Assembly (NCBI GenBank): GCA_947630575.1
Contig: CANRIB010000003.1
Coordinates: 15,670 to 79,669 of the forward strand
Reading direction: 5' to 3'
DNA length: 64,000 bases
Source: an uncultured Bacilli bacterium
GTDB taxonomy: Bacteria; Bacillota_I; Bacilli_A; RF39; UBA660
Shown here: positions 1 to 64,000 of the stretch, in pieces
How positions within the stretch are numbered: the stretch's first letter is position 1
How the letters are laid out: every line of letters starts with the position of its first letter
Program-made: the position numbers and the translations under genes
The notes under the pieces: generated by a model
Database searches by the model: none
The model's input: the letters and a program-made list of their open reading frames with translations, nothing else
Told to the model about the DNA's origin: nothing

Positions 1-395
1 GCTACAATAAAACCGATATTTAATATTCCATAAAGAAGAATTGCTACATTAATAAATGCTGCTTTAGAAGAAAGGGGATAACTACTTTCTTTTTTTACTA
101 ATGCTAACTTCGGTCCATCATTATCTTTAGTATATAAATCATTGACATCCATAGGGTTACTTTGCCTAAAAATTTCTGCAATCTCTAAACCTTCACCATT
201 ATTTTGTTTAGCCATCTCATATAATTTATTTCCATACATAGATTTAGTTTTCCCAATATAACTATCATTAGGAATTCTAGCCAAAGTATCAATAGTCCTT
301 GCTAGTAAAACTTTATTTTCTTCCGTCAAATAATCTTTATATTCATAAGCACTAGCAATCCAAGAAAAATTTCTTTCTAATTCTTCATTATTCAT
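1..395 (-). CDS. hypothetical protein; N-terminal part only, gene runs off the window start
   Basis: Minus-strand open frame starts at ATG 395..393 (MNNEELERNFSWIASAYEYKDY...). A GGGAGG RBS lies at 403-408, and the start is 17 nt after the stop of the 412..732 ORF, which looks like an operon. No family recognised. Confidence 0.5.
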   Translation of the reverse strand, partial: MNNEELERNFSWIASAYEYKDYLTEENKVLLARTIDTLARIPNDSYIGKTKSMYGNKLYEMAKQNNGEGLEIAEIFRQSNPMDVNDLYTKDNDGPKLALVKKESSYPLSSKAAFINVAILLYGILNIGFIV

Positions 396-411
396 ATTAA
401 GGCCTCCCATC

Positions 412-732
412 CTAAACTGCATTTGAAGTATTGTAAATATTGTCTTCTAAAAACTCTACAAATTTATATAATCCCTTAGTTTCTTTATTTAAATTAACGA
501 TTTTAATAAACTCTTCAGGTGTAACATTCCAAGCATATCCCGGTAATGTTCTTAAATCAAAAGTAAGAGGAACATTAATATTTTTACCATCTTTCTGATA
601 ACATAAGACATTATCCACACAACTTAAACCACTAAGATTAGGATAAAACTCTAAATTTTGTCTAAATATAAAATCATTGATATTTATAATTTTACTTTTA
701 CTTAAGTCATTATCGTTAATCACTAGCCTCAT
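412..732 (-). CDS. hypothetical protein (106 aa)
   Basis: ORF from the track, tightly followed by the next minus-strand ORF. No motif recognised. Confidence 0.45.
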   Translation of the reverse strand: MRLVINDNDLSKSKIININDFIFRQNLEFYPNLSGLSCVDNVLCYQKDGKNINVPLTFDLRTLPGYAWNVTPEEFIKIVNLNKETKGLYKFVEFLEDNIYNTSNAV

Positions 733-828
733 CTCTCTCTATTATTATATATTGTATCAAAAAAAATATTAAAAAACAACACTAAACAAATAAAAAAATA
801 TGTAGTATAATATCAATTGGGGATTAAT

Positions 829-2124
829 ATGCAAAAAATAGACAAAAAATATGTTATAGAAATAAGTAATAAAAAAAATGAAGACCAAAAGATGTTAGAT
901 TTTCGTCTTAAATCTCTAGCTAAATTTAATGAACTAGAAAATCCAACTTTTGGCCCTAAACTAAATATTGATTTTTCATCAATCACTTATTATAAAGATA
1001 ATAAAAATAAAATTACTGATGATTGGACCAAAGTTGACAAAAATATTGAAAAAACTTTTTGCGATTTAGGAGTTATTAAAGCTGAACAAGAATATTTATA
1101 TGGAGTAACCAATCAATATGAAAGTGAAGTTATTTATCATAATATTAAAGATAAAAATAGTAAAGTTATATTCACTAGTACTGATGAAGCTTTAAAAAAT
1201 TATCCAGAATTATTTTATAAATATTTTAATAATCTAGTAAAATATGATGAAAATAAATATACGGCCCTAAATGGAGCTTTTTGGAGTGGAGGATCTTTTA
1301 TTTATATACCTAAACATACCAAATTAGATCGTCCCTTACAAAGTTACTTTCGTATTGACTCTGAAAATTTAGGTCAATTTGAACGAACTATTATTATAGT
1401 TGATGATTATGCGGAACTAGAATATATTGAAGGCTGTACTGCTAGAAGTTATTCTACAACTTCTCTTCATGCTGGAGTTGTTGAAATTTATGTTGGGAAA
1501 CACGCGAAATGCAAATATTCAACTATCCAAAATTGGAGTAAAGATGTTTATAATTTGGTTACTAAAAGAGCTATTGTAGAAGAATATGGTACCATGGAAT
1601 GGGTAGATGGTAATATTGGCTCCGGAATTACCATGAAATATCCATCTTGTATTTTAAAAGGTAATTATTCCAGTGGCAATTCTATAAGTATCGCTTACGC
1701 TAATGAAGGTCAAATAATCGATGCTGGTGCTAAAATGATTCATTTGGGCCATCATACCAAAAGCAATATTGTTAGTAAATCTATTTCTATAAATGGAGGA
1801 ACAAGTATATATCGTGGTACTACCAAAATAACTAAAAGTGCCACTAACTCTAAAGCTACTATTAAATGTGATACCATTATTTTAGACGATAAAAGTAAAA
1901 GTGATACTATTCCTAATAATATTGTTAGCAATGATAGTTCTTTTATTGAACATGAAGCTACTGTATCTAAAGTAAATAAAGAAAAACTATTCTATTTAAT
2001 GAGCAAAGGCTTAAGTGAAGAGTTAGCTAAAGAATTACTAGTCATGGGCTTTATTAAAGACTTTAAACATGAACTTCCTATGGAATATGCTGTAGAATTA
2101 AATCGTTTATTGAAAAATTACTAA
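829..2124 (+). CDS. sufB: Fe-S cluster assembly protein SufB
   Basis: SufB-type sequence blocks are present (FIYIPK, YIEGCTA, LHAGVVEIY, STIQNWS, IHLGHHTKSNIVSKSIS). ATG 829 is preferred over the track's TTG 817 because of the GGGG upstream. Confidence 0.85.
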   Translation: MQKIDKKYVIEISNKKNEDQKMLDFRLKSLAKFNELENPTFGPKLNIDFSSITYYKDNKNKITDDWTKVDKNIEKTFCDLGVIKAEQEYLYGVTNQYESEVIYHNIKDKNSKVIFTSTDEALKNYPELFYKYFNNLVKYDENKYTALNGAFWSGGSFIYIPKHTKLDRPLQSYFRIDSENLGQFERTIIIVDDYAELEYIEGCTARSYSTTSLHAGVVEIYVGKHAKCKYSTIQNWSKDVYNLVTKRAIVEEYGTMEWVDGNIGSGITMKYPSCILKGNYSSGNSISIAYANEGQIIDAGAKMIHLGHHTKSNIVSKSISINGGTSIYRGTTKITKSATNSKATIKCDTIILDDKSKSDTIPNNIVSNDSSFIEHEATVSKVNKEKLFYLMSKGLSEELAKELLVMGFIKDFKHELPMEYAVELNRLLKNY

Positions 2125-2258
2125 TTTTACTAAATCTGCTAAACAATTTTTTAATTTCTGCTTAGCAGATTTTTTATTTTTATCTAGCCAAATATCTAAA
2201 ATCTGTATTTTGACAGTTACTTGACCAAATGTTATATTGAGCTTGAAAGGAGGTCAAT

Positions 2259-2591
2259 ATGAATCAAGTAACCTTAGTCGGAAGACTAACCCAAGACCCG
2301 GAAGTTAAAACAAATTCCGATGGAACATGTCGTACAATCATAAATGTTGCTATCTCTAGGGACTATCGCAACAGTGATGGCATATATGAAGCCGATTTTA
2401 TCAAATGTGTTCTTTGGAACGGTATCGCTGCCGCGACTAAAGATTATTGTCATAAAGGCGATGTTGTCGGTGTCAAAGGTAAACTTCAAACCCGTTCTTA
2501 TGAAACTGAAAACAAAGAAAAAAAATACGTTACCGAAGTAATTGTCGATAAAGTTACTTTTATAAGTTCTAATCCACCAAAAAAAGCTTGA
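2259..2591 (+). CDS. ssb: single-stranded DNA-binding protein, short form without acidic C-terminal tip
   Basis: OB-fold SSB N-terminus MNQVTLVGRLTQDPEV with a GGAGG RBS. The 110-aa protein ends ...SSNPPKKA and has no D-D-D-x-P-F tail. Confidence 0.85.
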   Translation: MNQVTLVGRLTQDPEVKTNSDGTCRTIINVAISRDYRNSDGIYEADFIKCVLWNGIAAATKDYCHKGDVVGVKGKLQTRSYETENKEKKYVTEVIVDKVTFISSNPPKKA

Positions 2592-2714
2592 TATTTTCCT
2601 CAATATGATTGATAATTATTAAAAACTATTTGGTAATTTTTACCATAGGTGGAAAAATTACAAATCTAATGCAAGTAAAGTTATAATCAGTATTGAGGCG
2701 AGGGTGATGGGAGG

Positions 2715-3065
2715 ATGTTAAACGGAACTAGGCTTAGAGAAGTCAGAAAAAATAAAGGTTTAACACAGACACAACTAGGGGATTTAATCGGTGTTGGAAA
2801 ATCAGCAATATGCTGTTATGAAAAAGAAACACGAAACCCGACTTTAGAAGCAGTCATTGAAATGATACATGTTTTTGGAGTAAGTGCTGATTATCTTTTA
2901 GGTTCAGATTATCTTATTAAAACAAAAGAAATGACCGAATATGTCCAAATGACACGTGAAGAAATTATTTTTATTGAAGAAATCAAGAAAAATAAAATGG
3001 TTTATGAGATTTTAATGCAAGACCCTAAAAGAGGAGCAGAACTAGTAAAAAAATGGCTAAATTAA
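2715..3065 (+). CDS. XRE-family helix-turn-helix transcriptional regulator
   Basis: The N-terminus LREVRKNKGLTQTQLGDLIGVGKSAICCYEKETRNPTLE is a typical Cro/C1 HTH. A GGGAGG RBS is present. Confidence 0.8.
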   Translation: MLNGTRLREVRKNKGLTQTQLGDLIGVGKSAICCYEKETRNPTLEAVIEMIHVFGVSADYLLGSDYLIKTKEMTEYVQMTREEIIFIEEIKKNKMVYEILMQDPKRGAELVKKWLN

Positions 3066-3102
3066 GTTTTAGCTTTTTTTATTTTTCATATAATTTTTTT
3101 AG

Positions 3103-3897
3103 GTGATAACTTTGAAGAAATATTATCAATTATTTGGTTTAACCATAATTATGCTTTTTAGCTTTTACTATACAGAGCAAATTGCCACCTTAGTTTTAAA
3201 CAAAAATCCTTTAATGATTAAAATAAATAAAGAAAAAGAAAACTATAATATTAAAAGTGTTAATGCTATAATTGAAGGAGATTATATTATTCCCGGTCTA
3301 AATGGTTTAGAAGTAAATGCCCGAGATTCTTTTTATCGTATGCAAAATATTGATGCTTTTAATGAATATTTTTTAGTATTCAATCAAATAAAACCTCAAA
3401 TCTCATTAAACAACCATAAAGATAAAATAATTAAACAAGGCAATAAAACCCAAAAAAAAGTAAGTTTTATTCTAGAAGAAAATAAAGAACTAGAAAATTA
3501 TTTTATAAATAATAATATTAAAGCTAATATCTTAGTTAAATTAGATACATATCAAAAAAATAACTTCTTAGAAAGTATTAACAATGACTTAACTAACTTT
3601 AAAGCTTTAGAAAATAATCTTAACTTAAATAAAGAAAATAAAAATATATGTGTTCTAAATTATGAATTAAAAGATATATGTAAAAAATATCGCAACTATC
3701 TAGTTGAACCAACTTTAACCCTAACTAATAATAATTTAATTGAAATAAAAAAAGACCTTCAAAATGGCTCCATAATTTTACTTAAAAATACTGCCAAGCT
3801 TTCAGATTTAAAAATATTAATTAAAGAAATAAACTTTAAAAATCTAAGTATAGTCCCATTAAGTGAACTAATAAGCGAAGAAAATAAAGCAAAATAA
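3103..3897 (+). CDS. membrane-anchored hypothetical protein, possibly a degenerate polysaccharide-deacetylase-like fold
   Basis: N-terminal TM segment (FGLTIIMLFSFYY). There is weak resemblance to NodB-type sporulation deacetylases (GSIILLK..., ...VPLSELI), but the catalytic motifs are not visible. Confidence 0.35.
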   Translation: MITLKKYYQLFGLTIIMLFSFYYTEQIATLVLNKNPLMIKINKEKENYNIKSVNAIIEGDYIIPGLNGLEVNARDSFYRMQNIDAFNEYFLVFNQIKPQISLNNHKDKIIKQGNKTQKKVSFILEENKELENYFINNNIKANILVKLDTYQKNNFLESINNDLTNFKALENNLNLNKENKNICVLNYELKDICKKYRNYLVEPTLTLTNNNLIEIKKDLQNGSIILLKNTAKLSDLKILIKEINFKNLSIVPLSELISEENKAK

Positions 3898-4089
3898 AAA
3901 GCGAGACACAAACATAAATGAGGGGAAATACTTGCTAAATGAATTAATAAAATGAATTTTGGCAATGAACATATTAAATTTTTAAAATAGCAAGTAAGGG
4001 AGTTGCCTCGCTTAAAACCAGTATATTATACTAACTGCAATTTGGTAAAGAATAAAATTAACAAAAAACAACAATAATAAACATATAAA

Positions 4090-4533
4090 CTAAATAGATT
4101 CATCCACTTTCCCCAGTAAATAATCAGCAGAAACTTTATATGTTTTACATATCGCATAAAGATAAAAAGTAGAAACTAAATTACTACCTCTTTCATACAT
4201 TGCAATAGACGATTGAGTAGTTTTCAATATTTCTGCTAATTTTTCTTGTGTAATTTTATTACTTTTTCTCCAGTCTTTAAGTCTTTTTCCAATCAAAACT
4301 TTATCATTATTTATTTTTTCAAAAGTTAATTCTTTTTTAGAAGTTAAACCAAACATATAATCCATTGAAACATGATAATAATTACATAACTTAATTAAAT
4401 ATTTAAGAGGCATAATAAAACACTCGCTCTCATAATGCGTATAGGTTATTTCATTAATTCCTAAAACTTTAGCAATATCTTTTTGCAACAAATTTTTATT
4501 AATTCTAAGTTCTTTCAAAGTTTCAGCATACAT
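4090..4533 (-). CDS. tandem (double) XRE-type HTH transcriptional regulator
   Basis: Two HTH units are present (LKELRINKNLLQKDIAKVLGINEITYTHYE and LKDWRKSNKITQEKLAEILKTTQSSIAMYE). The start is moved to MYAETL, which has an AGGTGA RBS. The gene is divergent from the 4702 gene. Confidence 0.75.
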   Translation of the reverse strand: MYAETLKELRINKNLLQKDIAKVLGINEITYTHYESECFIMPLKYLIKLCNYYHVSMDYMFGLTSKKELTFEKINNDKVLIGKRLKDWRKSNKITQEKLAEILKTTQSSIAMYERGSNLVSTFYLYAICKTYKVSADYLLGKVDESI

Positions 4534-4701
4534 AGTTATCACCTGATTTAATTTTCTCATTAAACAAATTCCAAAAAAATATAACCGTTAAAACTATGAT
4601 ATTTTTCTTGACTTTTGACATTTGCTAGATTATAATTTAAGCATAAGTTAGAAATTTCTAATATGATTGATAATAAGTTAATTATAAAGAAGGGAAGATT
4701 A

Positions 4702-6117
4702 ATGAAAGTAGAGAAGTTAAGTAAAAGAAAAAGTAAGAGAATAATATTAGTTATCACAATAATAGTATTGCTAGTAGGAATAATATATATAACAAATAGC
4801 AAAGCAAAATATCAAATAACCAAAAGTGTACAAATAGTTAATGGTAATGTTAATTATAGTTTAGCAGATTTAAATGTGTTAGCATTACAAGTACAAGATA
4901 GTAAAGGTAGTGAAACATATAATCAAGTAGAAACAGTGCCAATTGGTAATTATAAAGTAAATGTAGATAAAAGTTATTGCAAATATCCAGGAGATAATCT
5001 AGAGCATAAAGATATACCAATGGAATATAAAAATAATAGAGTTAGTATAAGTATAAACAAAAAGGGAACAAAATGTTATATATATTTAGATGTAGCAAGC
5101 ACTAAAAAAGTAGAAACAGCATTAGGAACTATAGATGTTAATTTATATATACCAGATTTTAATAAAACATCATGTGAAGATGGCTGTGAAGAAGCAACCA
5201 ATGGAATATATGAAGGAGAAGAAAATGGATTACCAACATATTATTTCCGAGGAACAGTAGATAATAACTATGTATTATTTGCAAATATGTATTGGCGCAT
5301 CATCCGAATTAATAGCAATGGTTCAATCAGAATTATTTATAATGGTTCTACACCAGGAGCAACAGGAAAAGCAACACAACTAAATAATGGAGAAGCGCAA
5401 ACATTTAGTAAAGATGCTAAAAACGACGACAATGCTTATGTAGGATATATGTATGGAGAAACTAGTCAAGCGCAAAGTCTAGATGGCTACAATGCAACTC
5501 ATGCAAACACTCATGATAGTGGAATAAAAGAATATATAGATAATTGGTATAAAAATGTATTATCAAAAGCAAAAAATAATGAAAAAAATGCAACAGAATA
5601 TATAGACATAGAAGCGGGATTTTGTGGAGATAGAACACCATTTCAATTTGATGGGATAAGTGTAACAACCAAACCAGATAAAAATGAATATGGAGCAGGA
5701 ACAACACCAACATATTATGGAGCATGGTATAGAAGAGATAGATCACATCAACTAACATTTGATTGTCCAAATGTATCAAATGACTTGTATACAGTAAGTG
5801 GAGCAAAAACTGGAAATCATGCTTTAACTAATCCAATAGGTTTAATAACAGCAGACGAAGTAATGTATGCAGGAGGACAACATAAAATTAATTCTGAATA
5901 CTGGTTATATACAGGAGAAGCAGGCTATTGGACCATGTCTTCGTCTAGCTTTAACAAAAATCCAGCTTTAGCTACCATACTGCATGTTAGTTCGGATGGC
6001 ACTCTGGGAGGCGACTACGTGAGCACAAAGCGTGGTGTGCGTCCTGTAATAAATTTGAAGGCTAATACTAAATTTACAGGAAGTGGAACAACAGATAGTC
6101 CATTTGTAGTTCAATAA
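4702..6117 (+). CDS. exported/membrane-anchored protein, paralog family member A1 (DUF6273-like C-terminal domain)
   Basis: N-terminal basic stretch plus TM (KRKSKRIILVITIIVLLVGIIY), with GAAGGGA RBS before the MKVEKL start. The C-terminal roughly 330 aa look about three-quarters identical by eye to the 56234..58081 product (YYFRGTVDNNYVLFANMYWRIIRINSNGSIRIIY, NPIGLITADEV, VRPVINLKAN). Confidence 0.75.
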   Translation: MKVEKLSKRKSKRIILVITIIVLLVGIIYITNSKAKYQITKSVQIVNGNVNYSLADLNVLALQVQDSKGSETYNQVETVPIGNYKVNVDKSYCKYPGDNLEHKDIPMEYKNNRVSISINKKGTKCYIYLDVASTKKVETALGTIDVNLYIPDFNKTSCEDGCEEATNGIYEGEENGLPTYYFRGTVDNNYVLFANMYWRIIRINSNGSIRIIYNGSTPGATGKATQLNNGEAQTFSKDAKNDDNAYVGYMYGETSQAQSLDGYNATHANTHDSGIKEYIDNWYKNVLSKAKNNEKNATEYIDIEAGFCGDRTPFQFDGISVTTKPDKNEYGAGTTPTYYGAWYRRDRSHQLTFDCPNVSNDLYTVSGAKTGNHALTNPIGLITADEVMYAGGQHKINSEYWLYTGEAGYWTMSSSSFNKNPALATILHVSSDGTLGGDYVSTKRGVRPVINLKANTKFTGSGTTDSPFVVQ

Positions 6118-6380
6118 TCTAATAATTTAAAATCCTTGCCTAAGTCGCTCTAAACTTATTCTTAGGCAAGATTAAATTCCATGCGAGGATATTCTCCTCG
6201 TCTTTTTTATTTATATAAATTAAAAAAATCAAATTATTCCCCATAATAAAACCTTATTAAAGGCTTATTATTAACAATAATTTGACATTTACTATTTTTT
6301 ATGTTATTTTTATTCTGCAAGGCACACCTTAGGGGGTTCTTGGAGCTTGCCACAATCTTCCAATGAAGGGAGTGGTTATT

Positions 6381-6449
6381 ATGAGTAAAAAAGATTTTTT
6401 AATCTCAACACTTTTAATAATAATTATTCTTTTAATTATTTTTAACTAG
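6381..6449 (+). CDS. candidate type I toxin, 22-aa hydrophobic peptide (MSKKDFLISTLLIIIILLIIFN)
   Basis: Too small for the ORF track. GAAGGGAGTGG RBS lies about 6 nt upstream, and a TTGACA(6282-6287)-17 nt-TGnTATTTT promoter lies upstream. The 5' UTR is complementary to the 3' UTR (see findings). Confidence 0.4.
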   Translation: MSKKDFLISTLLIIIILLIIFN

Positions 6450-6471
6450 AAATACTTAAAAACATTAAAAA

Positions 6472-6551
6472 TAAAAAAAGCACCACCAATTCCAAATAGG
6501 TAAGTGGTGCAAACCAATATATGGCAAGCACTAATCGTGCCTTGCTATATT
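6472..6551 (-). ncRNA. candidate antisense (antitoxin) sRNA overlapping the 3' UTR of the 22-aa ORF
   Basis: A minus-strand intrinsic terminator is present: stem 6504-6510/6480-6486 followed on the minus strand by C+T7 (6472-6479). A minus-strand TATAAT sits at 6563-6558, but the -35 is poor. Confidence 0.3.
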
Positions 6552-6677
6552 AAGTATATTATAATTTTTAATAAAAGTAAAGTGGTACTTGTAATATAAA
6601 CAGTTTTTTGGTATAATTAAAAACACCTTAAAACTTTTTTATTTATTATTTATATTAAATGAACGGAGGAATTTTAA

Positions 6678-8312
6678 ATGAGTAAAATAAAAATTTTTAG
6701 TTTGGGCGGACTTGACGAAAATGGCAAGAATATGTACGCGATTGAAATAGATAAAGATATTTTTTTATTTGACTGTGGTCTTAAATATGCCAGTGGTAAT
6801 ATGTTAGGTATTGATTACATAATTCCTGATTTTTCTTATTTAGTTAAAAATAGAAAAAGAATTAAAGGCTTATTTATAACTCATGGTCATTATGAAAACA
6901 TGGGTGCAACAAGTGATTTATTATCTGTTATTCCGAATTTAAAAGTTTATGCTACTAAATTTACTAAATATGTTTTAATGGAAATGGGTGTCAATAAAGA
7001 AAATATTATTGAAATAAAAGCTCATAAAAAGATTAATTTTGGTCATGTAAGTATTTTTCCTATCAGCGTTTCTCATAGTGCGCCCGATGCAGTCATGTAT
7101 GTTGTAAACACAAGAGATGGAGCTATATGTTATACTGGTGATTTCATTTTTGATCCATCTATGATGGGTGCTTATGATATGGACTTAGGTAAAATTGCCT
7201 ATATTGGTAAATTAGGGGTATTATGTTTATTATCCGAATCAGTATTTAGTGAAAATATTGGTCATACATCACCAAATCACAAACTTGAAGAAGTATTTAA
7301 AAAATCAATTAAAGATGCTGAAGGCCGTGTTATGTTCATGGTTTTACCAACCCATTTATATACTATTCAAGAAATATTTGATGCTGCCGTTAATTCCCAT
7401 CGTAAAGTTGTAATCATGGGTAAACGTCTTCAAAATATGATTAACTTTGGGTTAAATGAAGGATATTTAAAAGTAGAACAAGATATGCTTGGTGATTTAA
7501 CGAATATTAATGATTCTAATTCCATATTATTAATATGCGACGATAAAGCCAGTCCTTATGCTGCTATGTCTAAAATTTATAATGGTTATGACAAATTTAT
7601 CAAACTAAAACCTGATGATACTATTGTCTTTTCTGAGCCTCGCTACGACAGTAATGAAAAATTACTCGTAAAACTAGAAAATGACTTATCAGAAGTAGGC
7701 TGTGAAATTGTTAATATTCCAAGTGATAAAACTATTTTACATCATGCCTCAAGTGAAGACTTAATGCAAATGATAAAATTAATGCGTCCTAAATATTATA
7801 TGCCTGTAAAAGGTGAATACCGTTATATGGTTGGTAATGCGAATTTAGCAAATAGTTTAGGTATTCCAAAAGAGAATATTATCTTAAAGCAAAATGGTGA
7901 AGTTATTGAATTTGACAATGGTGAACTTATTGATAAACAAGAAAAAATCAAAGTAAATGATTGTCTAATCGATGGTAAATCAAGTGATGATATAGGAGAA
8001 CTAGTAATTAAAGACCGTGAAATGTTAAGTGAAAATGGTATAGTTTTAATTAGTGCTACTATCTCTAAACAAGATAAAGTCTTATTAGTAGGACCAGAAG
8101 TAACTACCCGTGGATTTATATATATCAAAGATAGTTTAGATATGATTAGTGAAATTAAAAAAATAAGTACCACTATTATTGAACGTAATATTACCCCAAA
8201 TTATGTTGATTACAATAAAATAAAAACTGAAATTAGAGATGAACTAAGTTATTATTTATATGGTGAAACAGAATGTAAACCTATGATAATCGCGGTAGTT
8301 CAAGAAGTATAG
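6678..8312 (+). CDS. rnj: ribonuclease J family protein (RNase J2-like, degenerate metal site)
   Basis: Collinear with the RNase J beta-CASP architecture (GGLDENGKNMY, LGIDYIIPDFSYL, KGLFITHGH, YTGDFIFD, RPKYYMPV.GEYR, GPEVTTRGFIY). Motif 2 reads HGHYEN instead of HGHEDH. Confidence 0.85.
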   Translation: MSKIKIFSLGGLDENGKNMYAIEIDKDIFLFDCGLKYASGNMLGIDYIIPDFSYLVKNRKRIKGLFITHGHYENMGATSDLLSVIPNLKVYATKFTKYVLMEMGVNKENIIEIKAHKKINFGHVSIFPISVSHSAPDAVMYVVNTRDGAICYTGDFIFDPSMMGAYDMDLGKIAYIGKLGVLCLLSESVFSENIGHTSPNHKLEEVFKKSIKDAEGRVMFMVLPTHLYTIQEIFDAAVNSHRKVVIMGKRLQNMINFGLNEGYLKVEQDMLGDLTNINDSNSILLICDDKASPYAAMSKIYNGYDKFIKLKPDDTIVFSEPRYDSNEKLLVKLENDLSEVGCEIVNIPSDKTILHHASSEDLMQMIKLMRPKYYMPVKGEYRYMVGNANLANSLGIPKENIILKQNGEVIEFDNGELIDKQEKIKVNDCLIDGKSSDDIGELVIKDREMLSENGIVLISATISKQDKVLLVGPEVTTRGFIYIKDSLDMISEIKKISTTIIERNITPNYVDYNKIKTEIRDELSYYLYGETECKPMIIAVVQEV

Positions 8313-8322
8313 GAGGGATTTC

Positions 8323-8970
8323 ATGCCAAATTATAAACAAAAATATTTAAATGCTAAAAATTATGAAGAATTAAAAAATAATGATATTTTTACTAACATA
8401 TTAGCTATGTCATTTATTGAAAAACTTGCTATTATTAAAGAATTAATTAATCGTGGACCTATAACTAGTTTTGATTTCTATAAAATCGAAGCCTTAGCTA
8501 AATATATATCTTTAGAAGATTCCTTTGAAGTCATGATTGCTATCAAATATACTATCCGTGAAATAAAAAAATATGAATATCTAATAAATTCTAAAGACTA
8601 CCAACAATTATTTAAAAGCCTAGTCGCTTATTATCAAGAAATGGAACAAAATATTGATATTAAAAAATCTCGTAATTGGTATTATAATTTAACTCGTATA
8701 ACTAATAATTATCATGAAGCCCAATCTCTTTATACCAAAGAAAACAATCAAGAAGGATTAATTAAAATATCTAAAACCTATGATTTAGCCATTTTATTAA
8801 TTAAAGAAGCTAAAACTGATTTATATTTTCCTGAAATAATTGTTGAATTAACTAACTTAACTTTTACTAATCATGAATATGATAATGAGCTTATTTCTAA
8901 AATTGCTATATATTTAGGAAAAGAATCATTAATAAATAAACCAAATAAAAAAATATTAAACAAAGTATAA
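8323..8970 (+). CDS. hypothetical protein (215 aa)
   Basis: ORF with AGGAGGG RBS, 10 nt after the rnj stop. No motif recognised. Confidence 0.5.
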   Translation: MPNYKQKYLNAKNYEELKNNDIFTNILAMSFIEKLAIIKELINRGPITSFDFYKIEALAKYISLEDSFEVMIAIKYTIREIKKYEYLINSKDYQQLFKSLVAYYQEMEQNIDIKKSRNWYYNLTRITNNYHEAQSLYTKENNQEGLIKISKTYDLAILLIKEAKTDLYFPEIIVELTNLTFTNHEYDNELISKIAIYLGKESLINKPNKKILNKV

Positions 8971-9012
8971 AAAATTCTAAAATCACTCATAATATAAATG
9001 GGTGAATTTTTA

Positions 9013-9453
9013 ATGAAAGAAAATGAAAATATTAAATTTTTAAATTTAATTTATCAAAATGCGGAAATGGGCTTATTAGGTATTGACTGTGTTTTAGACA
9101 AAGTAGAAGATAAAGAAATTTTAAAAATAATTAAAGAACAAAGAAAAGAATATGAAGAGTTTTGTAATGATGCTGAAGCTATACTAGCTAAATATGGTGA
9201 TAAAGAAGAAGAAATTAGTGCCATTAAAAAATTATCTAGCCGTCTTATGAGTGAAATGATGACTATTAATAAAGAAGATAAAAATATTGTTAAACTTATG
9301 ATGGAAGGAAATGAAAAAGGGGTAATAGCTATCAAAGAAAAACTTAACATGTATAAAAATAGAGATGACATAGACCCTGAGATAATAAAACTTGCTGAAA
9401 GGTTATACGCGACTGAAGAACATAATAGAGAAGAATTTGAATCTTACTTATAA
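9013..9453 (+). CDS. hypothetical acidic helical protein
   Basis: Track ORF, with ATG 9013 preferred because of the GGGTGA RBS. No family recognised. Confidence 0.45.
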   Translation: MKENENIKFLNLIYQNAEMGLLGIDCVLDKVEDKEILKIIKEQRKEYEEFCNDAEAILAKYGDKEEEISAIKKLSSRLMSEMMTINKEDKNIVKLMMEGNEKGVIAIKEKLNMYKNRDDIDPEIIKLAERLYATEEHNREEFESYL

Positions 9454-9580
9454 AAGTTTAGATTCTTTTTTTATATTAAAAAAGAGGCTTCATAAATGAC
9501 TTTTCTTTCTTTGTTAAAATTTAATAAAAGATTGATTTTTAATTTATTTTTAGATATAATTATTAATTGTAGGAGGGTAT

Positions 9581-10213
9581 ATGAAGAAAGTATTCCTACT
9601 AAGTATTATTCTTGTTTTATTAACAGGATGTACTAGTATTAAAAGCGATAATTTAGATAATATTATTAATAAAGCCTTAAACAGTACTTTAGTTACAAGA
9701 AATACTAACCGTGTAGGTTATCGTTATTATCTTCCTAAAGGTTTAAGTATAAGATATAGTGATAATTATAATGAAATATTTACCAGTGAAAAATATACTT
9801 ATTATTTATATGTAGATATAGTAAGTTATAACAGTAAAATTGAATATACATATAATAAGAATAATAATGCTTATTATTCTCGCACTCTCACTTTAGACGA
9901 CAAAAAAGGCTATATTGAAATAAATAATTATAAAAATAATCAATATTTGATTGAAATTATGTATAATTATGCTAAAATAGAAGTAATAGTATATGAGAGT
10001 GATATTAATAGTAGTGTTCTTTATGCTATGTCAGTTTTATCATCTATAATGTATAATGACAATGTCATTGAAAGTTATCTAAAAATAGATGACATGGAAG
10101 AAGTCGAAGAAAGTTTTAATATATTTGAAATCACCGGCAGTGATAATTATTTAGAATTTGCTACTGATGAAGAAACAAATGATGAAAAAAATGACCCGGA
10201 TTATATAAAATAG
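9581..10213 (+). CDS. putative lipoprotein
   Basis: Signal peptide with lipobox LLTGC (MKKVFLLSIILVLLTGCTS) and an AGGAGGG RBS. Confidence 0.7.
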   Translation: MKKVFLLSIILVLLTGCTSIKSDNLDNIINKALNSTLVTRNTNRVGYRYYLPKGLSIRYSDNYNEIFTSEKYTYYLYVDIVSYNSKIEYTYNKNNNAYYSRTLTLDDKKGYIEINNYKNNQYLIEIMYNYAKIEVIVYESDINSSVLYAMSVLSSIMYNDNVIESYLKIDDMEEVEESFNIFEITGSDNYLEFATDEETNDEKNDPDYIK

Positions 10214-10228
10214 GAAGGTGTTAGTACT

Positions 10229-11176
10229 ATGGGCTTAATGAATAAACTAAAAAATATTTTATTTGAAGAAGAAGAGGTAGAAATACCCGTTTTAGAAAAG
10301 AAAGAAAAAAAAGCTCCCATCTCAAGAGAAGCTCCCACCTATAAAGAGCCTCCCAAAAGTGAGCCAACATACAATAATAGTTTTTATGATGATTTAAAAC
10401 CTACAATTGAAAAAGAAAGCAGACTTGAAGAAGAAGCCAAAAAATCAAGTCCTATTCCTATTCGTGAAGATGCAAATATTTCTGATCGTGAAATGTTTCG
10501 CAGTGATAAAACATTTAATTTTCCTGCCTTTGATGAAGAGGAATTTGAAAGCATCAAAACTCCTAGAAATACCAATGTAATGGTTCATGAACGTAAAAAA
10601 ATGGAAAAGAAAAATGAATATAAAAGAATCGAGAAAAAAGAAGAAACTAGGGGCGATACAAAATTTAAACCTTCTCCAATTATAAGCCCTGTGTATGGTA
10701 TTTTAGATAAGAATTATACTCCTGAAGAAATTACCAGTAGAACACCTGTCAATAAAAGATTAGATTTAGACAGTGTTCGCAAAAAAGCCTTTGGTAGTCC
10801 TGAAAAAAATGAACCAACTAAAACTAAAGATAATGAAGAAGTTATCATTAAAGATTACCAAGATTATGATGATAAAATATTAGAAGAAAAATTAGAAAAA
10901 GCTCGTACTATTGACGAATTATTAAAAGATAGTAGTGATGATGTAATAACATTAAGAGAAGAAAAAGAAGAAACTACAGAAGAAGTAAATTTAAATACTT
11001 TAGATGATATTAAAGAAGATGAAGAATTAAGTCATGATGTTTTAGAAGATGACGCGATTACATCATTAGATGAACTTACCCCTAAAAAAGATAATAACAT
11101 GGAAGATGATACCTTAGAAAGTGATTTATTTGATTTAATTGATTCCATGTATGAGAATAGAGAGGATGGTGAATAA
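10229..11176 (+). CDS. acidic, low-complexity protein with SepF-like N-terminal amphipathic segment
   Basis: The N-terminus MGLMNKLKNILFEEEE resembles the SepF membrane-targeting helix. The rest is E/K/D-rich, and no SepF core is visible. Confidence 0.4.
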   Translation: MGLMNKLKNILFEEEEVEIPVLEKKEKKAPISREAPTYKEPPKSEPTYNNSFYDDLKPTIEKESRLEEEAKKSSPIPIREDANISDREMFRSDKTFNFPAFDEEEFESIKTPRNTNVMVHERKKMEKKNEYKRIEKKEETRGDTKFKPSPIISPVYGILDKNYTPEEITSRTPVNKRLDLDSVRKKAFGSPEKNEPTKTKDNEEVIIKDYQDYDDKILEEKLEKARTIDELLKDSSDDVITLREEKEETTEEVNLNTLDDIKEDEELSHDVLEDDAITSLDELTPKKDNNMEDDTLESDLFDLIDSMYENREDGE

Positions 11177-11475
11177 TGGATTTTTGGCTATCATTTCTAC
11201 CAATAATAATATATATTTTGTTAATAATTTTATTAGTTGTTGGTATAATATTAGGAATAAAATCTATTATAACGGTTAATAAAGTCGAAAAGGTAGTAGA
11301 TGATGTTAATGAAAAAGTTGAGTCATTAAATGGTTTATTTCAAATTGTTGATTTTACCACTGATAAACTAGTTACAATGACTGACAAAATTGTTGATGTC
11401 GCAGGTGCTATTGCATCGAAGTTATTTTTCCGTAAAAAAGCAAAAAAAATAGAGGAGGAAAAGGGAAATGAGTAA
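11176..11475 (+). CDS. DUF948-like (YtxG-like) membrane protein
   Basis: N-terminal TM then a coiled segment. It is translationally coupled (ATGA overlap) to the upstream gene and overlaps the YtxH-like gene, as in the B. subtilis ytxGH arrangement. Confidence 0.5.
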   Translation: MDFWLSFLPIIIYILLIILLVVGIILGIKSIITVNKVEKVVDDVNEKVESLNGLFQIVDFTTDKLVTMTDKIVDVAGAIASKLFFRKKAKKIEEEKGNE

Positions 11476-11929
11476 AAAGGAAAAAAAAGAAAACAAAAAG
11501 AGTGGTTTAGGTAAATTTTTAGTTGGTGCCGGAATTGGTGTTGGGCTTGGGATTTTATTTGCTCCCAAAAGTGGTAAAGAAACTCGCCAAGATTTAAAAA
11601 ATAAAATGGATGATCTAGTTGCTAAAGCCAAAGAAATCGAAGCCAAAGACATAAAAAATGCTATTGAAGATAAAGTTAATGAAATCAAAGAAGATTTAAA
11701 AGATTTAGATAAAGAAACAGTATCTGCAACAATTAAAGAACAAGCTAAAAAAATTAAAAAGAAAGCTGACGATTTAGTTGACTATGCTGTTAAAAAAGGC
11801 ACTCCTGTAATAGAAGCTGCTGCCAAAGAAGTTAAAGCATCAACCATTAAAACTTTAGAAAGTATTACTTCTAAATTAAAAGATGAACCTGAAAAACCTG
11901 TAAAAAAAACTACTAAAGCTAGTAAATAA
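11468..11929 (+). CDS. YtxH-like protein
   Basis: Contains the YtxH signature GAGIGVGLGILFAPKSGKETRQDLK followed by a K/E-rich helix. Confidence 0.7.
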   Translation: MSKKEKKENKKSGLGKFLVGAGIGVGLGILFAPKSGKETRQDLKNKMDDLVAKAKEIEAKDIKNAIEDKVNEIKEDLKDLDKETVSATIKEQAKKIKKKADDLVDYAVKKGTPVIEAAAKEVKASTIKTLESITSKLKDEPEKPVKKTTKASK

Positions 11930-12078
11930 AAATTATACCTCGTTAAATACTATCGAGGTTTTTATATGGTTCAAAAAAATTAAATTTATTACCAATATTT
12001 TGCACAAAAATAGGCATTTTTCTTGACAATTAATCATATAAAAGATATACTTAACATATAGAAAGTAAGGGTGGTATT

Positions 12079-13971
12079 ATGGAAAAAGAATACAGGGTGA
12101 GTTGGTTAAAAGTCTTCAGTGTTACACTAGTTATATTTATAATAATAGGAATAATATTTTTTATTTATCCCAAAAATAAAAATAAAACTCAGACTGCAAC
12201 AGCAACCTACATAACTAATATTAATTTAATGAAAGAAGCTGGATTTGAATATTTTCAAGGTTCTAATTTGCCAGAAAAAATTGGTTCTTCATATGAAATG
12301 ACTTTAGGCGAAATGATTGATAGCAAACTAGTAATGGAATTTGTTGATGAAAAAGGTAAAAGTTGCAATTTAAATGAAAGCTATATTAAAACTACTAAGA
12401 CTTTAGATAATGAATACGCTATGAAAGTATATCTAAGTTGTGATAGTAAAAGTGATTATATTGTAACATCAATCGCCAATAATGTTGTTTGCACCAATTG
12501 TGAATTAGCCCAAAATGTTGATACATCTACAAATAATGTAACTGATAATTCTTCTGAAGAATATTATGACAATAATTATGATAAAAATGGTAAATATATA
12601 GGTTCAACTAATACAACATCTAGTACAACTAATAATAAAAATACAAGCAGTACCAATAACTATTACTATAATACATATAATTATAATACTAACACTAATA
12701 ACAATACAAATAACAATAATAATTATAATAATTGTAATAATGCTAATTGTTATTGCACTGATAACTGTGAGAGCAATGTTTATTATTCAGTTAATTTTGA
12801 TTCAGCAGGCGGTTCATATGTTGCAAGACAATTAGTAAAAGCGGGAGAAACTGCGGATTATCGTATTACAACTAGAAGTGGCTATGACTTCTTAGGCTGG
12901 TATTTAAATGGTCAAAAATATGACTTTAATACTCCAGTAACTCAAAAAATAACTTTAGTAGCAAAATGGGGCAAAGCCGATACTAATCGTTATCAAGTTA
13001 GATTTAATCCTAACAATGGTGAAAATAGTACAGTTACTACTGTTGAAGATGGCGATACTGTTGGAAGACCAAACAATCCATATCGTAAATGTTATCGTTT
13101 CTTAGGTTGGTATTTAAATGGTGTCAAATATGATTTTAGTCGACCTGTATATGGTGATATTGTTTTAGAAGCTAAATGGGAAGACGATGGTACATGTCAT
13201 AATAAAACATACACAGTTAAATTTAACAGTGAAGGTGGTTCAAGTGTTAAAACTCAAACTGTAAATGAAGGAGAAAGAGCATATAAACCAAGCAATCCTA
13301 CCAAAAGTGGTTATACTTTCATTGGTTGGATGGACAAATATGGAAATATCTTCAACTTTAACAATAGAATATATGAAAATACAACTTTATATGCTGAATG
13401 GGAAAAGAACGAAACAAAATATAACAAATATTGTAAAATTAGTGAAGACCGCATTTATTCTACCGGATACGTTGGTAAAGTAGATATTGGCAATGTAACA
13501 TCTAAAAATTTTGCTTATACTTTACAATATTACAAAAATAATGTTACTTCTATGAAAGTAATAGATTATGGAAATATTTCATCTTTACAAGAATACAACA
13601 ATGCTTATAACTATTGGAAAAATAAAGGCAATGGAGTATTATCTATGGTTGGTGGTTCTGGAACCGGAATCGATGCTGGAAGTGGCTCAAGTTTAAAAGC
13701 ACATGCTTTAAAAATTAATAATATGAATCCTACAGTATCATATAGTTATCGCAATGGAAATAATTGGTATTTCAATGTTAATGTCAGATTAAATAATTTA
13801 AATAATATAGTTAATACTACACCATTCTATACAAGTAGCACATATTATGTTTACTTTACTCCATTATATTTTGATATTGAATATACTGATTTAAACAATT
13901 GTGAAACTGATTTAGCAAGTAAATCAAGTAATTATCGTAATTATGAAATAGTTGATACATTTTATCGCTAA
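12079..13971 (+). CDS. membrane-anchored surface protein with three Listeria-Bacteroides (Flg_new / InlB B-type) repeats
   Basis: N-terminal TM, then an N/T/Y low-complexity tract. Three repeats follow the pattern Y.V.F...GG......V..G.....P....GY.F.GW......YDF...V.....L.A.W. Confidence 0.7.
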   Translation: MEKEYRVSWLKVFSVTLVIFIIIGIIFFIYPKNKNKTQTATATYITNINLMKEAGFEYFQGSNLPEKIGSSYEMTLGEMIDSKLVMEFVDEKGKSCNLNESYIKTTKTLDNEYAMKVYLSCDSKSDYIVTSIANNVVCTNCELAQNVDTSTNNVTDNSSEEYYDNNYDKNGKYIGSTNTTSSTTNNKNTSSTNNYYYNTYNYNTNTNNNTNNNNNYNNCNNANCYCTDNCESNVYYSVNFDSAGGSYVARQLVKAGETADYRITTRSGYDFLGWYLNGQKYDFNTPVTQKITLVAKWGKADTNRYQVRFNPNNGENSTVTTVEDGDTVGRPNNPYRKCYRFLGWYLNGVKYDFSRPVYGDIVLEAKWEDDGTCHNKTYTVKFNSEGGSSVKTQTVNEGERAYKPSNPTKSGYTFIGWMDKYGNIFNFNNRIYENTTLYAEWEKNETKYNKYCKISEDRIYSTGYVGKVDIGNVTSKNFAYTLQYYKNNVTSMKVIDYGNISSLQEYNNAYNYWKNKGNGVLSMVGGSGTGIDAGSGSSLKAHALKINNMNPTVSYSYRNGNNWYFNVNVRLNNLNNIVNTTPFYTSSTYYVYFTPLYFDIEYTDLNNCETDLASKSSNYRNYEIVDTFYR

Positions 13972-14100
13972 TTACCAAAAAAGAACTTAAAGCTCTAAAG
14001 CTAACTACTTTAAAAGAGTTCAAATAAAGTTCATAAATAAAGGTGGTATCATAAGTTTTCATCCTTTGTTTATGAACTTTTTATTATAAAGGAGAGTAAA

Positions 14101-15300
14101 ATGGATAATAAAAGAAAATATGCCAAATTTTTAATTGAAGGATGTTTAAATTTAAGTGCTGATGATAAATTATTTATTATATCTTCCACCATCATTAATG
14201 ATTTTACAAACTTAGTTATCGATGAAGCACATAAATTAGGTATTACTAAAATAGAAACCTTAATGACGGAGCCTTTCAAACAAAAAGAATTGTATTTAAA
14301 TAATTCTTATGAAGAAATAATAAACAGTCCTTATTTTTCCAAAGAAAAATACAATAAAATGGCAAAAGAAGGGTACGCCTTTTTAAACTTATTTTCCCCA
14401 ATGCCGGGTTTTTTCGATGAAGTTAATTCAGAATTATTGTCACAAGTAAGTAAATATCAAACTAAAAGCATAAGCTTATACCGTGATTATCAAAATAAAG
14501 GTCTAATAAAATGGAATATTAGTGCTGTTCCCAATAATCTTTGGGCTAAAAGTATTGATAAGCTAAATGGAATAGATGAACTTTGGGATTTAGTTTACAA
14601 TATATGTTTAATTAAAACAGAAAATCCCAAACTGGCATGGCAAGAAAAGATAAATAAACTTCAAAAAAGAGCCAAATATTTAAACAACTTGCAAATAACT
14701 AAACTAGTTTATAAAAATAGTTTAGGAACAGATTTAGAAATAGGATTACCTAAAGGATATTTATTTCAAAGTGCAGAAGGTAAAAATCTTGTAAATATGC
14801 CTACCGAAGAAGTATTTACATCTCCAAATCGTCTTGAAGTAAATGGTAAAGTATATTCTGCTACAGATTTATATTACAATAATAATCTTATATCCAATTT
14901 TTGGTTAGAATTTAAAGATGGTCAAATAATTAATTTTGATGCTGAAAGAGGAAAAGAAATATTAAAAGGCATAATTGAAACAGATGAAGGTTCTCATTAT
15001 CTCGGCGAAGTTGCTTTAGTAGATTATGATTCCCCAATCTCTAATACTAACATAATTTTTAAAAATACTTTATATGATGAAAATGCCTCTTGTCATCTAG
15101 CTATAGGTGAAAGTTTTGCCGAATGTTTACAAAATGGTTTAAACATGAATAATGAAGAACTTTTATATCATGGGTTAAATCAATCAAATGAACACGTTGA
15201 TTTTTTTATCGGTACACCTGATTTAAAAATAAAAGCAGTCTTGCCAAATGGTGAAGATTTAGTTATAATGGAAAATGGAAATTTTGTGGAGGTACAATAA
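14101..15300 (+). CDS. aminopeptidase, M29 (AmpS/PepS) family
   Basis: M29-type blocks are present (EGSHYLGEVALVD, LYDENASCHLAIG, NQSNEHVDFFIG). Confidence 0.8.
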   Translation: MDNKRKYAKFLIEGCLNLSADDKLFIISSTIINDFTNLVIDEAHKLGITKIETLMTEPFKQKELYLNNSYEEIINSPYFSKEKYNKMAKEGYAFLNLFSPMPGFFDEVNSELLSQVSKYQTKSISLYRDYQNKGLIKWNISAVPNNLWAKSIDKLNGIDELWDLVYNICLIKTENPKLAWQEKINKLQKRAKYLNNLQITKLVYKNSLGTDLEIGLPKGYLFQSAEGKNLVNMPTEEVFTSPNRLEVNGKVYSATDLYYNNNLISNFWLEFKDGQIINFDAERGKEILKGIIETDEGSHYLGEVALVDYDSPISNTNIIFKNTLYDENASCHLAIGESFAECLQNGLNMNNEELLYHGLNQSNEHVDFFIGTPDLKIKAVLPNGEDLVIMENGNFVEVQ

Positions 15301-16526
15301 TGAATTTTTTTGAAGATTTAAAATGGCGAGGATTAATAAAAGATATATCAAGTCCTAAAATAGAAGAATTATTAAATAATGGTGGAGTTACCTTTTATAT
15401 AGGTACTGACCCCACTGGAGATTCTCTTCATATAGGACATTTCTCATCCTTTTTAATGGCCGCGAGATTAAAAAAAGCCGGACATAATCCAATTTTATTA
15501 ATTGGGGGAGCAACAGGCCAAATCGGGGACCCTAAACCAACCGCGGAAAGAGCTATGATTACTAAAGAAGAAGTAAATCATAATGTTGAAGCTTTAACTA
15601 ATCAAGTAAAAAAAATATTTGGCTTTGAAATTGTTAATAATTATGATTGGAGTAAAGATATTAATTTTATTGATTATTTAAGAGATTATGGCAAATATTT
15701 TAGTATTAATTATATGTTAGATAAAGATATAATTAAAAGAAGATTAGATGCTGGTATAACTTATACTGAATTTTCTTATATGATTATGCAATCTTTAGAT
15801 TTCTTATGGCTATATCAAAATAAAAACTGTATTATGCAAGTCGCTGGTCAAGACCAATGGGGAAATATAACCGCCGGAATTGATTTAATCCGAAAAAAAA
15901 CGGGCAAAGAAGCCTATGGTTTTACAATGCCTTTAATAACTAAAAAAGACGGCACTAAATTTGGTAAAAGTGAATCTGGAGCAATTTGGTTAGATATTAA
16001 TAAAACATCTAGCTATGAACTATATCAATTCTTCATTAATGTTGAAGATGAAATGGTTATTGATTATCTAAAAAAATTAACCTTCCTTTCTAAAGAAGAA
16101 ATATTAGAACTAGAAAAAATTCATAATGAAAGCCCAGAAAAAAGAATTGCTCACAAAAAATTAGCCGAAGAAGTTATTACTTTCTTGCATGGTCATGAAG
16201 AATACGAAAAAGCTCTAAAAATAAGTGAAAGCTTATTTAGTGAAAAAGTAACAGAGCTATCTAGTACAGACATTATTAATTCCCTAAAAGGAGTACCAAC
16301 AATAGATATAAAGTTAAACCAAAATATTATTGATTTTATAGTTAATTATCATATTTGTTCTAGTAAAAGAGAAGCAAGAGAATTTATAACTGCTGGAGCC
16401 ATCAGTTTAAATAATAAAAAAATAAATGATTTAGATTATAGCATAAATGAAAAAGACACCATAGATAATAAAGTAATAATTATTAAAAAAGGTAAAAAGA
16501 ACTATTATTTAGGACTAATAAAATAG
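15300..16526 (+). CDS. tyrS: tyrosine--tRNA ligase
   Basis: HIGH motif (DSLHIGH), KMSKS-type KFGKS, and a C-terminal S4-like domain. The start overlaps the stop of the aminopeptidase gene. Confidence 0.95.
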   Translation: MNFFEDLKWRGLIKDISSPKIEELLNNGGVTFYIGTDPTGDSLHIGHFSSFLMAARLKKAGHNPILLIGGATGQIGDPKPTAERAMITKEEVNHNVEALTNQVKKIFGFEIVNNYDWSKDINFIDYLRDYGKYFSINYMLDKDIIKRRLDAGITYTEFSYMIMQSLDFLWLYQNKNCIMQVAGQDQWGNITAGIDLIRKKTGKEAYGFTMPLITKKDGTKFGKSESGAIWLDINKTSSYELYQFFINVEDEMVIDYLKKLTFLSKEEILELEKIHNESPEKRIAHKKLAEEVITFLHGHEEYEKALKISESLFSEKVTELSSTDIINSLKGVPTIDIKLNQNIIDFIVNYHICSSKREAREFITAGAISLNNKKINDLDYSINEKDTIDNKVIIIKKGKKNYYLGLIK

Positions 16527-16630
16527 TCTTTTTAAATGTAAATTAGAAGTAAAATAAAAAAAGCAATAATTTAATTAATTGTAAAAAATTAAAAAATATG
16601 CTTAAATAAAAATGAAAAGAGGAAATCAAT

Positions 16631-17362
16631 ATGTCCAATAAAAGTAAATATATGATTATAGCAATATGGGTTATTATATCCCTTTTTCTCCTAAGTGGGG
16701 CAGTTTATTTACTAATTAAAAATATCCCTAAAGAAAAAGAATCAGATAATGAAGAATCAAAAATTACTATCACCGGAAGTGAACTTAATAATTATTTAAA
16801 GTATATCCCTAAAATAAGTACTGATTATGAAGGTAATCTCTTTTATTCTCATAATAAAAGAACTATTAATGATATAGCAGAAGAAGATTTAGTTGGCACT
16901 GCTCTAAGAACTAAAGTTAATGGCACAATGGAGTTAAATACCGAAGTTGCAACTAAAGAAGAAATAGACGAATTAATTAAAAAAATGTACAATAAAAATA
17001 TTGAGTCTAATAACTTAGAATTTATTACTGATGGCATAAATATATATGATTTAAAAAATAATAAATATATAACAATAAACTATACTAATTATCCTCAATA
17101 TTATGAAGTTATTACTAAACATGAAATTAATAAAGAAGAATTAATAATATATACTCATGTTGCTATGAAGTATCCTAATGATAATTCACTTTATGCCCCA
17201 GCTGGAAACATAATAAAAGAATTTACTAATGCAAATAAAGAGGAATTGGTAAAATACATTAAAGAGCATAAAGAAGAATTTACTTTATATAAACATACTT
17301 ATCAAAAAAATGATACAGGCTATTCATGGTATTCTACTGAAAACATAACTAATAACAATTAA
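16631..17362 (+). CDS. membrane-anchored hypothetical protein
   Basis: N-terminal TM (YMIIAIWVIISLFLLSGAVYLLI). No motif recognised. Confidence 0.5.
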   Translation: MSNKSKYMIIAIWVIISLFLLSGAVYLLIKNIPKEKESDNEESKITITGSELNNYLKYIPKISTDYEGNLFYSHNKRTINDIAEEDLVGTALRTKVNGTMELNTEVATKEEIDELIKKMYNKNIESNNLEFITDGINIYDLKNNKYITINYTNYPQYYEVITKHEINKEELIIYTHVAMKYPNDNSLYAPAGNIIKEFTNANKEELVKYIKEHKEEFTLYKHTYQKNDTGYSWYSTENITNNN

Positions 17363-17448
17363 AATAAGAAAGTTTTAATGTTCAAAAATATTTAATAAAA
17401 GAGTAATATTTAACTTGCAATAATTAAAAAATTTGTTATAATAATTAT

Positions 17449-17547
17449 ACCAATTCACTTAAACAAGGCGAATTGGTGCTAGTATCACACTAGTCAACCC
17501 CTTTTTATTCTTTTTGAGGCTATCTTGATTGATAGCTTCTTTTTTTA
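17449..17547 (+). ncRNA. candidate small RNA (about 100 nt) with its own promoter and terminator
   Basis: Promoter is TTGCAA (17415-17420), 16 nt, then extended -10 TGtTATAAT (17434-17442). Two hairpins follow (ccaattc...gaattgg and ctagt...actag), then an intrinsic terminator at 17516-17547 (gaggctatc/gatagcttc + T7). No ORF is present. Confidence 0.3.
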
Positions 17548-17696
17548 CCCAAAAAAACTCCTGAGCAAAAATATGAAAAAGAGTATTAATAGAGTTTAAG
17601 AATATTAATCTTTGGTATATAAATCCTGCATAAAAATAGGTATAAGTCTATATCACTTTTAGTTATTCGCATATCTTAAATTAAGAGGTGAAACAA

Positions 17697-17954
17697 ATGA
17701 ATTATCAAAATATTTATCCCTATAATAATAGGCCAATTGGAGTTCAAGGAGGCGAAAGACAATTCTTTTTTCCATTTTTAACAGGTGCTCTTGTTGGAGG
17801 TGCTGCAGTAGGTTTAACAAGACCTCGTCCAATCTACAATGTTGCTCCTAATCCTGGACAAGGTGGACCTGGACCAAGACCACCATACTATGCCCCAGGA
17901 TCTCCATATTCTTATTATTCATACGGAGGATATATTCCCGGCCCATACCGTTAA
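17697..17954 (+). CDS. small Gly/Pro/Tyr-rich protein (possible spore-coat-like)
   Basis: ATG 17697 follows an AGAGGTG RBS. Low-complexity G/P/Y composition (PGQGGPGPRPPYYAPGSPYSYYSYGGYIPGPYR), with a terminator at 17963-17986. Confidence 0.45.
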   Translation: MNYQNIYPYNNRPIGVQGGERQFFFPFLTGALVGGAAVGLTRPRPIYNVAPNPGQGGPGPRPPYYAPGSPYSYYSYGGYIPGPYR

Positions 17955-18086
17955 TTAAAATTTCTATCTTTAGATAGATTTTTTAATACTTTTATGTCGA
18001 AAAAAGAGAAGTTTTGATATGTTTTGTCGAACTCGTTGAAATCTCCTTTTTAAAGTGTTAATATACAACACTCGAAAGGAGAAATT

Positions 18087-18923
18087 ATGCAAGATTTTAA
18101 GTTTTTAAATGATGATTTAACATTTAAATATGTTTTTTCTCATGCTTATATTTTAGAATATTTTATTAATTTATTTTTAGATTATATTAATTCTAATTTA
18201 AAGTTTAATATTACTAATGTAGAAGCACAAACATATATTATGCCTAATAATAAAAGTATTAGTTTATATTATGGAGATTTAGTAGCTAATTTATCTAATG
18301 GAACTATAATATCTTTAGAGATGTATAAAAATAAATTTACTTTAAATGATTATAATAAAAGTTATGCTTATAAATGTCGCATATTTGCTAATCAGTTAAA
18401 GAAAGTAAAAAAGAATAAAATAAATTATAAAGATATGAAGCAAGTAATAAGTTTAAATTTAATAAGAGGAAACTTTAATAAAATTAATAATAATATTATA
18501 AATTGTTATAGATTTAAAAATGATAAATTAAATGGAATCATAAAAGATAACACCATTATATATTTAGTAAGATTTGACATAGTAGAAAAAATAGAATATA
18601 ATGAGAATGAACATAAATTTATAACCCTTTTAAGGTTAATAAATGGAGAAAACATCAATGATTTAAAGAAGTATGCGAATGGAGATGAGATAATGGAAGA
18701 TATAATAGAATATGTATTTGAATGGAATAAAGAATCAGCCAAAAATGGCTTAGAAAAACTAATAGAAGATAGAAGTAATGAAGCAGCTTCTAAAGCCGAA
18801 AATAAAGGCCGAAATCAAGAAAAATTTACGATAGCTAAAAATATGTTAGAATTAGATATGTCAGTTGATAATATACATAAAGCAACAGGTTTATCTAAAA
18901 AAGAAATTTTAAGTCTAAAATAG
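18087..18923 (+). CDS. Rpn-family / PD-(D/E)XK nuclease-family putative transposase (paralog 1)
   Basis: N-terminal LNDDLTFKYVFSH and a GD...SLEMYK nuclease-like core, with a C-terminal HTH-like ATGLSKKEI. It is a paralog of 24960..25760. Confidence 0.7.
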   Translation: MQDFKFLNDDLTFKYVFSHAYILEYFINLFLDYINSNLKFNITNVEAQTYIMPNNKSISLYYGDLVANLSNGTIISLEMYKNKFTLNDYNKSYAYKCRIFANQLKKVKKNKINYKDMKQVISLNLIRGNFNKINNNIINCYRFKNDKLNGIIKDNTIIYLVRFDIVEKIEYNENEHKFITLLRLINGENINDLKKYANGDEIMEDIIEYVFEWNKESAKNGLEKLIEDRSNEAASKAENKGRNQEKFTIAKNMLELDMSVDNIHKATGLSKKEILSLK

Positions 18924-18999
18924 ATGCATTGACATCTTTTTTAAATGCAATCTATACTTTAAAAGAAATTTATGATAAAATTTATAAAGAGGTCTTATT

Positions 19000-19464
19000 A
19001 TGAATTTAGAAAAAATTGTTAAGTATTTAATTCAAAACAACTTAACTATATCTACCATGGAATCTTGTACTGGGGGCTTACTTGCTAGTTTAATTACAGA
19101 TATTCCAGGAGCAAGTAATATTTTAAAATTTAGTGCTGTAACATATAGTAATGAATACAAAATAAAAATGGGAGTTAACAGAAAAACAATAGAAAAATAT
19201 ACCATTTACAGTAAAGAAACAGCAGAAGAAATGGCCGCAAGTATCGCTAAATTTACCAATAGTACTATTGGAGTTGGTATAACAGGTCGTCTAACTAGTA
19301 ATATTGCTGAAGAAAAAAGTGTTGATATATGTATTTATGATACTAGAACTAATAAATATTATCATAAACATAGTCCTATTTTAAAAGATAAAAGAAAAGA
19401 TAATAAATTAGAAGTAATAAAAGTATTTAAAGATTTATTTAATTCGACATATAATTTAAAATAG
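19000..19464 (+). CDS. CinA C-terminal-domain protein / nicotinamide-nucleotide amidohydrolase PncC-like
   Basis: Contains the CinA_C block TISTMESCTGGLLASLITDIPGASN and GVGITG. Confidence 0.8.
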   Translation: MNLEKIVKYLIQNNLTISTMESCTGGLLASLITDIPGASNILKFSAVTYSNEYKIKMGVNRKTIEKYTIYSKETAEEMAASIAKFTNSTIGVGITGRLTSNIAEEKSVDICIYDTRTNKYYHKHSPILKDKRKDNKLEVIKVFKDLFNSTYNLK

Positions 19465-19493
19465 ATGTGCTAAAATTTTTTTGGTGATTAGTA

Positions 19494-19664
19494 ATGAAAG
19501 TAAAATTATTTGATGAATCTCACGAAAAAGATTTAGAAGATAAAATAAACAATTTTTTAAGTAGTATAGATGGTGAAGTAATTGATATAAAATTGCAAAC
19601 TAGTATTGCTATGTTTGGAGAAGAACAAATATATTGTTTTACAGCCATGATTATATATACATAA
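19494..19664 (+). CDS. cse60: sporulation protein Cse60-like (56 aa)
   Basis: Too small for the ORF track. MKVKLFDESHEKDLEDKINNFLSS...IYCFTAMIIYT matches my recollection of the Cse60/YteV pattern. A GGTGA RBS is present. Confidence 0.6.
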   Translation: MKVKLFDESHEKDLEDKINNFLSSIDGEVIDIKLQTSIAMFGEEQIYCFTAMIIYT

Positions 19665-19677
19665 AGGATGTGGAAGT

Positions 19678-21315
19678 ATGAAAAAAAATTCATTTATTGA
19701 AGGAACAATTATTGCCACTTTAGCAATAGTTTTTGTCAAGATAATAGGTATGTTATATGTAATACCTTTTTATGCTACTGTAGGTGTAGAAGGGGCTGCT
19801 TTATATGCTTATGCTTATAACATTTATGGTCTATTCTTAGAAATATCTACTGCTGGCATACCTAATGCCGTAAGCAAACTAATAAATGAATTTAATACTT
19901 TAAATAAACAAGAAGCTAAAATTAGAACTTATCGCATTGGCAAGAAAATTTTAAGTTTTATTGCGATTATTGCCTTTATCATTATGTTTGTTTTTGCTGG
20001 TAAAATCGCCGCCCTAATTCATATAGAAGGGGGAAATAGCATCTCAGATATTACTTTTGTTATTAGAAGTGTTTCTTTTGCTATTTTAGTCTTTCCTTTT
20101 TTAAGTGTTTCTCGGGGTTTCTTTTTAGGCCATAATGTCATTTATGTTTCTAGCATCTCTCAAGTTATAGAACAATTAGCTCGTGTAGCAGTCATTATTG
20201 GTGGCAGTTACATAGCTCTTAATTGGCTTCATTTAAGCACTAGAGATGCGATAGGAATCGCCGTATTTGGAGCCTTTATTGGAGGAGGCTTTGCTTTACT
20301 TTATGTATTAAATAAGCTTCGCCAAAATAAAAGTGCTTTAAATTTAGATAAAACCTTTAAAGAAAAAGATAAAGTTACTGATAAAGAGATAATAAAAAAA
20401 ATAATAAAATATGCTATACCTACAGTCATTATAAGTATAGCCTTTACTATCTATAATAATATTGATATGATTTTATTATTAAAAGTCATGGATTTCTTAG
20501 GATATACTGCTGCTGATACTGAATTTATTGCTACTGGTCTAAGTACTTGGGCTGCCAAAATATTTATAATTATTTCCTCAGTTGGTTTAGGAATGTCCGC
20601 GAGTCTAATACCTAATATGGTTGAATCATTTACTTTAAAAAAATATGAAGATGTTAATCATAAATTTAATAAAGCTATGGAAATAATTTTATTTATATCT
20701 CTTCCTATGTGTATTGGAATATCATTATTAAGTTCTTCTATATGGACTGTATTTTATGGTTATAATCCCTTAGGAACAAGCATTTTAGCTGTAGGAATAT
20801 TCGCTCCTTTATTTACAAATTTATTCTCAGTTGCTAATTATACTCTTCAAAGTATGAATAAATTTAAAGTTGTTTATATTGCCTCAACTCTAGGAATATT
20901 ATTAAATACCATCTTAGATGCTCCATTTATGTTTCTTTTAGATTTAATAGGTTTACCAGCTTACTGGGGTGCTACTTTTGCCACTGCTTTAGGTTTAGGC
21001 TCTACCATTTTTGTAGCTATGTATGTACTCAAAAAAGAATATAAATTCAAATATCATGAAATACTTACTGTCATGAAAAAAAGTTTAATTCCTCTTATTA
21101 CTATGATTGTTGTTGTAATATTAATGAAAATGTTTATTCCTATTAACTATGATAGTAGATTGTCATCAATTATTTATATTGCTGTAATCTCTTTAATTGG
21201 TGCTGGAATATATTTCTTAATATCTTATAAAATGGGTTTAATAGATAAAGTTTTAGGCTCAGATTTTCTTAAAAAAATAAAAAATAAATTTATCTCTTCA
21301 AAAAAAGAGGCCTAA
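19678..21315 (+). CDS. MOP-superfamily flippase (MurJ/SpoVB/YtgP-like polysaccharide biosynthesis protein)
   Basis: 545-aa protein with about 14 TM segments. The N-terminus GTIIATLAIVFVKIIGMLYVIPF...GAALYAYAYNIY is typical of the SpoVB/YtgP family. Confidence 0.75.
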   Translation: MKKNSFIEGTIIATLAIVFVKIIGMLYVIPFYATVGVEGAALYAYAYNIYGLFLEISTAGIPNAVSKLINEFNTLNKQEAKIRTYRIGKKILSFIAIIAFIIMFVFAGKIAALIHIEGGNSISDITFVIRSVSFAILVFPFLSVSRGFFLGHNVIYVSSISQVIEQLARVAVIIGGSYIALNWLHLSTRDAIGIAVFGAFIGGGFALLYVLNKLRQNKSALNLDKTFKEKDKVTDKEIIKKIIKYAIPTVIISIAFTIYNNIDMILLLKVMDFLGYTAADTEFIATGLSTWAAKIFIIISSVGLGMSASLIPNMVESFTLKKYEDVNHKFNKAMEIILFISLPMCIGISLLSSSIWTVFYGYNPLGTSILAVGIFAPLFTNLFSVANYTLQSMNKFKVVYIASTLGILLNTILDAPFMFLLDLIGLPAYWGATFATALGLGSTIFVAMYVLKKEYKFKYHEILTVMKKSLIPLITMIVVVILMKMFIPINYDSRLSSIIYIAVISLIGAGIYFLISYKMGLIDKVLGSDFLKKIKNKFISSKKEA

Positions 21316-21317
21316 GC

Positions 21318-21668
21318 CTAAACCATATAAACATTCGTGTTATCTATATCATCAGTAGTATAAAAATTATTATTCTCTAATTTATTAAGTCTTAAATCAA
21401 GTCTATTTAACTGTCTTTCAATTTTAGATAATCTTGCCTCAATATCTGAATAATCATAATTATTATAATTAGCAATATTATTTTGATTTTGTGGTATTCC
21501 TGTGTTATAATTCATAGGTACAGATCCAATAGGCCCTGCATAAAAACCTTGATTAGCGTAACTAGAAGTTGCAAAAGGCTGAGTATTCATATTAATATTA
21601 GGATTAGGAATACCCATATTACTCATATAACTAGCTTCTTGAAAAAAAGTATTTCGATCTTTTTTCAT
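21318..21668 (-). CDS. hypothetical Asn/Gln-rich protein with C-terminal coiled coil
   Basis: Track ORF, N/Q/P/Y-rich, followed by the heptad-like DIEARLSKIERQLNRLDLRLNKLENN. Confidence 0.45.
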   Translation of the reverse strand: MKKDRNTFFQEASYMSNMGIPNPNINMNTQPFATSSYANQGFYAGPIGSVPMNYNTGIPQNQNNIANYNNYDYSDIEARLSKIERQLNRLDLRLNKLENNNFYTTDDIDNTNVYMV

Positions 21669-21722
21669 ATTGATTTTCCTTTCAATCTTATTATATGAAA
21701 TAAATAGAAAGTAGTGATATCT

Positions 21723-22358
21723 ATGCGTTTAAGAAATTTAAAAGAAAAAGATATATTAATAACAAATTGCCCTTACTTAGAAAAAGAACCAGAAAAAAAT
21801 AAAAACAACTGGTCTAAAGTATTTAAAAATAATAATCCTATTCATTTAGAAATAGGTATGGGAAAAGGGGATTTTATTTATAATATGGCTTTAAAATATC
21901 CCAATATAAATTTTATTGGTCTTGAAAAATATACTGGAGTTATTGCTCGTGCTATAAAAAAATATCCAAACAAATTACCTAACTTAAGAATAATTAATGA
22001 TGATGCTTTAAATTTAAATAATATCTTTAATAAAGAAATAGCAGTTATATATCTTAATTTTTCTGATCCTTGGCCTAAAAAAAGACAAGCAAAAAGAAGA
22101 CTAACTAGTCCCATCTTTTTAAATATCTATGATAAAATTTTTAACAAGAATAAGAAAATAATTATGAAAACAGATAACTTAAATCTCTTTGCCAGTTCTT
22201 TGGTAAATTTAAGTAACTATGGATATATTTTAGAAGATGTTAATCTTGATTTAGCTAACAGTGATATTCCCAATGTTTTAACGGAATATGAAACTAAATT
22301 TATTAAAGAAGGCATAAAAATAAATTATTTAGTAGCAATAAAAAAATCAAGCTCTTAA
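21723..22358 (+). CDS. trmB: tRNA (guanine46-N7)-methyltransferase
   Basis: TrmB blocks are present (HLEIGMGKGDF, NFSDPWPKKRQAKRRLTS, TEYETKF). ATG 21723 is preferred (MRLRN...). Confidence 0.9.
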   Translation: MRLRNLKEKDILITNCPYLEKEPEKNKNNWSKVFKNNNPIHLEIGMGKGDFIYNMALKYPNINFIGLEKYTGVIARAIKKYPNKLPNLRIINDDALNLNNIFNKEIAVIYLNFSDPWPKKRQAKRRLTSPIFLNIYDKIFNKNKKIIMKTDNLNLFASSLVNLSNYGYILEDVNLDLANSDIPNVLTEYETKFIKEGIKINYLVAIKKSSS

Positions 22359-22366
22359 CTTGATTA

Positions 22367-23992
22367 TTAATTCTTAACTAAAACCGCGTGTACAACTAAT
22401 CGTTTTGAACCATTATCAGAACAAGTAGATAAAGTCAAAATCTTATCTTCAGCATTTACAGGGACTTTAAAATCATAAATGCTTCTTTTAGTTATCATAT
22501 CTGCAAAATCTAAAAAATCTTTATCATCCTTAAAAACAACTTTTAAATAATCATTAGTTTTAGGCACTCTATATATTGAAAAAATTTTAAATTGCATATT
22601 TTCATATAAACTATCATAAGTAATAATTTGATTTTCTGGATTAGTGTACCAACTTTTATTAGCAACTTTATAAAGTGTTCCAAACATAACTCCACTGTAA
22701 TAAACATTATGTCCATAAATAATAGTATTCTTATCCATATTCATTGAATTATTTCGATAATCCATAAATATCCATCCATTTATGGTTTTTTTGCGATTTA
22801 AATCATATTCTAAATAATAATCATTGTCTTTAGTTTGTACAACCGGATAATCAACATTAGTATTATTAACAGTTAAATGTCCGACAATATCTTGATTAAT
22901 AGGAAGCAAACTTGCCAGTTCTGCATTAGTAATCAATTTAATATTATCTTTAGGAACATCTTTTTCCAATGCTTCTTCATTAACTTTTTCTTGTTGTTCA
23001 TCTATTATATTTTTAACTTTTTCATCAGGGGTATTTTCAATTACTTGAGCTAAATTATCTTTTATTGAATCCACATCTTTTAAAGCTATATAATTAGAAA
23101 CTCCAACATAAGTAACCACTAAAATAATTAAACTACAAATAATTAACCCACAAACCTTTAACATATTTGCTATTGTTTGAGCAAAAATATTTTTATCTAA
23201 ATAGTCCTTTGTATATTCTAAAGTTAAATAAATATGATATTTTCTTTTATAAGTTTTATTTAAATCCCTTAAATAATTAGCAGTTTTCTCATCACTTATA
23301 TTTTCATGAATCACAATTTTAATATTTCGTCTATTTAAACTACTTAATATTTTTACTAAACTTTCTAATTCACTATTTATTAATTTATTAACATGTATAA
23401 CTTTCAAATATTTATTAATTTTACAAAAATCCCTAAAATCTTTTAAATCTTCCAAAGTAAAAGGGAAGGTTATTCTAACATTAGTTTTATAATAGATATT
23501 AGAATAACGAATTAAATTATTACTTTCCATAAAATTACTTATATAAAGTATTTCCGAACGAGTATCACACATAATATTATGTTTATCTAAAAGTTCAATC
23601 ATAAAAGGTTGTAAAGCATAACAATTTATATGTTTAATATGTTCTATCTTAATTAACAATTCACATATATTATAAGTTAAAGCTTCATCTTCAAGCAAAG
23701 TAAATTCTTCAATTTGTATTGCTTTCATAAGAAGAGGTAAAACCAATTCCGCTAATTCTATTTTACTTATAACAACTTTATTAATATTATATTGAACAGC
23801 TAATTCTTTAATAAAAGAAGAAAGTATCTTATAGTTATCTTTTATATAGACATCACTAAAAATAAGTTCATTATTACTAATGATATTTGTATTTATTAAA
23901 TCTTTATTAATTTTACTTTTATTCGAATCATAAGAAAAACCAATTTGATTATTATTAATACTAATTAATACCTTTTTCACATTAGCCACCAT
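22367..23992 (-). CDS. sortase (class B-like) fused to a roughly 280-aa N-terminal cytoplasmic domain
   Basis: The C-terminal domain carries a sortase His (IIYGHNV), the TLxTC motif (LTLSTCSD) and an Arg (KRLVVHAVL). A single TM lies near residue 280-300 (VCGLIICSLIILVVTYVGV). The N-terminal domain was not recognised. Confidence 0.75.
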   Translation of the reverse strand: MVANVKKVLISINNNQIGFSYDSNKSKINKDLINTNIISNNELIFSDVYIKDNYKILSSFIKELAVQYNINKVVISKIELAELVLPLLMKAIQIEEFTLLEDEALTYNICELLIKIEHIKHINCYALQPFMIELLDKHNIMCDTRSEILYISNFMESNNLIRYSNIYYKTNVRITFPFTLEDLKDFRDFCKINKYLKVIHVNKLINSELESLVKILSSLNRRNIKIVIHENISDEKTANYLRDLNKTYKRKYHIYLTLEYTKDYLDKNIFAQTIANMLKVCGLIICSLIILVVTYVGVSNYIALKDVDSIKDNLAQVIENTPDEKVKNIIDEQQEKVNEEALEKDVPKDNIKLITNAELASLLPINQDIVGHLTVNNTNVDYPVVQTKDNDYYLEYDLNRKKTINGWIFMDYRNNSMNMDKNTIIYGHNVYYSGVMFGTLYKVANKSWYTNPENQIITYDSLYENMQFKIFSIYRVPKTNDYLKVVFKDDKDFLDFADMITKRSIYDFKVPVNAEDKILTLSTCSDNGSKRLVVHAVLVKN

Positions 23993-24108
23993 CTATATAA
24001 TATCATATCTTTACATTTTTTTAAACATTTTGCTAAAAAAATATTTCTTTTTTACATTTTTATGCTATAATTAAAACATAATAATAGTAGAAAGAGGTTA
24101 TTTTAAAT

Positions 24109-24759
24109 ATGAAAAAATTAATGGGATTATTAAGTTTAATAGCAATTATGTTATGTATCTTACCAGCAAACGTTTCAGCCGATTCAAAATCAGTCAATAT
24201 ACCAGCTTATGGCACACTTACAATTGATGAAACACCATGGACATCAGAAAATAAAGTTGTTACTCAAGTATATTCAATTACTAAATCTGGACCAATCACG
24301 GCAATTACAATTATACCAGTTTTAAACGTATCTAATGTTAAAATTACAGCTTCATCTTATTTTGACATCATAGATGAACAAACAGGCAGCGATGGATCTG
24401 TTACTGTCTATTTAAAAGCTAAAAATGGTACAGGCGTAAATGGTACTAAAACTGAATTATTAACCGCGGTTGCAGATGGTAATGATAATATTCCATCTGA
24501 AGGTTGTAATTTATCATATAGCCCTATATCATTAAATTGTAGTACAAAAGTAGAAGGATATTATTTTGACGATAATGGCAATAGCATAACTGAAGAAGAA
24601 TATAAAGAAGCTTGTGAAGGAGTAGTTCCACCAAGTAATGATGTTCCAAGCCCTGACACTGGAAGCGTTGTTCCTTATATCGCAGTTGGTGGAGGATTAA
24701 TCGCTATCGCCGGTGTATATCTATATAGTCGTAAATCAAACAAAGTATATAAAATTTAA
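24109..24759 (+). CDS. cell-wall-anchored surface protein with SPDTG sorting signal
   Basis: Signal peptide (LPANVSADS). The C-terminus has SPDTG (24649-24663), a hydrophobic stretch (SVVPYIAVGGGLIAIAGVYLY) and a basic tail (SRKSNK). The gene is divergent from the sortase gene. Confidence 0.7.
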   Translation: MKKLMGLLSLIAIMLCILPANVSADSKSVNIPAYGTLTIDETPWTSENKVVTQVYSITKSGPITAITIIPVLNVSNVKITASSYFDIIDEQTGSDGSVTVYLKAKNGTGVNGTKTELLTAVADGNDNIPSEGCNLSYSPISLNCSTKVEGYYFDDNGNSITEEEYKEACEGVVPPSNDVPSPDTGSVVPYIAVGGGLIAIAGVYLYSRKSNKVYKI

Positions 24760-24959
24760 GTAGAATAAATAAAACCTCGCTTCTTAACCAAAGAAACGAG
24801 TTTTTTTATCTAAATTTTTATTAAAAACTACTTGACCAAAAAATATTTAGTAAGATATATTATAAATTATAAATATATTTAATGTCGGAATTTGTCGAAC
24901 GGTTTTTCTTGCTTTAAAACCATTTTTAGGTTTAGAATAAATCTAAGGGGGAAAAGTCT

Positions 24960-25760
24960 ATGAACTACAAAACATTAAAAGATGATCTAACATTTAAATA
25001 TGTTTTTTCTCATGAAGATATCCTAAAAGATTTTATTGATTCTTTTTTAAATTTTATGGGTCTAAATTATAAAGCTACTCTAACTAATGTTAAAGTTCAA
25101 GATTATATGTTACCTAATAAAGAAAAAGTTAAAGGGTTTTTTGGTGATATAGTCGTAACTTTAAATAATAGTTATATAGTATCATTAGAAATGTATAAGA
25201 AAAATTTCTCTAAAAGAGAATATAAAAAGAGTTTAAGTTATTTACATAAACTAAGTATAGAACAAATGAAGCCTGGCGAAAAGAATTATGAAAAGATAAA
25301 AAAGGTAATAGGAATAAGTTTTATGCAAGGAAACTTTAGAAGAATAAATAAAGAAATAGTAAATAGTTATAGTTTTAGAGAAGAGATAACAGAAAAAGTA
25401 ATAGATGAAGGAGATATAGAATTATACTTAGTAAGATATGATTTAGTACCAAAAAGAAGAACTAAAAAAGAAAAAAGATTTATAAAATGGTTAAGAATGA
25501 TAAATGCCAAAGACATAGAAGAACTAGAAAAAATAGGGAAAGGAGATAAAATAATGGAAAATTCAATTAGAGTAGTAAAAGAATGGTTAGAAGATAGTGC
25601 CAAACATGGATTAGAAAGATATATAGATGATGTTAAATTTGAAGCTACCGAAAATGAAAAAATAAATATAGCGAAAAACATGCTTAATAAAAACATGGAT
25701 ATAAAAGACATTATTGAAATAACAGGTTTATCTAAAAAACAAATTATGCATTTAAATTAA
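24960..25760 (+). CDS. Rpn-family / PD-(D/E)XK nuclease-family putative transposase (paralog 2)
   Basis: Contains LKDDLTFKYVFSH, GDIVV...SLEMYK and a C-terminal ITGLSKKQI. It is a paralog of 18087..18923. Confidence 0.7.
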   Translation: MNYKTLKDDLTFKYVFSHEDILKDFIDSFLNFMGLNYKATLTNVKVQDYMLPNKEKVKGFFGDIVVTLNNSYIVSLEMYKKNFSKREYKKSLSYLHKLSIEQMKPGEKNYEKIKKVIGISFMQGNFRRINKEIVNSYSFREEITEKVIDEGDIELYLVRYDLVPKRRTKKEKRFIKWLRMINAKDIEELEKIGKGDKIMENSIRVVKEWLEDSAKHGLERYIDDVKFEATENEKINIAKNMLNKNMDIKDIIEITGLSKKQIMHLN

Positions 25761-25849
25761 TCACTCCATTTTATAATTTATAGATAATTAACAAGTTTTG
25801 TTTGCTAAGTTAAACAAATTATGTTATATTATGAATGGAGTTGATTATA

Positions 25850-27328
25850 ATGCGCGAATTTACAGAACAAGAATTAGTCAGAAGAGAAAAATTAAATAAA
25901 ATAAAAGAAATGGGAATTGACCCTTTTGGAGACAAATATGATGTGACAGCTTTTTCTTTAGATATAAAAAATAAATATCAAGAAAAAAGTCATGATGAAT
26001 TAGAAGAATTAAATGAAAAAGTAAGAGTTGCTGGACGTATTATGTTTATCCGCAAAATGGGTAAAGCAAGCTTTTTTACAATCAAAGATAAATTAGGAAA
26101 TATTCAAATATATATATCAATTAATGATATTGGAGAAGAATCATATGCTTTATTTAAAACTGCCGACATCGGTGATATTGTTGGAGTTGAAGGAACAGTT
26201 ATGAAAACTGGTACTGGAGAAATAACTATTAAATGTCAAAAGTACACTCATTTAGTTAAAGCTTTAAAACCTCTTCCCGAAAAGTTTCATGGTTTAAATG
26301 ATGTTGAAGAAAGATTTAGAAGAAGATATGTAGATTTAATAATGAATGATGAAGCAAGAAAAGTTGCTTTTGCTCGTCCTAAAATTATTCGTTCTATTCA
26401 ACATTATCTAGATAATCTTGGTTATGTAGAAGTTGAAACCCCTATTTTAGGTACTATTTTAGGTGGAGCAGCTGCCAAACCATTTATTACTCATCATAAT
26501 AGTCAAAACATCGATATGTATTTAAGAATAGCAACAGAGCTTAATTTAAAAAGGCTCTTAGTAGGCGGCATGGACGCGGTTTATGAAATCGGCCGAATTT
26601 TCCGTAATGAAGGTATGGACCGCAAACATAACCCTGAATTTACAAGTATTGAATTATATAAAGCTTTCAGTAATCTTGAAGGTATGATGGATATTACTGA
26701 AGGAATAATATCTAATGCGGCAATGGAATTAAATGGCACCTATGAAGTAGACTTTTTAGGTCATCATATAAGTTTAGCTCCTGGTTTTAAAAGATGCCAT
26801 ATGGTAGATTTAATTAAAGAAAAAACTGGTATAGATTTCTTTAAATTAAATGAAGAAGAAGCTTTTGCTTTAGCTAAACAACACAATATTGAAATAGAAA
26901 GTCATTTTAAATTTGGCCATATTGTTAATGCTTTCTTTGAAAAATATGTTGAAGACACAATTATAGAACCAACCTTTGTTTATGGGCATCCAGTTGAGAT
27001 AAGTCCTTTAGCTAAAATGAATAAAGAAGACCCCAGATTTACTGAAAGATTTGAATTATTTATTGTTGGTTCCGAATACGCTAATGCTTTCAGTGAATTA
27101 AATGACCCAATTGACCAATATAATCGTTTTGAAAATCAATTAAAAGAAAAAGAAATGGGTAATGAAGAAGCAAATGATATGGATATTGATTTTGTTGAAG
27201 CTTTAGAATATGGTATGCCACCAGCCGGCGGAATGGGTATGGGCATAGATCGTTTAGTTATGCTCCTAACTGGAAGTGAAACTATAAGAGAAGTAATATT
27301 ATTTCCAACAATGAAACCATTATCTTAA
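25850..27328 (+). CDS. lysS: lysine--tRNA ligase (class II)
   Basis: N-terminal OB domain (VRVAGRIMFIRKMGKASF), followed by the class II motifs (FRNEGMDRKHNPEFTSIE and GGMGMGIDRLVMLL). ATG 25850 is preferred. Confidence 0.95.
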   Translation: MREFTEQELVRREKLNKIKEMGIDPFGDKYDVTAFSLDIKNKYQEKSHDELEELNEKVRVAGRIMFIRKMGKASFFTIKDKLGNIQIYISINDIGEESYALFKTADIGDIVGVEGTVMKTGTGEITIKCQKYTHLVKALKPLPEKFHGLNDVEERFRRRYVDLIMNDEARKVAFARPKIIRSIQHYLDNLGYVEVETPILGTILGGAAAKPFITHHNSQNIDMYLRIATELNLKRLLVGGMDAVYEIGRIFRNEGMDRKHNPEFTSIELYKAFSNLEGMMDITEGIISNAAMELNGTYEVDFLGHHISLAPGFKRCHMVDLIKEKTGIDFFKLNEEEAFALAKQHNIEIESHFKFGHIVNAFFEKYVEDTIIEPTFVYGHPVEISPLAKMNKEDPRFTERFELFIVGSEYANAFSELNDPIDQYNRFENQLKEKEMGNEEANDMDIDFVEALEYGMPPAGGMGMGIDRLVMLLTGSETIREVILFPTMKPLS

Positions 27329-27449
27329 CTATAAATAATAAAATAAATTAATAAAAATCAAGTTTTTTCTTTAAAAATTAAACTAAAATGAAAAAATATA
27401 CCTTTTATTTAGAAAATTTTGTGATATAATCAAAAAAGGAGGGAAATTT

Positions 27450-28883
27450 ATGAAGAAAAAAGAAAAAAAGTATGGTTTACTTAAAGGAGTCGTAATATTA
27501 GTTCTTATAACTTTAATTCTTTCATGGGTAATTCCAAGTGGTGAATTTGCTGCCAGTGGTTTCGCAAGTGATGGAGTTCCAACAAGAATAGGTTTAAACA
27601 ATTTAGTCTGGCTAATTTATTATGGCTTATATTTTAGTATTGATAAAATCATCATGTTATTAGTTATCGGTGGTTTATATGGAGTTCTTGGTAAAATTAA
27701 GGGATATAATAAACTAGTTACCAACATTGCCTCTAAACTAAAAAAACATAAAAAAGTAACAGTAATATTATTCTCTATTATTATTGCTGCCTTAACAAGC
27801 GTTTTAACTCAGACCTTTGTAGTAATAATATTCATTCCATTTATTGTAGCTATATTAAAAAGAATGAATCTCGACAAACTAACTATTTTAGCCACAACTT
27901 TTGGTTCTATTATGGTTGGAGTATTAGGAGCAACATATGGAACTGAAGGTTTACTATATTTAAGCGAATACATGATAACTGGTGAACAAACAGTTGGGGA
28001 TGTTATTCACATGGGCTTATTAGTTCGTGCTGGTATTTTAGCTATAGGTTTAGTACTATTCAATTTCTTTACTATAGTTCATATGGATAAAGTAAAAAAC
28101 AAAGAAGAAAGTGCTGAAATGTTTGAAATCGAAGAAACAGAAGACACTAAAAAAGCTTATCGTATTCCAATTATTATTTTAGGAATTATAACTTTTGTTA
28201 TAGTTATATTAGCATTTATTAATTGGAATAATAATTTTGGCTTAACTATATTTGAAGATTTCCATGATGAAGTATTTAATATTAAACTTGGTAAGGATTT
28301 CTATATTTTTAAAGATTTATTAGGCGCTAATATGGATGCACTTGGAGCTTGGGATTTATTTTCAATTACAGGACTCATCTTATTATTTACTGGTATTTTA
28401 GCAATATGCTATCGTGTAAAATTTGATGAATTAGTTGAAGGATATATAAATGGTATTAAAAAGATGTTAAAACCAATTGCTTGTGTTTTTGGGGCTTTCA
28501 CATTATTAGTAGTAGTTTATATGTCACCATATGTAGCAACAATAATAAATAAACTCTTTACTTTAACAGATGGGTTTAATTTAGCAACAATGAGTTTATC
28601 TGCTCTCTTAAGTAATATTCTTCATACTGATTTAGGATATACAGGCTATGTACTAGGCTCATATTTAACAACTGAATATATTGATTATATTAATCCAATA
28701 TATATAATATTTACATCTCTATATGGCTTTGTTCAATTCTTTATTCCAACAAGTATTATTTTAGGTATTGGTTTAACATCATTAAATGTTAAATATACTG
28801 ATTGGTTAAAACATATTTGGAAATTCTTAGTTGGAATGTTAATTTGCTTATTAATAATCTTCATATTAATAACAATATTATAG
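27450..28883 (+). CDS. YfcC-family (DcuC-like) polytopic membrane transporter
   Basis: 477-aa multi-TM protein. The N-terminus ...VILVLITLILSWVIPSGEF is typical of YfcC-like carriers. A GGAGGG RBS is present. Confidence 0.6.
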   Translation: MKKKEKKYGLLKGVVILVLITLILSWVIPSGEFAASGFASDGVPTRIGLNNLVWLIYYGLYFSIDKIIMLLVIGGLYGVLGKIKGYNKLVTNIASKLKKHKKVTVILFSIIIAALTSVLTQTFVVIIFIPFIVAILKRMNLDKLTILATTFGSIMVGVLGATYGTEGLLYLSEYMITGEQTVGDVIHMGLLVRAGILAIGLVLFNFFTIVHMDKVKNKEESAEMFEIEETEDTKKAYRIPIIILGIITFVIVILAFINWNNNFGLTIFEDFHDEVFNIKLGKDFYIFKDLLGANMDALGAWDLFSITGLILLFTGILAICYRVKFDELVEGYINGIKKMLKPIACVFGAFTLLVVVYMSPYVATIINKLFTLTDGFNLATMSLSALLSNILHTDLGYTGYVLGSYLTTEYIDYINPIYIIFTSLYGFVQFFIPTSIILGIGLTSLNVKYTDWLKHIWKFLVGMLICLLIIFILITIL

Positions 28884-28920
28884 GAAGCTTAAAGCTTCTT
28901 TTTTGTTGCAATAAAGGGAC

Positions 28921-28949
28921 TTGAAAAAATGTTTGCATCATGCTATAAT
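28921..28949 (+). promoter_or_regulatory. sigma-A-type promoter of the Tad-like operon
   Basis: TTGAAA (28921-28926), 17 nt, then extended -10 TGcTATAAT (28941-28949). It lies just after the terminator of the upstream transporter gene (gaagctt/aagcttc + T6, 28884-28905). Confidence 0.6.
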
Positions 28950-28973
28950 TAGAAGCAGAGGTTGGTGTATACT

Positions 28974-29738
28974 ATGAAAAATTTTAAAGTATTAGCTTTA
29001 ATATTATTCATGCTTTTTGTTAGTAAGCCCGTAGTAAATGCCGCATGTTCCGTTGAAGAGAACAGTAAACTATACAAAGAAGCCAGTAATGTTAAAGTAA
29101 GTTATGAAGTGCTTCAGCGCGATGCATCCAATGATCCAGGATTCAATTTCCCTGATGGAATGACTGATGAACAAATCGAAAATTTTACTTGGATGGAAGA
29201 TTATTTTCGGATTTACATTTCAAATTTAACAACAAATTTATATGTAGAAGTTAAAAATAATGTAACTGATGAAGTAAAAACATATAGCTATAGTGATTCT
29301 AATAATGGAATTGTATCATTTGACCAAATGGACAAAGAGCAAATATATAATTACACCGTTACTGTATATAGTTCCATTAATACTAATTGTGAGGGTACAA
29401 AATTATATACCGCTTACACATCAACACCTATGTTCAACTATGTAAGTGATGAGCCCGCTTGTGAAGGTGTCGAAGAATTTTATGCTTGTAAAAAATGGTT
29501 ATCCGTTCCAATTACTAATATGGAAACATTATATGACCGCATTGAGAAATATAAAGAAGGTTTAATTGACAAAGATGGTGAAGAAAAAGAAGAACCATCA
29601 AAAGAAGAAGAAAAGGGATTTAAAAAATTTGTTAAAGAGAATAAAGCAATTATAATTGCTACAACAGTATGCATTGTAGCAGTAGGGGGATTAGTTACAG
29701 TGATAATAGTAAAAAAGCAAAGGAGTAAGAGAATATGA
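28974..29738 (+). CDS. exported type I membrane protein (signal peptide + C-terminal TM), first gene of the Tad-like operon
   Basis: Signal peptide MKNFKVLALILFMLFVSKPVVNA|AC, six further Cys, a C-terminal E/K-rich linker and TM AIIIATTVCIVAVGGLVTVIIV+KKQRSKR. Its stop overlaps the next start (ATGA). Confidence 0.65.
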   Translation: MKNFKVLALILFMLFVSKPVVNAACSVEENSKLYKEASNVKVSYEVLQRDASNDPGFNFPDGMTDEQIENFTWMEDYFRIYISNLTTNLYVEVKNNVTDEVKTYSYSDSNNGIVSFDQMDKEQIYNYTVTVYSSINTNCEGTKLYTAYTSTPMFNYVSDEPACEGVEEFYACKKWLSVPITNMETLYDRIEKYKEGLIDKDGEEKEEPSKEEEKGFKKFVKENKAIIIATTVCIVAVGGLVTVIIVKKQRSKRI

Positions 29739-32700
29739 AAAAAATCTTAAAAAATGCTAATTTATTCATTATTACAATACTTTCATTATTTATCTTTAAT
29801 GTAAAAGCAAATGCTGCTTGTAAAGTAAATACCAAAGATTGCGATCCAAGAAGCGCAGAAAGATATGGCAATATTTATATTACTGGTGAAGATCCAGTAG
29901 GATGGATAAGAAATACTTATGATTCACAAACAACTAAAACCAATAAACATTTTGTTGGTTCTGGAAATCCTCATGTTCAAAAAGAAAATCACTGGAAGCT
30001 AAGTCAAATGGGAGTTACTAAACATGGAAAACATGGATCAGGTGTATTTTCTGTTTATGCCGATCAATATAATTTTCCATTATATTGTTTTGATGCTCAT
30101 AAAATAGGTTATCAATCATTATTTGCCAAAAGATTTTTAATAAATGGTTATGAAAATACAAGCCATGTTGAAATATTTGACCATGCCTTAATGGCAATTT
30201 TAACTTCAGGAAATAACACAATTGCTAATAGTGTTTCATCAGTTAAAAATTATTGGGCTAAATTATTAGCTTTAAGAGGTGTAATAGCCACTTTTGGATA
30301 TTTATCAAGACAAACATCAAGTACATATGATACTGATATATTCTTAGTTTATGGAACTGCCTACAATTGGTTAACTGAAAATAATAATGCGTTATATAAT
30401 AAATTACACGCAGTGGATTCCCATATTGCTAAATTATCAGACATGAATACATATCGAACTTATGGTGGCAGTACACATTACTTTAGTGGTGGACAAGTTA
30501 GTGCAGCTAAAAGCTTATTTATTAAAGGAATTAATGCGGCGATTGACTTTGCCAAAAATCCAACTAAAAAAGTTAGTGCTCAAAATGTAAGTACTCCAAG
30601 TTATGGTGAAAAAGTAGAAAGTCTTAGTCCATCAGGAGATACTATTGTTAGCCAAGATATAGTCCACAAAATTAAAATTAACAATTTAACTAATAGTGCA
30701 GCAACATTAATAGTTAATGATCCTACCTATACAGGTACAGTGCCAAAAGGAATAACAACTCCTCCAACTGTTACAAAAATAAAAATAGGGGATAAAGAAC
30801 TAGATCATTCTGCAGTTGGTCAAAATTTAATTCCATTATCTGGAGCTGATTTCAGTAAAGAAGTTGTTGTTGAAATCACTGTTCATATTGAAGGAAGAAA
30901 AGAAGCTTTTGTAGATACTTCCAATTTAGGAGCAATTTCTCCAGGAGAAGTATTAAAGTGTGGTCAACAACCTATCGAATACGAATTAAAAGTTAAATAT
31001 GATAATAAAGAAAAAAGAGATTATTCTGATTGGGTTGGTGTTGTATGGCAATCAGTTGAGTCAAATTCTCAACGTTATGTAGCAATATATCCAAACGGAA
31101 ATAAAACAGATAGTACTGAACAAGAATTAATTTCTAAAGGTTCAACTGAATTAATTCCACAGTGTGATTGCAAAGATTTAGAAAAATCATGTGAAGTTGA
31201 AGCTAAAGAAACAGGAAACTTAGATGGCCCAGCATGTCAAGAATTAAAAGATTCTAACTGTGGTGATTGTAGTATAATTGAAATTGCATGTGATGTATTA
31301 AAAGATCCAGAAGCTTGTGACGAAAAATATAAATCTTGCGATGTAACATGTAAAACAGAAGTAGATGAATTTGATTGTTGTGATTATTCTGGTGATACAG
31401 CCCATTTAATTGTTGAAGGGGAAAATATACCAGTTAATATTAACGGCCCAGAAGAATCATATGGTTGTTTCGTCGTTGGCGTAGATAAACAAAAAGAAGT
31501 ATCAATTCAAAGTAAAAGTTATGAACAATCTGGATATTCTAATGTAGAAGGTGTTAAAGATGATACCGAAAAAAATACTTATACTTTAACTAAAAATAAA
31601 TATTGTTTAATTTCCTGCAAAGAAGATTATGCAATGTCTCTTCCAACAGCAAGACAAGTAAATGCTGGAAGATACTTTACTTTCAAAGCTCAAGTAAATG
31701 GTACTAAAACATGCTACTCTAATACAATTGATGTGAAACAATTTAATGTAGATATAGGTGATATTGCAAAAGAAATGGAGACGGCTTTAAATAAATATAT
31801 TACTTATAAATATGTTTATGACAATGCTTCAAATTTACTTGACGAACATAAATATAAAGGCGCAAGAACACCTTTACTTGGATGTGGATGTATACCTGAT
31901 AGTTCAAAAGATAAATCAGGAGTAAGTACTAATATACGAGTACCACACTATCAATTTACAATTTCCGAACCAAGTGTAAAATCTATATCAATTCAATACA
32001 CAGCAGCATCAAATTCAAGCTATACATATAATTATACAAATGATTATATTGCAAATTCTATTGAAGATGTTAAGAACTATATCGAAAAAGGGCAATCAGG
32101 AACAACTGCTATTACAGATGGAGGATACTCTTATCAATGTGATAGTCCATGTGGTAAAAATAGTACTACATTAGGAGATAATGCCCATGCTGGAAACCCT
32201 GAATTAGTTAAAGCTAGTCTTAAATATTACAGAGATTATTGGAAAAGCATATTTAATAAATTACAAGATAGATATAATGAACTATTAAAAGAATATGACG
32301 ATTGTTCCAATGATTCTTGGTCAAGTCATTTAAATTATGACCCTAAAATTTATTATAATTATGAAGAGAATTATTTAACAGAATTCTATAATAATTATGG
32401 CACTATGGTTGAATCAAGAGAAGAAGAAAAAACAAATAGTTGGTATTGTCAACCAGGAAAATTAAATGGTGAATATGAAAAAGAAAATTGTAGTTCTAAT
32501 ACAACAAATAGAAATCTACAAAGTATTAAGAGCATATCTTGTAATCTAGATTCAGGGAATATTGACACTATGTGTTCTAATCCAACAAAAAATTTACCTT
32601 ACATTGAATATATAAGTAAATCATCACAAATAACTGCTAATTATAAACCGGAAGTACTATTCTACAATGTTCATCCAAGTGGTGAAATTCTAGACAAAGA

Positions 32701-33643
32701 AAAAGCAAGTAGTAGAGATGATGTTACTCCAGTTACTGATAAAGAAGGAAATGGTGGTTTACCAGTATCCTTAAATACTGAACGAGGAATTTACAAATAT
32801 ACAATTAATATTCAAAAACTTGGTGAATTCTATAGTGATGATTGTAAAAATTCAAATTGTGAATTAGGTCGTTTAATTGGTGGTGGCGAAAATGCTGTTA
32901 TCAATGAAAAAGATTACGAAAAGATTGTTAAAAACAATATTGGTTCATATTCATGTGCATACTTAGTAAATATTAAAAATACTGAAGGTTGGGTATGTGA
33001 CTTTGATCAAGAATGTACAGACGATTGTATATCTGATTGTATAGGACCATATTGTGAACAAGAAATTTGTACAGGAGTTAATTGTATATCTGATTGTGTA
33101 GGTATTGGATGTATATATGATGTAGATGCTGGAAATTCATTTACTCAAAGAACTGTTAGCTTAAGTACATTATTCCCTAATGGAACAACATCTCCAAACT
33201 GGGATCGTTCAAAACCTAAAGCTCAAACTACAATTGATGAGATAGAAGGATTACAAAATAGTGTTTATGAACAACAACCAATATTAAGTATAAAACTTAC
33301 AGGTACTGCTGCTCGTGATATTCAAAAATATAATGCTGAAAATATTCCAGATGGTGATAATAACAGCGGTTCTTGGAACTTAGATTTAGAAACTCTAGGG
33401 GGATATTCAAATCATACTTTAGACTGTTATGCTTTAGGCGATTACAAAGAAGTTGCATGTTATAGTACATTTATTGATGATGTATTAGCAAACAAGTATG
33501 GTAAAATTGTTAATTCTAATAGTTTAATTGCCAATAGTAATTACCGAACTCGTGGTGATGTTAATGGTTCTAAAGATGAATACTTCGAAAAATGGACTGG
33601 AACTGTATCTGAAACTGATATGGTAGGACCAGCTTGGAAGTAA
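29735..33643 (+). CDS. giant exported Cys-rich protein (1302 aa)
   Basis: Signal peptide MKKILKNANLFIITILSLFIFNVKANA|AC. Two dense Cys clusters lie at about nt 31160-31390 and 32990-33125. No TM or sorting signal was seen at the C-terminus. Confidence 0.7.
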   Translation: MKKILKNANLFIITILSLFIFNVKANAACKVNTKDCDPRSAERYGNIYITGEDPVGWIRNTYDSQTTKTNKHFVGSGNPHVQKENHWKLSQMGVTKHGKHGSGVFSVYADQYNFPLYCFDAHKIGYQSLFAKRFLINGYENTSHVEIFDHALMAILTSGNNTIANSVSSVKNYWAKLLALRGVIATFGYLSRQTSSTYDTDIFLVYGTAYNWLTENNNALYNKLHAVDSHIAKLSDMNTYRTYGGSTHYFSGGQVSAAKSLFIKGINAAIDFAKNPTKKVSAQNVSTPSYGEKVESLSPSGDTIVSQDIVHKIKINNLTNSAATLIVNDPTYTGTVPKGITTPPTVTKIKIGDKELDHSAVGQNLIPLSGADFSKEVVVEITVHIEGRKEAFVDTSNLGAISPGEVLKCGQQPIEYELKVKYDNKEKRDYSDWVGVVWQSVESNSQRYVAIYPNGNKTDSTEQELISKGSTELIPQCDCKDLEKSCEVEAKETGNLDGPACQELKDSNCGDCSIIEIACDVLKDPEACDEKYKSCDVTCKTEVDEFDCCDYSGDTAHLIVEGENIPVNINGPEESYGCFVVGVDKQKEVSIQSKSYEQSGYSNVEGVKDDTEKNTYTLTKNKYCLISCKEDYAMSLPTARQVNAGRYFTFKAQVNGTKTCYSNTIDVKQFNVDIGDIAKEMETALNKYITYKYVYDNASNLLDEHKYKGARTPLLGCGCIPDSSKDKSGVSTNIRVPHYQFTISEPSVKSISIQYTAASNSSYTYNYTNDYIANSIEDVKNYIEKGQSGTTAITDGGYSYQCDSPCGKNSTTLGDNAHAGNPELVKASLKYYRDYWKSIFNKLQDRYNELLKEYDDCSNDSWSSHLNYDPKIYYNYEENYLTEFYNNYGTMVESREEEKTNSWYCQPGKLNGEYEKENCSSNTTNRNLQSIKSISCNLDSGNIDTMCSNPTKNLPYIEYISKSSQITANYKPEVLFYNVHPSGEILDKEKASSRDDVTPVTDKEGNGGLPVSLNTERGIYKYTINIQKLGEFYSDDCKNSNCELGRLIGGGENAVINEKDYEKIVKNNIGSYSCAYLVNIKNTEGWVCDFDQECTDDCISDCIGPYCEQEICTGVNCISDCVGIGCIYDVDAGNSFTQRTVSLSTLFPNGTTSPNWDRSKPKAQTTIDEIEGLQNSVYEQQPILSIKLTGTAARDIQKYNAENIPDGDNNSGSWNLDLETLGGYSNHTLDCYALGDYKEVACYSTFIDDVLANKYGKIVNSNSLIANSNYRTRGDVNGSKDEYFEKWTGTVSETDMVGPAWK

Positions 33644-33663
33644 TAGGAAAGGAGTTTTAAAAT

Positions 33664-34074
33664 ATGTCAAGTTCTTATTGGGGTTACTGGTTAGTTGTTT
33701 TAGGCGTTGCTATTGTTGGACTTATTACAGTAGTAAACGGTATAACAACTACCACAACCCAAGATTATTTAAGTATAAAAGAAATAACTGATGCCTCAAT
33801 GTTAGAATCTGTAGACTACGGTTATTATAGAGATTACAACGAAGTTAGAATCAATAAAGAAAAGTTTATGGAAGTCTTTATTAGAAGACTTTCTCAAACA
33901 ATGCAACTACAAGATGAATACGAAGTTAATTTTTATGGAATTTATGAAGCACCTCCAAAAGTAAGTGTAGAAATAAAGAGTTCAACTGGCTCCACAGCTA
34001 TGGCTGCTGGCGGAATGGATGTAATAACTAGATATAATGGCATACTTCAAGTTCATTCACAAGATGGAAAATAG
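33664..34074 (+). CDS. small N-terminally anchored protein (136 aa), possible minor pilin/pseudopilin-like component
   Basis: Single N-terminal hydrophobic segment (YWGYWLVVLGVAIVGLITVVNG) then a Thr run. It sits immediately upstream of the CpaB-like gene. No Flp or TadE consensus is visible. Confidence 0.4.
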   Translation: MSSSYWGYWLVVLGVAIVGLITVVNGITTTTTQDYLSIKEITDASMLESVDYGYYRDYNEVRINKEKFMEVFIRRLSQTMQLQDEYEVNFYGIYEAPPKVSVEIKSSTGSTAMAAGGMDVITRYNGILQVHSQDGK

Positions 34075-34083
34075 GAGGATAAA

Positions 34084-34890
34084 ATGGGAAATATTATAAC
34101 AACACTAAAAAGATTTTTAGCCAACAAAAATACTGTTACAATTATTGGTGTGTTGTTAGGCTTAGTGGTACTTTTTATAGGATATAATTATCGTGTAAAT
34201 AACGCAGTAGAAACGCAAGTAATTCCATATGCAACAAGAACTATTACTGCTACTTCAGAAATTACTAAAGATGCAGTAAGTACTATGGAAGTACTTCGTT
34301 CTACAGTTAAAGATAATACTGCAATAATTTCAAATATCAACTCAGTTTTAAATACTAACGAAACATATTGTGCTTCAGATCGAAGCAATATTCCAGCTGG
34401 TAGTTTCTTCTATACTGAACAAGTAATTCGTTGTGAAGATGTTGCTAATAATGCTCTAAAAAGAATGCCAGACGACTATAGAGCCGTTAATTTACCAGTA
34501 GATTTACAAGACACATACGGAAATTCTATGTATCCTGGAGATTTTATTGATATTTATGCTAAGATGGACATAGATGGAAAATTATTTTATGGTGAATTTA
34601 TTACTAAATTGCCAATCTTAGATGTTCGTGATAGCAATGGTCGTAGTGTATTCTATGGCAATAATCAAAATACTACTCCTGCCTTATTATTATTTGCTTG
34701 CCCTAAGGAATTATATGAATTATTAAGTAGTGCTATATTATTAGGAACTAGCAAAGTAGAATTAATACCTGTTCCTGGTAATGCTAGATATACAAGTGAA
34801 GAAGGAGAAACTGAAATTACCAGCGAGTTCATTAGAGACCGTATTGAATACTATCTAATGCATGACCCTGGAAGTACATCAATAGAATAA
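34084..34890 (+). CDS. CpaB/RcpC-like (SAF-domain) pilus assembly protein
   Basis: N-terminal TM (VTIIGVLLGLVVLFIGY) is followed by VIPYATRTITATSEITKDAVSTMEV, which resembles the SAF domain of CpaB. The gene is directly upstream of the ATPase. Confidence 0.5.
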   Translation: MGNIITTLKRFLANKNTVTIIGVLLGLVVLFIGYNYRVNNAVETQVIPYATRTITATSEITKDAVSTMEVLRSTVKDNTAIISNINSVLNTNETYCASDRSNIPAGSFFYTEQVIRCEDVANNALKRMPDDYRAVNLPVDLQDTYGNSMYPGDFIDIYAKMDIDGKLFYGEFITKLPILDVRDSNGRSVFYGNNQNTTPALLLFACPKELYELLSSAILLGTSKVELIPVPGNARYTSEEGETEITSEFIRDRIEYYLMHDPGSTSIE

Positions 34891-34925
34891 AAATAAAAAA
34901 AGAATAAAATAAAGGAGGTGTTATA

Positions 34926-36017
34926 ATGAATGATGCAATATTTTCCCAAATAGATTTTGGACCTTTAAAAGAATTTATTGACATAGATGATATCACCGAT
35001 ATATCTTACACCAATGGTGGTCAAGTTTGGTTAAAATCATTAACTAAAGGTGTATATCGTGTTGATAGGCCGGAAATAAATAATGCGTTAATTGAAAAAT
35101 TAGCATTTCAATGTTCAAACGTCATGGGAAAAACATTCAATATGGCACATCCTTTTTTAGATGCTGAAAGTACTGAATTGCGTTTAAATTTCGTCCATGA
35201 TTCGATTGCTACTAATGGAATTGCTTTAGTTATTCGTAAAACTCCCGCTAAAATACGTTTAAATAGGGATAAATTATTAAATGAAGAATACGTAAGCGCC
35301 GATTTACTTGATTTTCTTCTTAACTGTGTTCAAGGCCATGCCAATATTATTGTAAGTGGAGAAACTGGTTCAGGTAAAACTGAATTAGTAAAATATTTAG
35401 CTAGTACAACCAAAGAAAATGAGAAAATAATTACTATCGAAGATACTCTAGAACTTCACTTAGATAGAATATTTCCTCATCGGGATATAGTTGCCATGAA
35501 GACTAATAATATTGCTTCCTATTCTGATGTTTTAGTAACATGTATGCGACAAAATCCTATTTGGATTTTATTATCCGAGGTTAGAAGTGCTGAAGCAGTT
35601 ATGGCTGTTCGTAACTCAATTTCATCTGGACACCATATCATATCTACTATTCACTCAGATAAAGCTGCTTTAATTCCTATGCGTATGTACAGTTTAATAG
35701 AATCAAATATTGATGTTGACCAATTTTTAACAACAATTCATCGATATGTTCAAATAGGAATTTATGTAAAAGGGTATATGAGCGAAAAATTAGGTAGATT
35801 TCAAAGAGAAATTATGGAAATATGCGAGTTTTATGTTGATGATAATAATAAACCTCAAGTCAACACCATCTATCAAAAAACATTGGATGGTAATTTTACC
35901 TTAAATAATCCAACTAAATATTTAAAAAATTATTTATCTATTCAAGGGGTTATCTTAGATGATGATTTATTCCATCTAAATAATAACAAAGTTAATAACG
36001 AAATCGAAGCATTATAA
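34926..36017 (+). CDS. CpaF/TadA/VirB11-family secretion ATPase
   Basis: N-terminal ITDISYTNGGQVWL, Walker A GETGSGKT, Asp box IITIEDTLEL, Walker B-like IWILLSEVRSAEA and His box GHHIISTIHSD. Confidence 0.8.
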   Translation: MNDAIFSQIDFGPLKEFIDIDDITDISYTNGGQVWLKSLTKGVYRVDRPEINNALIEKLAFQCSNVMGKTFNMAHPFLDAESTELRLNFVHDSIATNGIALVIRKTPAKIRLNRDKLLNEEYVSADLLDFLLNCVQGHANIIVSGETGSGKTELVKYLASTTKENEKIITIEDTLELHLDRIFPHRDIVAMKTNNIASYSDVLVTCMRQNPIWILLSEVRSAEAVMAVRNSISSGHHIISTIHSDKAALIPMRMYSLIESNIDVDQFLTTIHRYVQIGIYVKGYMSEKLGRFQREIMEICEFYVDDNNKPQVNTIYQKTLDGNFTLNNPTKYLKNYLSIQGVILDDDLFHLNNNKVNNEIEAL

Positions 36018-36030
36018 TAGGAGGTTAATT

Positions 36031-36927
36031 ATGGAATATATAATAGTAGTATTAATTGCTTTATTTATAATTGTATATCGTAAAAATGACGGTACAGATT
36101 CTTTTTATAATTTTGTTAAAAAGCAATTTAATGCAGTATACAAAAGATATGCTCCATACAGTTATCAAACTATAAGTGCTAAAATGAAAGATTTAAAACA
36201 AGAATATACAATTAAAGATTACACTATTCAAGTTGTAGCTATAGGTGGCCTTGCTGGTGCTATAGCATATCTATACTTTTATAGTTTAATTTTAGTTATA
36301 GTCTATGCAGGAATTGCTATAGCGTTTATCCCATATCTAGCATATTTAAGAAGTAAAAGAATTTATAGTGAATATATATTTGAACAAATTCAAGTTTATA
36401 CAACCAATGTAATTATGGAATTTAATACAACTCAAAGTTTTGTTAAATCTCTTGAAGGTGTAAGAGATTCAGGAATTGTTGAAGATCCCGTATTAGAAGA
36501 TATTAAAACAATGATTAATATGTCATATCAAAATGGAACTATTGATGAATCAATCGAATATTTTAATCAAAAATATCCCTATTACATGGTAAAAAATATG
36601 CACCAATTATTTTTACAGATAACTAAAGAGGGTGCTAAAGACTCAGGTGAAGCTCTAGAAAATATGAGTATGGATATTGATGCTTTAGTTGAAGGTGTTT
36701 ATCGTGACCAAATGGATAGAAAACAATTCCATACCAAATTTATAACTTTCGCTTTAGTATTATTTTTATTAGTATTAGTAATGCAAGTTTTATTAGGTAA
36801 AAATAGTTATTTGGAACTTCTAGAATTATGGTATGTTCATATAATTTTACACGCTATAATAATTATAAATTGTTACTTCCTACTTACAGGCGAAAAATAC
36901 TATAATGATGATGTGGGGGTAGAATAA
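36031..36927 (+). CDS. TadB-like (T2SS-F family) inner-membrane platform protein
   Basis: Topology is an N-terminal TM, paired central TMs, a cytoplasmic helical domain of about 130 aa, then C-terminal TMs. It lies directly after the ATPase and is coupled to the next gene. Confidence 0.55.
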   Translation: MEYIIVVLIALFIIVYRKNDGTDSFYNFVKKQFNAVYKRYAPYSYQTISAKMKDLKQEYTIKDYTIQVVAIGGLAGAIAYLYFYSLILVIVYAGIAIAFIPYLAYLRSKRIYSEYIFEQIQVYTTNVIMEFNTTQSFVKSLEGVRDSGIVEDPVLEDIKTMINMSYQNGTIDESIEYFNQKYPYYMVKNMHQLFLQITKEGAKDSGEALENMSMDIDALVEGVYRDQMDRKQFHTKFITFALVLFLLVLVMQVLLGKNSYLELLELWYVHIILHAIIIINCYFLLTGEKYYNDDVGVE

Positions 36928-37715
36928 TGCAAATAGAAATCGCAATAGTTGCACTAATAATATTTTATATTTTAACCAAAAGTGGCAAAATTAGCATAAG
37001 TAAATTAATTGCCGATAATGAAATGTATCTTCGTCGATTAAAAGAAAGCGATTATGATTTTTATGTAAAAGCCAAGTATGGTGATTCTGTAAACCCAGAT
37101 ATTTTATTCAGTAAAAGACTTCAAAATGCTTTAATAGTAATGTTAGTAATATTCTGTTTATTATTAAAAAACATGTCTTATGTTTATTTAATAGTGTGTA
37201 TAGTTGCCGGTTTTGCTTTCTTTAAGCTTGATTACATAAACTTAAAGAATTATTATAAAAGGCATTTGCATGAAATAGATACTATGCTTCCATATTATTT
37301 AAAAGGTTTAGAAATATTGATTCAACATTATACCGTTCCTGTAGCCATTGGTAAATCATTAGAAGATGCTCCCGATATATTCAAAGATGGTCTAAAAGAA
37401 TTAATTAATGAAATTAATGCTGGTAATGATACAATAGAACCATATATGGAATTTGCTAGACAATATCCAGTTCGTGATTCTATGCGTATGATGCGTTTAT
37501 TATATCGTTTAAGTCTTGGACGTCAAGAAAGAAAACAAGAACAATTACTTGCATTTTCTAAAACAATTTCAAATTTACAACAAAAAGCTCGAGAAACAAA
37601 ATATAAAAATAGACTTGATAAAATGGAAAGTAAAACAATGAGTATGCTTGTTACTACTGGCTTAGGTGTTATGATTTTATTAGTTTTAGCGGTTATTACC
37701 ATGATGGGAATATAG
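36927..37715 (+). CDS. TadC-like (T2SS-F family) inner-membrane platform protein
   Basis: Same topology class as the previous gene. ATG overlaps the previous stop (TAATG). Confidence 0.55.
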   Translation: MQIEIAIVALIIFYILTKSGKISISKLIADNEMYLRRLKESDYDFYVKAKYGDSVNPDILFSKRLQNALIVMLVIFCLLLKNMSYVYLIVCIVAGFAFFKLDYINLKNYYKRHLHEIDTMLPYYLKGLEILIQHYTVPVAIGKSLEDAPDIFKDGLKELINEINAGNDTIEPYMEFARQYPVRDSMRMMRLLYRLSLGRQERKQEQLLAFSKTISNLQQKARETKYKNRLDKMESKTMSMLVTTGLGVMILLVLAVITMMGI

Positions 37716-37806
37716 ACAAAATTTGACATAAAAATAGTGAAAAACTTGACAAGTATCGTAAGATAATATAAAATATAGATATAAATAAGAAAGCGAGGGA
37801 ATTAAT

Positions 37807-38160
37807 ATGTTATTAATGGCACCGTCAATATGTACAGATTTAGCCCCAATATGGCAAATTATTGGTTGGGTATTATGGGTATTTAAAATTGCAATTCCAA
37901 TAGTTATAATTGTTTTTGGAATGATTGATTTAGGAAAAGCAGTTGTAGCAAGTAAAGATGATGAAATTAAAAAATCTGTTAAATCTTTAGTAATGCGTGC
38001 TATCGCAGGTATCGTAATATTCTTTATTCCAACAATTGTAGGAGCAATTTTTGGTTTAGTAAGTGAGTTCAAAGATGATCCTGCATATACTAATGAATTT
38101 AAAATATGCCGAACTTGTATTGTTCATCCTGGGGATAGTAATTGTAATCCAAATAATTAA
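37807..38160 (+). CDS. small 2-TM protein, TrbC/VirB2-type pilin-like, with Cys-containing C-terminal tail
   Basis: Has its own promoter: TTGACA, 17 nt, then TAAAAT (about 37746-37774), plus a GAGGGA RBS. Two hydrophobic helices flank the loop GKAVVASKDDEIKKSVKS. Terminator at 38168-38192. Confidence 0.45.
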   Translation: MLLMAPSICTDLAPIWQIIGWVLWVFKIAIPIVIIVFGMIDLGKAVVASKDDEIKKSVKSLVMRAIAGIVIFFIPTIVGAIFGLVSEFKDDPAYTNEFKICRTCIVHPGDSNCNPNN

Positions 38161-38167
38161 AAATAAT

Positions 38168-38192
38168 AATTCCATTTTTGGAATTTTTTTTT
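38168..38192 (+). terminator. intrinsic terminator closing the Tad-like locus
   Basis: aattcca-tttt-tggaatt followed by a T-run. Confidence 0.7.
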
Positions 38193-38726
38193 AAACTAAA
38201 ATATAAATGCTTGCCCAAGAAAATTAGCAAAGTTCCAATTTTTGAAAATTGATATTAAATTTTAATAAAAGTTTTCAATAAAATAAAAATTAGTTTTTCT
38301 TGAATAAAAAGCACATATATAGTGAATAAAATAATTAAAAATATTAAAAACATTTGCCTTTTTTAAAATTAAGTGCTAATATATAAACATCAATTTAAAA
38401 AGAGGAACATATTTAGAACTAAACACTAAGCAATGTTTTTTAAACAAAGTTCTCACTTTTTGAATGATAAATATATAGTTGATTAATGACTTATTTGTCA
38501 TGAATAATTACTTAGTTAGGACATAAGTAATTATTTTTTTAAATAAAAATTAAAGAATAGATATTTTTATTATTTAATTTAAGCTCTAGGAACATTATTT
38601 ATATTTTTAAACTAAATTCTCATCTAATATTTTTCGGGAACTTTAAATAATAAGTAACATTTTTGAAAATTTTGTGCATAAAAATATTGACTTTAAACAT
38701 AATATATACTATACTTTAGTAGTACT

Positions 38727-38802
38727 GCCCAATTAGCTCAGTCGGTAGAGCGCACGGCTGTTAACCGTTAGGTCGTAGGTTCGAGTCCTACATTGGGCGC
38801 CA
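38727..38802 (+). tRNA. tRNA-Asn (GTT anticodon), CCA encoded
   Basis: Cloverleaf readable by eye: acceptor gcccaat/attgggc, D-arm gctcagtcggtagagc, anticodon loop ctGTTaa, T-arm gtaggttcgagtcctac, then gCCA. A TTGACT-17-TATACT promoter lies upstream. Confidence 0.95.
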
Positions 38803-38980
38803 TTAAGAATATTAAGCAAGTTTGATAAATATCCATACTTGCTTTTATTTTGTATTTAACTAAAATTATTTCAAAAATCTAACATTATAAATTATGATTG
38901 TATAATAGATTCAAAATAAATATTTAATTGTAAAAAGTTTTTCAATATAGTATAATAATTTTATTACAGGAAGGTTTATC

Positions 38981-41305
38981 ATGGAAAAGCTAATAATAAT
39001 TACAAGTAATGAAAATAAAAAGAAAATACTTAAAGAACTTACTAAAAATAAACTATTATACAATATTAAATTTTATTCTTTATCAGAATTAAAGAAAAAA
39101 CTATATTTTGATTATAATAATGATACTCTTGCTTATATAATGCAAAAATATCAAGTGAATTTAAGTATTGCTCAGGTTTATTTAAATAATCTATATTTTT
39201 TATCAGATATAGAAAATAAAAAAGTTAAATTTTTGCTTTCTTTAAAAAAAGATTTAGAAAAAAATAATTTACTAATTAAAAGTCCTAATTTTAAATCTAG
39301 CCTCAAAAATAAAAATATTATCTTATATGGATATAATCACTTAACTCCAGAAGATAATTTAATATTAAATGAACTAGAAACTAATATTACAATTAAAAAA
39401 GTACCTAAAAAAGAATACATTCCAAGCATCTATGAAGCTGATACCATCGAAGAAGAAGTGGAATTTATCATGGATGAAATAAGCAAATTAATACATGATA
39501 ACATAGATATATCCAAAATAAAAATAATATCTAATAATGAATACACCACAGTTTTAAAAAGATATGCCAAACTTTACAATATTCCTATAAATATAAAAAA
39601 TAAAGCATCTTTATATAGTACTTTTATTGCTCAAGATTTTCTAAATAACTATGATTACATGAGCCTTAAAGAAAACATTTTAACATTAAGTGAAAAATAC
39701 ACCAATATAAATGATTTAATTAAAGTACTTAATAAATCAGCATCTATTGAAAACAATCAACTAAGAAAAGAATTTATCATAAACGATTTAAAAAATAGTT
39801 CTATCAATAATATTAAGTATAAAAACGCTATAGAAATATGCAATATTAAAGATAATTTCCAAGATGATGAACACATTTTCCTTTTAGGATTTAACATCAA
39901 TAGTTATCCCAAAATTGAAAAAGATGAAGAATTTTTAAGTGATAATATTAAGGAAAAACTTGGCCGTAACACCAGCACCATAAATAATAAAATTAACAAA
40001 GAAATATTAAAAGAACAAATATTATCAATTAAAAATTTAGTTATAACTTATAAGTTAAGTAGCAAATCCGGAACTTTTTATCCTTCCTTATTAATAAAAG
40101 AAATGTCTTTAAATGTTTCTAAAATAAACATTGATCGCTTAATAAGCTACTCCAAATTAAATAGTTCTTTAGAATATGCGAAAAATCTTGATAAACTAAT
40201 CAAATTTAATATTCTAAGTCCTGAATTAGGATTATATCAAAATAGTCTAAATATTCCATATCGTGAATATAATAATGTTTTTAAAGGCATCAATAAAGAT
40301 AGTTATCAAAAAAGCTTAAATAATAACTTATCTCTTGCATACACCAACATGGAAATGTATAACGAATGCCATTTTAAATATTACTTAAGTAAAGTTTTAA
40401 AAATAGATAAATATGAAGAAACTTTTAAAACCATGTTAGGAACTATAACTCACCACATATTAGAACTATCCTTAACTAAAGACATTGATATAGCAACCGA
40501 AATAATTAATTTTACTAAAGAAAAAGAATATAATTTAAATAAACGTGAATATTTTTATTTAGATAAATTATGTTCTGAACTAAAAGAAATCATTGAAATA
40601 ATTAAAGAACAAAAAAAACATACTAAATTAACTAAATATCTTTTCGAAGAAGAATTATATGTTTATAAAGATATAGAAAACATGAATATTACCTTTAAAG
40701 GTTTAATTGACAAAATTATGTATAATGAATTTAATAATAAACAAGTTATCGCGGTCGTAGATTATAAAACTGGTAATACCAAAATAAATTTAAATAATTT
40801 AAAATATGGCTTAGATATTCAATTACCCATTTATTTATATTTATTAAAAAAGAGTTCTAAATTTAAAGATGCTGAGATTGGTGGTTTTTACATCCAAAAA
40901 GTCTTAAATAAAGTTCCTTCAATTAGTTCTAAAACTCTCGCTGAAATTCGTCAAGATAATTTAAAACTTCAAGGCTATTCCAACAAAGATGAAAACATAC
41001 TCGCTTTATTAGACGATGAATACACCAAAAGTACAGTTATAAAAGATTTAGTCTATAAACAAAATGGTGAAATAAGTAGTAAAGCAAAAGTCTTATCTAA
41101 CCAAGAAATGGAAGAATTAACTTATCAGGTAGAAGAAAAAATAAATGAATGTATAGACTCTATTTTAAATGCCGAGTTTTCCATAAATCCTAAAATTCAA
41201 GATAAGAAAAATCGTTCCTGTACCTATTGTTTATTTAAAGATATATGTTTTAAAACTAAAAAAGATGAAGTAATATTAGGAGGTGAAGAAAATGAAATGG
41301 ACTGA
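38981..41305 (+). CDS. addB: helicase-nuclease subunit AddB (short form, no Walker A)
   Basis: It lies upstream of and overlaps addA. The C-terminal nuclease/Fe-S region has ...NECHFKYYL... and ...SCTYCLFKDIC. It is 774 aa, compared with about 1160 aa in B. subtilis. Confidence 0.8.
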   Translation: MEKLIIITSNENKKKILKELTKNKLLYNIKFYSLSELKKKLYFDYNNDTLAYIMQKYQVNLSIAQVYLNNLYFLSDIENKKVKFLLSLKKDLEKNNLLIKSPNFKSSLKNKNIILYGYNHLTPEDNLILNELETNITIKKVPKKEYIPSIYEADTIEEEVEFIMDEISKLIHDNIDISKIKIISNNEYTTVLKRYAKLYNIPINIKNKASLYSTFIAQDFLNNYDYMSLKENILTLSEKYTNINDLIKVLNKSASIENNQLRKEFIINDLKNSSINNIKYKNAIEICNIKDNFQDDEHIFLLGFNINSYPKIEKDEEFLSDNIKEKLGRNTSTINNKINKEILKEQILSIKNLVITYKLSSKSGTFYPSLLIKEMSLNVSKINIDRLISYSKLNSSLEYAKNLDKLIKFNILSPELGLYQNSLNIPYREYNNVFKGINKDSYQKSLNNNLSLAYTNMEMYNECHFKYYLSKVLKIDKYEETFKTMLGTITHHILELSLTKDIDIATEIINFTKEKEYNLNKREYFYLDKLCSELKEIIEIIKEQKKHTKLTKYLFEEELYVYKDIENMNITFKGLIDKIMYNEFNNKQVIAVVDYKTGNTKINLNNLKYGLDIQLPIYLYLLKKSSKFKDAEIGGFYIQKVLNKVPSISSKTLAEIRQDNLKLQGYSNKDENILALLDDEYTKSTVIKDLVYKQNGEISSKAKVLSNQEMEELTYQVEEKINECIDSILNAEFSINPKIQDKKNRSCTYCLFKDICFKTKKDEVILGGEENEMD

Positions 41306-44300
41306 AGAACAAGAAGCTGCGATTAATGAAGAAGGCTGTAATATTATTGTTTCTGCTGGTGCTGGTTCCGGCAAAACCGCAGTTTTATCAGAGCGTGTAT
41401 TAAGAAAAGTAAACTCTGGCATTGATATTAGAAAAATCCTAATGTTAACATTTACTAATGAAGCCGCCGGAGAAATGAAAAATCGTATTCGCAAAAAATT
41501 AGCTAAAGCCGGATTAAAAAAAGATTTAGAATACATTGACAGTGCTTATATTACTACTTTTGATGCTTATGCTCTATCATGTGTCAAAAAATATCATTAT
41601 TTATTAAATATTAGTCCTAATATTACCATTATTGATTCATCTCTAATTGACTTAGAAAAAAATAAAATATTAGAAGATATATTTTTAGAATTATATGAAC
41701 AAAAAGAAGCAAACTTTCTAAAATTAGTTGGTGATTTTACTAATCGTGATGACAAAACTATCCAAGAAGCCATCTTAAATATTAAAAAATCATTAGAACT
41801 AAAATATGATATGGAAGATTATTTAAATAATTATATTGATAATTATTATAATGAAACCTATATAGATAACTTACTTACTGAATATTTTAATTATTTAAAA
41901 AATATTTCTGAACAAATCGCCGATGATTTAGCCGTATTAGAAAATTATCTAGATGAAAAAGACTATATTAAAGTATATGATACTTACAGCAAGCTCACTC
42001 AAATCCGTTCTTATGAGGATTTATATAAAATTAAAGAATGCAAATGTACTTTTAGAAATGTTCCGGAAGAAGCTATAAATATTAAGGATGATTTAAAAGA
42101 AAATGCTAAAACTTTAATGGAACTTACTAAATATAGTTTAGCTGAATTAAAAGAACAATATTACATGACTAAAGATTATGTTTCTATAATTATTAAAATT
42201 ATTTTAGAATTAGAAAAACGGCTTCAACTATATAAAAAAGAAAAAGCTGCTTTTGAATTTACTGATATAGCCAAAATGGCCATTAAAATTGTAAAAGAAC
42301 ATCCCGATATAAAAGAAGAACTAAAAAATACTTATAATGAAATATTAATAGATGAATATCAAGACACAAATGATTTACAAGAAACATTTATAAATGAAAT
42401 ATCAAATAACAATGTTTATATGGTCGGCGATATTAAGCAATCAATTTATCGCTTCCGCAATGCTAACCCTGATATTTTTAAAAATAAATATGAAAATTAT
42501 AGTAAAAATATTGGTGGCAAAAAAATAGATTTATTAAAAAATTTTAGATCTCGCAAAGAAGTTTTAACTAATATTAATGAAATATTTAATTTAATTATGA
42601 CTGAAAAAATAGGGAAGGTAAATTATCATCATAATCATGAAATGGTTTATGGTAATCTTGCTTATATTAATGAAGGTGCCAATAATTATAACAATAATTT
42701 AGAAATTCTAAAATATGATTATCAAGACAAAGAATATAGTAATGCCGAAATTGAAGCTTTTAGTATTGCCCAAGATATTAAAGCCAAAATGCAGATTAAT
42801 TACCAAGTATTTGATTTTGATTTAAATCATAATAGAGATATTACATTTAGTGATTTTTGCATTATTTTAGACCGGGGAACAGATATGCCTTTATATAAAA
42901 AAATATTTGAATACTTAAATATTCCTATGGAAGTTTATAAAGATAATAATCTAACTGAAGAAAATGATATAATGGTTATTAAAAATATCATTAATTTAAT
43001 CTTATGTATTAAAAATAAAGATTATAATATCAATATGCGTTATGCCTTTATAAGTATTGCTAGAAGTTTTTTAAGTGACTTAGATGATGCCCAAATATTT
43101 GAGCTTATAAATAATAATACTTTTTATAACCATGAAATATATCAAAAATGTTATAATTTAAGTTTAAATATTGATAATAAGACTCCTGAAATATTATTAG
43201 AAGAAATAATTGACACTTTTAATTTTTATGAGAACTATCTAAAAACTGGAGAAATAATCGCAAGTTTAACTCGTCTTGATAATTTATTTGATATTGCCAG
43301 TTCTCTAGAAGATTTAGGCTTTACTATTATAGATTTTTCTAATTATTTAGATAACATGATAAAAGAAGCCAAAGAAATTAGATACAAAGAGAAAAAGAGT
43401 AGTTCCAACTGTGTCAAAATAATGAACATCCATAAATCAAAAGGTTTAGAGTTTCCTCTTTGTTACTATGCTGGTTTTAAAAAAACATTTAATTTAGGTG
43501 ATTTACAAAGTAGATTCATGTATGACAAAAAATATGGTATTTTAACTCCCTTTTTCAAAGAAGGAATAGGGACCTTATTTACTAAAGAACTAATAAAAAA
43601 TAATTATTATTTAGAAGAAATATCCGAAAAAATTCGTCTTTTTTATGTTGCTTTAACCCGCGCTAAAGAAAAGATGATTATAGTAATACCTAATTTTGAA
43701 ACTGAAAAATCTGCCCAAGGCGAAGTAGATTTTCTAACAGGAATGAAATATCGTTCTTTCTATGATTTTATTAATTCTATTTCACTTAATTTATCAAAGT
43801 ATATGAAATTAATCAATATAAATGATTTAAGTTTAACTAAAAAATATGAATATCAAAGTTTGATAACTAATAAAAACCCTAAAAGTAATCAAAAAATAAC
43901 TTTTATTACTAATAATATTCCAAATGAAATAATTGAAAATAAACATGCCTCAAAAACCATCACTAATCTTTTAACTAAAGAAGAACAAGCTAATCTAGAT
44001 TATGGAACTAAAATACATGAATTATTAGAATATACAAATTTTTTAGATAATAATAATCCCAATAGTATTATAACTAATTTAAAAAATACTTTTAATTTTC
44101 AAGATGCGGAAATATATCAAGAATTAGAATTTATTTTTACTGAAGATAATAATGAATATCATGGTATTATTGATTTAATGCTAGAATATGAAAATGAAAT
44201 AAAAATAATAGATTATAAATTAAAAGAAATAGATGATGAAGCATATCAACATCAACTTAATATTTATTATAAATATATCCAAAAAATCAAAAATAAACCC

Positions 44301-44375
44301 ATTAAATTATATTTATATTCTATAATAGAAAACAAAATAAAAGAATTAAAAATTGAACCCAATATGTCAATTTAA
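41292..44375 (+). CDS. addA: ATP-dependent helicase/nuclease subunit AddA
   Basis: UvrD-type motifs are present (SAGAGSGKT, ILIDEYQDTN, VGDIKQSIYRFRNA, MNIHKSKGLEF, LFYVALTRAKEKM) with a C-terminal RecB-type nuclease (GIIDLM...IIDYK). ATG 41292 follows a GGAGGTG RBS. Confidence 0.9.
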   Translation: MKWTEEQEAAINEEGCNIIVSAGAGSGKTAVLSERVLRKVNSGIDIRKILMLTFTNEAAGEMKNRIRKKLAKAGLKKDLEYIDSAYITTFDAYALSCVKKYHYLLNISPNITIIDSSLIDLEKNKILEDIFLELYEQKEANFLKLVGDFTNRDDKTIQEAILNIKKSLELKYDMEDYLNNYIDNYYNETYIDNLLTEYFNYLKNISEQIADDLAVLENYLDEKDYIKVYDTYSKLTQIRSYEDLYKIKECKCTFRNVPEEAINIKDDLKENAKTLMELTKYSLAELKEQYYMTKDYVSIIIKIILELEKRLQLYKKEKAAFEFTDIAKMAIKIVKEHPDIKEELKNTYNEILIDEYQDTNDLQETFINEISNNNVYMVGDIKQSIYRFRNANPDIFKNKYENYSKNIGGKKIDLLKNFRSRKEVLTNINEIFNLIMTEKIGKVNYHHNHEMVYGNLAYINEGANNYNNNLEILKYDYQDKEYSNAEIEAFSIAQDIKAKMQINYQVFDFDLNHNRDITFSDFCIILDRGTDMPLYKKIFEYLNIPMEVYKDNNLTEENDIMVIKNIINLILCIKNKDYNINMRYAFISIARSFLSDLDDAQIFELINNNTFYNHEIYQKCYNLSLNIDNKTPEILLEEIIDTFNFYENYLKTGEIIASLTRLDNLFDIASSLEDLGFTIIDFSNYLDNMIKEAKEIRYKEKKSSSNCVKIMNIHKSKGLEFPLCYYAGFKKTFNLGDLQSRFMYDKKYGILTPFFKEGIGTLFTKELIKNNYYLEEISEKIRLFYVALTRAKEKMIIVIPNFETEKSAQGEVDFLTGMKYRSFYDFINSISLNLSKYMKLININDLSLTKKYEYQSLITNKNPKSNQKITFITNNIPNEIIENKHASKTITNLLTKEEQANLDYGTKIHELLEYTNFLDNNNPNSIITNLKNTFNFQDAEIYQELEFIFTEDNNEYHGIIDLMLEYENEIKIIDYKLKEIDDEAYQHQLNIYYKYIQKIKNKPIKLYLYSIIENKIKELKIEPNMSI

Positions 44376-44447
44376 AATAAAATTTAAAGGAATACTTGAG
44401 CTAAAAACCAATTTATGATAATATAATCTTATAGGAGGATTATATAT

Positions 44448-44999
44448 ATGAAATGGCTTATTATATTAATAATAATTGTAGTAATTATTGTCTTATGGGT
44501 TTTAGCAACTTATAATACTTTAGTATCACTTCGTAATCGTGTTAAAGATTCATGGAGCCAAATCGATGTTCAATTAAAAAGAAGATTTGATTTAATTCCT
44601 AATTTAGTTGAAACCGTTAAAGGCTATACTAAACATGAAAAAGAAACACTAGAAGATGTTGTTAAAGCAAGAAACTCTTACTTAAGTGCTACTTTACCAG
44701 AAGACCAAATGAAAGCTGATGGTGAACTTACTAAAGCTGTAAGTAAATTATTTGCCTTATCTGAAAGCTATCCCGATTTAAAAGCTAACACTAATTTTAT
44801 GGAACTACAAACAGAATTAAATGAAACTGAAAACAAAATTGCTATGTCAAGACAATTTTATAATGATATTGTCATGCAGTATAATAACAAAGTAGAAATG
44901 GTTCCTTCAAATATTGTTGCCGGTATGTTTAAATTTACTAAGGAAGCTTTCTTTCAAGCAAATGAAACTGAGAAACAAAACGTTCAAGTTAAATTTTAA
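44448..44999 (+). CDS. lemA: LemA family protein
   Basis: N-terminal TM plus the LemA blocks YNTLV.LRN.V...WSQIDVQLKRR.DLIPNLV, ESYPDLKAN and R..YN. Confidence 0.9.
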   Translation: MKWLIILIIIVVIIVLWVLATYNTLVSLRNRVKDSWSQIDVQLKRRFDLIPNLVETVKGYTKHEKETLEDVVKARNSYLSATLPEDQMKADGELTKAVSKLFALSESYPDLKANTNFMELQTELNETENKIAMSRQFYNDIVMQYNNKVEMVPSNIVAGMFKFTKEAFFQANETEKQNVQVKF

Positions 45000-45037
45000 G
45001 ACTTAGGTTTCTAAGTCTTTTTTTGAAGGAGAATAAC

Positions 45038-46957
45038 ATGAAAAAATTTATTTTAAGTATATTTTTATTTATTTTAATGCCCACCAGTGTTTTGGCGGCT
45101 AACTATGATATAACAAATCAATTAATTAAGGCAGAAATAGAACCCAATGGTGATTTAAAAATCTCAGAATTAATTGTTATGGATGGAACTTTTAATGGCT
45201 ACGAAAAAACTTTAAGTTATGCTAATTCTTTATTACAAGATAATTTATCAAGTACTGAGAATAATAGTTTATATAACGCATCTAATTTAGAATTAATTGC
45301 CATCAAAGGAAAATATGTCAATGCCGTTAATTTTGATACCTTTAATGATTCTGATTTTGAAACTTTTGATTTAGTTAGTTATGCCTCTAATGGGGATAAA
45401 GCCAAATATACCCAAAACTCTAATTATAATGGTTACACCTATCGCCTATATTATAAAACAGATAATAAAAAAACAGCATTTTTAATTACTTATCGCTTAA
45501 AAAGGGTAGTTGTTTTACACTCTGACGTAGCAGAATTATATTGGAATTTTATTACTCCCAATGATTATGATGATATAAATAACATTAAAGTTCAAGTATT
45601 ATTACCTAACTCTGATAATTCCGATAATTTTCGTATTTGGGCGCATGGAGATTTATCAGGAGAAATAAACAAACTAGAAAACAATAAAGGTGCTCTTGCT
45701 GCGATAAACCATATGGATGCTTCATCTACTCTTGATATTCGTATGACTTTTGATAAAAACTTAATAACTGATGAAAGCACAATTAAAAAAGATTCTTATT
45801 CTACTTTAGATGATATTATTGCCATTGAAGAAGAAAGGGCTGAAATTGCCAATAATCTTCGTGAAGAACTAAAAGCAAAAAGAAGATTTGGTATTATAAG
45901 CACAATCTTTATGTATATAGCCATAATTATTTCTACTATTTTTATATATTTTAAATATGGTAAAAGTCCTAAATCAACTTATTATTCTAAATATAATCGA
46001 GAATTTATTGATGATTATAATGTTGAAGTAATCGATTATTTAATGCACCGAAAAATAACGCCAAATGCTATGAGTGCATCTATCATGAATTTAATATATA
46101 AGAAAAACTTATCTGTAACCGAAATCCCCAATCCTAAAAATTCCAATAAAAAAGAATATAAATTTACTTTAGAAAATATGGATAATATTAATGAAAGTGA
46201 AAAAATATTAATTGATTTTCTATTTAATAAAGTTGGAGAAGAAAATATTAATGCTGAAAATAAAAAAGAATTTACAACTATCGAATTAAAAAAATATGCT
46301 AAAAGTACTAAAACTTGCAATACCTTTGTTAATAGCTATACAGCTTGGAAAAATAATGTTATAGAAGTAGGTAAAAATGAAAAATTTTATATATCATCTG
46401 CTGTTCCTAAAATAATTGGTGCCATTATTATGGTCTTATCTTATTTTGTATTTATGTTTAATATTACTAATGACACTGTATTTATTCCCGCCTTTTTACT
46501 TATCTTTATTGCTATTGCTTTTCTAATTTATTCTCTACTTGTTATTAAAAAAACCGAAAAGGGAAGTGAACACTATACCAAATGGAACGCCTTTAAAAAT
46601 TTCTTAAATGATTTTGGCTCTTTTGAACTAAAAGAATTACCCGAAATAATTTTATGGGAAAGATATTTAGTTTACGCGACTGTCTTTGGTCTTGCTGATA
46701 AAGTTGAAAAAAGCATGAACGTCAAAATTAAAGAAGTAGATATTTCTACTTACAATTATTATCCATCTTTTGTTTATTTCAATTTTGGACCATCTATTAA
46801 TAATAGTATCACAACCGCGGTTAATAATGCCTATCATAGTCAAGCAGCAAACTACGCTAATACTCACTCATCAAGTTCCAGTGGAGGAGGCTTTGGTGGT
46901 GGCTTCTCATCAGGTGGTGGCTTCGGTGGAGGTGGCTCATCAGGTCATGGTTTCTAA
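45038..46957 (+). CDS. DUF2207-like membrane protein with Gly-rich C-terminal tail
   Basis: Signal peptide, central TMs and the tail SSSSGGGFGGGFSSGGGFGGGGSSGHGF. The LemA/DUF2207 gene pairing is common. Confidence 0.7.
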   Translation: MKKFILSIFLFILMPTSVLAANYDITNQLIKAEIEPNGDLKISELIVMDGTFNGYEKTLSYANSLLQDNLSSTENNSLYNASNLELIAIKGKYVNAVNFDTFNDSDFETFDLVSYASNGDKAKYTQNSNYNGYTYRLYYKTDNKKTAFLITYRLKRVVVLHSDVAELYWNFITPNDYDDINNIKVQVLLPNSDNSDNFRIWAHGDLSGEINKLENNKGALAAINHMDASSTLDIRMTFDKNLITDESTIKKDSYSTLDDIIAIEEERAEIANNLREELKAKRRFGIISTIFMYIAIIISTIFIYFKYGKSPKSTYYSKYNREFIDDYNVEVIDYLMHRKITPNAMSASIMNLIYKKNLSVTEIPNPKNSNKKEYKFTLENMDNINESEKILIDFLFNKVGEENINAENKKEFTTIELKKYAKSTKTCNTFVNSYTAWKNNVIEVGKNEKFYISSAVPKIIGAIIMVLSYFVFMFNITNDTVFIPAFLLIFIAIAFLIYSLLVIKKTEKGSEHYTKWNAFKNFLNDFGSFELKELPEIILWERYLVYATVFGLADKVEKSMNVKIKEVDISTYNYYPSFVYFNFGPSINNSITTAVNNAYHSQAANYANTHSSSSSGGGFGGGFSSGGGFGGGGSSGHGF

Positions 46958-47059
46958 TCTAAACTAAAAATGATAATTTATAAAAAAGTTATCATTTTTT
47001 TAATAATTAAATTTACTATCAAAAAAAGCGATATTTATTATCACTCTTAAAAGCATTAA

Positions 47060-47257
47060 TTATTCATTCTTATAAAAATTTAAATCATCAGTTGATAAAT
47101 TAAGAAGCGCAAACTCTATACATTCATTTAGTATTCTATTAATAGATAAATTTGAAGATATAGATAATTCTTCTACTTTTTGCAAAGTAGATAACTTAAG
47201 TCTTATTGTTTTTAAAACAGTTTTCTCTTCTGCAGTAGGCAATTTAAATTTTGGCAT
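47060..47257 (-). CDS. small putative ribbon-helix-helix DNA-binding protein (65 aa)
   Basis: Start moved to MPKFKL, which has an AGGAGTG RBS. The pattern KTIRLKLS (strand), TLQKVEELS (helix), SINRILNECIEFALLNL (helix) fits an RHH fold. The gene is divergent from the 47378 gene. Confidence 0.4.
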   Translation of the reverse strand: MPKFKLPTAEEKTVLKTIRLKLSTLQKVEELSISSNLSINRILNECIEFALLNLSTDDLNFYKNE

Positions 47258-47377
47258 AGATATCACTCCTAATAAAATTTTAATAAATTGTATTACTTTT
47301 TGTAAGTTACACAATTTGTGTTACATTTATTCAAAAAATATGTTATAATAATTTTAATTAAAATAGGAGTGATAAAA

Positions 47378-49231
47378 ATGCAAAAAAAAATAAAAAATTT
47401 ATTTATTATTGAAGGAATAGTACTATTAATAATCCTATCTATTGGTATTGGGTATGCTTTTTTATCAACAAGCGATAAACAAGAATTAGCAAATACTTTT
47501 ACAAGTGGATGTTTAAATATAACTATTGAAAATGAATCTTCTTCAATTAATTTAAATAACCAAATACCAATCACAGACATAGAAGGATTAGAAAAAGACA
47601 ATTATAGTTTTAAAATTCATAATACCTGTAAAAATAGTACTAATTATCAAATAAATTTAGAAAGCTTAAATAAAACTGAAAATACTTTAGACATCAAATA
47701 TGTAAAGGTATCAATTTCTAGCAATACCATGGATAACATTATAACTAAATTAAGTGATAATGATAAAGCAGAAAATTTAATTGTAAAATCTTACGATTCA
47801 AGAACTTTGTATTCAGGAATATTAGAAGGCGAAGCAACTAAAGAATTCACTTTAAAAGAATGGATAGATTATGATACAACTGTAGAACAAGGAGCAAGCA
47901 AAACTTATCAATCTCAAATAAATGTAATTGCAGGAACAAACTTTAATGTGTCTAACACACCAGAAATTCAATATACATTTAAAGATGGTTTATATATAGG
48001 AAAAATTACAGGAGATGCAACAACAGGCAAATACTGCATAACTACTGCCAATAAATGTGAACCATCGACAAATTTAGACATAGAAGAAAAAACTGCTAAA
48101 ATAGAAATAGGAAATATAAAAGAAAAAAATATGGTATGCACTTCACTTGGCGATAAAAGAACATATTGTAGTAACCCAAATACAAAAGGAATAGTTATTT
48201 TGGCTACATTAAATGGAGAACCATCAAAAGTTTTTTATGAAAAAGAAAGTGGATATACACCAATAAATATAGAGTGTACTAATGGAGTAAAAGCTTCATT
48301 TGACTACAATAAATGGAGTATAAAAATAGATGCTATACAAGATTCTACAACTTGTACAGTAGATTTTAAAGAAAATATAAATCAAAATTTTAATACATAT
48401 CTTAAAAGTAAACAATGCACTGCAGAAGAAATAAAAACAGATGAAGGAGCAAAAGATTGCTTGGTAAATGAAAATGGATACAGATATGAAGGAAGTGACC
48501 CAAATAATTATGTAATGTTTAATAATGAATTATGGCGTGTAATAGGTGTATTTAATACTACATTAAGTAATGGTTCAACAAAACAAGATTTAGTAAAATT
48601 AATAAGAAATACTCCTATAGGAGCGTTAGCATGGGATGGCAATAGCAAAAATGTATGGAACAATTCAACATTAAAAAAACAATTAAATAGTGGATATTTA
48701 AATAGCCAAGACACAACATGTAATGGATATTCAACAAATATAATGAGAAATTGCAAATTTAGTGCTATAGGAATAAAGGAAGAAGCAAAAGAAAAAATAG
48801 AAGATGTAACATGGAATTTAAGAGGGCCAAGCAATAATAACATAACAATAAATGATATATATAATAGTGAATTAACAGGTGGCATAGCTAAAGATGGAGA
48901 TGCAACCGGAACAGGTAAAATAGGATTAATTTACGCTAGTGATTATGCGTATGCAGCACTTGCAAATAATTGTTCAAGAACAACTTACATAAAATCTTAT
49001 ACAACACAAACATGTAGTGGAAATAATTGGATTTATAATGGTGATGATTTATTTACTATTACGGCTGAAGCAAATCAAAGCGTAAGTGTAATTGTTATTT
49101 TGCCTCCTGGTAGTATAAGCCCTAATTATACCATGCGTACTTTTGGTGTTATTCCATCTGTATATTTAAAATCAAATATACAAGTTAAAGGTGGAATTGG
49201 TACAATAGAAAATCCATATACATTAAATTAA
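47378..49231 (+). CDS. exported protein, paralog family member B1 (TasA/camelysin-like signal region + DUF6273-like C-terminal domain)
   Basis: The N-terminus MQKKIKNLFIIEGIVLLIILSIGIGYAFLSTSDKQELANTFTSGCLNI resembles SipW-dependent signal peptides. The C-terminal half is homologous to 49248..50378 (YRYEGSDPNNYVMFNNELWRVIGVFN, IPSVYLKSN). Confidence 0.7.
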   Translation: MQKKIKNLFIIEGIVLLIILSIGIGYAFLSTSDKQELANTFTSGCLNITIENESSSINLNNQIPITDIEGLEKDNYSFKIHNTCKNSTNYQINLESLNKTENTLDIKYVKVSISSNTMDNIITKLSDNDKAENLIVKSYDSRTLYSGILEGEATKEFTLKEWIDYDTTVEQGASKTYQSQINVIAGTNFNVSNTPEIQYTFKDGLYIGKITGDATTGKYCITTANKCEPSTNLDIEEKTAKIEIGNIKEKNMVCTSLGDKRTYCSNPNTKGIVILATLNGEPSKVFYEKESGYTPINIECTNGVKASFDYNKWSIKIDAIQDSTTCTVDFKENINQNFNTYLKSKQCTAEEIKTDEGAKDCLVNENGYRYEGSDPNNYVMFNNELWRVIGVFNTTLSNGSTKQDLVKLIRNTPIGALAWDGNSKNVWNNSTLKKQLNSGYLNSQDTTCNGYSTNIMRNCKFSAIGIKEEAKEKIEDVTWNLRGPSNNNITINDIYNSELTGGIAKDGDATGTGKIGLIYASDYAYAALANNCSRTTYIKSYTTQTCSGNNWIYNGDDLFTITAEANQSVSVIVILPPGSISPNYTMRTFGVIPSVYLKSNIQVKGGIGTIENPYTLN

Positions 49232-49247
49232 AGAAAGAAGGAAAATT

Positions 49248-50378
49248 ATGAAAAAAAAAATAATAGTATTTTTATTAATAGCAATAGTATTATTTATTAA
49301 TAATAAAGAACAATTTAATAATAATAGTAATAAATATCAAATAAAGACTTATATAGATGGAAAGTTAGCAATGGAATTACCAAAAAGTAGTGATGGAGTT
49401 AAATTTAAAAAAGCATTGTGTACTAATGGAACTGCAACTTTTGATAGTTCAAGCTGGAGATTAGAAGTAAAAGACTTAACAAAAGATGCAATCTGTACAA
49501 TAGAATTTGAGAATAGTACAGAAAAAAATTTTAACGAATTTTTAAAAGGTAAACAGTGCACTGCAGAAGAAATAAAAACAGATGAAGGAGCAAAAGATTG
49601 CTTGGTAAATGAAAATGGATATAGATATGAAGGAAGCGACCCAAATAATTATGTAATGTTTAATAATGAATTATGGCGTGTAATAGGTGTATTTAATACT
49701 ACATTAAGTGATGGTTTAACAAAACAAGATTTAGTAAAATTGATAAGATATGAACCAATAAGTGGCTTAGCATGGAATGCGAATATGAAAAATACGTGGA
49801 ATGATTCTCCATTAAAAAGTAAATTAAATAATGAATATTTAAATAGTCAAGATAGCCTATGTAATATAGGAAAAGAAATTACAAGAAATTGTAAATTTAG
49901 TGCTATAGGAATAAAACAAGGTGCAAAGGAAAAAATAGAAAATGTAACATGGAATTTAAAAGGATATAATAAGTATACATGTGATATTACTGTAGATGTA
50001 ATGTACAATAATGAAAGACTTCTAAATGGTCTAATACCAGAAGGAGGATCAGCAACTGGAACTGGAAAAGTAGGATTGATGTACGCTAGCGATTATGGAT
50101 ATGCAGTGTTGGCAAACAGCTGTAATAGAACAATTAATCTAAATTCTTACAGTAAACAAGAATGTGGAGGAAATAATTGGTTATATAAAGATGGTAATAC
50201 ATATACTCTTGCTCCGTTAGCTGGTTCGTCAAATGTTACGGGTATTGGTTTTGATGGTAGTCTTGCTCAAACATCTTCACATGTTTCATTTGATATTTTA
50301 CCAACAATATATTTAAAATCTAATGTTAAATATATGAGCGGTACTGGAACTTACTTTAATCCATTTATAATTAACTAA
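49248..50378 (+). CDS. exported protein, paralog family member B2
   Basis: N-terminal TM or signal (KKIIVFLLIAIVLFI). It shares near-identical stretches with B1 at both protein and DNA level. GAAGGAA RBS is present. Confidence 0.7.
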   Translation: MKKKIIVFLLIAIVLFINNKEQFNNNSNKYQIKTYIDGKLAMELPKSSDGVKFKKALCTNGTATFDSSSWRLEVKDLTKDAICTIEFENSTEKNFNEFLKGKQCTAEEIKTDEGAKDCLVNENGYRYEGSDPNNYVMFNNELWRVIGVFNTTLSDGLTKQDLVKLIRYEPISGLAWNANMKNTWNDSPLKSKLNNEYLNSQDSLCNIGKEITRNCKFSAIGIKQGAKEKIENVTWNLKGYNKYTCDITVDVMYNNERLLNGLIPEGGSATGTGKVGLMYASDYGYAVLANSCNRTINLNSYSKQECGGNNWLYKDGNTYTLAPLAGSSNVTGIGFDGSLAQTSSHVSFDILPTIYLKSNVKYMSGTGTYFNPFIIN

Positions 50379-50441
50379 GTAATTACTAAATTTATATTTA
50401 TTTTAAGTAAGAATAGATAACATAGTTATTCTATTTTTTGA

Positions 50442-51680
50442 AAAGTTGTGTTAAACTTTATGACTGATTAATGTATTCAGCATAAGCAACATTTAAATCA
50501 ATAGGCATTTTAATTGAAAAAATATCTTTAGTTTTTATATAATTATTGTCTATTATAATTCTTGAATAAGATTCAGTTTTTATTTTATTTAACATGAATC
50601 TTTTTTTCATAGTAAAAATATAAACAAACCAATCTAAATATTCTTGTAAGTGTCTAGTTGATACACCTCTAAATTTCCTGAACCAAGTTTCCAGTTGAGA
50701 GTGAACTCCATTTATTTCTGATATATTATAAATATCATTTTTATGAAAACCAGATGGAATAGCATTTAATACTAAATTGTTGCTTTTACAAAATTCTTGA
50801 TAAGCACTCGCACTATCGGCCGTTATTGATTTGGCTTTGTTTATTTTCTGACCAAGCGATTGGTTTAGCATATCAGTTGTACATCTTCCTAAACCGACTA
50901 TCTTTAATAATAGATTATCTTCTTCGTCTATACTTGAAACTACACATATTTTATGATGACTTATGCCTCTGTAAGGTGAACTCGTTGATGTTCTTTTTTT
51001 AGAATATCTTGGCATGTTTTTTGTTTTTGTCCCTTTTAAATTAATTGAAAAATACTTTTCATCTGACTGTATTTCTCCAGATAAATTAATACTTTCTATA
51101 AAATGTTTTAAAGCATATAAAACTTTATGCCTTAATCTAAAAGATGTTAAAAGAGAAATATTATTTTCTTCAGCTATTCTTCTTAAACTAAAACTATTTA
51201 GTAAATTATCTATAACATTCCTCCATATTTCAAATGATAATTTACTATGACAAATTATTGTATCAGTTGTTTGTGAAGAAGTTACTCCATATCCACTACA
51301 AATATATTTTTGAATGCCACTTTTAGTTGTTCCATTTTTATATAATTTACAACCACATTTTTCACAGAACATTTCTTCTTGTTTAAAGTTAGATATGATT
51401 TTTGAATTTGAATTTTTTTTAGAACATAAATCAGATAAATTTTCTAATAAATAATTTTTAAATTCAATGATTGTTACTGGATCTAATTCTTTTAATAATT
51501 CCTCTATTTTCATACTACATAAAAATATCCTTAATCAGCTAGCTCCAATCAGTATAATATCGCCAAATAAAAACTGTAGATGAACTAGCTGATTAAGGAT
51601 ACTTCCTTTCTACAATTTTTATTTGGCACTTCTATTATACCACTTTTTTGTTTATCAGTCATAAAGTTTAACACAACTTT
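50442..51680 (-). mobile_element. IS1595-family insertion sequence (1239 bp) with perfect 27-bp terminal inverted repeats
   Basis: IRL 50442-50468 (aaagttgtgttaaactttatgactgat) is the exact reverse complement of IRR 51654-51680. The element encloses a single transposase ORF. Confidence 0.8.
50458..51513 (-). CDS. IS1595-family (ISXO2-like) transposase
   Basis: N-terminal zinc ribbon (CEKCGCKLYKNGTTKSGIQKYIC), a DDE-type core (SDEKYF..., ADSASAY) and the C-terminal block GVHSQLETWFRKFRGVSTRHLQEYLDWFVY. Confidence 0.8.
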   Translation of the reverse strand: MKIEELLKELDPVTIIEFKNYLLENLSDLCSKKNSNSKIISNFKQEEMFCEKCGCKLYKNGTTKSGIQKYICSGYGVTSSQTTDTIICHSKLSFEIWRNVIDNLLNSFSLRRIAEENNISLLTSFRLRHKVLYALKHFIESINLSGEIQSDEKYFSINLKGTKTKNMPRYSKKRTSTSSPYRGISHHKICVVSSIDEEDNLLLKIVGLGRCTTDMLNQSLGQKINKAKSITADSASAYQEFCKSNNLVLNAIPSGFHKNDIYNISEINGVHSQLETWFRKFRGVSTRHLQEYLDWFVYIFTMKKRFMLNKIKTESYSRIIIDNNYIKTKDIFSIKMPIDLNVAYAEYINQS

Positions 51681-51706
51681 GTATTAAAAAAACTTGTCTA
51701 AGCAAG

Positions 51707-52690
51707 TTAATTAACCATTTCCATATATATAGTTTTATCAAATTGATGTTCTTTACTAGTTATATTACTATCAGCAGTTTCTAACTCTTCTGTACTAATA
51801 AGCAAATATTTATGATATAAATAATCTTTATTGTCACTGCTAACTGGATCATCCCAAGTAAGATCTAAATGCACCCATACTTCTTTAAGCGAATCAGTTT
51901 TTTCTTTATCATCTTTATTTTTTTCTTGTTCTTTAATCTTTGCAGCATTCCAAACATGTCCCTCTGTTTTATCACCATTTTCATTAGTTGTAGCTATTTT
52001 AAAATTATCATACCCCATATAAGTTAAAAATATTGCCATTAAATCTGTATATCCATTGCATGTTGCTAAATGATTAAATAAAGCTCCATAAGCATTATAA
52101 GTCTTTAAATCTTTATTATCTTTTAAATCATATTTAGTATTATTAATAATATAATCATGTACAGCTTTAATCTTATCATAATCAGTTTTTAAATCTTTAG
52201 TAATAACAGTATTCATTAATTCTTTAACTTCTTTATCAACTGCCTTAATCTCATCTTCTGTATATAAATATTTAACTTTTAAATTAATTTCTCCTGAATC
52301 TGAAATAGTCGTATTAATACTTGTAAAAGAATTATATGGATGAACAAAATTATTTAAATGTGTAAGTAAATTAGCATCATTACTAAAAAGATTAACATCT
52401 TTAATACAGTTATTATATTCTTTAGGACAATAAAAAGTAAAATTATCTAATTTAGCATTAATGACTGTATAAATAATATTTAACAAATCTTGTTTACCAT
52501 AAGGAACAAAATCTTCTGTATTTGTAACAAAAGCATAATTACTATCTTTATAATATGGATTATCAATATTTATTTTGTTATAGCTAGGATGATTTAAAAT
52601 ACTAATAATTTTATCAGTAATAGTGTTAACATTTAATAATACCAACAAAATTAAAATAATACATCCCACTGGAATAATAATCTTTTTCAT
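51707..52690 (-). CDS. membrane-anchored transglutaminase-like cysteine protease-fold protein
   Basis: N-terminal TM. A Cys-His-Asp triad context is present (ATCNGYTDLMAIFL, EGHVWNAAKI, WVHLDLTWDD). Confidence 0.75.
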   Translation of the reverse strand: MKKIIIPVGCIILILLVLLNVNTITDKIISILNHPSYNKINIDNPYYKDSNYAFVTNTEDFVPYGKQDLLNIIYTVINAKLDNFTFYCPKEYNNCIKDVNLFSNDANLLTHLNNFVHPYNSFTSINTTISDSGEINLKVKYLYTEDEIKAVDKEVKELMNTVITKDLKTDYDKIKAVHDYIINNTKYDLKDNKDLKTYNAYGALFNHLATCNGYTDLMAIFLTYMGYDNFKIATTNENGDKTEGHVWNAAKIKEQEKNKDDKEKTDSLKEVWVHLDLTWDDPVSSDNKDYLYHKYLLISTEELETADSNITSKEHQFDKTIYMEMVN

Positions 52691-52741
52691 ATAACCACCA
52701 GTATAAGTATAACAAAAAAAAAAGAAGTGTACAATAATTTG

Positions 52742-53005
52742 TTACTTCATATTTTTGACTTTATTAGATAATCTCTTTTTTTGTCTATCAGCTGTATTGC
52801 TTTTTATTAAGCCTTTGCTTACAGCTTGGTCTAAATATTTTTGAACATCTTTATATAAAGTATTTGCTTTTTCTTTATCATCACTAAGAATAGCTTTTTC
52901 AGTTTCTTTAATTAAATTTTTAACTCTAGCTTTAAGTTCATGATTATTTTCAGTTTTCTTAGCAATTACTTTAATGGCTTTTTTAGAACTTTTAATATTT
53001 GCCAA
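52742..53005 (-). CDS. rpsT: 30S ribosomal protein S20
   Basis: (M)ANIKSSKKAIKV... is a typical S20 N-terminus. A TTG start at 53005 follows an AGGAAGGAG RBS. The longer ORF in the track is an upstream extension. Confidence 0.9.
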   Translation of the reverse strand: MANIKSSKKAIKVIAKKTENNHELKARVKNLIKETEKAILSDDKEKANTLYKDVQKYLDQAVSKGLIKSNTADRQKKRLSNKVKNMK

Positions 53006-53179
53006 TTCGGACACTCCTTCCTCAATATCAGTATCAATTCTATCAAAAAACCTTATCTTTTTCAAGCATTTTCGCACTAATTATTACTTTTCCTTATAAT
53101 TTTATGCAAATTTAAATAGAATAATTGACAAATAAATAAAATATGCTAAAATATAAAGGCTCTTAAAGGGGGAGTAAAT

Positions 53180-54736
53180 ATGGGTAGTGAGATAACAAAA
53201 TTATTAAAAACTCGTTTTAATGATGATAAATATAAAAAAATAAAACTTATTCTTAATTTCAAATATCAAGAGTATTTAAAGAACTATAAATTTCTAAATT
53301 TAGAAACTACAACTATTCAAAAATGGTTTTATTTAGCTATTAAACAAAATATTAATGAAGAAGATTTTATTAATAAAGTTGAAGCTACTCTTTATGAATA
53401 CTTTAATAATTATCTAAATAGTTTAATTGCTAATTTAGATACCGTATTTTTAAATAATATTTTAATTGAAATAAATACTTTAATTAATAATTCTAGTACA
53501 AAATTAAAATTATTTTATAACAAATTAGACGAACTAAATATAACTCTTACTGAAGAATATTTTAACAAACTAAAAAGAACATCAAAAGAATTTAATAAAA
53601 TAATTAATACTCTTAAAATAACTTCCTTTACTAATGAAGATATTAAATTATTAAATACAGGTAAATATGATTTATATCTAAAAATCAAAATAGAAGGCCA
53701 AACTTTTAAATGGACCATAACTACTTTTGATTATATAAATTCATTTTTAAATCCCCAGTATGACTTAAATTATAGAAATTTTAATCAATTAAAAAAAATC
53801 AAATTACTTTTAGAAAATTATGATACCATAACAAAAATAATTACTATATTATTAGAATATTATCCCGATAAAAATTATTTAAATCAAATTATTTTCAACT
53901 GTAATTATAATCAAATACTAAAATTATTAGAGGCTTATTCCGCAAATTCTTTAAATGCTTTAGCTATATTCCAAAATCTTATAGAAGTAAATGTAGAAGA
54001 AAAATCTAAATCCATTTATGATGAGTTTCCCATAAAAACAGATACCTCTACCAGAAAAATAATTGTTGATCATCTTTTAAGTGAACTATCACCAACAGAA
54101 AAAGAATTGTTATTCAATTATTTAAAAAATAAATGGAAATGTCCAACCGCAGAAACTAAAAAAGGAAGAGTAATATTTGATCATCTTCGCTTTCGTTATT
54201 ATCGTCAAAAGTTTACTCTTAACTATGATAATCATACTATAAATGAAAATGGCTATAAATATTTCTTTAAAAATAATAATGATCATATAAAAAAGTTTAT
54301 AATTGATGTTTTATGGGAATATCTAGAACCCTATGAACAAAATATTTTAAATTCTTATTTTACTAAAGAATTTTCTAGCTCTAAATTCTATAATCTTAAA
54401 GTTATTAATATCATACAAAAAATAGATGCACTTTATCAAAAAATATTAACTGATCAAATATTCCCTTATTATCTCGAAAAAATCATCTTTAATTTAAATA
54501 CTAGTATTAATATTATTATTAAATGTTGGTATAATCTGGGATTAGAAAAAAGAAATCTTCTTCGTCAAATGCTTATCTTAAAAGAACAGCAAGCTTTAAA
54601 TTCTGGTTTAAGTAAAAAAGAATTTTATTTAAATATGATAGATAAAGCTAAAAATATTTCTATACCAAGTAATTTTAATTTAGAAAAAATAATAACTTAT
54701 ATCATAACTAATGAAGATATATCTTTAACTATTTAA
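53180..54736 (+). CDS. hypothetical Asn/Ile/Leu-rich protein (518 aa)
   Basis: ORF with GGGGGAG RBS and no TM. Short helix-turn-helix-like segments recur (SPTEKELLFNYL, EPYEQNILNSYF, EKRNLLRQML). No family recognised. Confidence 0.5.
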   Translation: MGSEITKLLKTRFNDDKYKKIKLILNFKYQEYLKNYKFLNLETTTIQKWFYLAIKQNINEEDFINKVEATLYEYFNNYLNSLIANLDTVFLNNILIEINTLINNSSTKLKLFYNKLDELNITLTEEYFNKLKRTSKEFNKIINTLKITSFTNEDIKLLNTGKYDLYLKIKIEGQTFKWTITTFDYINSFLNPQYDLNYRNFNQLKKIKLLLENYDTITKIITILLEYYPDKNYLNQIIFNCNYNQILKLLEAYSANSLNALAIFQNLIEVNVEEKSKSIYDEFPIKTDTSTRKIIVDHLLSELSPTEKELLFNYLKNKWKCPTAETKKGRVIFDHLRFRYYRQKFTLNYDNHTINENGYKYFFKNNNDHIKKFIIDVLWEYLEPYEQNILNSYFTKEFSSSKFYNLKVINIIQKIDALYQKILTDQIFPYYLEKIIFNLNTSINIIIKCWYNLGLEKRNLLRQMLILKEQQALNSGLSKKEFYLNMIDKAKNISIPSNFNLEKIITYIITNEDISLTI

Positions 54737-54781
54737 GTATATCTTTTTTTTATTTGTACAAATTAATAAAAGGTGTTATAT

Positions 54782-55510
54782 ATGAAAAAAGTGTTTATTG
54801 ATTCTTCTAAAATAATTAAAGATAATTTACTTAAAATAGACGAAGTTAACCATCATGGTTATAGTATTACTCATTTTAAAGTAAACGAAACTAATGAAAA
54901 GCTCTTAAAAAGAATAAAAGGGGACTATTACACGATTAATTTTGACTATGTAAGTTTACAAAAAAAATCTAAACAAATAAAAAAAGAATTAATGAAAATA
55001 CTAAATAATCTTTTTAAAAATGAAAATCCTCCTAAACCCTTAATAATAGGCTTAGGTAATTCTAGTATTACCTGTGATAGTTTAGGTGTTAATGTCACGA
55101 ATAAAGTTATGGCCACCAATCATTTTAATGATTTTTTAAATATTCCTAAAGTGGCTTTATTTAATCCTGAAGTAACTGAAAAAACAGGTATAAGCTCTTT
55201 TAGTTTAATTGAAATGGTCGTAAAAAAATTAAAGCCCACCGTGATAGTTATGATAGATACTTTAGCAACAAATAATGAGAATAATCTAAATAATTGTATT
55301 GAAATAAATAATACCGGTATTATTCCGGGAAGTGCTATTAAAGAAAATAAAAAAATAGATGCTAAAACATTTAATATTCCTGTAATAGCAATCGGAGTAC
55401 CATTAGTATTAGAATTTAATAAAAATCTTTATACTACTCCCAATGTTGCAAATATAATCGAAATAACTAGTAATATTATTAGTAGTGCTCTAAACGATTT
55501 ATTCTTTTAA
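54782..55510 (+). CDS. gpr: germination protease GPR (short form)
   Basis: Collinear GPR blocks are present (LIIGLGNSSITCDSLG, VIVMIDTLAT, INNTGIIPGSAI, IPVIAIGVPLVL), including both catalytic-Asp contexts. It is 242 aa, compared with about 370 aa typically. Confidence 0.75.
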   Translation: MKKVFIDSSKIIKDNLLKIDEVNHHGYSITHFKVNETNEKLLKRIKGDYYTINFDYVSLQKKSKQIKKELMKILNNLFKNENPPKPLIIGLGNSSITCDSLGVNVTNKVMATNHFNDFLNIPKVALFNPEVTEKTGISSFSLIEMVVKKLKPTVIVMIDTLATNNENNLNNCIEINNTGIIPGSAIKENKKIDAKTFNIPVIAIGVPLVLEFNKNLYTTPNVANIIEITSNIISSALNDLFF

Positions 55511-55557
55511 ATCAAAAATACTTGCATTTTACCTATGTTTTAGTATATAATATGATT

Positions 55558-55646
55558 AGGACAAACAAAAAGAGGCACTTGTTGGTGTTCTCAGTCCAAT
55601 GTTTTTGGTTTTGAACACCTAACAAATTGTAGGTGTTCTATTTTTT
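55558..55646 (+). ncRNA. candidate antisense (antitoxin) sRNA of the second type I TA-like module
   Basis: Promoter is TTGCAT (55522-55527), 18 nt, then TATAAT (55546-55551). An intrinsic terminator gaacaccta/taggtgttc plus T-run lies at 55613-55646. The sRNA is convergent with the 19-aa ORF and lies in its 3' UTR. Confidence 0.35.
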
Positions 55647-55651
55647 ATTAG

Positions 55652-55711
55652 TTATTTTAATATTTTGGCAATAAGTACCAAAATCAAAATAAGTACAATC
55701 AAGTACTCCAT
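55652..55711 (-). CDS. candidate type I toxin, 19-aa hydrophobic peptide (MEYLIVLILILVLIAKILK)
   Basis: Too small for the ORF track. AAGGAGAAG RBS lies 2-3 nt upstream (tight spacing). The minus-strand promoter is TTGACC (55851-55846), 18 nt, then TATAAT (55827-55822). 5'/3' UTR complementarity is present. Confidence 0.4.
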   Translation of the reverse strand: MEYLIVLILILVLIAKILK

Positions 55712-55934
55712 ACTTCTCCTTAAAACTAAGTAGCTTCATGGACTTCACCTCACTTTCTATAATATTATTTCTAATAAAATAGGACTGAGGAATAAAACAC
55801 CAAACTTGTGCCTCTAATAAAATTATAAAATGCTAAATATATTTTGGTCAAATAAATTTTACATAAGTTTACATAAATATTTTTAAACATCTAACAAATA
55901 AGTGTAGATGTTTTTTTAGTTTACTAATTATTAT

Positions 55935-56150
55935 TTATTTTTGTGCTTCAATAATAATATTTAAATCAAATTCTTTAGCAATGTTAATTAATGTTTCAAA
56001 AGTATAATTAACAGTTCCATATTCATACTTCTCAATAGAACTTTTGCTAACATTAATTTTTTTAGCAAATTCTTCTTGAGTTAAATTTAAACTTTGTCTT
56101 ATAAATTTTAGAATATCATTAGCTTTATATTTTTTTGCATCTATTTTCAT
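55935..56150 (-). CDS. XRE-family HTH transcriptional regulator
   Basis: ILKFIRQSLNLTQEEFAKKINVSKSSIEKYEYG is a typical HTH. The start is moved to MKIDAKK, which has a GGGTGA RBS. The gene is divergent from the 56234 gene. Confidence 0.75.
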   Translation of the reverse strand: MKIDAKKYKANDILKFIRQSLNLTQEEFAKKINVSKSSIEKYEYGTVNYTFETLINIAKEFDLNIIIEAQK

Positions 56151-56161
56151 TAAATCACCCG

Positions 56162-56216
56162 TTGACATCGTAACATATTACGTATATAATATTAATGAAA
56201 GTCGTAATATATTACG
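56162..56216 (+). promoter_or_regulatory. promoter of family member A2 with two palindromic operator-like sites
   Basis: TTGACA (56162-56167), 17 nt, then TATAAT (56185-56190). cgtaaCATAttacg (56169-56182) fills the spacer, and the perfect palindrome cgtaatatattacg (56203-56216) lies just downstream. Confidence 0.5.
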
Positions 56217-56233
56217 AGTAAAGGAAGGGCAAA

Positions 56234-58081
56234 ATGAAAAAGAATAAAAGAGTAATAATATTGTTAAGTGTATTAATATTAGGAATAGGTGTATCTTTAG
56301 CATACTTTGTAGGTAAAACAATATTTAAGGGAACAGGAGCCACAACAGAAGGAAGAACGGCAACCATAAATGGTTCAACATTAGATATAAGTGGTAATAT
56401 AGAGTTTAAAGATATAGATATATATCCAGGACATCAAACATTATCTAAAGTAACAGCGACTGCAACAGGTAATAATGAACTTATAGCCTATAACTTAACA
56501 TGGATAGGAACAAATGATTTAAGTACTAATTTAAAATATAAAGTATATGTATCAGAAGAAAATAAAGATATAGAATTAAATTGTGAAAAGAAAAAGAAAG
56601 TAGTAAATGGAGCCCAACAATTAAATGAAGTATGTACATCAAATATAGAAGAATTAGGAGAACCAATAAGTGAAGGAGAGATATCAGAAATAACAGAAGA
56701 AGAACAAACAATAAAAATAACTAATACCGAGTTTATAACAGCAAAAGAAAAAGGAACAAAGAAATATTATTATATCATAGTAGAATATCCAGATAAAGAA
56801 GATCAAAGTATAGATATAGGAGAAGGCTTTAAAGGAAAAGTATATGGAGAGATAAGTAATACTAAAGCAGATATAAACCTAGTGGCATTTTATCAAGAAA
56901 CAGAAGAAGGCAAATATGAAGAAGTAGAAGAAATACCGAAAGAGGGATATGTATTAAATCAAAAAGAAACAAAATGTAATAATGAAGAAGTGAAAGTGAG
57001 AATAGAGAATAATGAGATAATATTAACAAATGTAAGCAAAAGTGGAACAGCTTGTTATTTGTATTTTTCTAAACCAACATCAGATAAAACATTGGCAGCA
57101 TTAAAATTAACATTGAATAATGAAATTCCAGATTTTAGTAAAACAAGTTGTGAGGAGGGATGTGACGAATCAACCAATGGAGTGTTTAAAGGAGAAGAAA
57201 ATGGACAACCAACATATTATTTCCGAGGCACAGTAGATAATAACTATGTATTATTTGCAGGATATTATTGGCGAATCATCCGAATAAATAGTAATGGCTC
57301 AATTCGTATAATTTATAGTGGAACCACAGCCGGAGCAACAGGAAAATCAGCTCAATTAAATAATGGAATAACTCAAGTATTTAATAGAGTAGATGATGAT
57401 AATGCATATGTAGGATATATGTATGGGGAAACTAGTCAACCACAAAATGCAGCAGGATATGATGCAACCCATAAAAATACAAATAATAGCGTAACAAAAA
57501 CCTACATAGATAATTGGTATACAAATACATTGTCAAAAGCAAAAAATAATGGAAAAAACGCAACAGAATATATAGATACAGAAGCAGGTTTTTGTGGAGA
57601 TAGAACACCATATGAATATGGTAATTTATCGATAGATTCACAGCCTGACAATAAAAAGTATGGCATAGGAAAAATAACAACATATTATGGAGCATATTAT
57701 AGAATAAATAAATCGCATCAACCAACATTTGATTGTCCAAATCCTTCAAATAATTTGTACACAGTAAGTGGAGCAGAAACAGGAAATAAGTCTTTAACAA
57801 ATCCAATAGGCTTAATCACCGCAGATGAAGTAATATATGCAGGAGGGCAAACAAAAGAAAACAGATATTACTGGTTGTATACAGGCGGAGAAGCTTATTG
57901 GACAATATCACCATATTATTTTGACGGGACTTATGCTGTTATATCTAATGTACATTTGGATGGAGGTATTAATTATAATCGAGCAGATAATGGAAAGAGC
58001 ATTCGACCTGTTATAAATCTTAAGGCAGATGTATCAATAACAGGAAGTGGCACAATAGATTCTCCATATGAAATATCTTAA
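56234..58081 (+). CDS. exported protein, paralog family member A2 (TasA/camelysin-like signal region + DUF6273-like C-terminal domain)
   Basis: The N-terminus is MKKNKRVIILLSVLILGIGVSLAYFVGKT...GSTLDISG. The C-terminal roughly 330 aa are paralogous to 4702..6117. Confidence 0.75.
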   Translation: MKKNKRVIILLSVLILGIGVSLAYFVGKTIFKGTGATTEGRTATINGSTLDISGNIEFKDIDIYPGHQTLSKVTATATGNNELIAYNLTWIGTNDLSTNLKYKVYVSEENKDIELNCEKKKKVVNGAQQLNEVCTSNIEELGEPISEGEISEITEEEQTIKITNTEFITAKEKGTKKYYYIIVEYPDKEDQSIDIGEGFKGKVYGEISNTKADINLVAFYQETEEGKYEEVEEIPKEGYVLNQKETKCNNEEVKVRIENNEIILTNVSKSGTACYLYFSKPTSDKTLAALKLTLNNEIPDFSKTSCEEGCDESTNGVFKGEENGQPTYYFRGTVDNNYVLFAGYYWRIIRINSNGSIRIIYSGTTAGATGKSAQLNNGITQVFNRVDDDNAYVGYMYGETSQPQNAAGYDATHKNTNNSVTKTYIDNWYTNTLSKAKNNGKNATEYIDTEAGFCGDRTPYEYGNLSIDSQPDNKKYGIGKITTYYGAYYRINKSHQPTFDCPNPSNNLYTVSGAETGNKSLTNPIGLITADEVIYAGGQTKENRYYWLYTGGEAYWTISPYYFDGTYAVISNVHLDGGINYNRADNGKSIRPVINLKADVSITGSGTIDSPYEIS

Positions 58082-58291
58082 AGTAAAATAAATTCCTTGT
58101 CTATTATGCTTATCCTTTTTATTAATAGACAAGATTATGGGTTACCTTTACCCAACATAATACATGAATAGAAAGTTTTTACTTTCTGTTCTTTTAATTT
58201 AAAAAATAATTATCTTAAAAATAAACATTAATATTATACTTCGACAAGTTTTTCTAAACTTATTATATATAATATACTAAAGGTGAATTAT

Positions 58292-59206
58292 ATGCGTCGA
58301 TTTATAACTAAAAGAAAAGTAAAAATCCCCAGATATAAAATATTATCAATAAAAATAGTATCATTTTTACTTCTATTTTCATTTATATACATAATATTTA
58401 GTATCATAATTACCAAAGATAATTCTCCACTTTTAAATATTATAGGCAGCAATTCTTTTGGTAATAATTTAAGTAGTTATAACATATATAAAAATAACAA
58501 ACAACTATTTTATCAAAACAGTTTTGGCTCATATTCCAGTACCACCAAAACAAGTTACAATAGTTCTAACTTACATGAATTAATATTATCTAAACCTCTT
58601 ATATACATTTATAATACTTTCCAAACTGAAAAATATAAAAGTACAAATAATAATGATTATAATGTTAATTCCGTTATAAGTGCCGCGAGTTTAATACTAT
58701 CCGAATATTTAAAAAAAGAAGGTATTAAATCTCTAGTAGAACTAGAAAATATTGATAAACTAGCTCAAGAAAAGAATTATAGTTCTAACTATCTTACATC
58801 TAAGTATCTTTTAAATAAAGCCAAAAAAGAAAATCCCAGTCTAAATTATTATTTTGATCTTCAAATATCTTCCGCCTCCTATTCTGAAACAACCTATGAA
58901 ACCCCAGAAAAAAATTATGCTAAAATAAGATTTATTATTGGTACCAATTATGATTCTTATAAAGAAAATCTTAAATTTGCAACTTTACTTAACACTAAAT
59001 TAACCATCCAAAATTCCAATTTATCTCGCGGAATATCTTTAGAAGGTGGAACTGATAATGAAGGAATATATAACGAAGACATAAACTCTCATGTTTTATT
59101 AATTGAGGTTGGTGGTAAAGAAAATACTATCGCGGAAGTTAATAACACTTTAAAAGTTTTTGCCAGTATTATAAAGGAGGCCATCAATGAAGAAGAAAAA
59201 AAGTAA
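58292..59206 (+). CDS. spoIIP: stage II sporulation protein P
   Basis: N-terminal TM, with the SpoIIP blocks PLIYIYNTFQTEKY and HVLLIEVGGKENTIAEVNNT. Confidence 0.8.
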   Translation: MRRFITKRKVKIPRYKILSIKIVSFLLLFSFIYIIFSIIITKDNSPLLNIIGSNSFGNNLSSYNIYKNNKQLFYQNSFGSYSSTTKTSYNSSNLHELILSKPLIYIYNTFQTEKYKSTNNNDYNVNSVISAASLILSEYLKKEGIKSLVELENIDKLAQEKNYSSNYLTSKYLLNKAKKENPSLNYYFDLQISSASYSETTYETPEKNYAKIRFIIGTNYDSYKENLKFATLLNTKLTIQNSNLSRGISLEGGTDNEGIYNEDINSHVLLIEVGGKENTIAEVNNTLKVFASIIKEAINEEEKK

Positions 59207-59516
59207 TTTATTTATTAAAATTTTATCTTTATTATTTATAGTTTATGTTGCATTACTTATTGCCTTTGAAAGTGGTTATTATGATACTAAAGTCGGTAAT
59301 AAAGCTATTCTTACTAAAGAAGCCATGGAAAGATTTGAAGAAGATATAGAAAAAGGCGAAATGGTTGACGTCAAAGATTATTTACAAGAAGAAAAAGTAG
59401 ATTATTCTAATACCGTTACTAAAATAGGAAATAAAGCCTCTAAATGTCTTGAAGAAGTCATGACTAAAGGTTTATCTGGACTTATAGATACTTTAAAAGG
59501 CTTATTTTGGAAGTAG
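59187..59516 (+). CDS. small membrane-anchored hypothetical protein
   Basis: GGAGG RBS and an N-terminal TM (LFIKILSLLFIVYVALLIAF). It overlaps the end of spoIIP. Confidence 0.5.
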   Translation: MKKKKSNLFIKILSLLFIVYVALLIAFESGYYDTKVGNKAILTKEAMERFEEDIEKGEMVDVKDYLQEEKVDYSNTVTKIGNKASKCLEEVMTKGLSGLIDTLKGLFWK

Positions 59517-59589
59517 ATTAACACTAATAAATAAAAAAATTATAGTTTTTTTGAAAATTTATAGTATAATTAGATTGAGAGGTGAGTTT

Positions 59590-60672
59590 ATGCGTATCGT
59601 TGTTAGTGCTGGTGGCACAGGTGGTCACATTTATCCCGCTTTAGCCGTTATAGATAAACTAAAAGAAAAATATTCTAATTTAGAAGTTCTCTACATTGGA
59701 ACTAAAAATCGTATGGAAAGTGAAATTATTCCCGAAAGAGGAATACCTTTTCAAGGCCTAGAAATTTATGGTTTTACCAAAAATATAGGTCGTGATTTAA
59801 AAAATATTTATTTAATAACCAATAATTATTATAAATGTAAAAAAATCTTAAAAGAATTTAAACCGGATTTAGTCCTAGGATTTGGTGGTTATGTAACCTA
59901 TCCCGTTATTAAAGCGGCTAAATCTTTAAAAATAAAAACTTTTTTACATGAACAAAATAGTATAGTTGGCAAAACTAATAAAGCCTTAGCAAAAAATATT
60001 GACTTAGTGGCAGTATCTTTTTTATCTACTGTAAAAAAATTTAATAAAGCGAAAAAAGTCATATATTCTGGTAATCCCTGTGGTGAAGCTGCCATCAATA
60101 CCAAAGAAATTAAAAAAAGAGATTTAGGCTTAGACGACAAGAAAAAACTTGTTATAGTTGTAGCCGGGTCTTTAGGTAGTAGTACCCTAAATGAAAAAAT
60201 GAAAGAATTTTTACGTTTAAGCAAAAAAAGTAATTATCAAGTAGTTTATATTACGGGCAAAAACCATTATGAAGATTTTATTAAAGGTAGTCGTTTTGGT
60301 TCTAATATTAAAATTTTACCATTTTTAGATAACCTGCCGGGCCTTATGAAAAATGCTGATTTAATAATAACTAGAGCCGGAGCAAGTACCATGAGTGAAG
60401 TTCTTGCTCTAAGCTTACCTGCCATATTTATCCCTAGTCCTTATGTAGCAAATAACCATCAATATTATAATGCCAGAGAAATCGTCGATAATAATGCTGG
60501 TTTAATGCTCGAAGAAAAAGACTTAAATGCTAAAGATTTATATAAAATGGTTGAAAATATTTTACAAGATAAACAAAAATATGAAATAATGAAAATGAAT
60601 TTAAAAAGTTTAGGTAAAATAAACAGTCGTGAAATCATTGTAAATGAAATAGGAGAGTTGTTCCATGATTAA
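59590..60672 (+). CDS. murG: undecaprenyldiphospho-muramoylpentapeptide beta-N-acetylglucosaminyltransferase
   Basis: Contains MRIVVSAGGTGGHIYPALA, HEQN, ITRAGASTMSE and NHQYYNA. ATG 59590 follows a GAGGTGA RBS. Confidence 0.95.
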   Translation: MRIVVSAGGTGGHIYPALAVIDKLKEKYSNLEVLYIGTKNRMESEIIPERGIPFQGLEIYGFTKNIGRDLKNIYLITNNYYKCKKILKEFKPDLVLGFGGYVTYPVIKAAKSLKIKTFLHEQNSIVGKTNKALAKNIDLVAVSFLSTVKKFNKAKKVIYSGNPCGEAAINTKEIKKRDLGLDDKKKLVIVVAGSLGSSTLNEKMKEFLRLSKKSNYQVVYITGKNHYEDFIKGSRFGSNIKILPFLDNLPGLMKNADLIITRAGASTMSEVLALSLPAIFIPSPYVANNHQYYNAREIVDNNAGLMLEEKDLNAKDLYKMVENILQDKQKYEIMKMNLKSLGKINSREIIVNEIGELFHD

Positions 60673-61543
60673 AAGTTCTAACTTAGAGATAATTAAAAAC
60701 GCATCTTTAAAAAATTTAAATACCTATAAAGTTGATTCTCATGCTAAATATTTAATAAAAGTATTAAATATAGAAGGTTTAAAAGAAATACTTACCTATA
60801 TTAAACAAGAAAACTTAGACTATTTTATTTTAGGAAATGGTTCTAATATCATTTTAGATGAATACTTAGATGGTATTATTATTAAATTAGATGGTTTAAA
60901 TAAACTTACAATTAAAGATCAAACTGTTATATGTGAAGCAGGAGTCAAAATGCCTACTTTAGCAAGTGAAACTGTGAATAATAATTTAACTGGTTTAGAA
61001 TGGGCTATTAACATTCCCGGTTCTGTCGGTGGTAGTATCATTGGTAATGCTGGTGCCTATAATTCAGAAATATTTGATAATTTAATAAGTATAAAAGTAA
61101 TAGATAAAAATTTAAATATTCAAGAATTAAAAAAAGAAGATATTAGTTATTCTTATCGGCATACTAGTTTAAAAAATAAAAATTACATAGTTTTAGAAGC
61201 TAAATTTAAATTAAATAAAGGAAACAAAGAAGAATCTTTAAATTTAATCAAAGACCGTACAGCAAGAAGAAAAGCAACTCAACCAATAGATATGCCGAGT
61301 GCCGGTTCTGTATTCCGTAATCCTGAAAATGACCATGCCGGAAGACTAATAGAAGAAGCAGGATTAAAAGGAAAAAAAATCGGTGGTGCTGAAATTTCTA
61401 AAAAACACGCCAATTTTATTGTAAATACTGGTAATGCTACTAGTAAAGATATTAAAAGTTTGATAAAATTAATACAAGCAGTAATTAAAGAAAAGTATAA
61501 TATTGATTTAATATTAGAGCAAGAAATAATTGAATGGAAGTAA
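60665..61543 (+). CDS. murB: UDP-N-acetylenolpyruvoylglucosamine reductase
   Basis: MurB blocks are present (LGNGSNIL, NIPGSVGGSIIGNAGAY, YRHT, PSAGSVFRNP, GGAEISKKHANFIVN). Confidence 0.95.
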   Translation: MIKSSNLEIIKNASLKNLNTYKVDSHAKYLIKVLNIEGLKEILTYIKQENLDYFILGNGSNIILDEYLDGIIIKLDGLNKLTIKDQTVICEAGVKMPTLASETVNNNLTGLEWAINIPGSVGGSIIGNAGAYNSEIFDNLISIKVIDKNLNIQELKKEDISYSYRHTSLKNKNYIVLEAKFKLNKGNKEESLNLIKDRTARRKATQPIDMPSAGSVFRNPENDHAGRLIEEAGLKGKKIGGAEISKKHANFIVNTGNATSKDIKSLIKLIQAVIKEKYNIDLILEQEIIEWK

Positions 61544-61547
61544 AAAA

Positions 61548-62345
61548 ATGGAAAAAAGGGTTAAAAAAGTAAGAAGACTAAATATTAAAGCTTTGCTTGT
61601 ATTACTATTGATTATCTATTTAATAGTAATGTTTTTATATACTTTTTTAACTATGCCCATTAAAAATATCTATATTAAAAATACTAAATTACTTACTGAT
61701 AATGAAATAATTGAAATTGCCGGCTTAAAAAAATATCCATCTATAATTAAAATAAACACTAAAAAATTAGAAAAAAAAATATCTAGTTTAGAATTAGTAA
61801 CAAGTGTCCATATTAAAAAGAATCTTCTTGGCAAACTTACTATTGATATTGAAGAAGCTAAACCTTTATTTTATAATCGTAATACTGAAAAAGTAGTTTT
61901 AAGTAATGGTTTAGAAGTAAATAAAAGTAATAAATATTTAGGTATTCCTACATTAGTTAATTATGTTCCTAAAGATTTATTAAAAGAATTTATTTCTTCT
62001 TTTAAAGATGTAAATTCTGATATTATAAGTATGATTAATGAAATATTATATGACCCCGATATAAAAGAAGAAGTAACTATTGATGATAAAAGATTTAAAT
62101 TAACTATGAACGATACTAATTTAGTTTATGTAAATGTTTTAAATATGGAAAGATTAAATAATTATATTGAAATATATGCTTCTATAAGCAGTGCTGCTGA
62201 TGGTAAAAAAGGAACTCTTTATTTAGATAGTTATCTAAGTGAAAACAATTTATTTACTCCTTTTGATGGCAATAAAGATAATAAAAATGATTCTAAAGAT
62301 GAAAATAATAAAAATACAGGGGATGAGGAAAATGGAGAAGATTAA
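61548..62345 (+). CDS. divIB: cell division protein DivIB/FtsQ-like (POTRA)
   Basis: N-terminal TM then POTRA-like IKNIYIKNTKLLTDNEIIEIAGL. It lies after murG-murB and has an acidic, low-complexity tail. Confidence 0.7.
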   Translation: MEKRVKKVRRLNIKALLVLLLIIYLIVMFLYTFLTMPIKNIYIKNTKLLTDNEIIEIAGLKKYPSIIKINTKKLEKKISSLELVTSVHIKKNLLGKLTIDIEEAKPLFYNRNTEKVVLSNGLEVNKSNKYLGIPTLVNYVPKDLLKEFISSFKDVNSDIISMINEILYDPDIKEEVTIDDKRFKLTMNDTNLVYVNVLNMERLNNYIEIYASISSAADGKKGTLYLDSYLSENNLFTPFDGNKDNKNDSKDENNKNTGDEENGED

Positions 62346-62949
62346 TTATCAAAAAGTATTATTGAATCTAGTCGCCACTTTTAAAGATAAACCAAACTTA
62401 TTATTACATAGTTGCTGTGGCCCATGTTCTACTGAAGTTATCAATTTTTTAAAAGATTATTTTAATATTACTGTATATTACTATAATCCTAATATTGAAC
62501 CTCAAGAAGAATATTTAAAAAGAAAAAAAGAACAAATAAGATTTATTAATGAATATAATAAAGAACATCATGATAAAATAAACTATTTAGAGTGTAATTA
62601 TGAAAATGAAAAATTTAAAGATGCCACAATAGGTCTAGAAAATGAAAAAGAAGGGGGAGCTAGATGCCCCAAATGCTTTTATTTACGCTTAAAAACTACC
62701 GCCCAAAAAGCTAAAGAAGAAAATTTTGCTTATTTTGGCACAACTCTAACAGTAAGTCCTCACAAAAATAGTGAGATTATTAATAAAATAGGGGAAGAAA
62801 TTGCCAAAGAAGTTGGTACAAATTATATATATGGTGATTTTAAAAAAAATGATGGCTATAAAAAAAGTATAGAATATAGTAAAATTTATAATTTATATCG
62901 TCAAAATTACTGTGGCTGTTTATATGGAAAGGAGTATAACCATGATTAA
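62332..62949 (+). CDS. queH: epoxyqueuosine reductase QueH (DUF208)
   Basis: Contains LLLHSCCGPCST, YYNPNIEPQEEY, GGARCPKCFYLRL, TLTVSPHKN and YRQNYCGC. ATG 62332 is preferred (MEKINYQK). Confidence 0.85.
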   Translation: MEKINYQKVLLNLVATFKDKPNLLLHSCCGPCSTEVINFLKDYFNITVYYYNPNIEPQEEYLKRKKEQIRFINEYNKEHHDKINYLECNYENEKFKDATIGLENEKEGGARCPKCFYLRLKTTAQKAKEENFAYFGTTLTVSPHKNSEIINKIGEEIAKEVGTNYIYGDFKKNDGYKKSIEYSKIYNLYRQNYCGCLYGKEYNHD

Positions 62950-63418
62950 TAAATATATTATATTTTTAACTTTTATCCCATGGATTATTATTTTTATTAT
63001 AAATTCTCTTCGTCTACTTAATAAAAATAATAATGAAAAGATAACTATTAAATTTATTTATAAAAATTTTTTTAAAATCTTTAGATTAGATACTTTATTT
63101 CTAATAATAGTTTTCTTCTATTTTGCCTCATATAATAAAGATTTTGTTAATCAATATTTATTTGCTGTAATGAATATCTATCTATGTGTAAATAGTATCT
63201 ATGAAAAAAAAGCTAAATATCCTAAAAATTTCTTAAAAAATAATATCTTTAACTTTATACTATTATTAGTAGTCTTATTAATTCCATTTATTATTTACTT
63301 TACTAACAAAAATTTAACTTTAACTTATAAAATAATGCTAATATATTTATTCCTAGAATATATTATAATATTACTAATACTTAATATATCTAAGTTACTT
63401 AAAAAAATTACTAAGTAA
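62942..63418 (+). CDS. polytopic small membrane protein, hypothetical
   Basis: GGAGT RBS and four or five hydrophobic segments. A terminator hairpin (agttactta/taagtaact + T-run) overlaps the stop. Confidence 0.5.
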   Translation: MINKYIIFLTFIPWIIIFIINSLRLLNKNNNEKITIKFIYKNFFKIFRLDTLFLIIVFFYFASYNKDFVNQYLFAVMNIYLCVNSIYEKKAKYPKNFLKNNIFNFILLLVVLLIPFIIYFTNKNLTLTYKIMLIYLFLEYIIILLILNISKLLKKITK

Positions 63419-63872
63419 CTTTTTTTCATGTCAGTGAAGGGGAAGGGTGAGGGGAATAAACCCAAGAGAAATAAAAAGCTCATGTTGTTTATTAAATATA
63501 GGAAGGGTATTAATAAATTAAAGGATATATCTTCCTTATCTTCTTTAATTAATATCTTCTCCTAGAAATATATCTCTTGCCCCTCATTAGGCATCTATAT
63601 CTCTTCTTTTTCCTCTAATCTTCTTCCCATCTTGTTTAGGATCTTTTCTTCTCTTCTATTATCTCCTCTTTTTTCATATATTTCTTACGGGGGCGTCCCT
63701 CCCATTGCGCACCTCTCCCTCGCGGGCTCGGTCCTCATCACCATCCCCCCACAGCGCACCTCTCCATCCCCTTTACCCCTCGGCTTGACATTTTTTTAAA
63801 AAATAGCCATCCTTTTGCCTTCTTTTTTTTTGGTCTTTTTATGTTATTATTGTAACGTGAAGGAGGAAGAAG

Positions 63873-64000
63873 ATGAAAAATCTTAAAAGGTTATTAGGTT
63901 TAATGGCTATATCTGGATTTGCTTTCGGATTTGCTGGTAATGTTAAGGCTGAAGAAACAACAGTAGACAATGCAAGCGCATGTGCATCAGTAGAAAGCTC
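63873..64000 (+). CDS. exported protein, N-terminal fragment (runs off window end)
   Basis: AGGAGG RBS at 63861-63866 and signal peptide MKNLKRLLGLMAISGFAFGFAGNVKA|EE. Confidence 0.55.
   Translation, partial: MKNLKRLLGLMAISGFAFGFAGNVKAEETTVDNASACASVES

Follow-up and report, generated by a model that had tools for sequence, protein, structure and literature searches.

What does a gene for an apparently exported protein, standing back to back with a small DNA-binding regulator, contribute to the bacterium that carries it, and how would it be controlled? The locus studied here lies in a stretch of 64,000 nt, called the window throughout, of contig CANRIB010000003.1 (assembly GCA_947630575.1) from an uncultured Bacilli bacterium (RF39; UBA660). 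The bacterium with this locus has the rabbit gut as its source habitat. A preliminary description had presented the gene (A1) as one of four paralogs in the window (A1, A2, B1 and B2) with a C-terminal domain of the DUF6273 type. DUF6273 is a large family, to which no function has been assigned, that is met in bacteria of the gut, in an enzyme that cleaves IgA and in hypervariable gut-phage receptor-binding proteins. The best explanation of the locus, which we hold with moderate confidence, is a repressor-controlled, exported, ligand-binding protein; the family to which A1 belongs is very large, uncharacterised, present in multiple copies per genome and nearly always accompanied by its own regulator.

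Results

All four open reading frames were found where they had been placed (Table 1), and the observation that they form one family holds. In all-against-all BLASTP, A1 and A2 share 55% identity (E 1e-160) and B1 and B2 58% (E 1e-126), and the cross-pairs of A with B also align (22-24% identity over ~310 aa, E 2e-4 to 5e-7). The C-terminal motifs of the preliminary description are invariant columns in the alignment of all four proteins (NNYV.F, WR[IV]I, GL[IM].A and P..[NY]LK). When the profile of the A family (79 sequences) was compared with that of the B family (53 sequences), the probability was 99.65% and E 5.4e-25 over 361 columns. The match takes in the TM segment as well as the two-Cys module and the C-terminal domain, so that the common module order claimed for the four is confirmed across the whole architecture. 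A six-frame HMM scan returned exactly four members in the window. The long-plus-short tandem arrangement of B1-B2 was also found at other loci. Outside the window, species-representative genomes contain at least 586 relatives, single MAGs contributing 4-9 loci among the matches listed, and the family comprises 10,944 clusters at 50% identity.

Table 1. Coordinates of the features discussed, numbered from the first letter of the window.
Feature	Position	Strand	Remarks
Tandem-HTH XRE-family regulator	4090..4560	-	ORF of 156 aa; two HTH_3/HTH_19 stretches, E 1e-22
A1 sigma-70-type promoter	4608..4636	+	TTGACT-17-TATAAT; 11/12 matches, best in region
Conserved leader block ATTAGAAATTTCTAATATGATTGAT	4647..4671	.	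Contains the 14-nt perfect palindrome; putative operator
Palindrome TTAGAAATTTCTAA	4648-4661	.	Putative operator; begins ~12 nt after the -10
A1 Shine-Dalgarno region AAGGGAAG	4690..4697	+	Few nt 5' of ATG 4702; read from sequence; conserved in L001
A1 coding sequence	4702..6117	+	471 aa; from ORF list; homologues align over 100% of this form
Predicted A1 export signal, residues 1-35	4702..4806	+	Basic tail MKVEKLSKRKSKR, hydrophobic helix, (S/T)-(K/R)-A / K-Y motif
Small all-beta module, residues 58-147	4873..5142	+	Two conserved Cys, C93 and C125
Enlarged C-type-lectin-like domain, DUF6273 superfamily, residues 168-471	5203..6114	+	Structure model; ~300-residue alpha/beta
A1 cassette 3' end	6135..6211	+	10-bp-stem hairpin 6135-6170, then intrinsic terminator 6183-6201 with T-run (terminator scan)
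Ribbon-helix-helix-like small ORF	47060-47257	-	Divergent from B1-B2; no Pfam match
B1 and B2, one operon	47378..50378	+	B1 47378-49231, B2 49248-50378
A2 regulator, single-HTH	55935-56168	-	Divergent from A2
A2 promoter	56162-56190	+	TTGACA-17-TATAAT; two CGTAAyATATTACG palindromes, 56169-56182 and 56203-56216
A2	56234..58081	+	615 aa

The region 4090-6215 is best read as a self-contained cassette of two genes, one for the small DNA-binding regulator and one for the predicted exported protein with its lectin-like head. On the 3' side, ~100 nt are near-identical to a related locus (L001) and homology ends beyond them; on the 5' side, the compared loci have no sequence in common beyond the regulator stop codon, and the cassette borders showed no terminal repeats. 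The flanking genes in the window are of the housekeeping kind (RNase J, gpr, spoIIP, rpsT, addA). Self-BLASTN of the window gave the paralog pairs, an unrelated 40-nt repeat pair at 12889-13138 and insertion-sequence ends, and nothing else; an Rfam scan of the window gave one tRNA only.

With 77.6 bits on HTH_3 and 78.5 bits on HTH_19, in two stretches each, the regulator belongs to the XRE family, and it is a single chain of two HTH domains without a sensor domain. Its true start is probably ATG 4533, giving 147 aa after a GGTGA Shine-Dalgarno sequence; most of its homologues start at the M10 position, where ATCACC, which is GGTGAT on the opposite strand, is conserved. We do not read RstR membership from the NCBIfam RstR-family score (82.9 against a cut-off of 80), because it is reached only by summing the two HTH stretches. 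Homologues of this tandem-HTH gene are found, similarly divergent, in L001, in a second related locus (L002) and in most family loci, and such a gene is kept beside A1-like genes at 80% and 70% identity despite differing flanking genes.

The promoter proposed for A1 is indeed the best-scoring site, and its elements are conserved in L001 and L002, the -10 being invariant and the -35 nearly so; promoter-like sites as such are not in excess in the region (16 vs 16.1 in shuffles). A module TTGACTTTT...TTATAAT recurs across many family cassettes. As a statistical oddity by itself, the palindrome had to be rejected, since perfect 14-nt palindromes occur in the window at chance frequency (15 vs 14.8 in shuffles); its significance is rescued by conservation. 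The leader block is 100% identical in three loci, between which the rest of the intergenic sequence diverges, and the palindrome (≤2 mismatches) is found upstream of 24/84 family genes. Tandem-HTH neighbours accompany 21 of these 24, the other three have no adjacent regulator, and none has a single-HTH one. The earlier remark that the palindrome lies opposite a two-HTH XRE regulator thus proved to extend to related loci and to recur with tandem-HTH neighbours. No position in the regulator clearly distinguishes the two operator classes, identity within classes being the same as between them (45-53%), so the element recognised may be the shared TATAAGyTAGrAA and not the palindrome. A structured RNA in the A1 leader was considered and rejected (fold z -1.08; 26/200 shuffles fold as well). 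A search for expression data returned only DNA runs, from rabbit-gut metagenomes, that hold A1-cassette sequence.

Cassettes of the single-HTH type, such as that of A2, carry other long palindromes on the promoter. Across the family, a divergent HTH gene lies within 500 nt of 58/79 evaluable genes (median gap 154 nt). The proposal that the paralogs are individually regulated therefore stands for the window, where three transcription units face three different divergent regulators and have different palindromes, but not family-wide: one operator is common to many paralogs, several per genome, and three cassettes have no adjacent regulator, so shared or cross-regulation is as likely.

We take ATG 4702, not ATG 4663, as the A1 start because an 8-nt indel in L002 breaks the frame between the two. 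In the predicted export signal, AlphaFold models a helix at residues 11-33, and the family alignment shows A35 (position -1) conserved in 67/79 sequences, S/T at -3 in 73/79, and K36 and Y37 in 66-67/79; B2 is without the conserved Ala. The A1 C-terminus, which ends ...TGSGTTDSPFVVQ, has no sortase motif (LPXTG type), and residues 1-90 hold no Cys, hence no lipobox. Weak matches to Wzz, ResA and FtsL were all confined to the hydrophobic N-terminal segment and were rejected as identities. The beta module is modelled with nine strands at pLDDT >90; its two Cys are conserved at ≥90%, and it aligns with the two-Cys module of the B family. We count the conserved Cys pairs in favour of export. These features support the view of a variable family of exported proteins, with a surface or secreted location suggested by sequence only.

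AlphaFold models full-length A1 with a pLDDT of 90.8 and the large domain alone with 95.9 (pTM 0.93). In Foldseek searches of the PDB with these models, 9qa6 was the sole significant match (E 7e-5 with the full-length model; E 2e-5, probability 1.0, with the domain model), at a TM-score of only 0.38 and at the level of the entry, its N-terminal domain being assigned through the published description. That domain, from the IgA peptidase of Thomasclavelia ramosa, is annotated as DUF6273 (PMC12402451) and has been described as a C-type-lectin-like core that irregular decorations enlarge to twice its size, its closest structure being 8Q4E (PMC12237041). The same 8q4e came second for A1, not significantly, and matches to canonical C-type lectins were also not significant (E ~0.3-4, probability ≤0.33). 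The top viral structural matches are named DUF6273 (E 4.7e-6 to 5e-3, target-normalised TM up to 0.58), and DUF1566 phage proteins occur among the viral matches as well.

The Pfam model for DUF6273 (PF19789; length 172, gathering cut-off 23.5 bits) scored none of the four proteins, whether as whole proteins (E ≤0.01) or as C-terminal domains (E ≤10), and Pfam, NCBIfam, PHROGs and PADLOC gave nothing meaningful on them. Relatives of A1 at 40-50% identity score 22-37 bits (P0009 37.3, P0008 32.4, P0067 28.6 and P0007 24.9, with P0026 and P0040 just below the cut-off), and an 80%-identical relative (P0002) scores 18.5 bits; these matches cover only model positions ~111-171, the last third. The scoring relatives match A1 at E 1e-94 to 1e-119, and B-family relatives also carry PF19789. 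Profile searches of the PDB with both family alignments returned no sequence relatives, even at E ≤10. Since the TM-scores are modest, the structural link reaches no further than the superfamily. The DUF6273 assignment is thus right at the superfamily level only, where structure, the scores of relatives and the published assignment of 9qa6 agree, and fails at the level of the Pfam model.

Discussion

In this study, we have explored a two-gene cassette that combines a tandem-HTH regulator, a conserved putative operator and a protein with an enlarged C-type-lectin-like head. Based on these results, we infer that a sigma-70 promoter close to consensus drives A1 and that the divergent XRE protein most likely represses this promoter by binding TTAGAAATTTCTAA downstream of the -10. 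As this regulator has no sensor domain, relief of repression would have to come from something else. The protein would be exported through its N-terminal Sec-type signal, which may be removed by cleavage behind the conserved S-K-A (residue 35) or may stay as a membrane anchor. Outside the membrane, it would display the two-Cys beta module and the loop-decorated lectin-like domain, and the most likely role of the latter is to bind a glycan or protein ligand by way of surface loops that are rich in indels in the family alignment (residues 221-240, 251-260, 291-300, 311-330 and 421-440). [quoted passage not shown] Genomes of uncultured gut Bacilli carry many copies of the regulator-operator-gene module, and this repetition would provide a variable repertoire of exported binding proteins.

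One could instead see the tandem-HTH protein as an activator, or as a regulator of itself alone, with a palindrome that serves the regulator's own promoter or an unrelated leader function. This would agree with the fact that the promoter scan of the region found no promoter for the regulator, and that the operator classes do not follow the regulator sequence; furthermore, ATTATAAT around the -10 is identical on both strands, so overlapping divergent promoters are possible. Nevertheless, the palindrome sits between the -10 and the Shine-Dalgarno sequence of A1, where a roadblock repressor usually binds, activation should be unneeded at a promoter so near to consensus, and the three cassettes without an adjacent regulator retain the operator before the family gene. 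We consider this alternative rather unlikely. An extension of the repression model, in which dozens of exported lectin-like paralogs per genome stand behind sensor-less tandem-HTH repressors with shared operators, the regulators of different cassettes cross-repress and only a subset of the paralogs is displayed at a time, possibly with lectin-decorated fibres too, also seems unlikely to us; if true, it would represent transcription-factor-based surface variation in gut Bacilli with reduced genomes.

Other alternatives concern the protein itself. It might polymerise into a fibre or pilus by donor-strand exchange, as TasA does, the post-signal segment KYxxTxSIxLVNGTINY inserting into the neighbouring subunit's beta module, the lectin-like heads lining the fibre, and B-type operons encoding major and minor subunits. 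Residues 31-60 match the folded core in conservation, yet the monomer model shows 35-55 as disordered; A2 and B1 carry, after the hydrophobic helix, A followed by Y/F and then [ST]G.L[DN]I, which we take to resemble TasA-type N-termini; some tandem operons encode proteins of 611+450+378 aa or 617+376 aa; and an XRE regulator beside such an operon recalls SinR, which is linked with tapA-sipW-tasA. However, the NCBIfam SipW-signal and Pfam camelysin/TasA models score no N-terminus, even at E ≤10, nor the whole proteins at E ≤0.01, and thus lend no support to an identity of the SipW-dependent TasA/camelysin type, for which the visual resemblance of the A2 and B1 N-termini is only a lead; a fibre is, on balance, quite unlikely. 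A phage origin, with A1 either as a remnant receptor-binding gene under a phage-type repressor or as a superinfection-exclusion or defence gene, is very unlikely. In its favour, diversity-generating retroelements target DUF6273 domains, which in gut phages are presumed to be receptor-binding proteins (PMC10743442, PMC11792537, bioRxiv 10.1101/2024.10.15.618418), the best viral structural matches are such proteins, and the regulator scores on phage repressor families. Against it, none of the four proteins scores on a PHROGs or PADLOC family, the neighbouring genes are of the housekeeping kind, and the proteins carry an N-terminal membrane signal, unlike virion proteins. By self-BLASTN, the window is also without a template/variable repeat pair, and A1 was rejected as a retroelement target. 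Finally, it is highly improbable that the large domain is a cell-envelope enzyme: the A family does have invariant polar residues (C308, D310, R344, C355, E386) and the protein may remain tethered to the membrane beneath the wall, but the B family does not share these residues, no enzyme family or structure was matched, and the Cys residues are more simply read as a disulfide pair.

Returning to an exported binding protein under repression, there are clear similarities and differences with known systems. [quoted passage not shown] The two share, however, only 12-13% identity, profile searches found no sequence match, and in IgAse, whose zinc ligands are D78, H90 and C126, the domain stands at the N-terminus of a sortase-anchored metallopeptidase, whereas in A1 it forms a C-terminal head without a peptidase. 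PF19789 proteins and A1 have the end motifs WR[VI][IL] and RP.[IL] in common, but the A1 domain is nearly twice as long as the model. The published description of DUF6273 is of a C-type-lectin-like fold that occurs together with Ig-like domains (PMC10743442). In the phage DUF6273 proteins ('tentaclins', Mtd-like) the C-terminal stretch is hypervariable; in the A1 family it is among the most conserved parts. With the C-terminal domain of Legionella Lcl (DUF1566; 8Q4E) and with canonical C-type lectins, the A1 domain shares the core fold class, at matches that are not significant (E 0.3-3), and it is much larger.

The importance of these findings lies in the definition of a large divergent branch (~11,000 clusters) that the Pfam DUF6273 model largely misses. 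The architecture of this branch is fixed and, what is unusual, it comes with an operator that is conserved and a regulator of its own. The operator and its regulator offer an experimental handle on the timing of production, and a recombinant head domain one on ligands, in a family expanded in uncultured small-genome gut Bacilli, whose interaction with host and community is almost unstudied. As to regulation, the A1 cassette resembles the SinR/tapA-sipW-tasA pair and the controller proteins of restriction-modification systems in that a small HTH_3 protein stands beside its presumed target. Also shared are a palindromic site that overlaps or follows a strong promoter and a target that is an exported structural or adhesive protein (by prediction, for A1). 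It differs in that the module has many copies per genome with shared operators and no known antirepressor, and in that the regulator is a single two-HTH chain with neither a partner nor a sensor domain.

The A1 cassette and its putative operator

The preliminary description drew attention to a palindrome in the leader of A1, one of four paralogous genes in the window (A1, A2, B1 and B2), lying opposite a regulator of the XRE type with two helix-turn-helix (HTH) stretches. As a motif significant by itself the palindrome had to be rejected: perfect 14-nt palindromes number 15 in the window as against 14.8 in shuffles, and near-matches to it are at chance level. What raises its weight is comparative evidence rather than frequency. 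Relatives of A1 at 80% and 70% identity lie on further metagenome contigs with a quite different set of genes around them (cdaA/ybbR and ftsW in one locus, veg and spoVG in the other), and both loci retain the divergent tandem-HTH gene directly upstream. When the three intergenic regions are aligned, no base differs in a 25-nt block that includes the palindrome (100% identity) or in the -10 element, while much else diverges. Because homology with the 80% locus ends just past the terminator and at the stop codon of the regulator, the A1 cassette is, by this comparison, a unit of about 2.1 kb found at different sites (its features are collected in the table).

The palindrome, allowing up to two mismatches, is present upstream of 24/84 family genes, next to a tandem-HTH regulator in 21 cases, no adjacent regulator in three and a single-HTH regulator in none. 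A second class of leader, AAGCTAGGAAA, often with ATCATA-N4-TATGAT, precedes 15 further genes, every one with a tandem-HTH regulator, and single-HTH cassettes have other long palindromes that flank the promoter. The RNA fold of the A1 leader is not significant (z -1.08). The simplest reading of the conserved palindrome would be a DNA operator of the neighbouring regulator, which, judging by the position of the site, would when bound obstruct the promoter or the first steps of elongation. Sequence does not separate the regulators of one leader class from those of the other, and the recognised element may therefore be the TATAAGyTAGrAA that both share.

Coordinates of features of the A1 cassette, the A1 protein and the insertion sequence downstream of B2
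Feature	Position	Strand	Remarks
Tandem-HTH regulator ORF	4090-4560	minus	156 aa; two HTH_3/HTH_19 stretches, E about 1e-22
A1 promoter	4608-4636	plus	TTGACT-17-TATAAT; 11/12 matches
Perfect palindrome	4648-4661		TTAGAAATTTCTAA; in A1 leader
A1 Shine-Dalgarno	4690-4697	plus	
A1 coding sequence	4702-6117	plus	ATG at 4702
Hairpin then terminator	6135-6211	plus	3' of A1
A1 helix	residues 11-33		AlphaFold2
A1 low-confidence stretch	residues 35-55		AlphaFold2
A1 nine-strand beta module	residues 58-147		AlphaFold2
A1 large alpha/beta domain	residues 168-470		AlphaFold2
IS1595-family transposase gene	50458-51513	minus	
IS1595-family inverted repeats	50442-50471 and 51651-51680		30 nt, 97% identical

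The regulator probably starts at 4533, since the majority of its homologues begin at the position of residue 10 and this ATG has a conserved GGTGA before it; no promoter for the regulator gene itself was found. A longer A1 ORF from ATG 4663 was rejected because an 8-nt indel in a related locus breaks its frame, whereas all that follows from 4702 is conserved. The hairpin that separates the A1 stop codon from the terminator (CTTGCCTAAG...CTTAGGCAAG, 6135-6170) has a 10-bp stem and is 100% identical to that of the locus of the 80% relative (L001), compared with 80% identity of the coding sequence at the protein level. The class-2 cassettes (L007, L018, L031, L032, L036, L040, L047 and others) carry an invariant AAATGAAG some 40-15 nt upstream of the start codon, followed just before the Shine-Dalgarno by a 5-6-bp hairpin in which one pair shows a compensatory change from C-G to U-A and whose alignment-fold energy is weak (-0.63 kcal/mol); in several of them a stop codon immediately follows ATG-AAG, making a two-codon mini-ORF.

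Individual or shared control

We examined 80 loci from species-representative genomes, all of them uncultured gut 'Bacilli', 'Tenericutes', 'Mycoplasma sp. CAG:776' and similar MAGs, with four to nine loci from single MAGs among those listed. A divergent HTH gene lies within 500 nt upstream of 58/79 family genes with usable upstream sequence (median gap 154 nt), the regulator being in most cases a tandem-HTH protein of 147-182 aa. The proposal that each family member is individually regulated holds within the window, where A1 is paired with a tandem-HTH regulator, A2 with a single-HTH one and the B1-B2 operon with a small ribbon-helix-helix-like ORF, the palindromes of the three units all being different. 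It does not extend to the family as a whole, in which an identical operator precedes many paralogs, several from one MAG included. Given this, and one syntenic locus with no room for a regulator, shared or cross-regulation is no less likely than a strict pairing of one regulator with one gene. Should many cassettes form a cross-repressing display system, the family would be of greater interest.

The syntenic locus is L070, whose positions 1469-4497 correspond to window 2715-6117: an XRE protein matching the window ORF 2715-3065 (E 7e-64) and a homologue of the 264-aa membrane protein are followed, across 335 nt, by a family gene with the exact operator. At another locus (L010, 401-1852, minus strand), three consecutive tandem-HTH regulator genes precede a single family gene with the class-1 operator, that is, the palindrome of the A1 leader.

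A family of probably exported proteins related to DUF6273

That the four ORFs form one paralog family was borne out. BLASTP gives 55% identity for A1/A2 (E 1e-160), 58% for B1/B2 (E 1e-126) and 22-24% over about 310 residues for the A-B cross-pairs (E 2e-4 to 5e-7), and profiles of the two types (79 A-type and 53 B-type sequences) match with a probability of 99.65% (E 5.4e-25, 361 columns), the alignment starting in the hydrophobic N-terminus, taking in the two-Cys module and reaching the C-terminus. The motifs quoted in the preliminary description are invariant columns of the four-way alignment, and a six-frame HMM scan of the window found no fifth copy. Among 1.84 billion representatives, the family profile matched 10,944 clusters (50% identity) at E<=1e-3, 7,457 at <=1e-10 and 4,131 at <=1e-30. 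Among the matched proteins are giants with as many as 11 stretches recognised, such as P0241 (4905 aa, 11 stretches of the A-family profile) and P0242 (3528 aa, eight); binding modules of surface proteins typically show repetition of this kind. In A1, the strands and helices that define the fold are well conserved and five loop regions are indel-rich, as would be expected if ligand specificity varies.

The suggested DUF6273-type domain could be upheld at the level of the superfamily, although the Pfam model is silent on all four proteins, even when the domains are taken singly and E<=10 is allowed. Its scores on relatives of 40-50% identity are 22-37 bits (cut-off 23.5), confined to model positions ~111-171 of 172, and some B-type relatives score too. 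The AlphaFold2 model of A1 built with the family alignment (pLDDT 90.8, pTM 0.83) has a sole significant PDB match, the Thomasclavelia ramosa IgA peptidase 9qa6 (E 7e-5). The domain-only model (pLDDT 95.9) again matches 9qa6 best (E 2e-5, probability 1.0, 336 columns, with a modest TM-score of 0.38), followed by the C-terminal domain of Legionella Lcl (8q4e). Residues 31-322 of the peptidase are called DUF6273 in one paper of 2025 (PMC12402451) and described in another of that year as a C-type-lectin-like core doubled by irregular additions, with 8Q4E as nearest neighbour (PMC12237041); in both papers they are not needed for IgA cleavage and have no assigned function. Among predicted viral structures, the best matches of A1 are proteins of gut phages that bear the name DUF6273 (E 4.7e-6 to 5e-3), a domain that in such phages is a diversity-generating retroelement target and presumed receptor-binding module (PMC10743442, PMC11792537, bioRxiv 10.1101/2024.10.15.618418). 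A1 would thus belong to a divergent, enlarged branch of the superfamily that the Pfam model mostly misses, an assignment kept at superfamily level because the TM-score is modest and the aligned 9qa6 residues are not visible. The domain class, with no assigned function, is already known; the architecture of A1 and its pairing with a regulator are not described in the portions of the DUF6273 literature available.

Export of A1, also proposed earlier, is a prediction well supported by features of its sequence. The N-terminus is strongly basic (MKVEKLSKRKSKR), and the helix is followed family-wide by S/T at -3 (73/79), Ala at -1 (67/79) and K-Y-x-x-T-x-S, compatible with a type I signal-peptidase site after A35; as conservation stays strong past the site, some further role of the motif is suggested. 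Two cysteines of the beta module (at least 90% conserved in the A type) and two invariant ones of the large domain agree with an extracytoplasmic location. The sequence of A1 has neither a lipobox nor a sortase motif, and it fits either a membrane-tethered or a released product.

Based on these results, we consider it reasonably probable that A1 is an exported, lectin-like ligand-binding protein, tethered or released, whose head would recognise some glycan or protein of the gut environment, which the neighbouring repressor would keep off until a cue arrives, and which would belong to a repertoire of similar proteins. The weakest links of this reading are the direction of regulation and the binding of a ligand. 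With respect to the former, the regulator could be an activator, or an autoregulator only; the position of the conserved site points to a block, and we regard this alternative as unlikely. The conserved stretch past A35, modelled at low confidence, could be the N-terminal strand, disordered in the monomer, of a TasA-like fibre subunit, which seems to us quite improbable.

The likeness to gut-phage proteins would also be seen if the cassette were a phage-derived or phage-interaction module. The genes of the window (G+C ~27%) include ones for housekeeping and sporulation (RNase J, AddA, rpsT, gpr, spoIIP, MurG), and we give this possibility very little credence. It is just as hard to favour an envelope enzyme. 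An exported ligand-binding protein remains the reading we prefer.

Neighbouring features

The public runs that contain the window sequence are rabbit-gut metagenomes only, all DNA. The single-HTH cassette of A2 has a perfect TTGACA-17-TATAAT promoter and two 14-nt CGTAAyATATTACG palindromes, the first within the spacer and the second behind the -10; it occupies 55935-58081, between gpr (54773-55510) and spoIIP (58283-59206), which adjoin each other in Bacillus subtilis. The small ORF divergent from the B1-B2 operon (47060-47257, minus strand), of ribbon-helix-helix appearance by eye, has no Pfam match and a weak one to phrog_5118 (E 0.0018). Directly downstream of B2 lies an IS1595-family insertion sequence (50442-51680). 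Elsewhere, two or three B-type paralogs share an operon (611+450+378 aa; L085 299-4637, L083 588-4625), and one B-type operon outside the window stands behind a divergent tandem-HTH regulator of 193 aa.

Follow-up and report, generated by a model that had tools for sequence, protein, structure and literature searches.

A type I toxin-antitoxin-like module with a clamped peptide mRNA and a predicted convergent antisense RNA in uncultured gut Bacilli

Introduction

The bsrG/SR4 toxin-antitoxin pair resides on the SPbeta prophage of Bacillus subtilis. In hok/Sok of plasmid R1 and in AapA1/IsoA1 of Helicobacter pylori, the antisense RNAs target the 5' leader or the translation-initiation region, and activation of the toxin mRNA needs trimming of its 3' end. 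In the bsrG mRNA, nucleotides 1-35 pair with nucleotides 232-262, and probing has established that the binding of SR4 frees nucleotides 1-33, extends the helix that holds the Shine-Dalgarno sequence (SD) from 4 to 8 bp, and promotes decay (PMC3834814). The txpA/RatA pair overlaps by approximately 75 nt at the 3' ends and acts through RNase III, and the par locus of Enterococcus faecalis pAD1 (Fst / RNA I - RNA II) possesses a shared bidirectional terminator together with direct repeats, DRa and DRb, which make the antitoxin complementary to the translation-initiation region of the toxin (PMC4147584). Type I systems are reportedly limited to a few phyla and, within those phyla, to less than 5% of species (PMC12390103).

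This study concerns a locus of 300 bases (positions 6282-6581) in the window, by which we mean the whole stretch of 64,000 nucleotides that was analysed. The window belongs to a 1.33-Mb MAG from rabbit gut with a GC content of 27%. The locus combines an ORF for a 22-residue peptide, an mRNA whose two ends are predicted to be clamped together, and an antisense gene. We consider it probable that these elements constitute a self-contained type I toxin-antitoxin-like module with the 3'-overlapping design of bsrG/SR4. The gene module as such is well supported by comparative sequence analysis, and a toxin-antitoxin function is likely. It would represent a new family of a known kind, namely of the type I toxin-antitoxin design, outside the described families; its closest counterpart appears to be the bsrG/SR4 class, which it fits in design, not in sequence.

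Results

Promoter, ribosome-binding site and peptide ORF

The features of the module are listed in Table 1. A sequence-only reading of this DNA had placed here a promoter with an extended -10 element, a strong SD followed by a 22-aa ORF, nested exact complements in the 5' and 3' regions, and a minus-strand hairpin followed by a T7 run. All of these were found to be present as described. The promoter is the top-scoring promoter-like site of the region, with 10 of 12 matches and the TG of the extended -10 element, and it predicts that the mRNA starts at approximately 6317. In an alignment of 35 copies of the module, both hexamer blocks of this promoter are conserved. When a strict regular expression was applied, the promoter was recovered in 16 of the 35 copies, in each case 6 nt upstream of the outer arm.

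Table 1 Features of the module at window positions 6282-6581
Feature	Positions	Strand	Details
Toxin-mRNA promoter (predicted)	6282..6310	+	-35 TTGACA 6282-6287, 17-nt spacer, TG 6302-6303, TATTTT 6305-6310
Outer 5' arm, helix 1 (GCAAGGCAC)	6317..6325	+	predicted first mRNA nucleotides; exact complement of 6537-6545
Inner 5' arm, helix 2 (GCTTGCCA)	6345..6352	+	exact complement of 6522-6529; last CC overlaps anti-SD
Ribosome-binding-site-masking hairpin (predicted)	6350..6375	+	anti-SD CCAC 6350-6353, stem CTTC/GAAG 6357-6368, SD GGGAGTGG 6368-6375
22-codon ORF MSKKDFLISTLLIIIILLIIFN + TAG	6381..6449	+	predicted membrane peptide, candidate toxin
Antisense intrinsic terminator (predicted)	6473..6510	-	stem 6510-6504 / 6486-6480, then U7 6479-6473
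Predicted antisense sRNA, candidate antitoxin	6472..6546	-	~75 nt, outer arm to own terminator
Inner 3' arm (TGGCAAGC)	6522..6529	+	GGCAAGCAC invariant in 31/31 aligned copies
Outer 3' arm (GTGCCTTGC)	6537..6545	+	pairs with 6317-6325
Antisense promoter (predicted)	6553..6581	-	-35 TTTACT 6581-6576, 17-nt spacer, -10 TATACT 6558-6553

An anti-SD is located next to the inner arm in all subtypes, where it reads CCAC, CCAUC or CCUC (alignment by eye); the CCAC shares two C's with the inner 5' arm. The ribosome-binding site itself is degenerate in two of the 35 copies.

The length of the ORF is exactly 22 codons in 30 of the 35 copies. C-terminal extensions of 28-29 aa are present in two copies, and a GTG start in one. 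The encoded peptide has a cationic N-terminus and is strongly hydrophobic, with the consensus M[SNK]K[KQ]D[FL]L[IV]..L..IIIL[LQE]IIF[KRN]. Column entropy across the ORF is highest at codon position 3, followed by positions 1 and 2 (0.88, 0.59 and 0.29, respectively), the pooled pN/pS is 0.36, and the median dN/dS is 0.28. Judged by these substitution patterns, the ORF is truly coding and under purifying selection. As an upstream in-frame ATG at 6363 is peculiar to the window copy, the conserved start is the one at 6381. No conserved upstream reading frame of the overlapping, mok-like kind was found at the module.

A search of Pfam and NCBIfam with five peptides of the family returned nothing below E = 0.3, and an Rfam search of positions 5500-7500 at a permissive E-value returned chance-level matches only.

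A clamp between the 5' and 3' regions of the mRNA

Each arm motif has just two occurrences within the window. The RNA from 6312 to 6560 (249 nt) folds with an energy of -67.4 kcal/mol, compared with -42.6 +/- 4.6 kcal/mol for 200 shuffled sequences (z = -5.4). None of the shuffles matches this energy, and both long-range helices are present in the minimum-energy structure. The sequence-only reading, which had staked the pairing of the arms on a comparison with shuffled controls, is upheld on this point. The energy of the clamp in the window copy is -24 kcal/mol.

For statistics within the genus, 31 distinct copies were aligned. Across these copies, helix 1 is paired at 97% and helix 2 at 93%, compared with 27-44% of cells in a slid control in which the 3' partner was moved by 1-3 columns, and RNAalifold recovers both helices unprompted. 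Two pairs of helix 1 swap between G-C and A-U (in 4 and 7 sequences), and in five more pairs a single side varies, the outcome being G·U or U·G in every case. This helix contains 29 G·U wobble cells, which correspond to roughly eight separate changes as read from the alignment, versus only one mismatch inside the helix. Where the plus strand forms a G·U pair, the minus strand has a C·A mismatch. Since the one-sided changes all yield plus-strand G·U pairs, it is the plus-strand RNA, rather than the DNA, that is constrained. On this comparative evidence, the clamp is an RNA structure under selection, and from the plus-strand pairing constraint we infer that the mRNA reaches 6545 or beyond. The inner 5' arm is missing in three copies, so that helix 2 is not strictly required.

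No plus-strand intrinsic terminator that would set the 3' end of the mRNA was found within 260 nt downstream of the outer arm in 32 of the 35 copies, and read-through to the neighbouring gene is possible. A U-tract directly follows the outer 3' arm in another module of the window ("module 2", 55522-55851, minus strand; 19-aa peptide), and the same is observed in sister families. In module 2 and in the sister families, the clamp itself looks like a terminator. The tract after the outer arm has decayed to UAUAUU or UAAAUU in the present family.

A predicted convergent antisense gene

The sequence-only reading had assigned positions 6282-6565 to the module. The start of this span stands, and the end was moved, since the antisense promoter reaches 6581. 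This promoter lies partly beyond 6565 and had been missed. Transcription is predicted to start approximately 7 nt past the -10 element, at 6546/6545, which coincides with the outer arm. The pattern TTTAC[AT]-17-TATACT/TATTAT/TATAAT is located 6-8 nt before GCRARRCAC in 33 of the 35 copies, and in these the spacer is always 17 nt.

The predicted sRNA covers only the 3' UTR of the mRNA, where its footprint includes both 3' arms of the clamp, and its end lies approximately 23-25 nt after the stop codon (6447-6449). It folds with an energy of -26 kcal/mol (z = -3.9), and its perfect duplex with the mRNA 3' UTR has an energy of -138 kcal/mol. The stem of the terminator is formed by GCACCAC (6480-6486) and GTGGTGC (6504-6510), and this hairpin, which is helix 3 of the structure, is kept with compensatory changes. 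Its folding energy is similar whichever strand is read (-14.1 versus -15.0 kcal/mol). In most copies, a U-tract comes after the minus-strand hairpin, whereas no copy has such a tract on the plus strand, the tail there being AAACC or GAACC; the hairpin is therefore predicted to be a one-way terminator for the antisense RNA. The antisense gene displays the sequence signals expected of a cis-encoded RNA that overlaps the toxin mRNA, and we infer that both strands of the module are transcribed. No RNA-seq run containing this stretch was found, and the runs that contain a relative appear to be assemblies of DNA, as they carry 100-kb contigs.

Promoter and leader are present at the two ends of the module as inverted copies. 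The sRNA and the mRNA are consequently expected to start with the same 9 nt and to share the GUGCUUGCC box, and the sRNA includes the leader sequence of the mRNA in the same sense (GCAAGGCAC..GUGCUUGCC). Complementarity between the sRNA and the 5' region of the mRNA was no better than that of shuffled sequences (mean z = -1.0).

Distribution of the family and genomic context

At least 35 full-length relatives were identified in 18 of the 44 species genomes of the genus, with 1-17 copies per genome; the host genome contains a second copy (G000:C27:7641-7888). The copies are often arranged in tandem, as on contigs 18, 42 and 73 of genome G013, and many are found at a distance of 100-150 bp from a contig end, as would be anticipated for repeats that break assemblies. 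Decayed copies and scattered insertion sites were also observed. In the 35-copy alignment, conservation falls precisely on the predicted functional parts, namely the promoters of both strands, the leader with its ribosome-binding site, the ORF, the hairpin and, in the 3' region, the block GGCAAGCAC-N-GTGYCTYGC. The similarity among copies stops at the two -35 boxes.

A covariance model built on the complete mRNA was run against 61 genomes from the order and gave full-length matches in 26 genomes, representing 19 of the 48 sampled genera of the family. Among the matches is a third, diverged module in the host genome (C7:38481-38709), which encodes the 27-aa peptide MYKKDFLILSLIMIIFLLIALLFTLVI. 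The relatives from other genera keep the peptide start MxKKD[FL]LI (20-32 aa) and the hairpin right after the stop codon, and they have two nested 5'-3' helices with quite different arm sequences. In the alignment of these relatives, which was fitted to the model and so favours structure, 93.5% of cells pair, versus approximately 35% in slid controls, and changes on both sides are seen in 21 of 24 pairs, including 8 of 8 pairs in helix 2; the complementarity of the arms is plain by eye. Judging from these alignments, the architecture of the module is older than the genus.

A loose search for the arm pattern across 596 Gb of genomes produced mostly chance matches, the true relatives being rabbit-gut MAGs. 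Matches in Streptococcus were rejected, as they correspond to an unrelated local palindrome in intergenic repeats. No copy was found by blastn against phage and plasmid collections.

In the host genome, the module is located upstream of an RNase J paralog. Among the 42 genomes of the genus with RNase J, this arrangement is found in two, namely the host and its closest relative; the other members examined have a different sequence upstream and the same RNase J promoter, which indicates that the module is not part of RNase J regulation. Comparison with the empty site revealed that the right boundary of the module abuts the conserved RNase J promoter. As the left flank varies, no target-site duplication is readable at this locus.

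An HTH/exported-protein cassette adjoins the module in 6 of the 15 loci with flanks. Paralogs of the cassette family are abundant in the host genome (at least 35 for the HTH protein and at least 50 for the exported protein) and the adjacency is only about 2-3 times that expected by chance; the link to the cassette was therefore downgraded to a weak enrichment.

Discussion

Comparison with described type I systems

As in bsrG/SR4, txpA/RatA, bsrE/SR5 and yonT/SR6, the convergent RNAs predicted here overlap only in the 3' UTR, and the overlap of approximately 75 nt is the same as in txpA/RatA. With regard to bsrG/SR4, the likeness also includes a long closing helix that would join the 5' end of the mRNA to its 3' region, a 3' arm that falls within the antitoxin target, and a stem around the ribosome-binding site that lengthens upon antitoxin occupancy (here modelled). 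RNase III is encoded by the present host (PF14622 match, 127 bits, G000:C2). In contrast to this class, the module has no sequence homology of peptide or RNA according to Pfam, NCBIfam and Rfam, its peptide comprises 22 residues versus 38 in BsrG and 59 in TxpA, and the closing helix of its mRNA is not followed by a dedicated terminator. The predicted antisense RNA also differs in beginning exactly at the outer arm, its 5' 30 nt being a near-copy of the leader. Finally, whereas bsrG/SR4 is prophage-borne, the module is multi-copy in the small genomes of uncultured bacteria.

The par locus and the chromosomal Fst-like loci resemble the module in their convergent peptide mRNA and antisense RNA, in their low-GC Gram-positive lineage, in their hydrophobic peptide and in the sequestration of the ribosome-binding site in a 5' stem-loop. 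However, the terminator is confined here to the minus strand, and the repeats are inverted, so that the sRNA would be same-sense with the leader and shows no significant complementarity to the 5' region. Membership of the par/Fst group was rejected, as both the bidirectional terminator and the direct-repeat complementarity are absent.

Long-distance pairing between the 5' and 3' regions, which locks the full-length toxin mRNA, is common to the module, hok/Sok and AapA1/IsoA1. The difference resides in the antisense RNA, which would here target the 3' arm itself. A place among the hok/Sok loci was rejected, since the whole of the antisense gene is located 3' of the ORF and a conserved overlapping coupling ORF is lacking. 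Of the analogies drawn in the sequence-only reading, those with bsrG/SR4 and txpA/RatA were retained, and that with hok/Sok was dropped because its defining features are lacking.

Proposed mechanism

A sigma-70-type promoter would give rise to an mRNA starting at approximately 6317, in which nucleotides 1-9 and 29-36 pair with segments some 200 nt downstream to form a panhandle of about -24 kcal/mol. Translation of the 22-residue peptide would be intrinsically low, because the ribosome-binding site is hidden in a local hairpin with the anti-SD CCAC. From the other side, the convergent promoter would fire exactly at the outer 3' arm and produce an antisense RNA of approximately 75 nt with its own terminator. 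The first 30 nt or so of this RNA would be the mRNA leader sequence, which follows from the sRNA being antisense to the 3' arms. Its binding would displace the leader, open the clamp and extend the masking hairpin over the ribosome-binding site. The resulting duplex of approximately 75 bp would offer RNase III a substrate for cleavage, and both mRNA ends would be left exposed. The clamp may thus stabilise a poorly translated toxin mRNA, which the antisense RNA would mark for RNase III. Upon loss of the antisense RNA, the mRNA would survive under the protection of its clamp, and the peptide, presumed to be toxic, would insert into the membrane.

When the window copy is cofolded with the sRNA, the clamp gives way to pairing with the sRNA, and the SD stem is extended from 4 to 10 bp. 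In models of the main subfamily, the SD is unpaired with a probability of 0.1-0.3, which drops to approximately 0.02 once the 3' region is occupied. Over 30 copies, the mean of this probability is 0.17 in the free mRNA and 0.12 with the sRNA bound or its footprint blocked, values that derive from energy models only. On average, the models thus predict only a small change in SD accessibility through the sRNA.

A wider proposal can be put forward tentatively, and we regard it as possible rather than probable. The antitoxin gene may be an inverted duplicate of the toxin promoter and leader that acts as a competitive mimic of the leader, and this may be the ancestral logic of the whole superfamily, with the clamp and U-tract of the sister families serving as a terminator. 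The sRNA and the mRNA leader would then compete for the same 3' arm. A single strand exchange would switch a closed, end-protected mRNA to an open state that is sensitive to RNase III and exonucleases and has its SD more tightly masked.

Alternative explanations

The sequence-only reading had interpreted the locus as an unannotated type I toxin-antitoxin-like module. Purifying selection on the ORF, the covarying clamp and the conserved antisense promoter and terminator all support this interpretation. It also fits the multi-copy, patchy and tandemly amplified occurrence of the module, as such a spread is seen for selfish toxin-antitoxin loci.

The same evidence can be read in another way, in which the ORF encodes a small membrane protein that is not toxic and that might, for instance, modulate a transporter or an envelope process, its expression being controlled by the antisense RNA in cis and by the mRNA structure. 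Masking of the ribosome-binding site, seen in all modelled states, and the lack of a match between the peptide and any toxin family would both suit such a gene. Nevertheless, the presence of 0-17 copies among species of one genus, together with tandem arrays, decayed copies and scattered sites, is better accounted for by selfish elements, and the design corresponds to that of experimentally proven toxin loci. We therefore regard non-toxic regulation as unlikely.

It is quite improbable that the peptide is exported or surface-active, like a leaderless bacteriocin, a pheromone or a PSM-like peptide, with the RNA elements only tuning its expression. No export, immunity or modification genes accompany the module, the flanks of which differ at every site, and the masked ribosome-binding site and antisense RNA indicate that expression is normally off. 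These observations weigh against an exported product, even though the peptide is short, N-terminally cationic and strongly hydrophobic, and genes of this kind are also sometimes multi-copy.

A third possibility is that the inverted repeats are not RNA helices at all and instead represent MITE-like terminal repeats or paired DNA operators, for example of the neighbouring HTH repressor. This accords with the multi-copy state of the module, with its ends, which are inverted copies of promoter and leader, and with the cassette found at 6 of the 15 loci. It is nonetheless very improbable. The one-sided differences between arms are G·U-compatible on the plus strand, which a constraint at the level of DNA does not predict, and the arms still pair between genera in which their sequences differ completely. 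Moreover, with at least 35 HTH paralogs in a genome of 1.33 Mb, the adjacency of the cassette exceeds chance by only about 2-3 times, and the phage and plasmid records contained no copy.

A last reading takes the ORF for a leader peptide and the RNA structure for an attenuator of the RNase J paralog downstream, which has the same orientation with no plus-strand terminator between the two. It is very improbable, as the module is found upstream of this RNase J in only 2 of the 42 genomes of the genus that have it, RNase J keeps a conserved promoter of its own, and the downstream genes differ at every other copy.

Significance of the module

The type I toxin-antitoxin-like reading is thus the one that we retain. 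Because their ORF has only 22 codons, modules of this family escape gene callers and family libraries. The family is abundant among uncultured Bacilli of the gut whose genomes are very small. Selection on the end-to-end mRNA clamp and on the antisense gene is readable from comparison alone. The modules break metagenome assemblies, and they merit annotation. Should the peptide prove toxic, it would rank with the shortest toxins of type I systems. The mechanism of bsrG/SR4, in which the antitoxin opens a 5'-3' helix, would then extend from one Bacillus prophage locus to a clade-wide superfamily. Were the more tentative view of the antitoxin as a leader mimic also true, a superfamily operating on this logic would fill the reduced genomes (0.7-1.6 Mb) of an uncultured family of gut Bacilli, with up to 17 copies per genome.

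Module copies and assembly breaks

In several MAGs, only 100-150 bp separate many copies of the module from the end of their contig, and this holds for both orientations (for example on contigs 7, 10, 34 and 41 of genome G002, contigs 4 and 16 of G013 and contig 79 of G021). The module repeats evidently break short-read assemblies, and the copy numbers given per genome are therefore lower bounds.

Besides these two kinds of module copy, L219 in the window's own genome is a third relative, diverged in sequence, which was detected by the covariance model only. It encodes a peptide of 27 aa (MYKKDFLILSLIMIIFLLIALLFTLVI), its inner helix comprises 14 bp, including three G·U pairs, and TTTTTT follows the outer arm. 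A second module, found on the minus strand of the window, shows the same architecture as the module at 6282-6581 and belongs to an unrelated sequence family. Its 5' leader AGAGGCAC..CTCAGTCC is complementary in sequence to GGACTGAG..GTGCCTCT, and a U-tract is located directly 3' of this 3' arm.

One "decapitated" family copy (L039) carries other sequence in place of the toxin promoter and leader. It has a degraded ribosome-binding site and a Tyr instead of Asp5. The antisense -10 box and the 3' arms are intact. To judge from these features, L039 looks like a decaying toxin gene of which the antitoxin side is retained.

Many Streptococcus genomes also matched the loose arm pattern (loci L071-L132), through an intergenic palindrome, ACGGCAAGCACTATGGTGCCTTGCC, that recurs in them. 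These loci were rejected as relatives of the module. The palindrome is a local hairpin within longer intergenic repeats and has no relation to the module.

Coordinates of the features discussed
Feature	Position	Strand	Details
Double-HTH regulator	window 4090-4560
Exported protein	window 4663-6117
RNase J paralog promoter	window 6585-6617		ACTTGTAA..TTTTTTGGTATAAT
Second module	window 55522-55851	minus
Promoter of second module	within 55522-55851	minus	TTGACC-18-TATAAT
ORF of second module	within 55522-55851	minus	19 aa, MEYLIVLILILVLIAKILK
Hairpin of second module	within 55522-55851	minus	just 3' of stop codon
Third module (L219)	G000:C7:38481-38709
"Decapitated" copy (L039)	G023:C40:9831-10451

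Flanking regions and neighboring genes

The promoter of the downstream RNase J paralog is conserved genus-wide (loci L179-L205). The antisense -35 box of the module ends approximately 7 nt from it, so that two promoters of opposite direction stand nearly back to back. With regard to the 5' flank, many family copies share a conserved hairpin, (G)CAGATTTnnnnAAATCTG(C), with a T-run after it that overlaps the toxin -35 box (e.g., L048 and L015); this hairpin is absent from the window copy. Hairpin and T-run may constitute an upstream terminator insulating the toxin promoter.

By tblastn against the whole genome, at least 35 paralogs were counted for the double-HTH regulator and, for the exported protein, 50 or more paralogous matches. 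Together, these paralogs take up a very large share of this 1.33-Mb genome.

Follow-up and report, generated by a model that had tools for sequence, protein, structure and literature searches.

It was found that eight ORFs (g1 to g8, Table 1) in the window, that is, the whole 64-kb stretch of DNA that was analysed, form a functional chromosomal Tad-like operon of the type IV filament superfamily, on balance probably a fibre or display machine. The ATPase, the CpaB-like protein and the GspF/TadB-like parts bear out an earlier note, made from the bare sequence, in its proposal of a divergent Firmicute Tad-like apparatus; as a whole, the interpretation in that note is supported in part. The operon falls into a lineage that is specific to Firmicutes and has DUF5411 as its marker. 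Since its relatives in uncultured gut Bacilli have pilin-like genes of their own and a neighbouring T4SS, the window holds a reduced form of a machine of Gram-positive bacteria that has been little studied, and not an entirely new machine. Its function would be fibre or adhesin display, possibly in the service of an unlinked T4SS.

All eight ORFs were found on the plus strand, and their order, spacing, promoter-like sites, and flanks are as first described. From g1 to g7, neighbouring ORFs overlap by 4 nt or are separated by gaps of 35 nt or less. The promoter-like site before g1 is the top plus-strand match in the region and lies downstream of the hairpin at the end of the CitMHS transporter gene. 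Since promoter-like matches are not commoner overall than in shuffled sequences (68 found versus 71.6 expected), this site and the one before g8 are predicted from their position and score only. The locus had been said to close with a separately promoted gene and a terminator; the promoter-like site before g8 was recovered, and a probable terminator was seen by eye but missed by the terminator scan due to its few G-C pairs. The flanking genes are lysS, the CitMHS transporter gene, tRNA-Asn (38727-38802), and addB/addA. The operon is indeed less A+T-rich than addBA (26-32% versus 21-26% G+C), but this is no anomaly, since lysS and further core stretches of the window (at 2-3 kb and 57-58 kb) also reach 31-32%.

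Table 1. Features of the Tad-like locus, in positions of the window
Feature	Position	Strand	Description	Basis
Hairpin	28882..28900	+	Terminator-like; ends the preceding CitMHS transporter gene and sets the 5′ limit of the unit	8-bp stem, 3 GC pairs, T-run
Promoter-like site before g1	28921..28949	+	Sigma-70-type, TTGAAA-17-TATAAT, TG extended	Intergenic; predicted
g1-g8	28974-38160	+	Operon	Eight same-strand ORFs
g1	28974..29738	+	254-aa exported protein, no known family	ATG after AGAGG-like site
g2	29735..33643	+	1302-aa exported Cys-rich protein	43 Cys, signal-peptide-like N-terminus
g3	33664..34074	+	136-aa DUF5411 protein, one N-terminal TM	PF17424, 165 bits
g4	34084..34890	+	268-aa bitopic CpaB/RcpC-like protein, N-terminal TM then SAF/RcpC-type region	TIGR03177, RcpC
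g5	34926..36017	+	363-aa secretion ATPase, CpaF/VirB11/FlaI clade	PF00437 (T2SSE), 94 bits
g6	36031..36927	+	Polytopic, GspF/TadB (T2SSF) superfamily, highly divergent	Remote homology and fold
g7	36927..37715	+	Second polytopic platform protein, TadC position, g6 paralogue	hhalign
Promoter-like site before g8	37746..37774	+	TTGACA-17-TAAAAT, 11/12 match	Predicted
g8	37807..38160	+	117-aa two-TM VirB2-like protein (T4SS_pilin family)	PF18895, 21 bits
Hairpin	38166..38195	+	A+T-rich, with T-run; probable terminator closing the unit	Read by eye

The claim that g5 encodes a CpaF/TadA/VirB11-type ATPase was confirmed. Besides the T2SSE match, the Walker A, Asp box, Walker B, and His box motifs were recognised, and GETGSGKT, IITIEDTLEL, and STIHSD are present. 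The length of g5 corresponds to two domains, as in VirB11. Its top PDB matches are CpaF (63.5 bits), FlaI (60 bits), and VirB11 (57 bits). The protein groups with ATPases of Firmicute plasmids; the nearest ones are annotated as 'VirB11-like' or CpaF and include that of the pLS20 conjugation operon.

The assignment of g6 and g7 to TadB and TadC stands in part. Compared directly with the Pfam T2SSF profile, both fail at E ≤ 0.1, an outcome that the earlier note had named as counting against its own assignment. On the other hand, a distant g6 homologue from Priestia (P0368, WP_053400277) matches T2SSF with 24.8 bits, and hhalign relates g6 to TadB with 80.6% probability. In the AF2 model of g6 (pLDDT 87), the cytoplasmic domain resembles EpsF (2vmb_B; TM 0.71, rmsd 3.0 Å). 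For g7, Pfam gave no hit. The g7 family is tied to the g6 family by hhalign (98.3%, E 1e-14) but reaches only 15-36% with canonical TadB-type proteins; its link to T2SSF is indirect.

The CpaB-like nature of g4 had also been read correctly. It matches the CpaB profile TIGR03177 with 31 bits (E 1.4e-7) and RcpC with 16.5 bits, in either case under the cut-off, and the g4 family HMM matches a SAF/RcpC protein of Priestia with 118 bits. The counterpart on pXO1 is annotated as cpaB. The signature subunit of the DUF5411-marked Firmicute family is the g3 protein, of which homologues occur on a Priestia plasmid and as gene 36 of pLS20. The AF2 model of this bitopic protein, of low confidence (pLDDT 64.6), shows a small beta-rich domain behind a long N-terminal helix; with this model, Foldseek returned no significant match and no pilin fold. 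Its role may be that of a pilin-like subunit or of one that serves alignment.

The g1 protein has an N-terminal signal-peptide-like segment, five Cys residues, and, near the C-terminus, a TM followed by a basic tail; a listed alternative TTG start at 28962 would yield 258 aa. It evolves fast (dN/dS 0.42) and is syntenic across the related loci. The giant g2 protein matched nothing in Pfam and NCBIfam. Its N-terminal part of about 600 aa is clade-specific, its C-terminal part of about 700 aa is kept in all lineages, and its dN/dS is 0.66. It is a candidate adhesin or displayed cargo. Since g2 has a Sec-type signal of its own, it can cross the membrane without the Tad-like machine, a point against the display mechanism proposed below. 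As for g8 (dN/dS 0.20), the T4SS_pilin family PF18895 was matched in 27 of its 29 orthologues (best E 3e-6), and four Cys residues are conserved.

Is this gene set kept in other genomes? At least 516 related loci were found in species-representative genomes, and 80 species were inspected for synteny. The co-occurrence of the set, which had been suggested as a check, is complete: g1 to g7 stand together in all 80, with graded divergence. Within the clade, the dN/dS values of g5 to g7 are 0.04-0.075 (0.04 for g5 and 0.07 for g7), below that of lysS (0.105), and those of the exported parts are 0.2-0.66. The values of the motor genes indicate strong purifying selection and an operon that is not decaying; together with the synteny, they largely refute the idea of a 'decaying' locus.

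As had been claimed, Flp pilin, A24 peptidase, and TadZ are absent in recognisable form from the locus and from the entire 64-kb window, and also, in 22 species belonging to the window's clade, from the 10 kb to either side of the operon. Nor did the window yield a type-IV-pilin-like substrate. In sister lineages, g7 is directly followed by two or three small pilin-like genes, two genes in TadE position, and one gene of 334-358 aa. The products of the small genes start with MKEATGELN (pilin-like) and MREAIGGTW. Neither the small pilin-like proteins nor the 334-aa protein in 'TadZ position' matched a known family. Beyond this module lie arrays of g8-like genes, often with large N-terminal exported domains, and these adjoin a Gram-positive-type T4SS with a VirB6-position protein, VirB4 (AAA_10, TraG P-loop), VirD4 (190 bits), and a SpoIID-domain hydrolase. 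The Tad core lies directly upstream in 12 of 47 informative T4SS loci. Pilin-like genes are thus part of the system when the whole family is considered. In the window's clade, the pilin-like/TadE-position block has been lost or unlinked, and the Tad-like core and one g8 have been kept.

In the proposed mechanism, a hexamer of the g5 ATPase would dock on the g6/g7 platform, and ATP hydrolysis would lift small membrane-embedded subunits from the bilayer into a surface fibre. The fibre would cross the wall through a g4/g3 collar, and it would carry or present the variable adhesin g2. The subunits may be the MKEATGELN and MREAIGGTW proteins in sister lineages, and g3 and/or g8, or unlinked pilins, in the window's clade. 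Contact with other cells or with the host is most likely still the task of the core in this clade, and the core may also assist a T4SS whose genes lie at another place in the genome.

It is possible, but rather unlikely, that the operon makes a stand-alone adhesion pilus or secretes and displays g2 independently of any T4SS, the T4SS adjacency in relatives being historical only. Several lineages (L034, L040, L062, L081) have the g1-g7 core without the downstream pilin module or g8. In 23 of the 47 informative T4SS loci, the T4SS stands alone, so that the two modules need not cooperate. In the stretches of the Priestia plasmid and pXO1 that were inspected, the Tad-like set lies beside S-layer-homology or Ig-like surface proteins with no T4SS gene, and the Tad-like cluster of TANB77 was interpreted as a pilus (PMC11680825). 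However, in the window's clade, purifying selection acts on g8, which stays next to g7, and the composite with a T4SS recurs in the chromosomes of relatives and in pLS20-type operons.

Less probable still is a role in competence or DNA exchange, in which DNA or a partner cell would be caught by the Tad-like fibre and passed on to a relaxase-less T4SS encoded elsewhere, which would import or export DNA in these gut bacteria with small genomes. Two papers (PMC8467076, PMC8513845) describe Tad pili serving transformation in Micrococcus luteus and Liberibacter. The operon of sister lineages is coupled to a T4SS with the VirD4 coupling protein and no recurrent relaxase nearby, and Patescibacteria retain a relaxase-less T4SS with VirB2-like arrays (PMC12102498). 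In contrast, the locus showed no DNA-binding or ComEC-type component, the window lacks the T4SS part, and the fast-evolving giant Cys-rich protein suits adhesion better than DNA binding.

The earlier note had held that a T4SS-like ATPase with T4SS-like neighbours would mark a decayed ICE. Such a remnant, with g5 as VirB11, g8 as the VirB2 pilin, and the rest of the transfer genes decayed in a locus that is itself being lost, would agree with the annotation of the nearest ATPases on conjugative Firmicute plasmids, with the VirB2-like g8, with the T4SS genes directly downstream in sister lineages, and with the adjoining tRNA-Asn, but it is very improbable given the synteny, a selection on the motor genes tighter than on lysS, and the CpaB-like and GspF/TadB-like partners of g5, which VirB11 systems lack. 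In agreement with what had been stated, Pfam hits revealed no integrase, relaxase, VirB4, or VirD4 within about 10 kb of the operon. A tblastn search of the 64 kb with VirB4, VirD4, VirB6-position, and VirB3-like queries from relatives gave zero matches, and no att-like repeats were found flanking the locus. Even the full T4SS loci of relatives are surrounded by housekeeping genes, and no relaxase or integrase family recurs near them.

The favoured Tad-like display machine may be compared with several known systems. The Tad/Flp (type IVc) systems of Aggregatibacter and Caulobacter share with it an ATPase of the same clade, a CpaB/RcpC-like bitopic protein, two paralogous single-domain GspF-type platform proteins, and the gene order CpaB-ATPase-TadB-TadC. 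They have Flp (G/XXXXEY), TadV, and TadZ, none of which is recognisable in the window, and since the host of the window is monoderm, there is no secretin. Moreover, g5 is without the N-terminal extension that CpaF has, its scores fall far under the family cut-offs, g6 and g7 are invisible to the T2SSF profile, and the window adds DUF5411, the Cys-rich giant protein, and VirB2-like genes.

Divergent Tad-like clusters of Firmicutes have already been described (Miller 2022, PMC9523054; TANB77 2024, PMC11680825). The DUF5411 'membrane machinery' operons of Miller et al., predicted and uncharacterised, from the gut Firmicutes Roseburia, Ruminococcus, and Eubacterium, likewise combine a CpaF-type ATPase, a PilC/GspF-like protein, DUF5411, and a large internalin-like surface protein. 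They differ in having a single 434-aa PilC-like platform protein and other accessory genes; PMC9523054 lists neither a CpaB-like nor a VirB2-like gene nor any Cys-rich g1/g2, and it does not describe the window's lineage. The TANB77 cluster (PMC11680825) is also divergent and Tad-like, comes from uncultured gut Firmicutes with reduced genomes, and has TadB/TadC detectable by structure only and downstream pilin-like proteins without detectable homology. Its own features are TadZ and CpaE homologues, a fused TadC-TadB, and seven pilin-like genes of 143-621 aa; DUF5411, a VirB2-like gene, and a T4SS link are not reported for it. The relaxase-less T4SS of Patescibacteria (PMC12102498) has tandem PF18895-type VirB2-like arrays beside VirB4 and VirB6 with no nearby relaxase, but no CpaF/TadB/TadC module is reported. 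Patescibacteria, whose genomes are reduced, are host-associated like the window's lineage.

The Tad-like block also occurs on a Priestia plasmid, pXO1, and plasmids of the pLS20 family, E. faecium, and Lactococcus, and these plasmid-borne blocks always adjoin a large surface or adhesin protein. In the pLS20 family, the block belongs to a plasmid operon of proven conjugation function that includes a relaxase (genes 34-54, PMC8557374), whereas the window has no linked T4SS genes. The pLS20 block has no CpaB-like gene, and the sequence identity of the plasmid blocks to the window is about 30% or less. Nevertheless, gene 36 is DUF5411-like (hhalign 56%), the g5 family HMM gives 163 bits for the 'VirB11-like' ATPase of gene 37, gene 38 is homologous to g6 (97.9%, E 3e-13), and gene 39 is weakly g7-like. 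An adhesin gene lies upstream, small one-TM genes and one two-TM gene lie downstream, and VirD4, VirB6, and VirB4 follow further on, which is the gene order found in the sister lineages of the window.

All eight ORFs of the operon (g1 to g8) were found with the spacing and features that the earlier note had read from the sequence, and so were the flanking genes lysS, the CitMHS transporter gene, tRNA-Asn, and addB/addA. The ATG at 28974 is the most plausible start of g1 and gives a protein of 254 residues. Taken together, promoter-like matches are no commoner in this A+T-rich DNA than in shuffles (68 found versus 71.6), so position and score alone speak for the two promoter-like sites in the table. 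An Rfam scan of the window returned tRNA-Asn as its sole match.

Features of the window and of related loci (L-numbers), with their positions
Locus	Feature	Position	Remarks
Window	Terminator-like hairpin	28882-28900	Ends the upstream CitMHS transporter gene
Window	Promoter-like site before g1	28921-28949	Best match of the region, 11/12, TG-extended; downstream of the hairpin
Window	g3 N-terminus	33664-33690	MQSS/MSSS-YWGYW type
Window	Second promoter-like site	37746-37774	11/12 match, upstream of g8
Window	A+T-rich non-coding stretch	38200-38700	About 500 bp, from the g8 terminator to tRNA-Asn
Window; L029	N-anchored exported paralogues	4663-6117, 47318-49231, 49248-50378, 56234-58081; L029 15976-17103	No Pfam match
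Window	GPR germination protease (Peptidase_A25), SpoIIP, murG, murB	54773-55510, 58283-59206, also 59551-61543	
Window	Paralogous ORFs	18087-18923, 24960-25760	Common N-terminus (..DDLTFKYVFSH..)
Sister lineages	2-3 proteins of about 80 aa	After g7	Near-invariant N-terminus MKEATGELN, hydrophobic helix, Cys-rich tail
Sister lineages	Two paralogous proteins of about 155 aa	After g7 (TadE-position)	N-terminus MREAIGGTW
Sister lineages	Protein of 334-358 aa	After g7	Position comparable to TadZ
Sister lineages	T4SS gene 1: VirB6-position polytopic protein		About 950 aa
Sister lineages	T4SS gene 2: VirB3-like protein		113 aa
Sister lineages	T4SS, next: split VirB4		Part with TraC-like match, plus AAA_10 and TraG P-loop domains
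Sister lineages	T4SS, next: SpoIID-domain hydrolase, then lipoprotein		
Sister lineages	T4SS, last: VirD4 coupling protein		T4SS-DNA_transf, 190 bits
L104; L101; L067, L078	Tad-like operon to T4SS composite	5454-17960; 11659-18240; 3' ends	
L026; L100	Tandem g4 paralogues	8326-9980; 4211-5861	
L022	g3 orthologue with long C-terminal extension	7523-9121	
L059; L058; L029	g8-type gene arrays	15507-19951;; 15557-18827	3-5 genes each
L084 (Priestia plasmid)	172-aa polytopic protein	1407-1925	Upstream of the Tad-like block
L087 (pBatNRS213)	pLS20-family module	8341-13152	
L095 (pXO1)	Tad-like block	5833-11294	g7-like ORF at 9869-10612

The ATPase g5 belongs to the T2SSE superfamily (PF00437, 94 bits) and lies far under every NCBIfam equivalog cut-off, scoring 102 bits against TadA (TIGR03819, cut-off 373) and 112 bits against VirB11 (TIGR02788, cut-off 250). 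Against the PDB it is about equidistant from CpaF, FlaI, and VirB11 (63.5, 60, and 57 bits, respectively). Its closest annotated relatives are Firmicute plasmid ATPases, with which it groups, apart from proteobacterial CpaF and VirB11, in a crude neighbour-joining tree.

The polytopic proteins g6 and g7, taken for TadB/TadC-type platform proteins in the earlier note, both fail the Pfam T2SSF profile outright, a result which that note had named as speaking against its own reading; more remote tests speak for the assignment, for g6 more directly than for g7. Searched directly against Pfam and NCBIfam, g1, g2, g6, and g7 matched nothing, and neither did profiles of g3, g6, g7, and the 334-aa protein of the sister lineages against PDB sequences. 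The g6 family is narrow (214 representatives in 1.84 billion). A distant member on a Priestia plasmid reaches 24.8 bits with T2SSF, against a cut-off of 25.2, and carries the NCBI name 'type II secretion system F family protein'. In the AF2 model of g6 (pLDDT 87), the cytoplasmic domain superposes on Vibrio cholerae EpsF (2vmb_B) with a TM-score of 0.71 at 3.0 Å, at a Foldseek E-value that is not significant. With broadened alignments, hhalign relates g6 to canonical TadB (80.6%, E 1e-5) and g7 to the g6 family (98.3%, E 1e-14). The paralogy of g6 and g7 is visible only once plasmid and distant members are included, and hhalign of the narrow alignments gave no similarity; g7 is tied to T2SSF only via this paralogy. 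The profile, fold, and hhalign results make g6 and g7 paralogues that probably form a TadB/TadC-like pair.

The remaining proteins of the operon differ in how clearly they can be assigned. g3 is a clear DUF5411 member (PF17424, 165 bits); a 'pilin fold' is not claimed for it, because its AF2 model is of middling quality (pLDDT 64.6) and no Foldseek match reached E<0.1. Long C-terminal extensions, up to about 530 aa, occur in some orthologues of g3. The CpaB-like g4 scores 31 bits against CpaB (TIGR03177, cut-off 71, E 1.4e-7) and 16.5 bits against RcpC, and its family profile matches the plasmid SAF/RcpC protein, which itself passes the SAF cut-off, at 118 bits. In some lineages g4 is represented by two tandem paralogues. 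The VirB2-like g8 has two TM segments and scores 21 bits with PF18895 (T4SS_pilin, cut-off 26.6, E 3.6e-4). Counting g8 itself, 27 of 29 orthologues match T4SS_pilin at E<=0.01 (best E 3e-6), one of them also matching T4SS_CagC, and g8-like genes in relatives adjoin VirB4 and the VirB6-position gene. The exported g2 contains 43 Cys residues; its N-terminal half is clade-specific and its C-terminal half is conserved in all lineages.

In some relatives, arrays of genes ending in a g8-type two-TM domain were observed. In several of these genes the exported N-terminal domain is large and variable, and a signal peptide is present; the arrays recall those of VirB2 genes in Patescibacteria. The window also encodes a family of exported paralogues, one member of which lies inside such a g8-like array in a sister lineage. 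To the eye, their N-termini are like SipW/TasA-type signal peptides ('GYAFLSTSD...TFTSGCLNI').

Flp, the A24 peptidase, and TadZ, which the earlier note had reported as not recognisable, were indeed not found. None of the eight products matches an Flp family in Pfam or NCBIfam, no polytopic ORF of the window matches an A24 (TadV) peptidase profile, and the window has no ParA-like TadZ/CpaE protein. Nor was an A24 candidate with a GDxK motif found in any related locus examined. In sister lineages, whose ATPases have 86% identity or less, the operon runs on directly past g7 with extra genes (see table). None of these has a Pfam, NCBIfam, or PDB-sequence match, including to an Flp profile, and an identification of the 334-aa protein as TadZ was dropped (hhalign only 0.5-1.7%). 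Judging from their architecture, position, and common N-terminus (M-K/R-E-A/S..G), the small proteins would be pilin-like. A profile search of 5.8 billion proteins placed this small family in 2487 clusters, all unannotated and none linkable to the window's clade.

The same N-terminal signature is also found on g3 in the sister lineages, and it may serve for the recognition or processing of g3 and of the MKEATGELN and MREAIGGTW proteins. In the window's clade (22 species), all five added genes are absent between g7 and g8, within 10 kb on either side, and in the 64-kb window. A relocated pilin module was likewise not found by tblastn and HMM searches of the window, 25 clade loci, and contigs extending the window ends. 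The non-coding stretch behind g8 holds neither an Rfam family nor, by tblastn, a remnant of the module. In a comparison of the window with L026-L082, g3 begins with M[KR][EN][AST]xWGYW (MKES/MRES) where the module is present; in the window's clade, which is without it, g3 begins with MQSS/MSSS-YWGYW. This shift happened only once in the phylogeny and thus gives no more than a hint of a genuine loss.

By tracing a pilin-like protein into a 397-kb scaffold, I found a T4SS next to the operon in sister lineages. The order is the Tad-like operon, the pilin module, g8-like genes, the T4SS genes, and housekeeping genes. A metagenome scan with this VirB4 yielded at least 546 loci, 47 of which have enough upstream sequence to judge. 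The Tad core, the pilin module, and g8-like genes all precede the T4SS in 12 of the 47, the pilin module and g8-like genes precede it in another 12, and the remaining 23 are stand-alone T4SSs with only g8-like genes ahead. The flanks are housekeeping genes, and among the 25 flanking families listed there is no recurrent relaxase or integrase; this chromosomal Gram-positive-type T4SS is apparently relaxase-less. None of its genes occurs in the window or in the loci of its clade, and VirB4, VirD4, relaxase, and integrase are all absent from the window, as the earlier note had stated of the block.

Exact copies of the operon are present on three ENA metagenome contigs, and a scan of species-representative genomes put the number of related loci at 516 or more. 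The 80 best matches all come from uncultured 'Bacilli', 'Tenericutes', or 'Mycoplasma sp. CAG:776'-type MAGs, and the order g1-g7 is kept in every one that is long enough to tell. The closest relatives bear the names 'Tenericutes' or 'Mycoplasma sp. CAG:776' despite sporulation-type and mur genes; the organism is walled and may be spore-forming. Two further paralogous ORFs of the window, one just upstream of lysS, probably encode nucleases of the PD-(D/E)XK 'transposase-like' family. In the window's clade, dN/dS is 0.04 for g5, 0.075 for g6, and 0.07 for g7, versus 0.105 for lysS, and ranges from 0.20 to 0.66 across g8, g3, g4, g1, and g2, with dS near saturation. The operon is inherited vertically under strong selection; it is no decaying island but a functioning machine, whose motor is conserved and whose surface parts evolve fast. 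As its motor is under tighter constraint than a tRNA synthetase, the operon is probably central to attachment to, or exchange with, hosts or neighbouring cells.

The operon is a Tad-like motor of the type IV filament type with platform, CpaB-like, and DUF5411 parts, to which a VirB2-like gene is attached. The machine would build or present a surface structure carrying the variable Cys-rich g2; in all relatives inspected, the operon has a large surface protein or adhesin beside it. In the window's clade the machine would act alone or with an unlinked T4SS; the candidates for the polymerised subunit are g3, g8, or an unlinked pilin. Less probably, its role is DNA uptake or exchange; the T4SS of the sister lineages speaks for this reading and the lack of T4SS genes in the window against it. 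Its role may also be purely stand-alone adhesion. A mobile element was rejected, and with it a decayed ICE, as no att-like repeats flanking the block, integrase, or relaxase were found and the G+C of the operon is nothing unusual for the window.

The Tad-like motor has parallels on Firmicute plasmids. Beside a large surface protein, the window's operon has a collinear DUF5411 protein, CpaF/VirB11-clade ATPase, and GspF-like platform, the set that marks the DUF5411 type of Firmicute Tad-like machinery, to which the operons of Miller et al. (2022) and the blocks of the Priestia plasmid, pXO1, and pLS20 belong. Its g3-g7 are collinear with a block on a Priestia koreensis plasmid (HMM E 4e-8, 4e-37, 1e-60, 7e-15, and 7e-17), where the order is an Ig-like surface protein, DUF5411, SAF/RcpC, a ParA-like protein, CpaF/VirB11, T2SSF, a g7-like protein, and DUF4320. 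The 172-aa protein upstream of the block in L084 has two Asp motifs (ITDVKE ... PGDTKMF) with TadV-like spacing by eye, and neither Pfam nor BLAST backs the likeness; it may be a divergent prepilin peptidase. pXO1 has CpaB, an AAA protein, CpaF/VirB11, a g6-like protein, an unannotated g7-like ORF, and two tandem 67-aa Flp-like genes.

Genes 36-39 of pLS20 are homologous to genes of the window's operon. In the pLS20 family, gene 36 is DUF5411-like, gene 37 is a 'putative VirB11', gene 38 is a g6 homologue (97.9%, E 3e-13), gene 39 is weakly g7-like, and gene 40 is DUF4320; small TM genes are present too, among them two 47-aa one-TM genes. All of genes 36-41 except 37 are 'Unknown' in PMC8557374. 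Genes 36-41 form an embedded Tad-like module, and the pLS20 conjugation operon parallels the sister-lineage composite in gene content (adhesin, Tad-like block, two-TM gene, VirD4, VirB6, VirB4, and hydrolase). It is conceivable, if rather unlikely, that in this lineage and on pLS20/pXO1-type plasmids the Tad-like motor polymerises no classical type IV pilins but serves a Gram-positive T4SS as the arm that builds its fibres or adhesins, with VirB2-like two-TM proteins (g8) and/or DUF5411 proteins as the subunits that it handles. If so, the 'VirB11' of Gram-positive conjugation would be the ATPase of an embedded, hitherto unrecognised pilus module, and the arm would have become self-sufficient in the window's clade after pilin gene loss. 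As a contact-making arm, the module would explain partner finding, for example in liquid mating. Dependence on fluid conditions is noted for pLS20; it might be tied to the Tad-like module, and pLS20 would be a tractable model for the idea.

Machines of this kind are already known. Miller et al. (2022; PMC9523054) described a related divergent cluster of gut Firmicutes with CpaF, a PilC-like protein, and DUF5411, the clade TANB77 has another divergent Tad-like cluster (PMC11680825), and the Bacillus plasmid blocks are annotated as CpaB/CpaF by NCBI. What is new here is a machine that is chromosomal, present in every inspected relative of the lineage, stripped of its pilin genes, and joined to a VirB2-like gene. 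The analysis also connects three subjects that are usually kept separate, namely the divergent Tad-like clusters known from gut Firmicutes, the unexplained 'VirB11-like' block that pLS20-type conjugative plasmids carry, and those T4SSs that lack a relaxase and have arrays of VirB2-like genes.

Follow-up and report, generated by a model that had tools for sequence, protein, structure and literature searches.

The window, a stretch of 64,000 nucleotides from an uncultured Bacilli bacterium, contains an operon in which the gene for a giant secreted protein lies beside genes for a secretion ATPase and several membrane proteins. The elements of the operon, in window coordinates, are:

28882-28900, terminator-like hairpin just ahead of the promoter-like site
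28921..28949, plus strand, promoter-like site (TTGAAA-17-TATAAT with TG; consensus match only)
28974..29738, plus strand, 254-aa partner protein with Sec signal, ~190-aa ectodomain and C-terminal TM
29735..33643, plus strand, giant protein gene (1302 aa, secreted, ATG start)
33664..34074, plus strand, DUF5411 protein, 136 aa, with N-terminal hydrophobic helix and small domain
34084..34890, plus strand, CpaB/RcpC-like protein, 268 aa, with N-terminal TM
34926..36017, plus strand, CpaF/FlaI/VirB11-clade secretion ATPase, 363 aa
36031..36927, plus strand, 298-aa polytopic membrane protein
36927..37715, plus strand, 262-aa polytopic membrane protein
37746-37774, promoter-like site of the 117-aa protein gene
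37807..38160, plus strand, 117-aa two-TM T4SS_pilin (VirB2-like) protein

The first promoter-like site is likely the start of the operon. The genes for the 254-aa partner and the giant overlap, at the stop of the former and the start of the latter; the partner has five cysteines in its ectodomain, a Glu/Lys-rich linker, and a basic tail after the TM, and it occupies the same position in all loci (29-30% identity to the counterparts at loci L025 and L027), with no family match found. The DUF5411 protein (Pfam E 7.7e-49) may be pilin-like, as its leader resembles those of the pilin-like genes of L025. The CpaB/RcpC-like protein matches TIGR03177 below cut-off (E 1.4e-7) and RcpC weakly. The ATPase is identified by T2SSE (E 8e-27) and by matches to CpaF (2e-16), FlaI, and VirB11 in PDB. 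The 298-aa protein (85-92% identity across the clade) may be a TadB-like platform protein, judging from position and topology only, and the 262-aa protein a TadC-like one; neither has detectable similarity to TadB/TadC/PilC, and their similarity to each other is not significant. The 117-aa protein, with a Cys-x2-Cys...Cys tail, matches T4SS_pilin at E 3.6e-4; its L027 homologue (58% identity) scores above the Pfam cut-off, and such a gene lies downstream of the operon in 13 other loci.

The order of partner, giant, DUF5411, CpaB-like protein, CpaF/VirB11-like ATPase, two membrane proteins, and T4SS_pilin-like protein is identical over 7-8 genes in two database relatives, 14 further GTDB genomes, and two very distant loci. 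The giant is thus linked genetically to the neighbouring ATPase system, as the initial annotation had suggested; the operon is kept, with a CpaF-like ATPase gene, in all loci inspected.

The following features lie within the giant gene, all on the plus strand:

29735..29815, signal peptide, residues 1-27 (SPase-I site A-N-A↓A)
29816..31144, predicted Class II-type thioester domain, residues 28-470
30086..30088, Cys118 codon (Y-C-F-D), candidate thioester Cys
31070..31072, Gln446 codon (S-Q-R-Y-V), candidate thioester Gln
31163..31384, Cys cluster 1, residues 477-550, with a Cx6C or Cx7C on each of four short helices
31391..33640, family-defining C-terminal region, residues 553-1302 (modules M1, V, M2, C2, CT)
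32996..33112, Cys cluster 2, residues 1088-1126: nine invariant Cys, low pLDDT
33626..33640, extreme C-terminus, G-P-A-W-K

The ORF is genuine and encodes a secreted, Cys-rich protein, present as first described together with both clusters. The evidence for expression consists of two near-identical metatranscriptome contigs of low depth. The protein begins with a typical Sec/SPase-I signal, with ...VKANA↓AC at the cleavage site, and Ala27 at its -1 position is invariant across 18 relatives. An Ala-Cys start had been proposed for the mature forms of both the giant and the upstream product; it holds for these two (the upstream ORF, counted from its ATG, ends its signal in ...VVNA↓AC) and fails in relatives, P0002 having AT↓C and P0003 no Cys there. 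The giant contains 43 cysteines (3.3%), compared with 0.95% in the other 47 ORFs of the window. Searches of Pfam, NCBIfam, PHROG, and PDB sequences returned no match; the 440 cluster representatives of its large family likewise have no Pfam, NCBIfam, or PDB sequence match, and the whole family is without annotation or prior study.

The key functional element is predicted to lie in the N-terminus and not in the Cys clusters, on which the initial annotation centred. The AF2 model of residues 28-582 (pLDDT 85.3, pTM 0.75) comprises a beta-barrel with a helical lobe (~28-275) followed by a beta-sandwich (~280-470). Its sole significant fold matches in PDB (Foldseek) are the Class II thioester domains (TEDs) of EfmTIE86 and BaTIE (6fwy, E 1e-6; 6fwv, E 9.6e-4; both probability 1.0), with low TM-scores (0.22-0.35) and an rmsd of ~11 A. 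The family profile also aligns with TIE-pLS20 (hhalign E 9.8e-5), and Cys118 is aligned with the TIE-pLS20 thioester Cys, which is experimentally required (PMC8092201). Among 133 full-length family representatives, Cys118 is conserved in all 133 and Gln446 in 132, with flanking consensus [YFW]-C-x-[DN] and Q-(R/N/K)-(F/Y/M/L); the Gln context in TIE-pLS20 is Y-Q-R-L-M. In the model Gln446 opens the second strand of a beta-hairpin inside the beta-sandwich, like Class II TEDs. The N-terminus is therefore predicted to be a Class II-type, covalent-binding adhesion domain, and the giant is very probably a large adhesin, as was initially suggested. Against the thioester assignment, besides the low TM-scores and high rmsd, the Pfam TED and TED_2 models match none of the family members tested, the TQxx-phi-W motif is only half present (SVKNYW), and the spacing of Cys118 and Gln446 is 328 residues versus 171-204 in solved TEDs.

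The clusters themselves are not chance features because 27 cysteines, seven in cluster 1 and all nine of cluster 2, are invariant in 18 full-length relatives. The helices of cluster 1 are modelled with high confidence; the array differs in length among relatives, and its Cys count is without exception a multiple of four (8, 12, 16, or 20). Cluster 2 follows the pattern CDFDxxCxxDCIxDCIGPxC...CxGxxCIxDCxGxGC and does contain the duplicated 21-nt word reported earlier, TTGTATATCTGATTGTRTAGG, at positions 33025 and 33082, against an expectation of zero from 100 shuffles. In twin CxnC (CHCH-type) hairpins, short helices are paired, each with two Cys one to two turns apart. Cluster 1 is similarly built of units of four Cys on paired short helices; it differs in its x6 spacing (not x9 or x3) and in being extracellular, bacterial, and arranged in tandem arrays. 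A disulfide-stabilised stalk of Cx6C helices is plausible from the model.

The C-terminal ~750 residues are confidently modelled, yet have no fold match in PDB or BFVD; within them M1, M2, and CT are the universally conserved portion of the family. Searches bore out the reported lack of LPXTG and of a C-terminal TM, but a conserved C-terminal signature does exist: GP[SA][WY][KR] is the exact C-terminal end of 122 of the 151 proteins listed, and in nearly all other complete proteins listed it lies at the end or a few residues short of it.

Among characterised loci, the closest kin of this one is the TIE/VirB11 module of the pLS20 conjugation operon rather than a classical Tad locus. The pLS20 order is TED adhesin, DUF5411-like protein, T2SSE ATPase, two membrane proteins, and T4SS_pilin. 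The ATPase is 31.6% identical to pLS20 TadA/gene 37 (E 4e-40), the gene-36 product matches DUF5411 below the Pfam cut-off (E 1.4e-5), and the 262-aa protein is weakly similar to the gene-39 product (BLASTP E 4.6e-4 in a 14-protein database). Class II TIE adhesins (TIE-pLS20, BaTIE, EfmTIE86, SaTIE) share with the giant a signal peptide followed by a distal beta-barrel/helical head with an inserted beta-sandwich (PMC6194298; PMC8092201), and a universal Cys in [YF]C-x-[DN] and Gln in Q-R-[FYLM]. TIE-pLS20, like the giant, has no sortase signal, and its gene precedes those for a DUF5411-like protein, a VirB11/CpaF-type ATPase, and two membrane proteins. In contrast to these adhesins, the Cys-rich giant has a Cx6C helical stalk instead of a CnaB/isopeptide stalk and a body of no known fold with a GPxWK end; unlike that of TIE-pLS20, its locus is chromosomal, with no T4SS core nearby.

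With Tad (type IVc) systems the operon shares a CpaF-clade ATPase, a CpaB/RcpC-like protein, and two consecutive TadB/TadC-sized polytopic proteins; distant loci carry extra small pilin-like and minor-pilin-like genes. It differs in that Flp pilin, TadV, TadZ, and TadE/F/G were not recognised (genes for a pilin, a prepilin peptidase, and TadZ are absent from the window), the platform proteins show no detectable likeness to T2SSF, pilin-like leaders are non-canonical (MKEATG↓E...), and a VirB2-like protein is added. PilC/PilY1 resembles the giant as a Sec-exported non-pilin of ~1000-1300 aa, encoded in a pilus operon beside pilin-like genes, whose adhesive module is N-terminal and whose conserved C-terminal module bears a short terminal peptide, and is a precedent for docking via that peptide (PMC12918778); no sequence or fold similarity was detected, nor a beta-propeller recognised in the giant. 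In the gut Firmicutes Roseburia, Ruminococcus, and Eubacterium, a predicted DUF5411 "secretion-related" operon, flagged as uncharacterised, likewise joins genes for CpaF, DUF5411, and a PilC-like membrane protein with one for a large protein of surface/invasion type; that protein was described as internalin-B-like, with no thioester domain reported (Miller et al. 2022, PMC9523054).

The favoured reading, at a probability of roughly 0.6, is that the giant is an adhesin that binds covalently and is displayed by a Tad-like machine. Exported by Sec and without sortase anchoring, it would form an internal thioester between Cys118 and Gln446 that could react with a target amine on a host or other cell, giving covalent attachment. 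The beta-sandwich and a disulfide-stapled Cx6C stalk would hold the head away from the ~750-residue body. This family-specific body and the GPxWK end may in turn dock the giant, by analogy with PilC/PilY1, to other proteins that the operon encodes. Candidates are the membrane-anchored partner, whose gene is translationally coupled to that of the giant, and/or a machine resembling type IV filaments and made of the DUF5411 pilin-like, CpaB-like, and VirB2-like proteins, the CpaF/VirB11-type ATPase, and the two membrane proteins. The operon would be a stand-alone chromosomal relative of the adhesin/VirB11 module in pLS20-type conjugation operons.

It is doubtful that the clusters bind metal (Zn or Fe-S) instead of serving as disulfide staples, as the gut anaerobe habitat, the CxxxC/CxxxxC spacings of cluster 2, and its lack of a confident fold without ligands might suggest; the Cys of cluster 1 are spaced seven residues apart (i, i+7) along predicted helices and increase by fours, as twin-CxnC disulfide hairpins would, the motifs have no His or other typical co-ligands, and at a distant relative's locus a PedC-like thioredoxin gene lies immediately upstream. 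Secretion of the giant as folded, disulfide-rich cargo, a remote toxin or enzyme pushed through the thick wall by a T2SS-like pseudopilus, is unlikely: the fold searches detected neither an enzyme nor a toxin, the TED Cys/Gln pair, universal in the family, suggests binding, and the coupled membrane-anchored partner and invariant C-terminal peptide suggest retention, against which stand a Sec signal without an anchor, an NlpC/P60 insert in one distant family member, and the lack of major pilin genes beside the operon in the window's clade.

About as unlikely is a structural role, in which the giant would be a wall-spanning conduit or alignment piece replacing the secretin/RcpC of diderm Tad, with Cys and Gln serving internal stability. 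The universal conservation of M1, M2, and CT, the absence of a recognisable adhesin fold from the body, and the constant CpaB-like neighbour fit such a part, but the head matches adhesin TEDs, thioesters add little stability in known TEDs (PMC6194298), and identity between loci is 33-54% for the giant where it is 85-94% for the membrane proteins, a rapid divergence relative to the machinery that counts in favour of exposure. Least probable is that the operon belongs to, or is left over from, an integrated conjugative element, with the giant as a mating-pair adhesin for DNA transfer. The pLS20 thioester adhesin does act in mating-pair formation, the module order and a VirB2-like T4SS_pilin gene are shared, and ATPase relatives occur in 601 Firmicute plasmids (358 typed conjugative); however, no VirB4, VirD4, VirB6, relaxase, or integrase gene adjoins the operon, which is followed directly by addB/addA. 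The chromosomal neighbours lysS, a DcuC-like transporter gene, and addBA recur in many species, and Peptidase M29 and tyrS lie within ~15 kb upstream both in the window and in the distant locus L027, which fits long vertical inheritance.

The second gene of a tight operon encodes a 1302-aa secreted, cysteine-rich protein, referred to here as the giant protein. Its ORF occupies the interval given in the initial annotation, and the operon and the gene that follows it consist of the features below.

28921-28949, promoter-like site, just after a terminator-like hairpin
28974-29738, 254-aa protein with a signal peptide and a C-terminal TM helix; its stop overlaps the giant gene start
29735-33643, forward strand, gene for the giant protein
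33664-34074, DUF5411 protein (E 7.7e-49)
34084-34890, CpaB/RcpC-like protein
34926-36017, CpaF/FlaI/VirB11-clade ATPase
36031-36927, 298-aa polytopic membrane protein
36927-37715, 262-aa polytopic membrane protein
37807-38160, 117-aa two-TM T4SS_pilin-family protein, with its own promoter-like site

The giant protein carries a Sec signal in its first 27 residues, ending A-N-A↓A-C, and the upstream 254-aa product, for which the ATG at 28974 is the best start, has the junction V-N-A↓A-C; both agree with the initial annotation. The common Ala-Cys start proposed there for the mature proteins does not generalize: of this junction, relatives keep only the Ala at -1. A lipoprotein reading is rejected: positions -3 to +1 are N-A-A-C, there is no lipobox, and the Cys is not conserved. 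Two Cys clusters lie where they had been reported, at residues 477-550 (cluster 1) and 1088-1126 (cluster 2), and the internal 21-nt DNA repeat, TTGTATATCTGATTGTRTAGG, is found at 33025 and 33082, with a chance expectation of none. The 43 Cys amount to 3.3% of residues, compared with 0.95% in the other 47 ORFs of the window. The protein lacks an LPXTG signal and a C-terminal TM helix, as previously noted; neither LPXTG nor Cna is matched in Pfam or NCBIfam, and the chain ends in ...MVGPAWK, with no sortase-type anchor. Homology to a known, unrelated family, which would have spoken against an adhesin, was sought in Pfam, NCBIfam, PHROG, and PDB sequences, and no match was found.

A word-indexed homologue search under-reported the family, returning only 2-3 proteins even with an 18-sequence profile; an exhaustive HMMER search gives 440 cluster representatives at E<1e-3, 166 of them below 1e-30, and a genome scan gives 17 loci with relatives of the giant gene. 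All clusters whose names were checked are called 'hypothetical protein'. The MAGs that carry relatives of the gene bear the labels uncultured Bacilli, 'Mycoplasma sp. CAG:776', Tenericutes, or Mycoplasmatota, and the relatives traced to source are mostly from gut and other host-associated metagenomes. Domain HMMs built from 18 full-length relatives define three regions, M1 (553-680), M2 (861-1085), and CT (1131-1302), that are common to essentially all 150 members listed; the N-terminal domains and both Cys clusters are recognizable in sequence only in the closer ~50 of these. All family members are Cys-rich, and 27 Cys are invariant in the 18-sequence alignment. The C-terminus is also fixed: GP[SA][WY][KR] forms the exact end of 122 of the 151 listed family proteins and, in nearly all other complete ones, is terminal or a few residues short of it. 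Covalent head-to-tail polymerization through the C-terminal Lys is a less favoured idea, since several members have Arg at this position. In some genomes a second full-length paralogue lies directly upstream of the operon (L012:5349-9131 and L013:4839-8738), and one MAG, represented by loci L005 and L007, has two separate copies of the partner-plus-giant pair.

The head of the giant protein is probably a thioester domain (TED) of the Class II type, with a likelihood of about 70-75% judged from its predicted structure and conserved residues. The AlphaFold2 model of residues 28-582 is confident (pLDDT 85.3, pTM 0.75), and its only two significant PDB fold matches in Foldseek are both Class II TEDs, E. 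faecium TIE86-TED (6fwy; E 1e-6, probability 1.0) and B. anthracis BaTIE (6fwv; E 9.6e-4, probability 1.0), at low TM-scores of 0.22-0.35. The order of secondary-structure elements in the predicted structure fits the Class II fold, a β-barrel and a helical bundle into which a β-sandwich is inserted. Cys and Gln are the sole universally conserved TED residues, and in Class II TEDs the Gln is delivered by a β-hairpin (slipknot) of an inserted β-sandwich (PMC6194298). In the giant protein model, L-Y-C118-F-D is on a predicted strand of the first lobe and S-Q446-R-Y-V starts the second strand of a predicted sandwich hairpin (433-440/447-454). When the first 480 residues of 133 full-length family representatives are aligned, Cys118 is present in 133/133 and Gln446 in 132/133; position 117 is Y/F/W in 130 and position 120 is D/N in 117, and Gln446 is followed by R/N/K and then by F/Y/M/L at position 448. 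The Cys118 region has the TED pattern [YFL]-C-hydrophobic-hydrophilic on a predicted N-lobe β-strand, and the Gln has the pattern Q-hydrophilic-hydrophobic-hydrophobic, preceded here by a residue that is not hydrophobic.

A family profile of 122 sequences aligns with TIE-pLS20, the thioester mating adhesin of plasmid pLS20 (hhalign E 9.8e-5, probability 58%, one target), placing Cys118 on the thioester Cys of TIE-pLS20 and FDHALMAILTSG on YDDGVKAILYYG; that Cys is required for TIE-pLS20 function (PMC8092201). The alignment is limited to the Cys half, as the Gln hairpin of this profile taken alone did not align by hhalign with TIE-pLS20, whose Gln lies in Y-Q-R-L-M. The 18-sequence profile gave no hhalign alignment with TIE-pLS20, and the A3 profile gave only noise, and no TED, against the PDB. 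Confidence in the TED is held at its present level because of the low TM-scores, Pfam misses, a half-kept TQxx-φ-W motif, and a long Cys-Gln spacing. The Pfam models TED (PF08341) and TED_2 (PF20610), which detect TIE-pLS20, match neither the window protein nor 15 other members at E up to 0.1-1. The helix equivalent to that of the T-Q-x-x-hydrophobic-W motif (α2) reads S-V-K-N-Y-W, which keeps the Tyr and Trp and lacks the Thr and Gln, and distant members no longer have the Trp; the motif is not essential for bond formation (PMC6194298). The Cys118-Gln446 spacing of 328 residues exceeds that of solved TEDs. To our knowledge, TEDs are the sole bacterial adhesin modules known to bind their targets covalently, and they have so far been found on sortase-anchored proteins and sortase pili. 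Sortase-anchored TIE/MSCRAMM proteins have an LPXTG signal, a TM helix, a basic tail, and a stalk of isopeptide (CnaB) domains, none of which was found in the giant protein. The assignment of a TED head to a large unannotated family is new.

Following the head, cluster 1 is modelled by AlphaFold2 with high confidence as four short helices, each with a Cx6C motif or, in one case, Cx7C. Among relatives the number of Cx6C helices ranges from two to seven, and cluster 1 always contains 8, 12, 16, or 20 Cys; these multiples of four indicate that four-Cys units are gained or lost together. The simplest reading is a variable-length stalk of helical hairpins, each of which would be stapled by two disulfides. 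Cluster 2 has nine invariant Cys and a duplicated DC-I-x-DC-I-G-x-x-C motif, is modelled with low confidence, and is a candidate disulfide knot or metal site. Metal binding by the Cys clusters is the rival to stapling; the four-Cys periodicity of cluster 1 is more simply read as paired disulfides. The C-terminal half (residues 553-1302) is modelled confidently (pLDDT 81.9, pTM 0.68), and a fold search against PDB and BFVD gave nothing significant; the best matches, to perforin-2 (E 0.058) and a viral MACPF protein (E 0.009), have TM <0.1 and probability <=0.03 and are attributed to chance. Since the domain HMMs match no ORF of pLS20, this body is not a fused pLS20 gene; the HMMs likewise match no ORF of the Lactococcus cremoris plasmid pJM4A, and tblastn of the C-terminal half against plasmids found no match. 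The architecture of Cx6C stalk, fold-less body, and GPxWK end is unusual and new, and the stalk and 750-aa body represent new structural material.

The initial annotation suggested that homologs be checked for neighbouring CpaF-like ATPases, and the same operon order is present in every locus with flanks available, even where the giant proteins match only at E ~1e-35 to 1e-52; the linkage is obligate in these loci. The window ATPase has a T2SSE match (E 8e-27), its best PDB matches are CpaF (2e-16), and it scores under the equivalog cut-offs of the VirB11, TadA, and TrbB models. Among the components of Tad systems, the CpaF/TadA-type secretion ATPase is present. The 298-aa and 262-aa proteins have no T2SSF (TadB/TadC) or PDB profile match and no significant paralogy to each other; they may be TadB/TadC-like, judging from size, order, and topology only. 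No Flp-type pilin, TadV prepilin peptidase, or TadE/F pseudopilin was found in the 64-kb window. Between the same loci, identity is 82-94% for the ATPase and the two membrane proteins and 33-54% for the giant proteins, a pattern consistent with a conserved engine whose working end is exposed and evolves fast. For the membrane proteins by themselves (36031-37715) the figure is 85-94%, an unusually steep contrast within one operon.

At the distant loci L025 and L027, the membrane protein genes are followed by a pair of small pilin-like genes whose Cys-rich products have the leader MKEATG↓E..., a pair of minor-pilin-like genes, one gene for a 321-339-aa protein, and then the T4SS_pilin gene. These pilin-like genes are non-canonical and absent at the locus from the window's clade, which may have lost or relocated them, given their position ahead of T4SS_pilin. 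Between the T4SS_pilin-like gene and addB in the window, 38161-38980 is ~820 nt of AT-rich DNA (about 22% G+C) with no ORF of note. The VirB2-like protein at 37807-38160 and its L025/L027 homologues share a conserved tail, C-x2-C-I-x2-P-x3-4-C; with the Cys-rich pilin-like proteins, this extends Cys richness to most predicted extracellular parts of the apparatus and not the giant protein alone. Immediately upstream of the operon in L027 is a gene for a PedC-like, thioredoxin-fold membrane protein (L027:8678-9118, reverse strand), which is possibly a dedicated disulfide catalyst. It lies beside Rce1-like and metallophosphatase genes, both also present in L025; no PedC-like counterpart was seen in the window.

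The operon resembles part of the conjugation operon of pLS20, which starts with TIE-pLS20 (Pfam TED_2/TED) and two small genes, followed by genes for a 126-aa protein with a DUF5411 match just below the cut-off (E 1.4e-5), a T2SSE ATPase 31.6% identical to the window ATPase (E 4e-40), and a 267-aa and a 245-aa membrane protein, the latter weakly similar to the window 262-aa protein (E 4.6e-4 in a 14-protein database). Small membrane proteins and a 76-aa T4SS_pilin protein come next, then VirD4 and the rest of the T4SS. These neighbours of TIE-pLS20 have been described as conserved and of unknown function, with the ATPase as a putative VirB11, and Gram-positive elements as not forming conjugative pili (PMC8557374). 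TIE-pLS20 resembles the giant protein in lacking a sortase signal, and what keeps TIE-pLS20 attached to the cell is described as an open question (PMC8092201). The ATPase has relatives (~31% identity) in 601 Firmicute plasmids, and 358 of these plasmids are typed as conjugative. On pJM4A (L031, 4907-9894), a BspA-type LRR surface protein comes after a CpaF/VirB11 ATPase and two hypothetical membrane-size proteins, so the ATPase module may pair with different adhesin types; this arrangement echoes a DUF5411/CpaF/PilC operon with an internalin-like protein predicted in Clostridia by Miller et al. (PMC9523054). The fixed partnership of the giant protein family with a Tad-like/VirB11 module common to pLS20-type plasmids is new. 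No paper linking thioester domains with type IV filament machinery was found, though one may exist.

In the window's clade the operon lies between lysS plus a DcuC-like transporter gene and addB/addA, and Peptidase M29 and tyrS are upstream both in the window and in distant L027; these shared neighbours indicate vertical inheritance rather than a mobile element. PHROG and plasmid searches likewise gave no support for a phage or plasmid origin of the locus, whose chromosomal synteny is conserved. The operon is preceded, at 18087-18923 and 24960-25760, by two paralogous PD-(D/E)XK_2 (Rpn/transposase-like) genes, and an IS1595-type transposase gene is at 50458-51513 (reverse strand). The T4SS parts shared by the window operon are only the VirB11-like ATPase and the VirB2-like T4SS_pilin protein. 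Among the window ORFs scanned, none has a VirB4, VirD4, or relaxase domain; the neighbours are lysS, the transporter gene, addB, and addA, and the operon is therefore not a conjugation system as it stands. A degenerate ICE adhesin, one alternative for the giant protein, would account for the two shared T4SS parts and the likeness to pLS20, and it has to be set against the vertical inheritance.

The initial annotation proposed a large adhesin, fibre tip, or cargo of the adjacent ATPase system; adhesin and ATPase linkage appear broadly right, the linkage now extending to every locus with flanks available and the adhesin gaining a TED-like predicted head. The Cys-Gln thioester would form and bind a target amine covalently, the Cys-rich helices would be stapled by disulfides, and the C-terminal body with the GPxWK peptide would hold the protein in place, either on the 254-aa anchor that is co-translated with it or on pilin-like subunits that the ATPase moves. 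Docking on pilin-like subunits would be analogous to that of PilC/PilY1, which dock by a C-terminal strand (PMC12918778). The giant protein may instead be secreted cargo, as its signal peptide and lack of a sortase anchor would permit, or a structural conduit; the family-wide Cys/Gln pair and the divergence of the giant protein relative to the engine sit more readily with an exposed adhesin.

An extension of the covalent adhesin reading, offered tentatively and at well under even odds, is that the operon encodes an unrecognized Firmicute class of type-IV-filament-like machine that serves to display a covalent thioester adhesin. The invariant GPxWK C-terminus would dock the giant protein onto the DUF5411 and VirB2-like pilin-like subunits, and the CpaF/VirB11 ATPase would drive its extension or retraction. 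If so, the pLS20-type copy would be the long-missing 'pilus equivalent' of Gram-positive conjugation, and chromosomal copies in reduced-genome gut Bacilli would have been domesticated for attachment to host or partner cells. An unannotated family of at least 440 sequence clusters is now tied genetically to an ATP-driven, Tad-like machine, and the sharing with pLS20 gives a testable idea of how adhesins are presented by Gram-positive conjugative plasmids, which are described as having no pili. That uncultured gut Bacilli with small genomes have kept the module at one fixed place in the chromosome suggests that it is central to holding the niche.

The window has ~27% G+C, and its products include a sortase, a MurJ-like flippase, MurG, MurB, FtsQ, Gpr (the germination protease), and SpoIIP, which identify the host as a Firmicute that has a cell wall and probably forms spores. 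Rabbit gut metagenomes contain near-identical DNA. Two near-identical contigs, at 33176-33403 and 33598-33837, come from a single public metatranscriptome run (X11); the second spans the giant/DUF5411 junction and hints at co-transcription. This is weak evidence for expression of the giant gene because of low depth and possible DNA carry-over.

Elsewhere in the window, the gene for a 541-aa protein that has a sortase domain at its C-terminus and is extended at length on the N-terminal side (22367-23992, reverse strand) is divergently paired with that for a 216-aa surface protein ending in an SPDTG-type sorting signal, TM helix, and basic tail (24109-24759, forward strand). Adjacent Cys-rich ORFs at 47318-49231 (637 aa, 14 Cys) and 49248-50378 (376 aa, 9 Cys) have no Pfam match; the start of the 637-aa product (…YAFLSTSDKQELANTFTSG…) we take to be TasA/camelysin-like, with a SipW-type signal. 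The 630-aa protein at 12079-13971 contains three Listeria-Bacteroides (Flg_new) repeats and probably belongs to the surface proteins as well.
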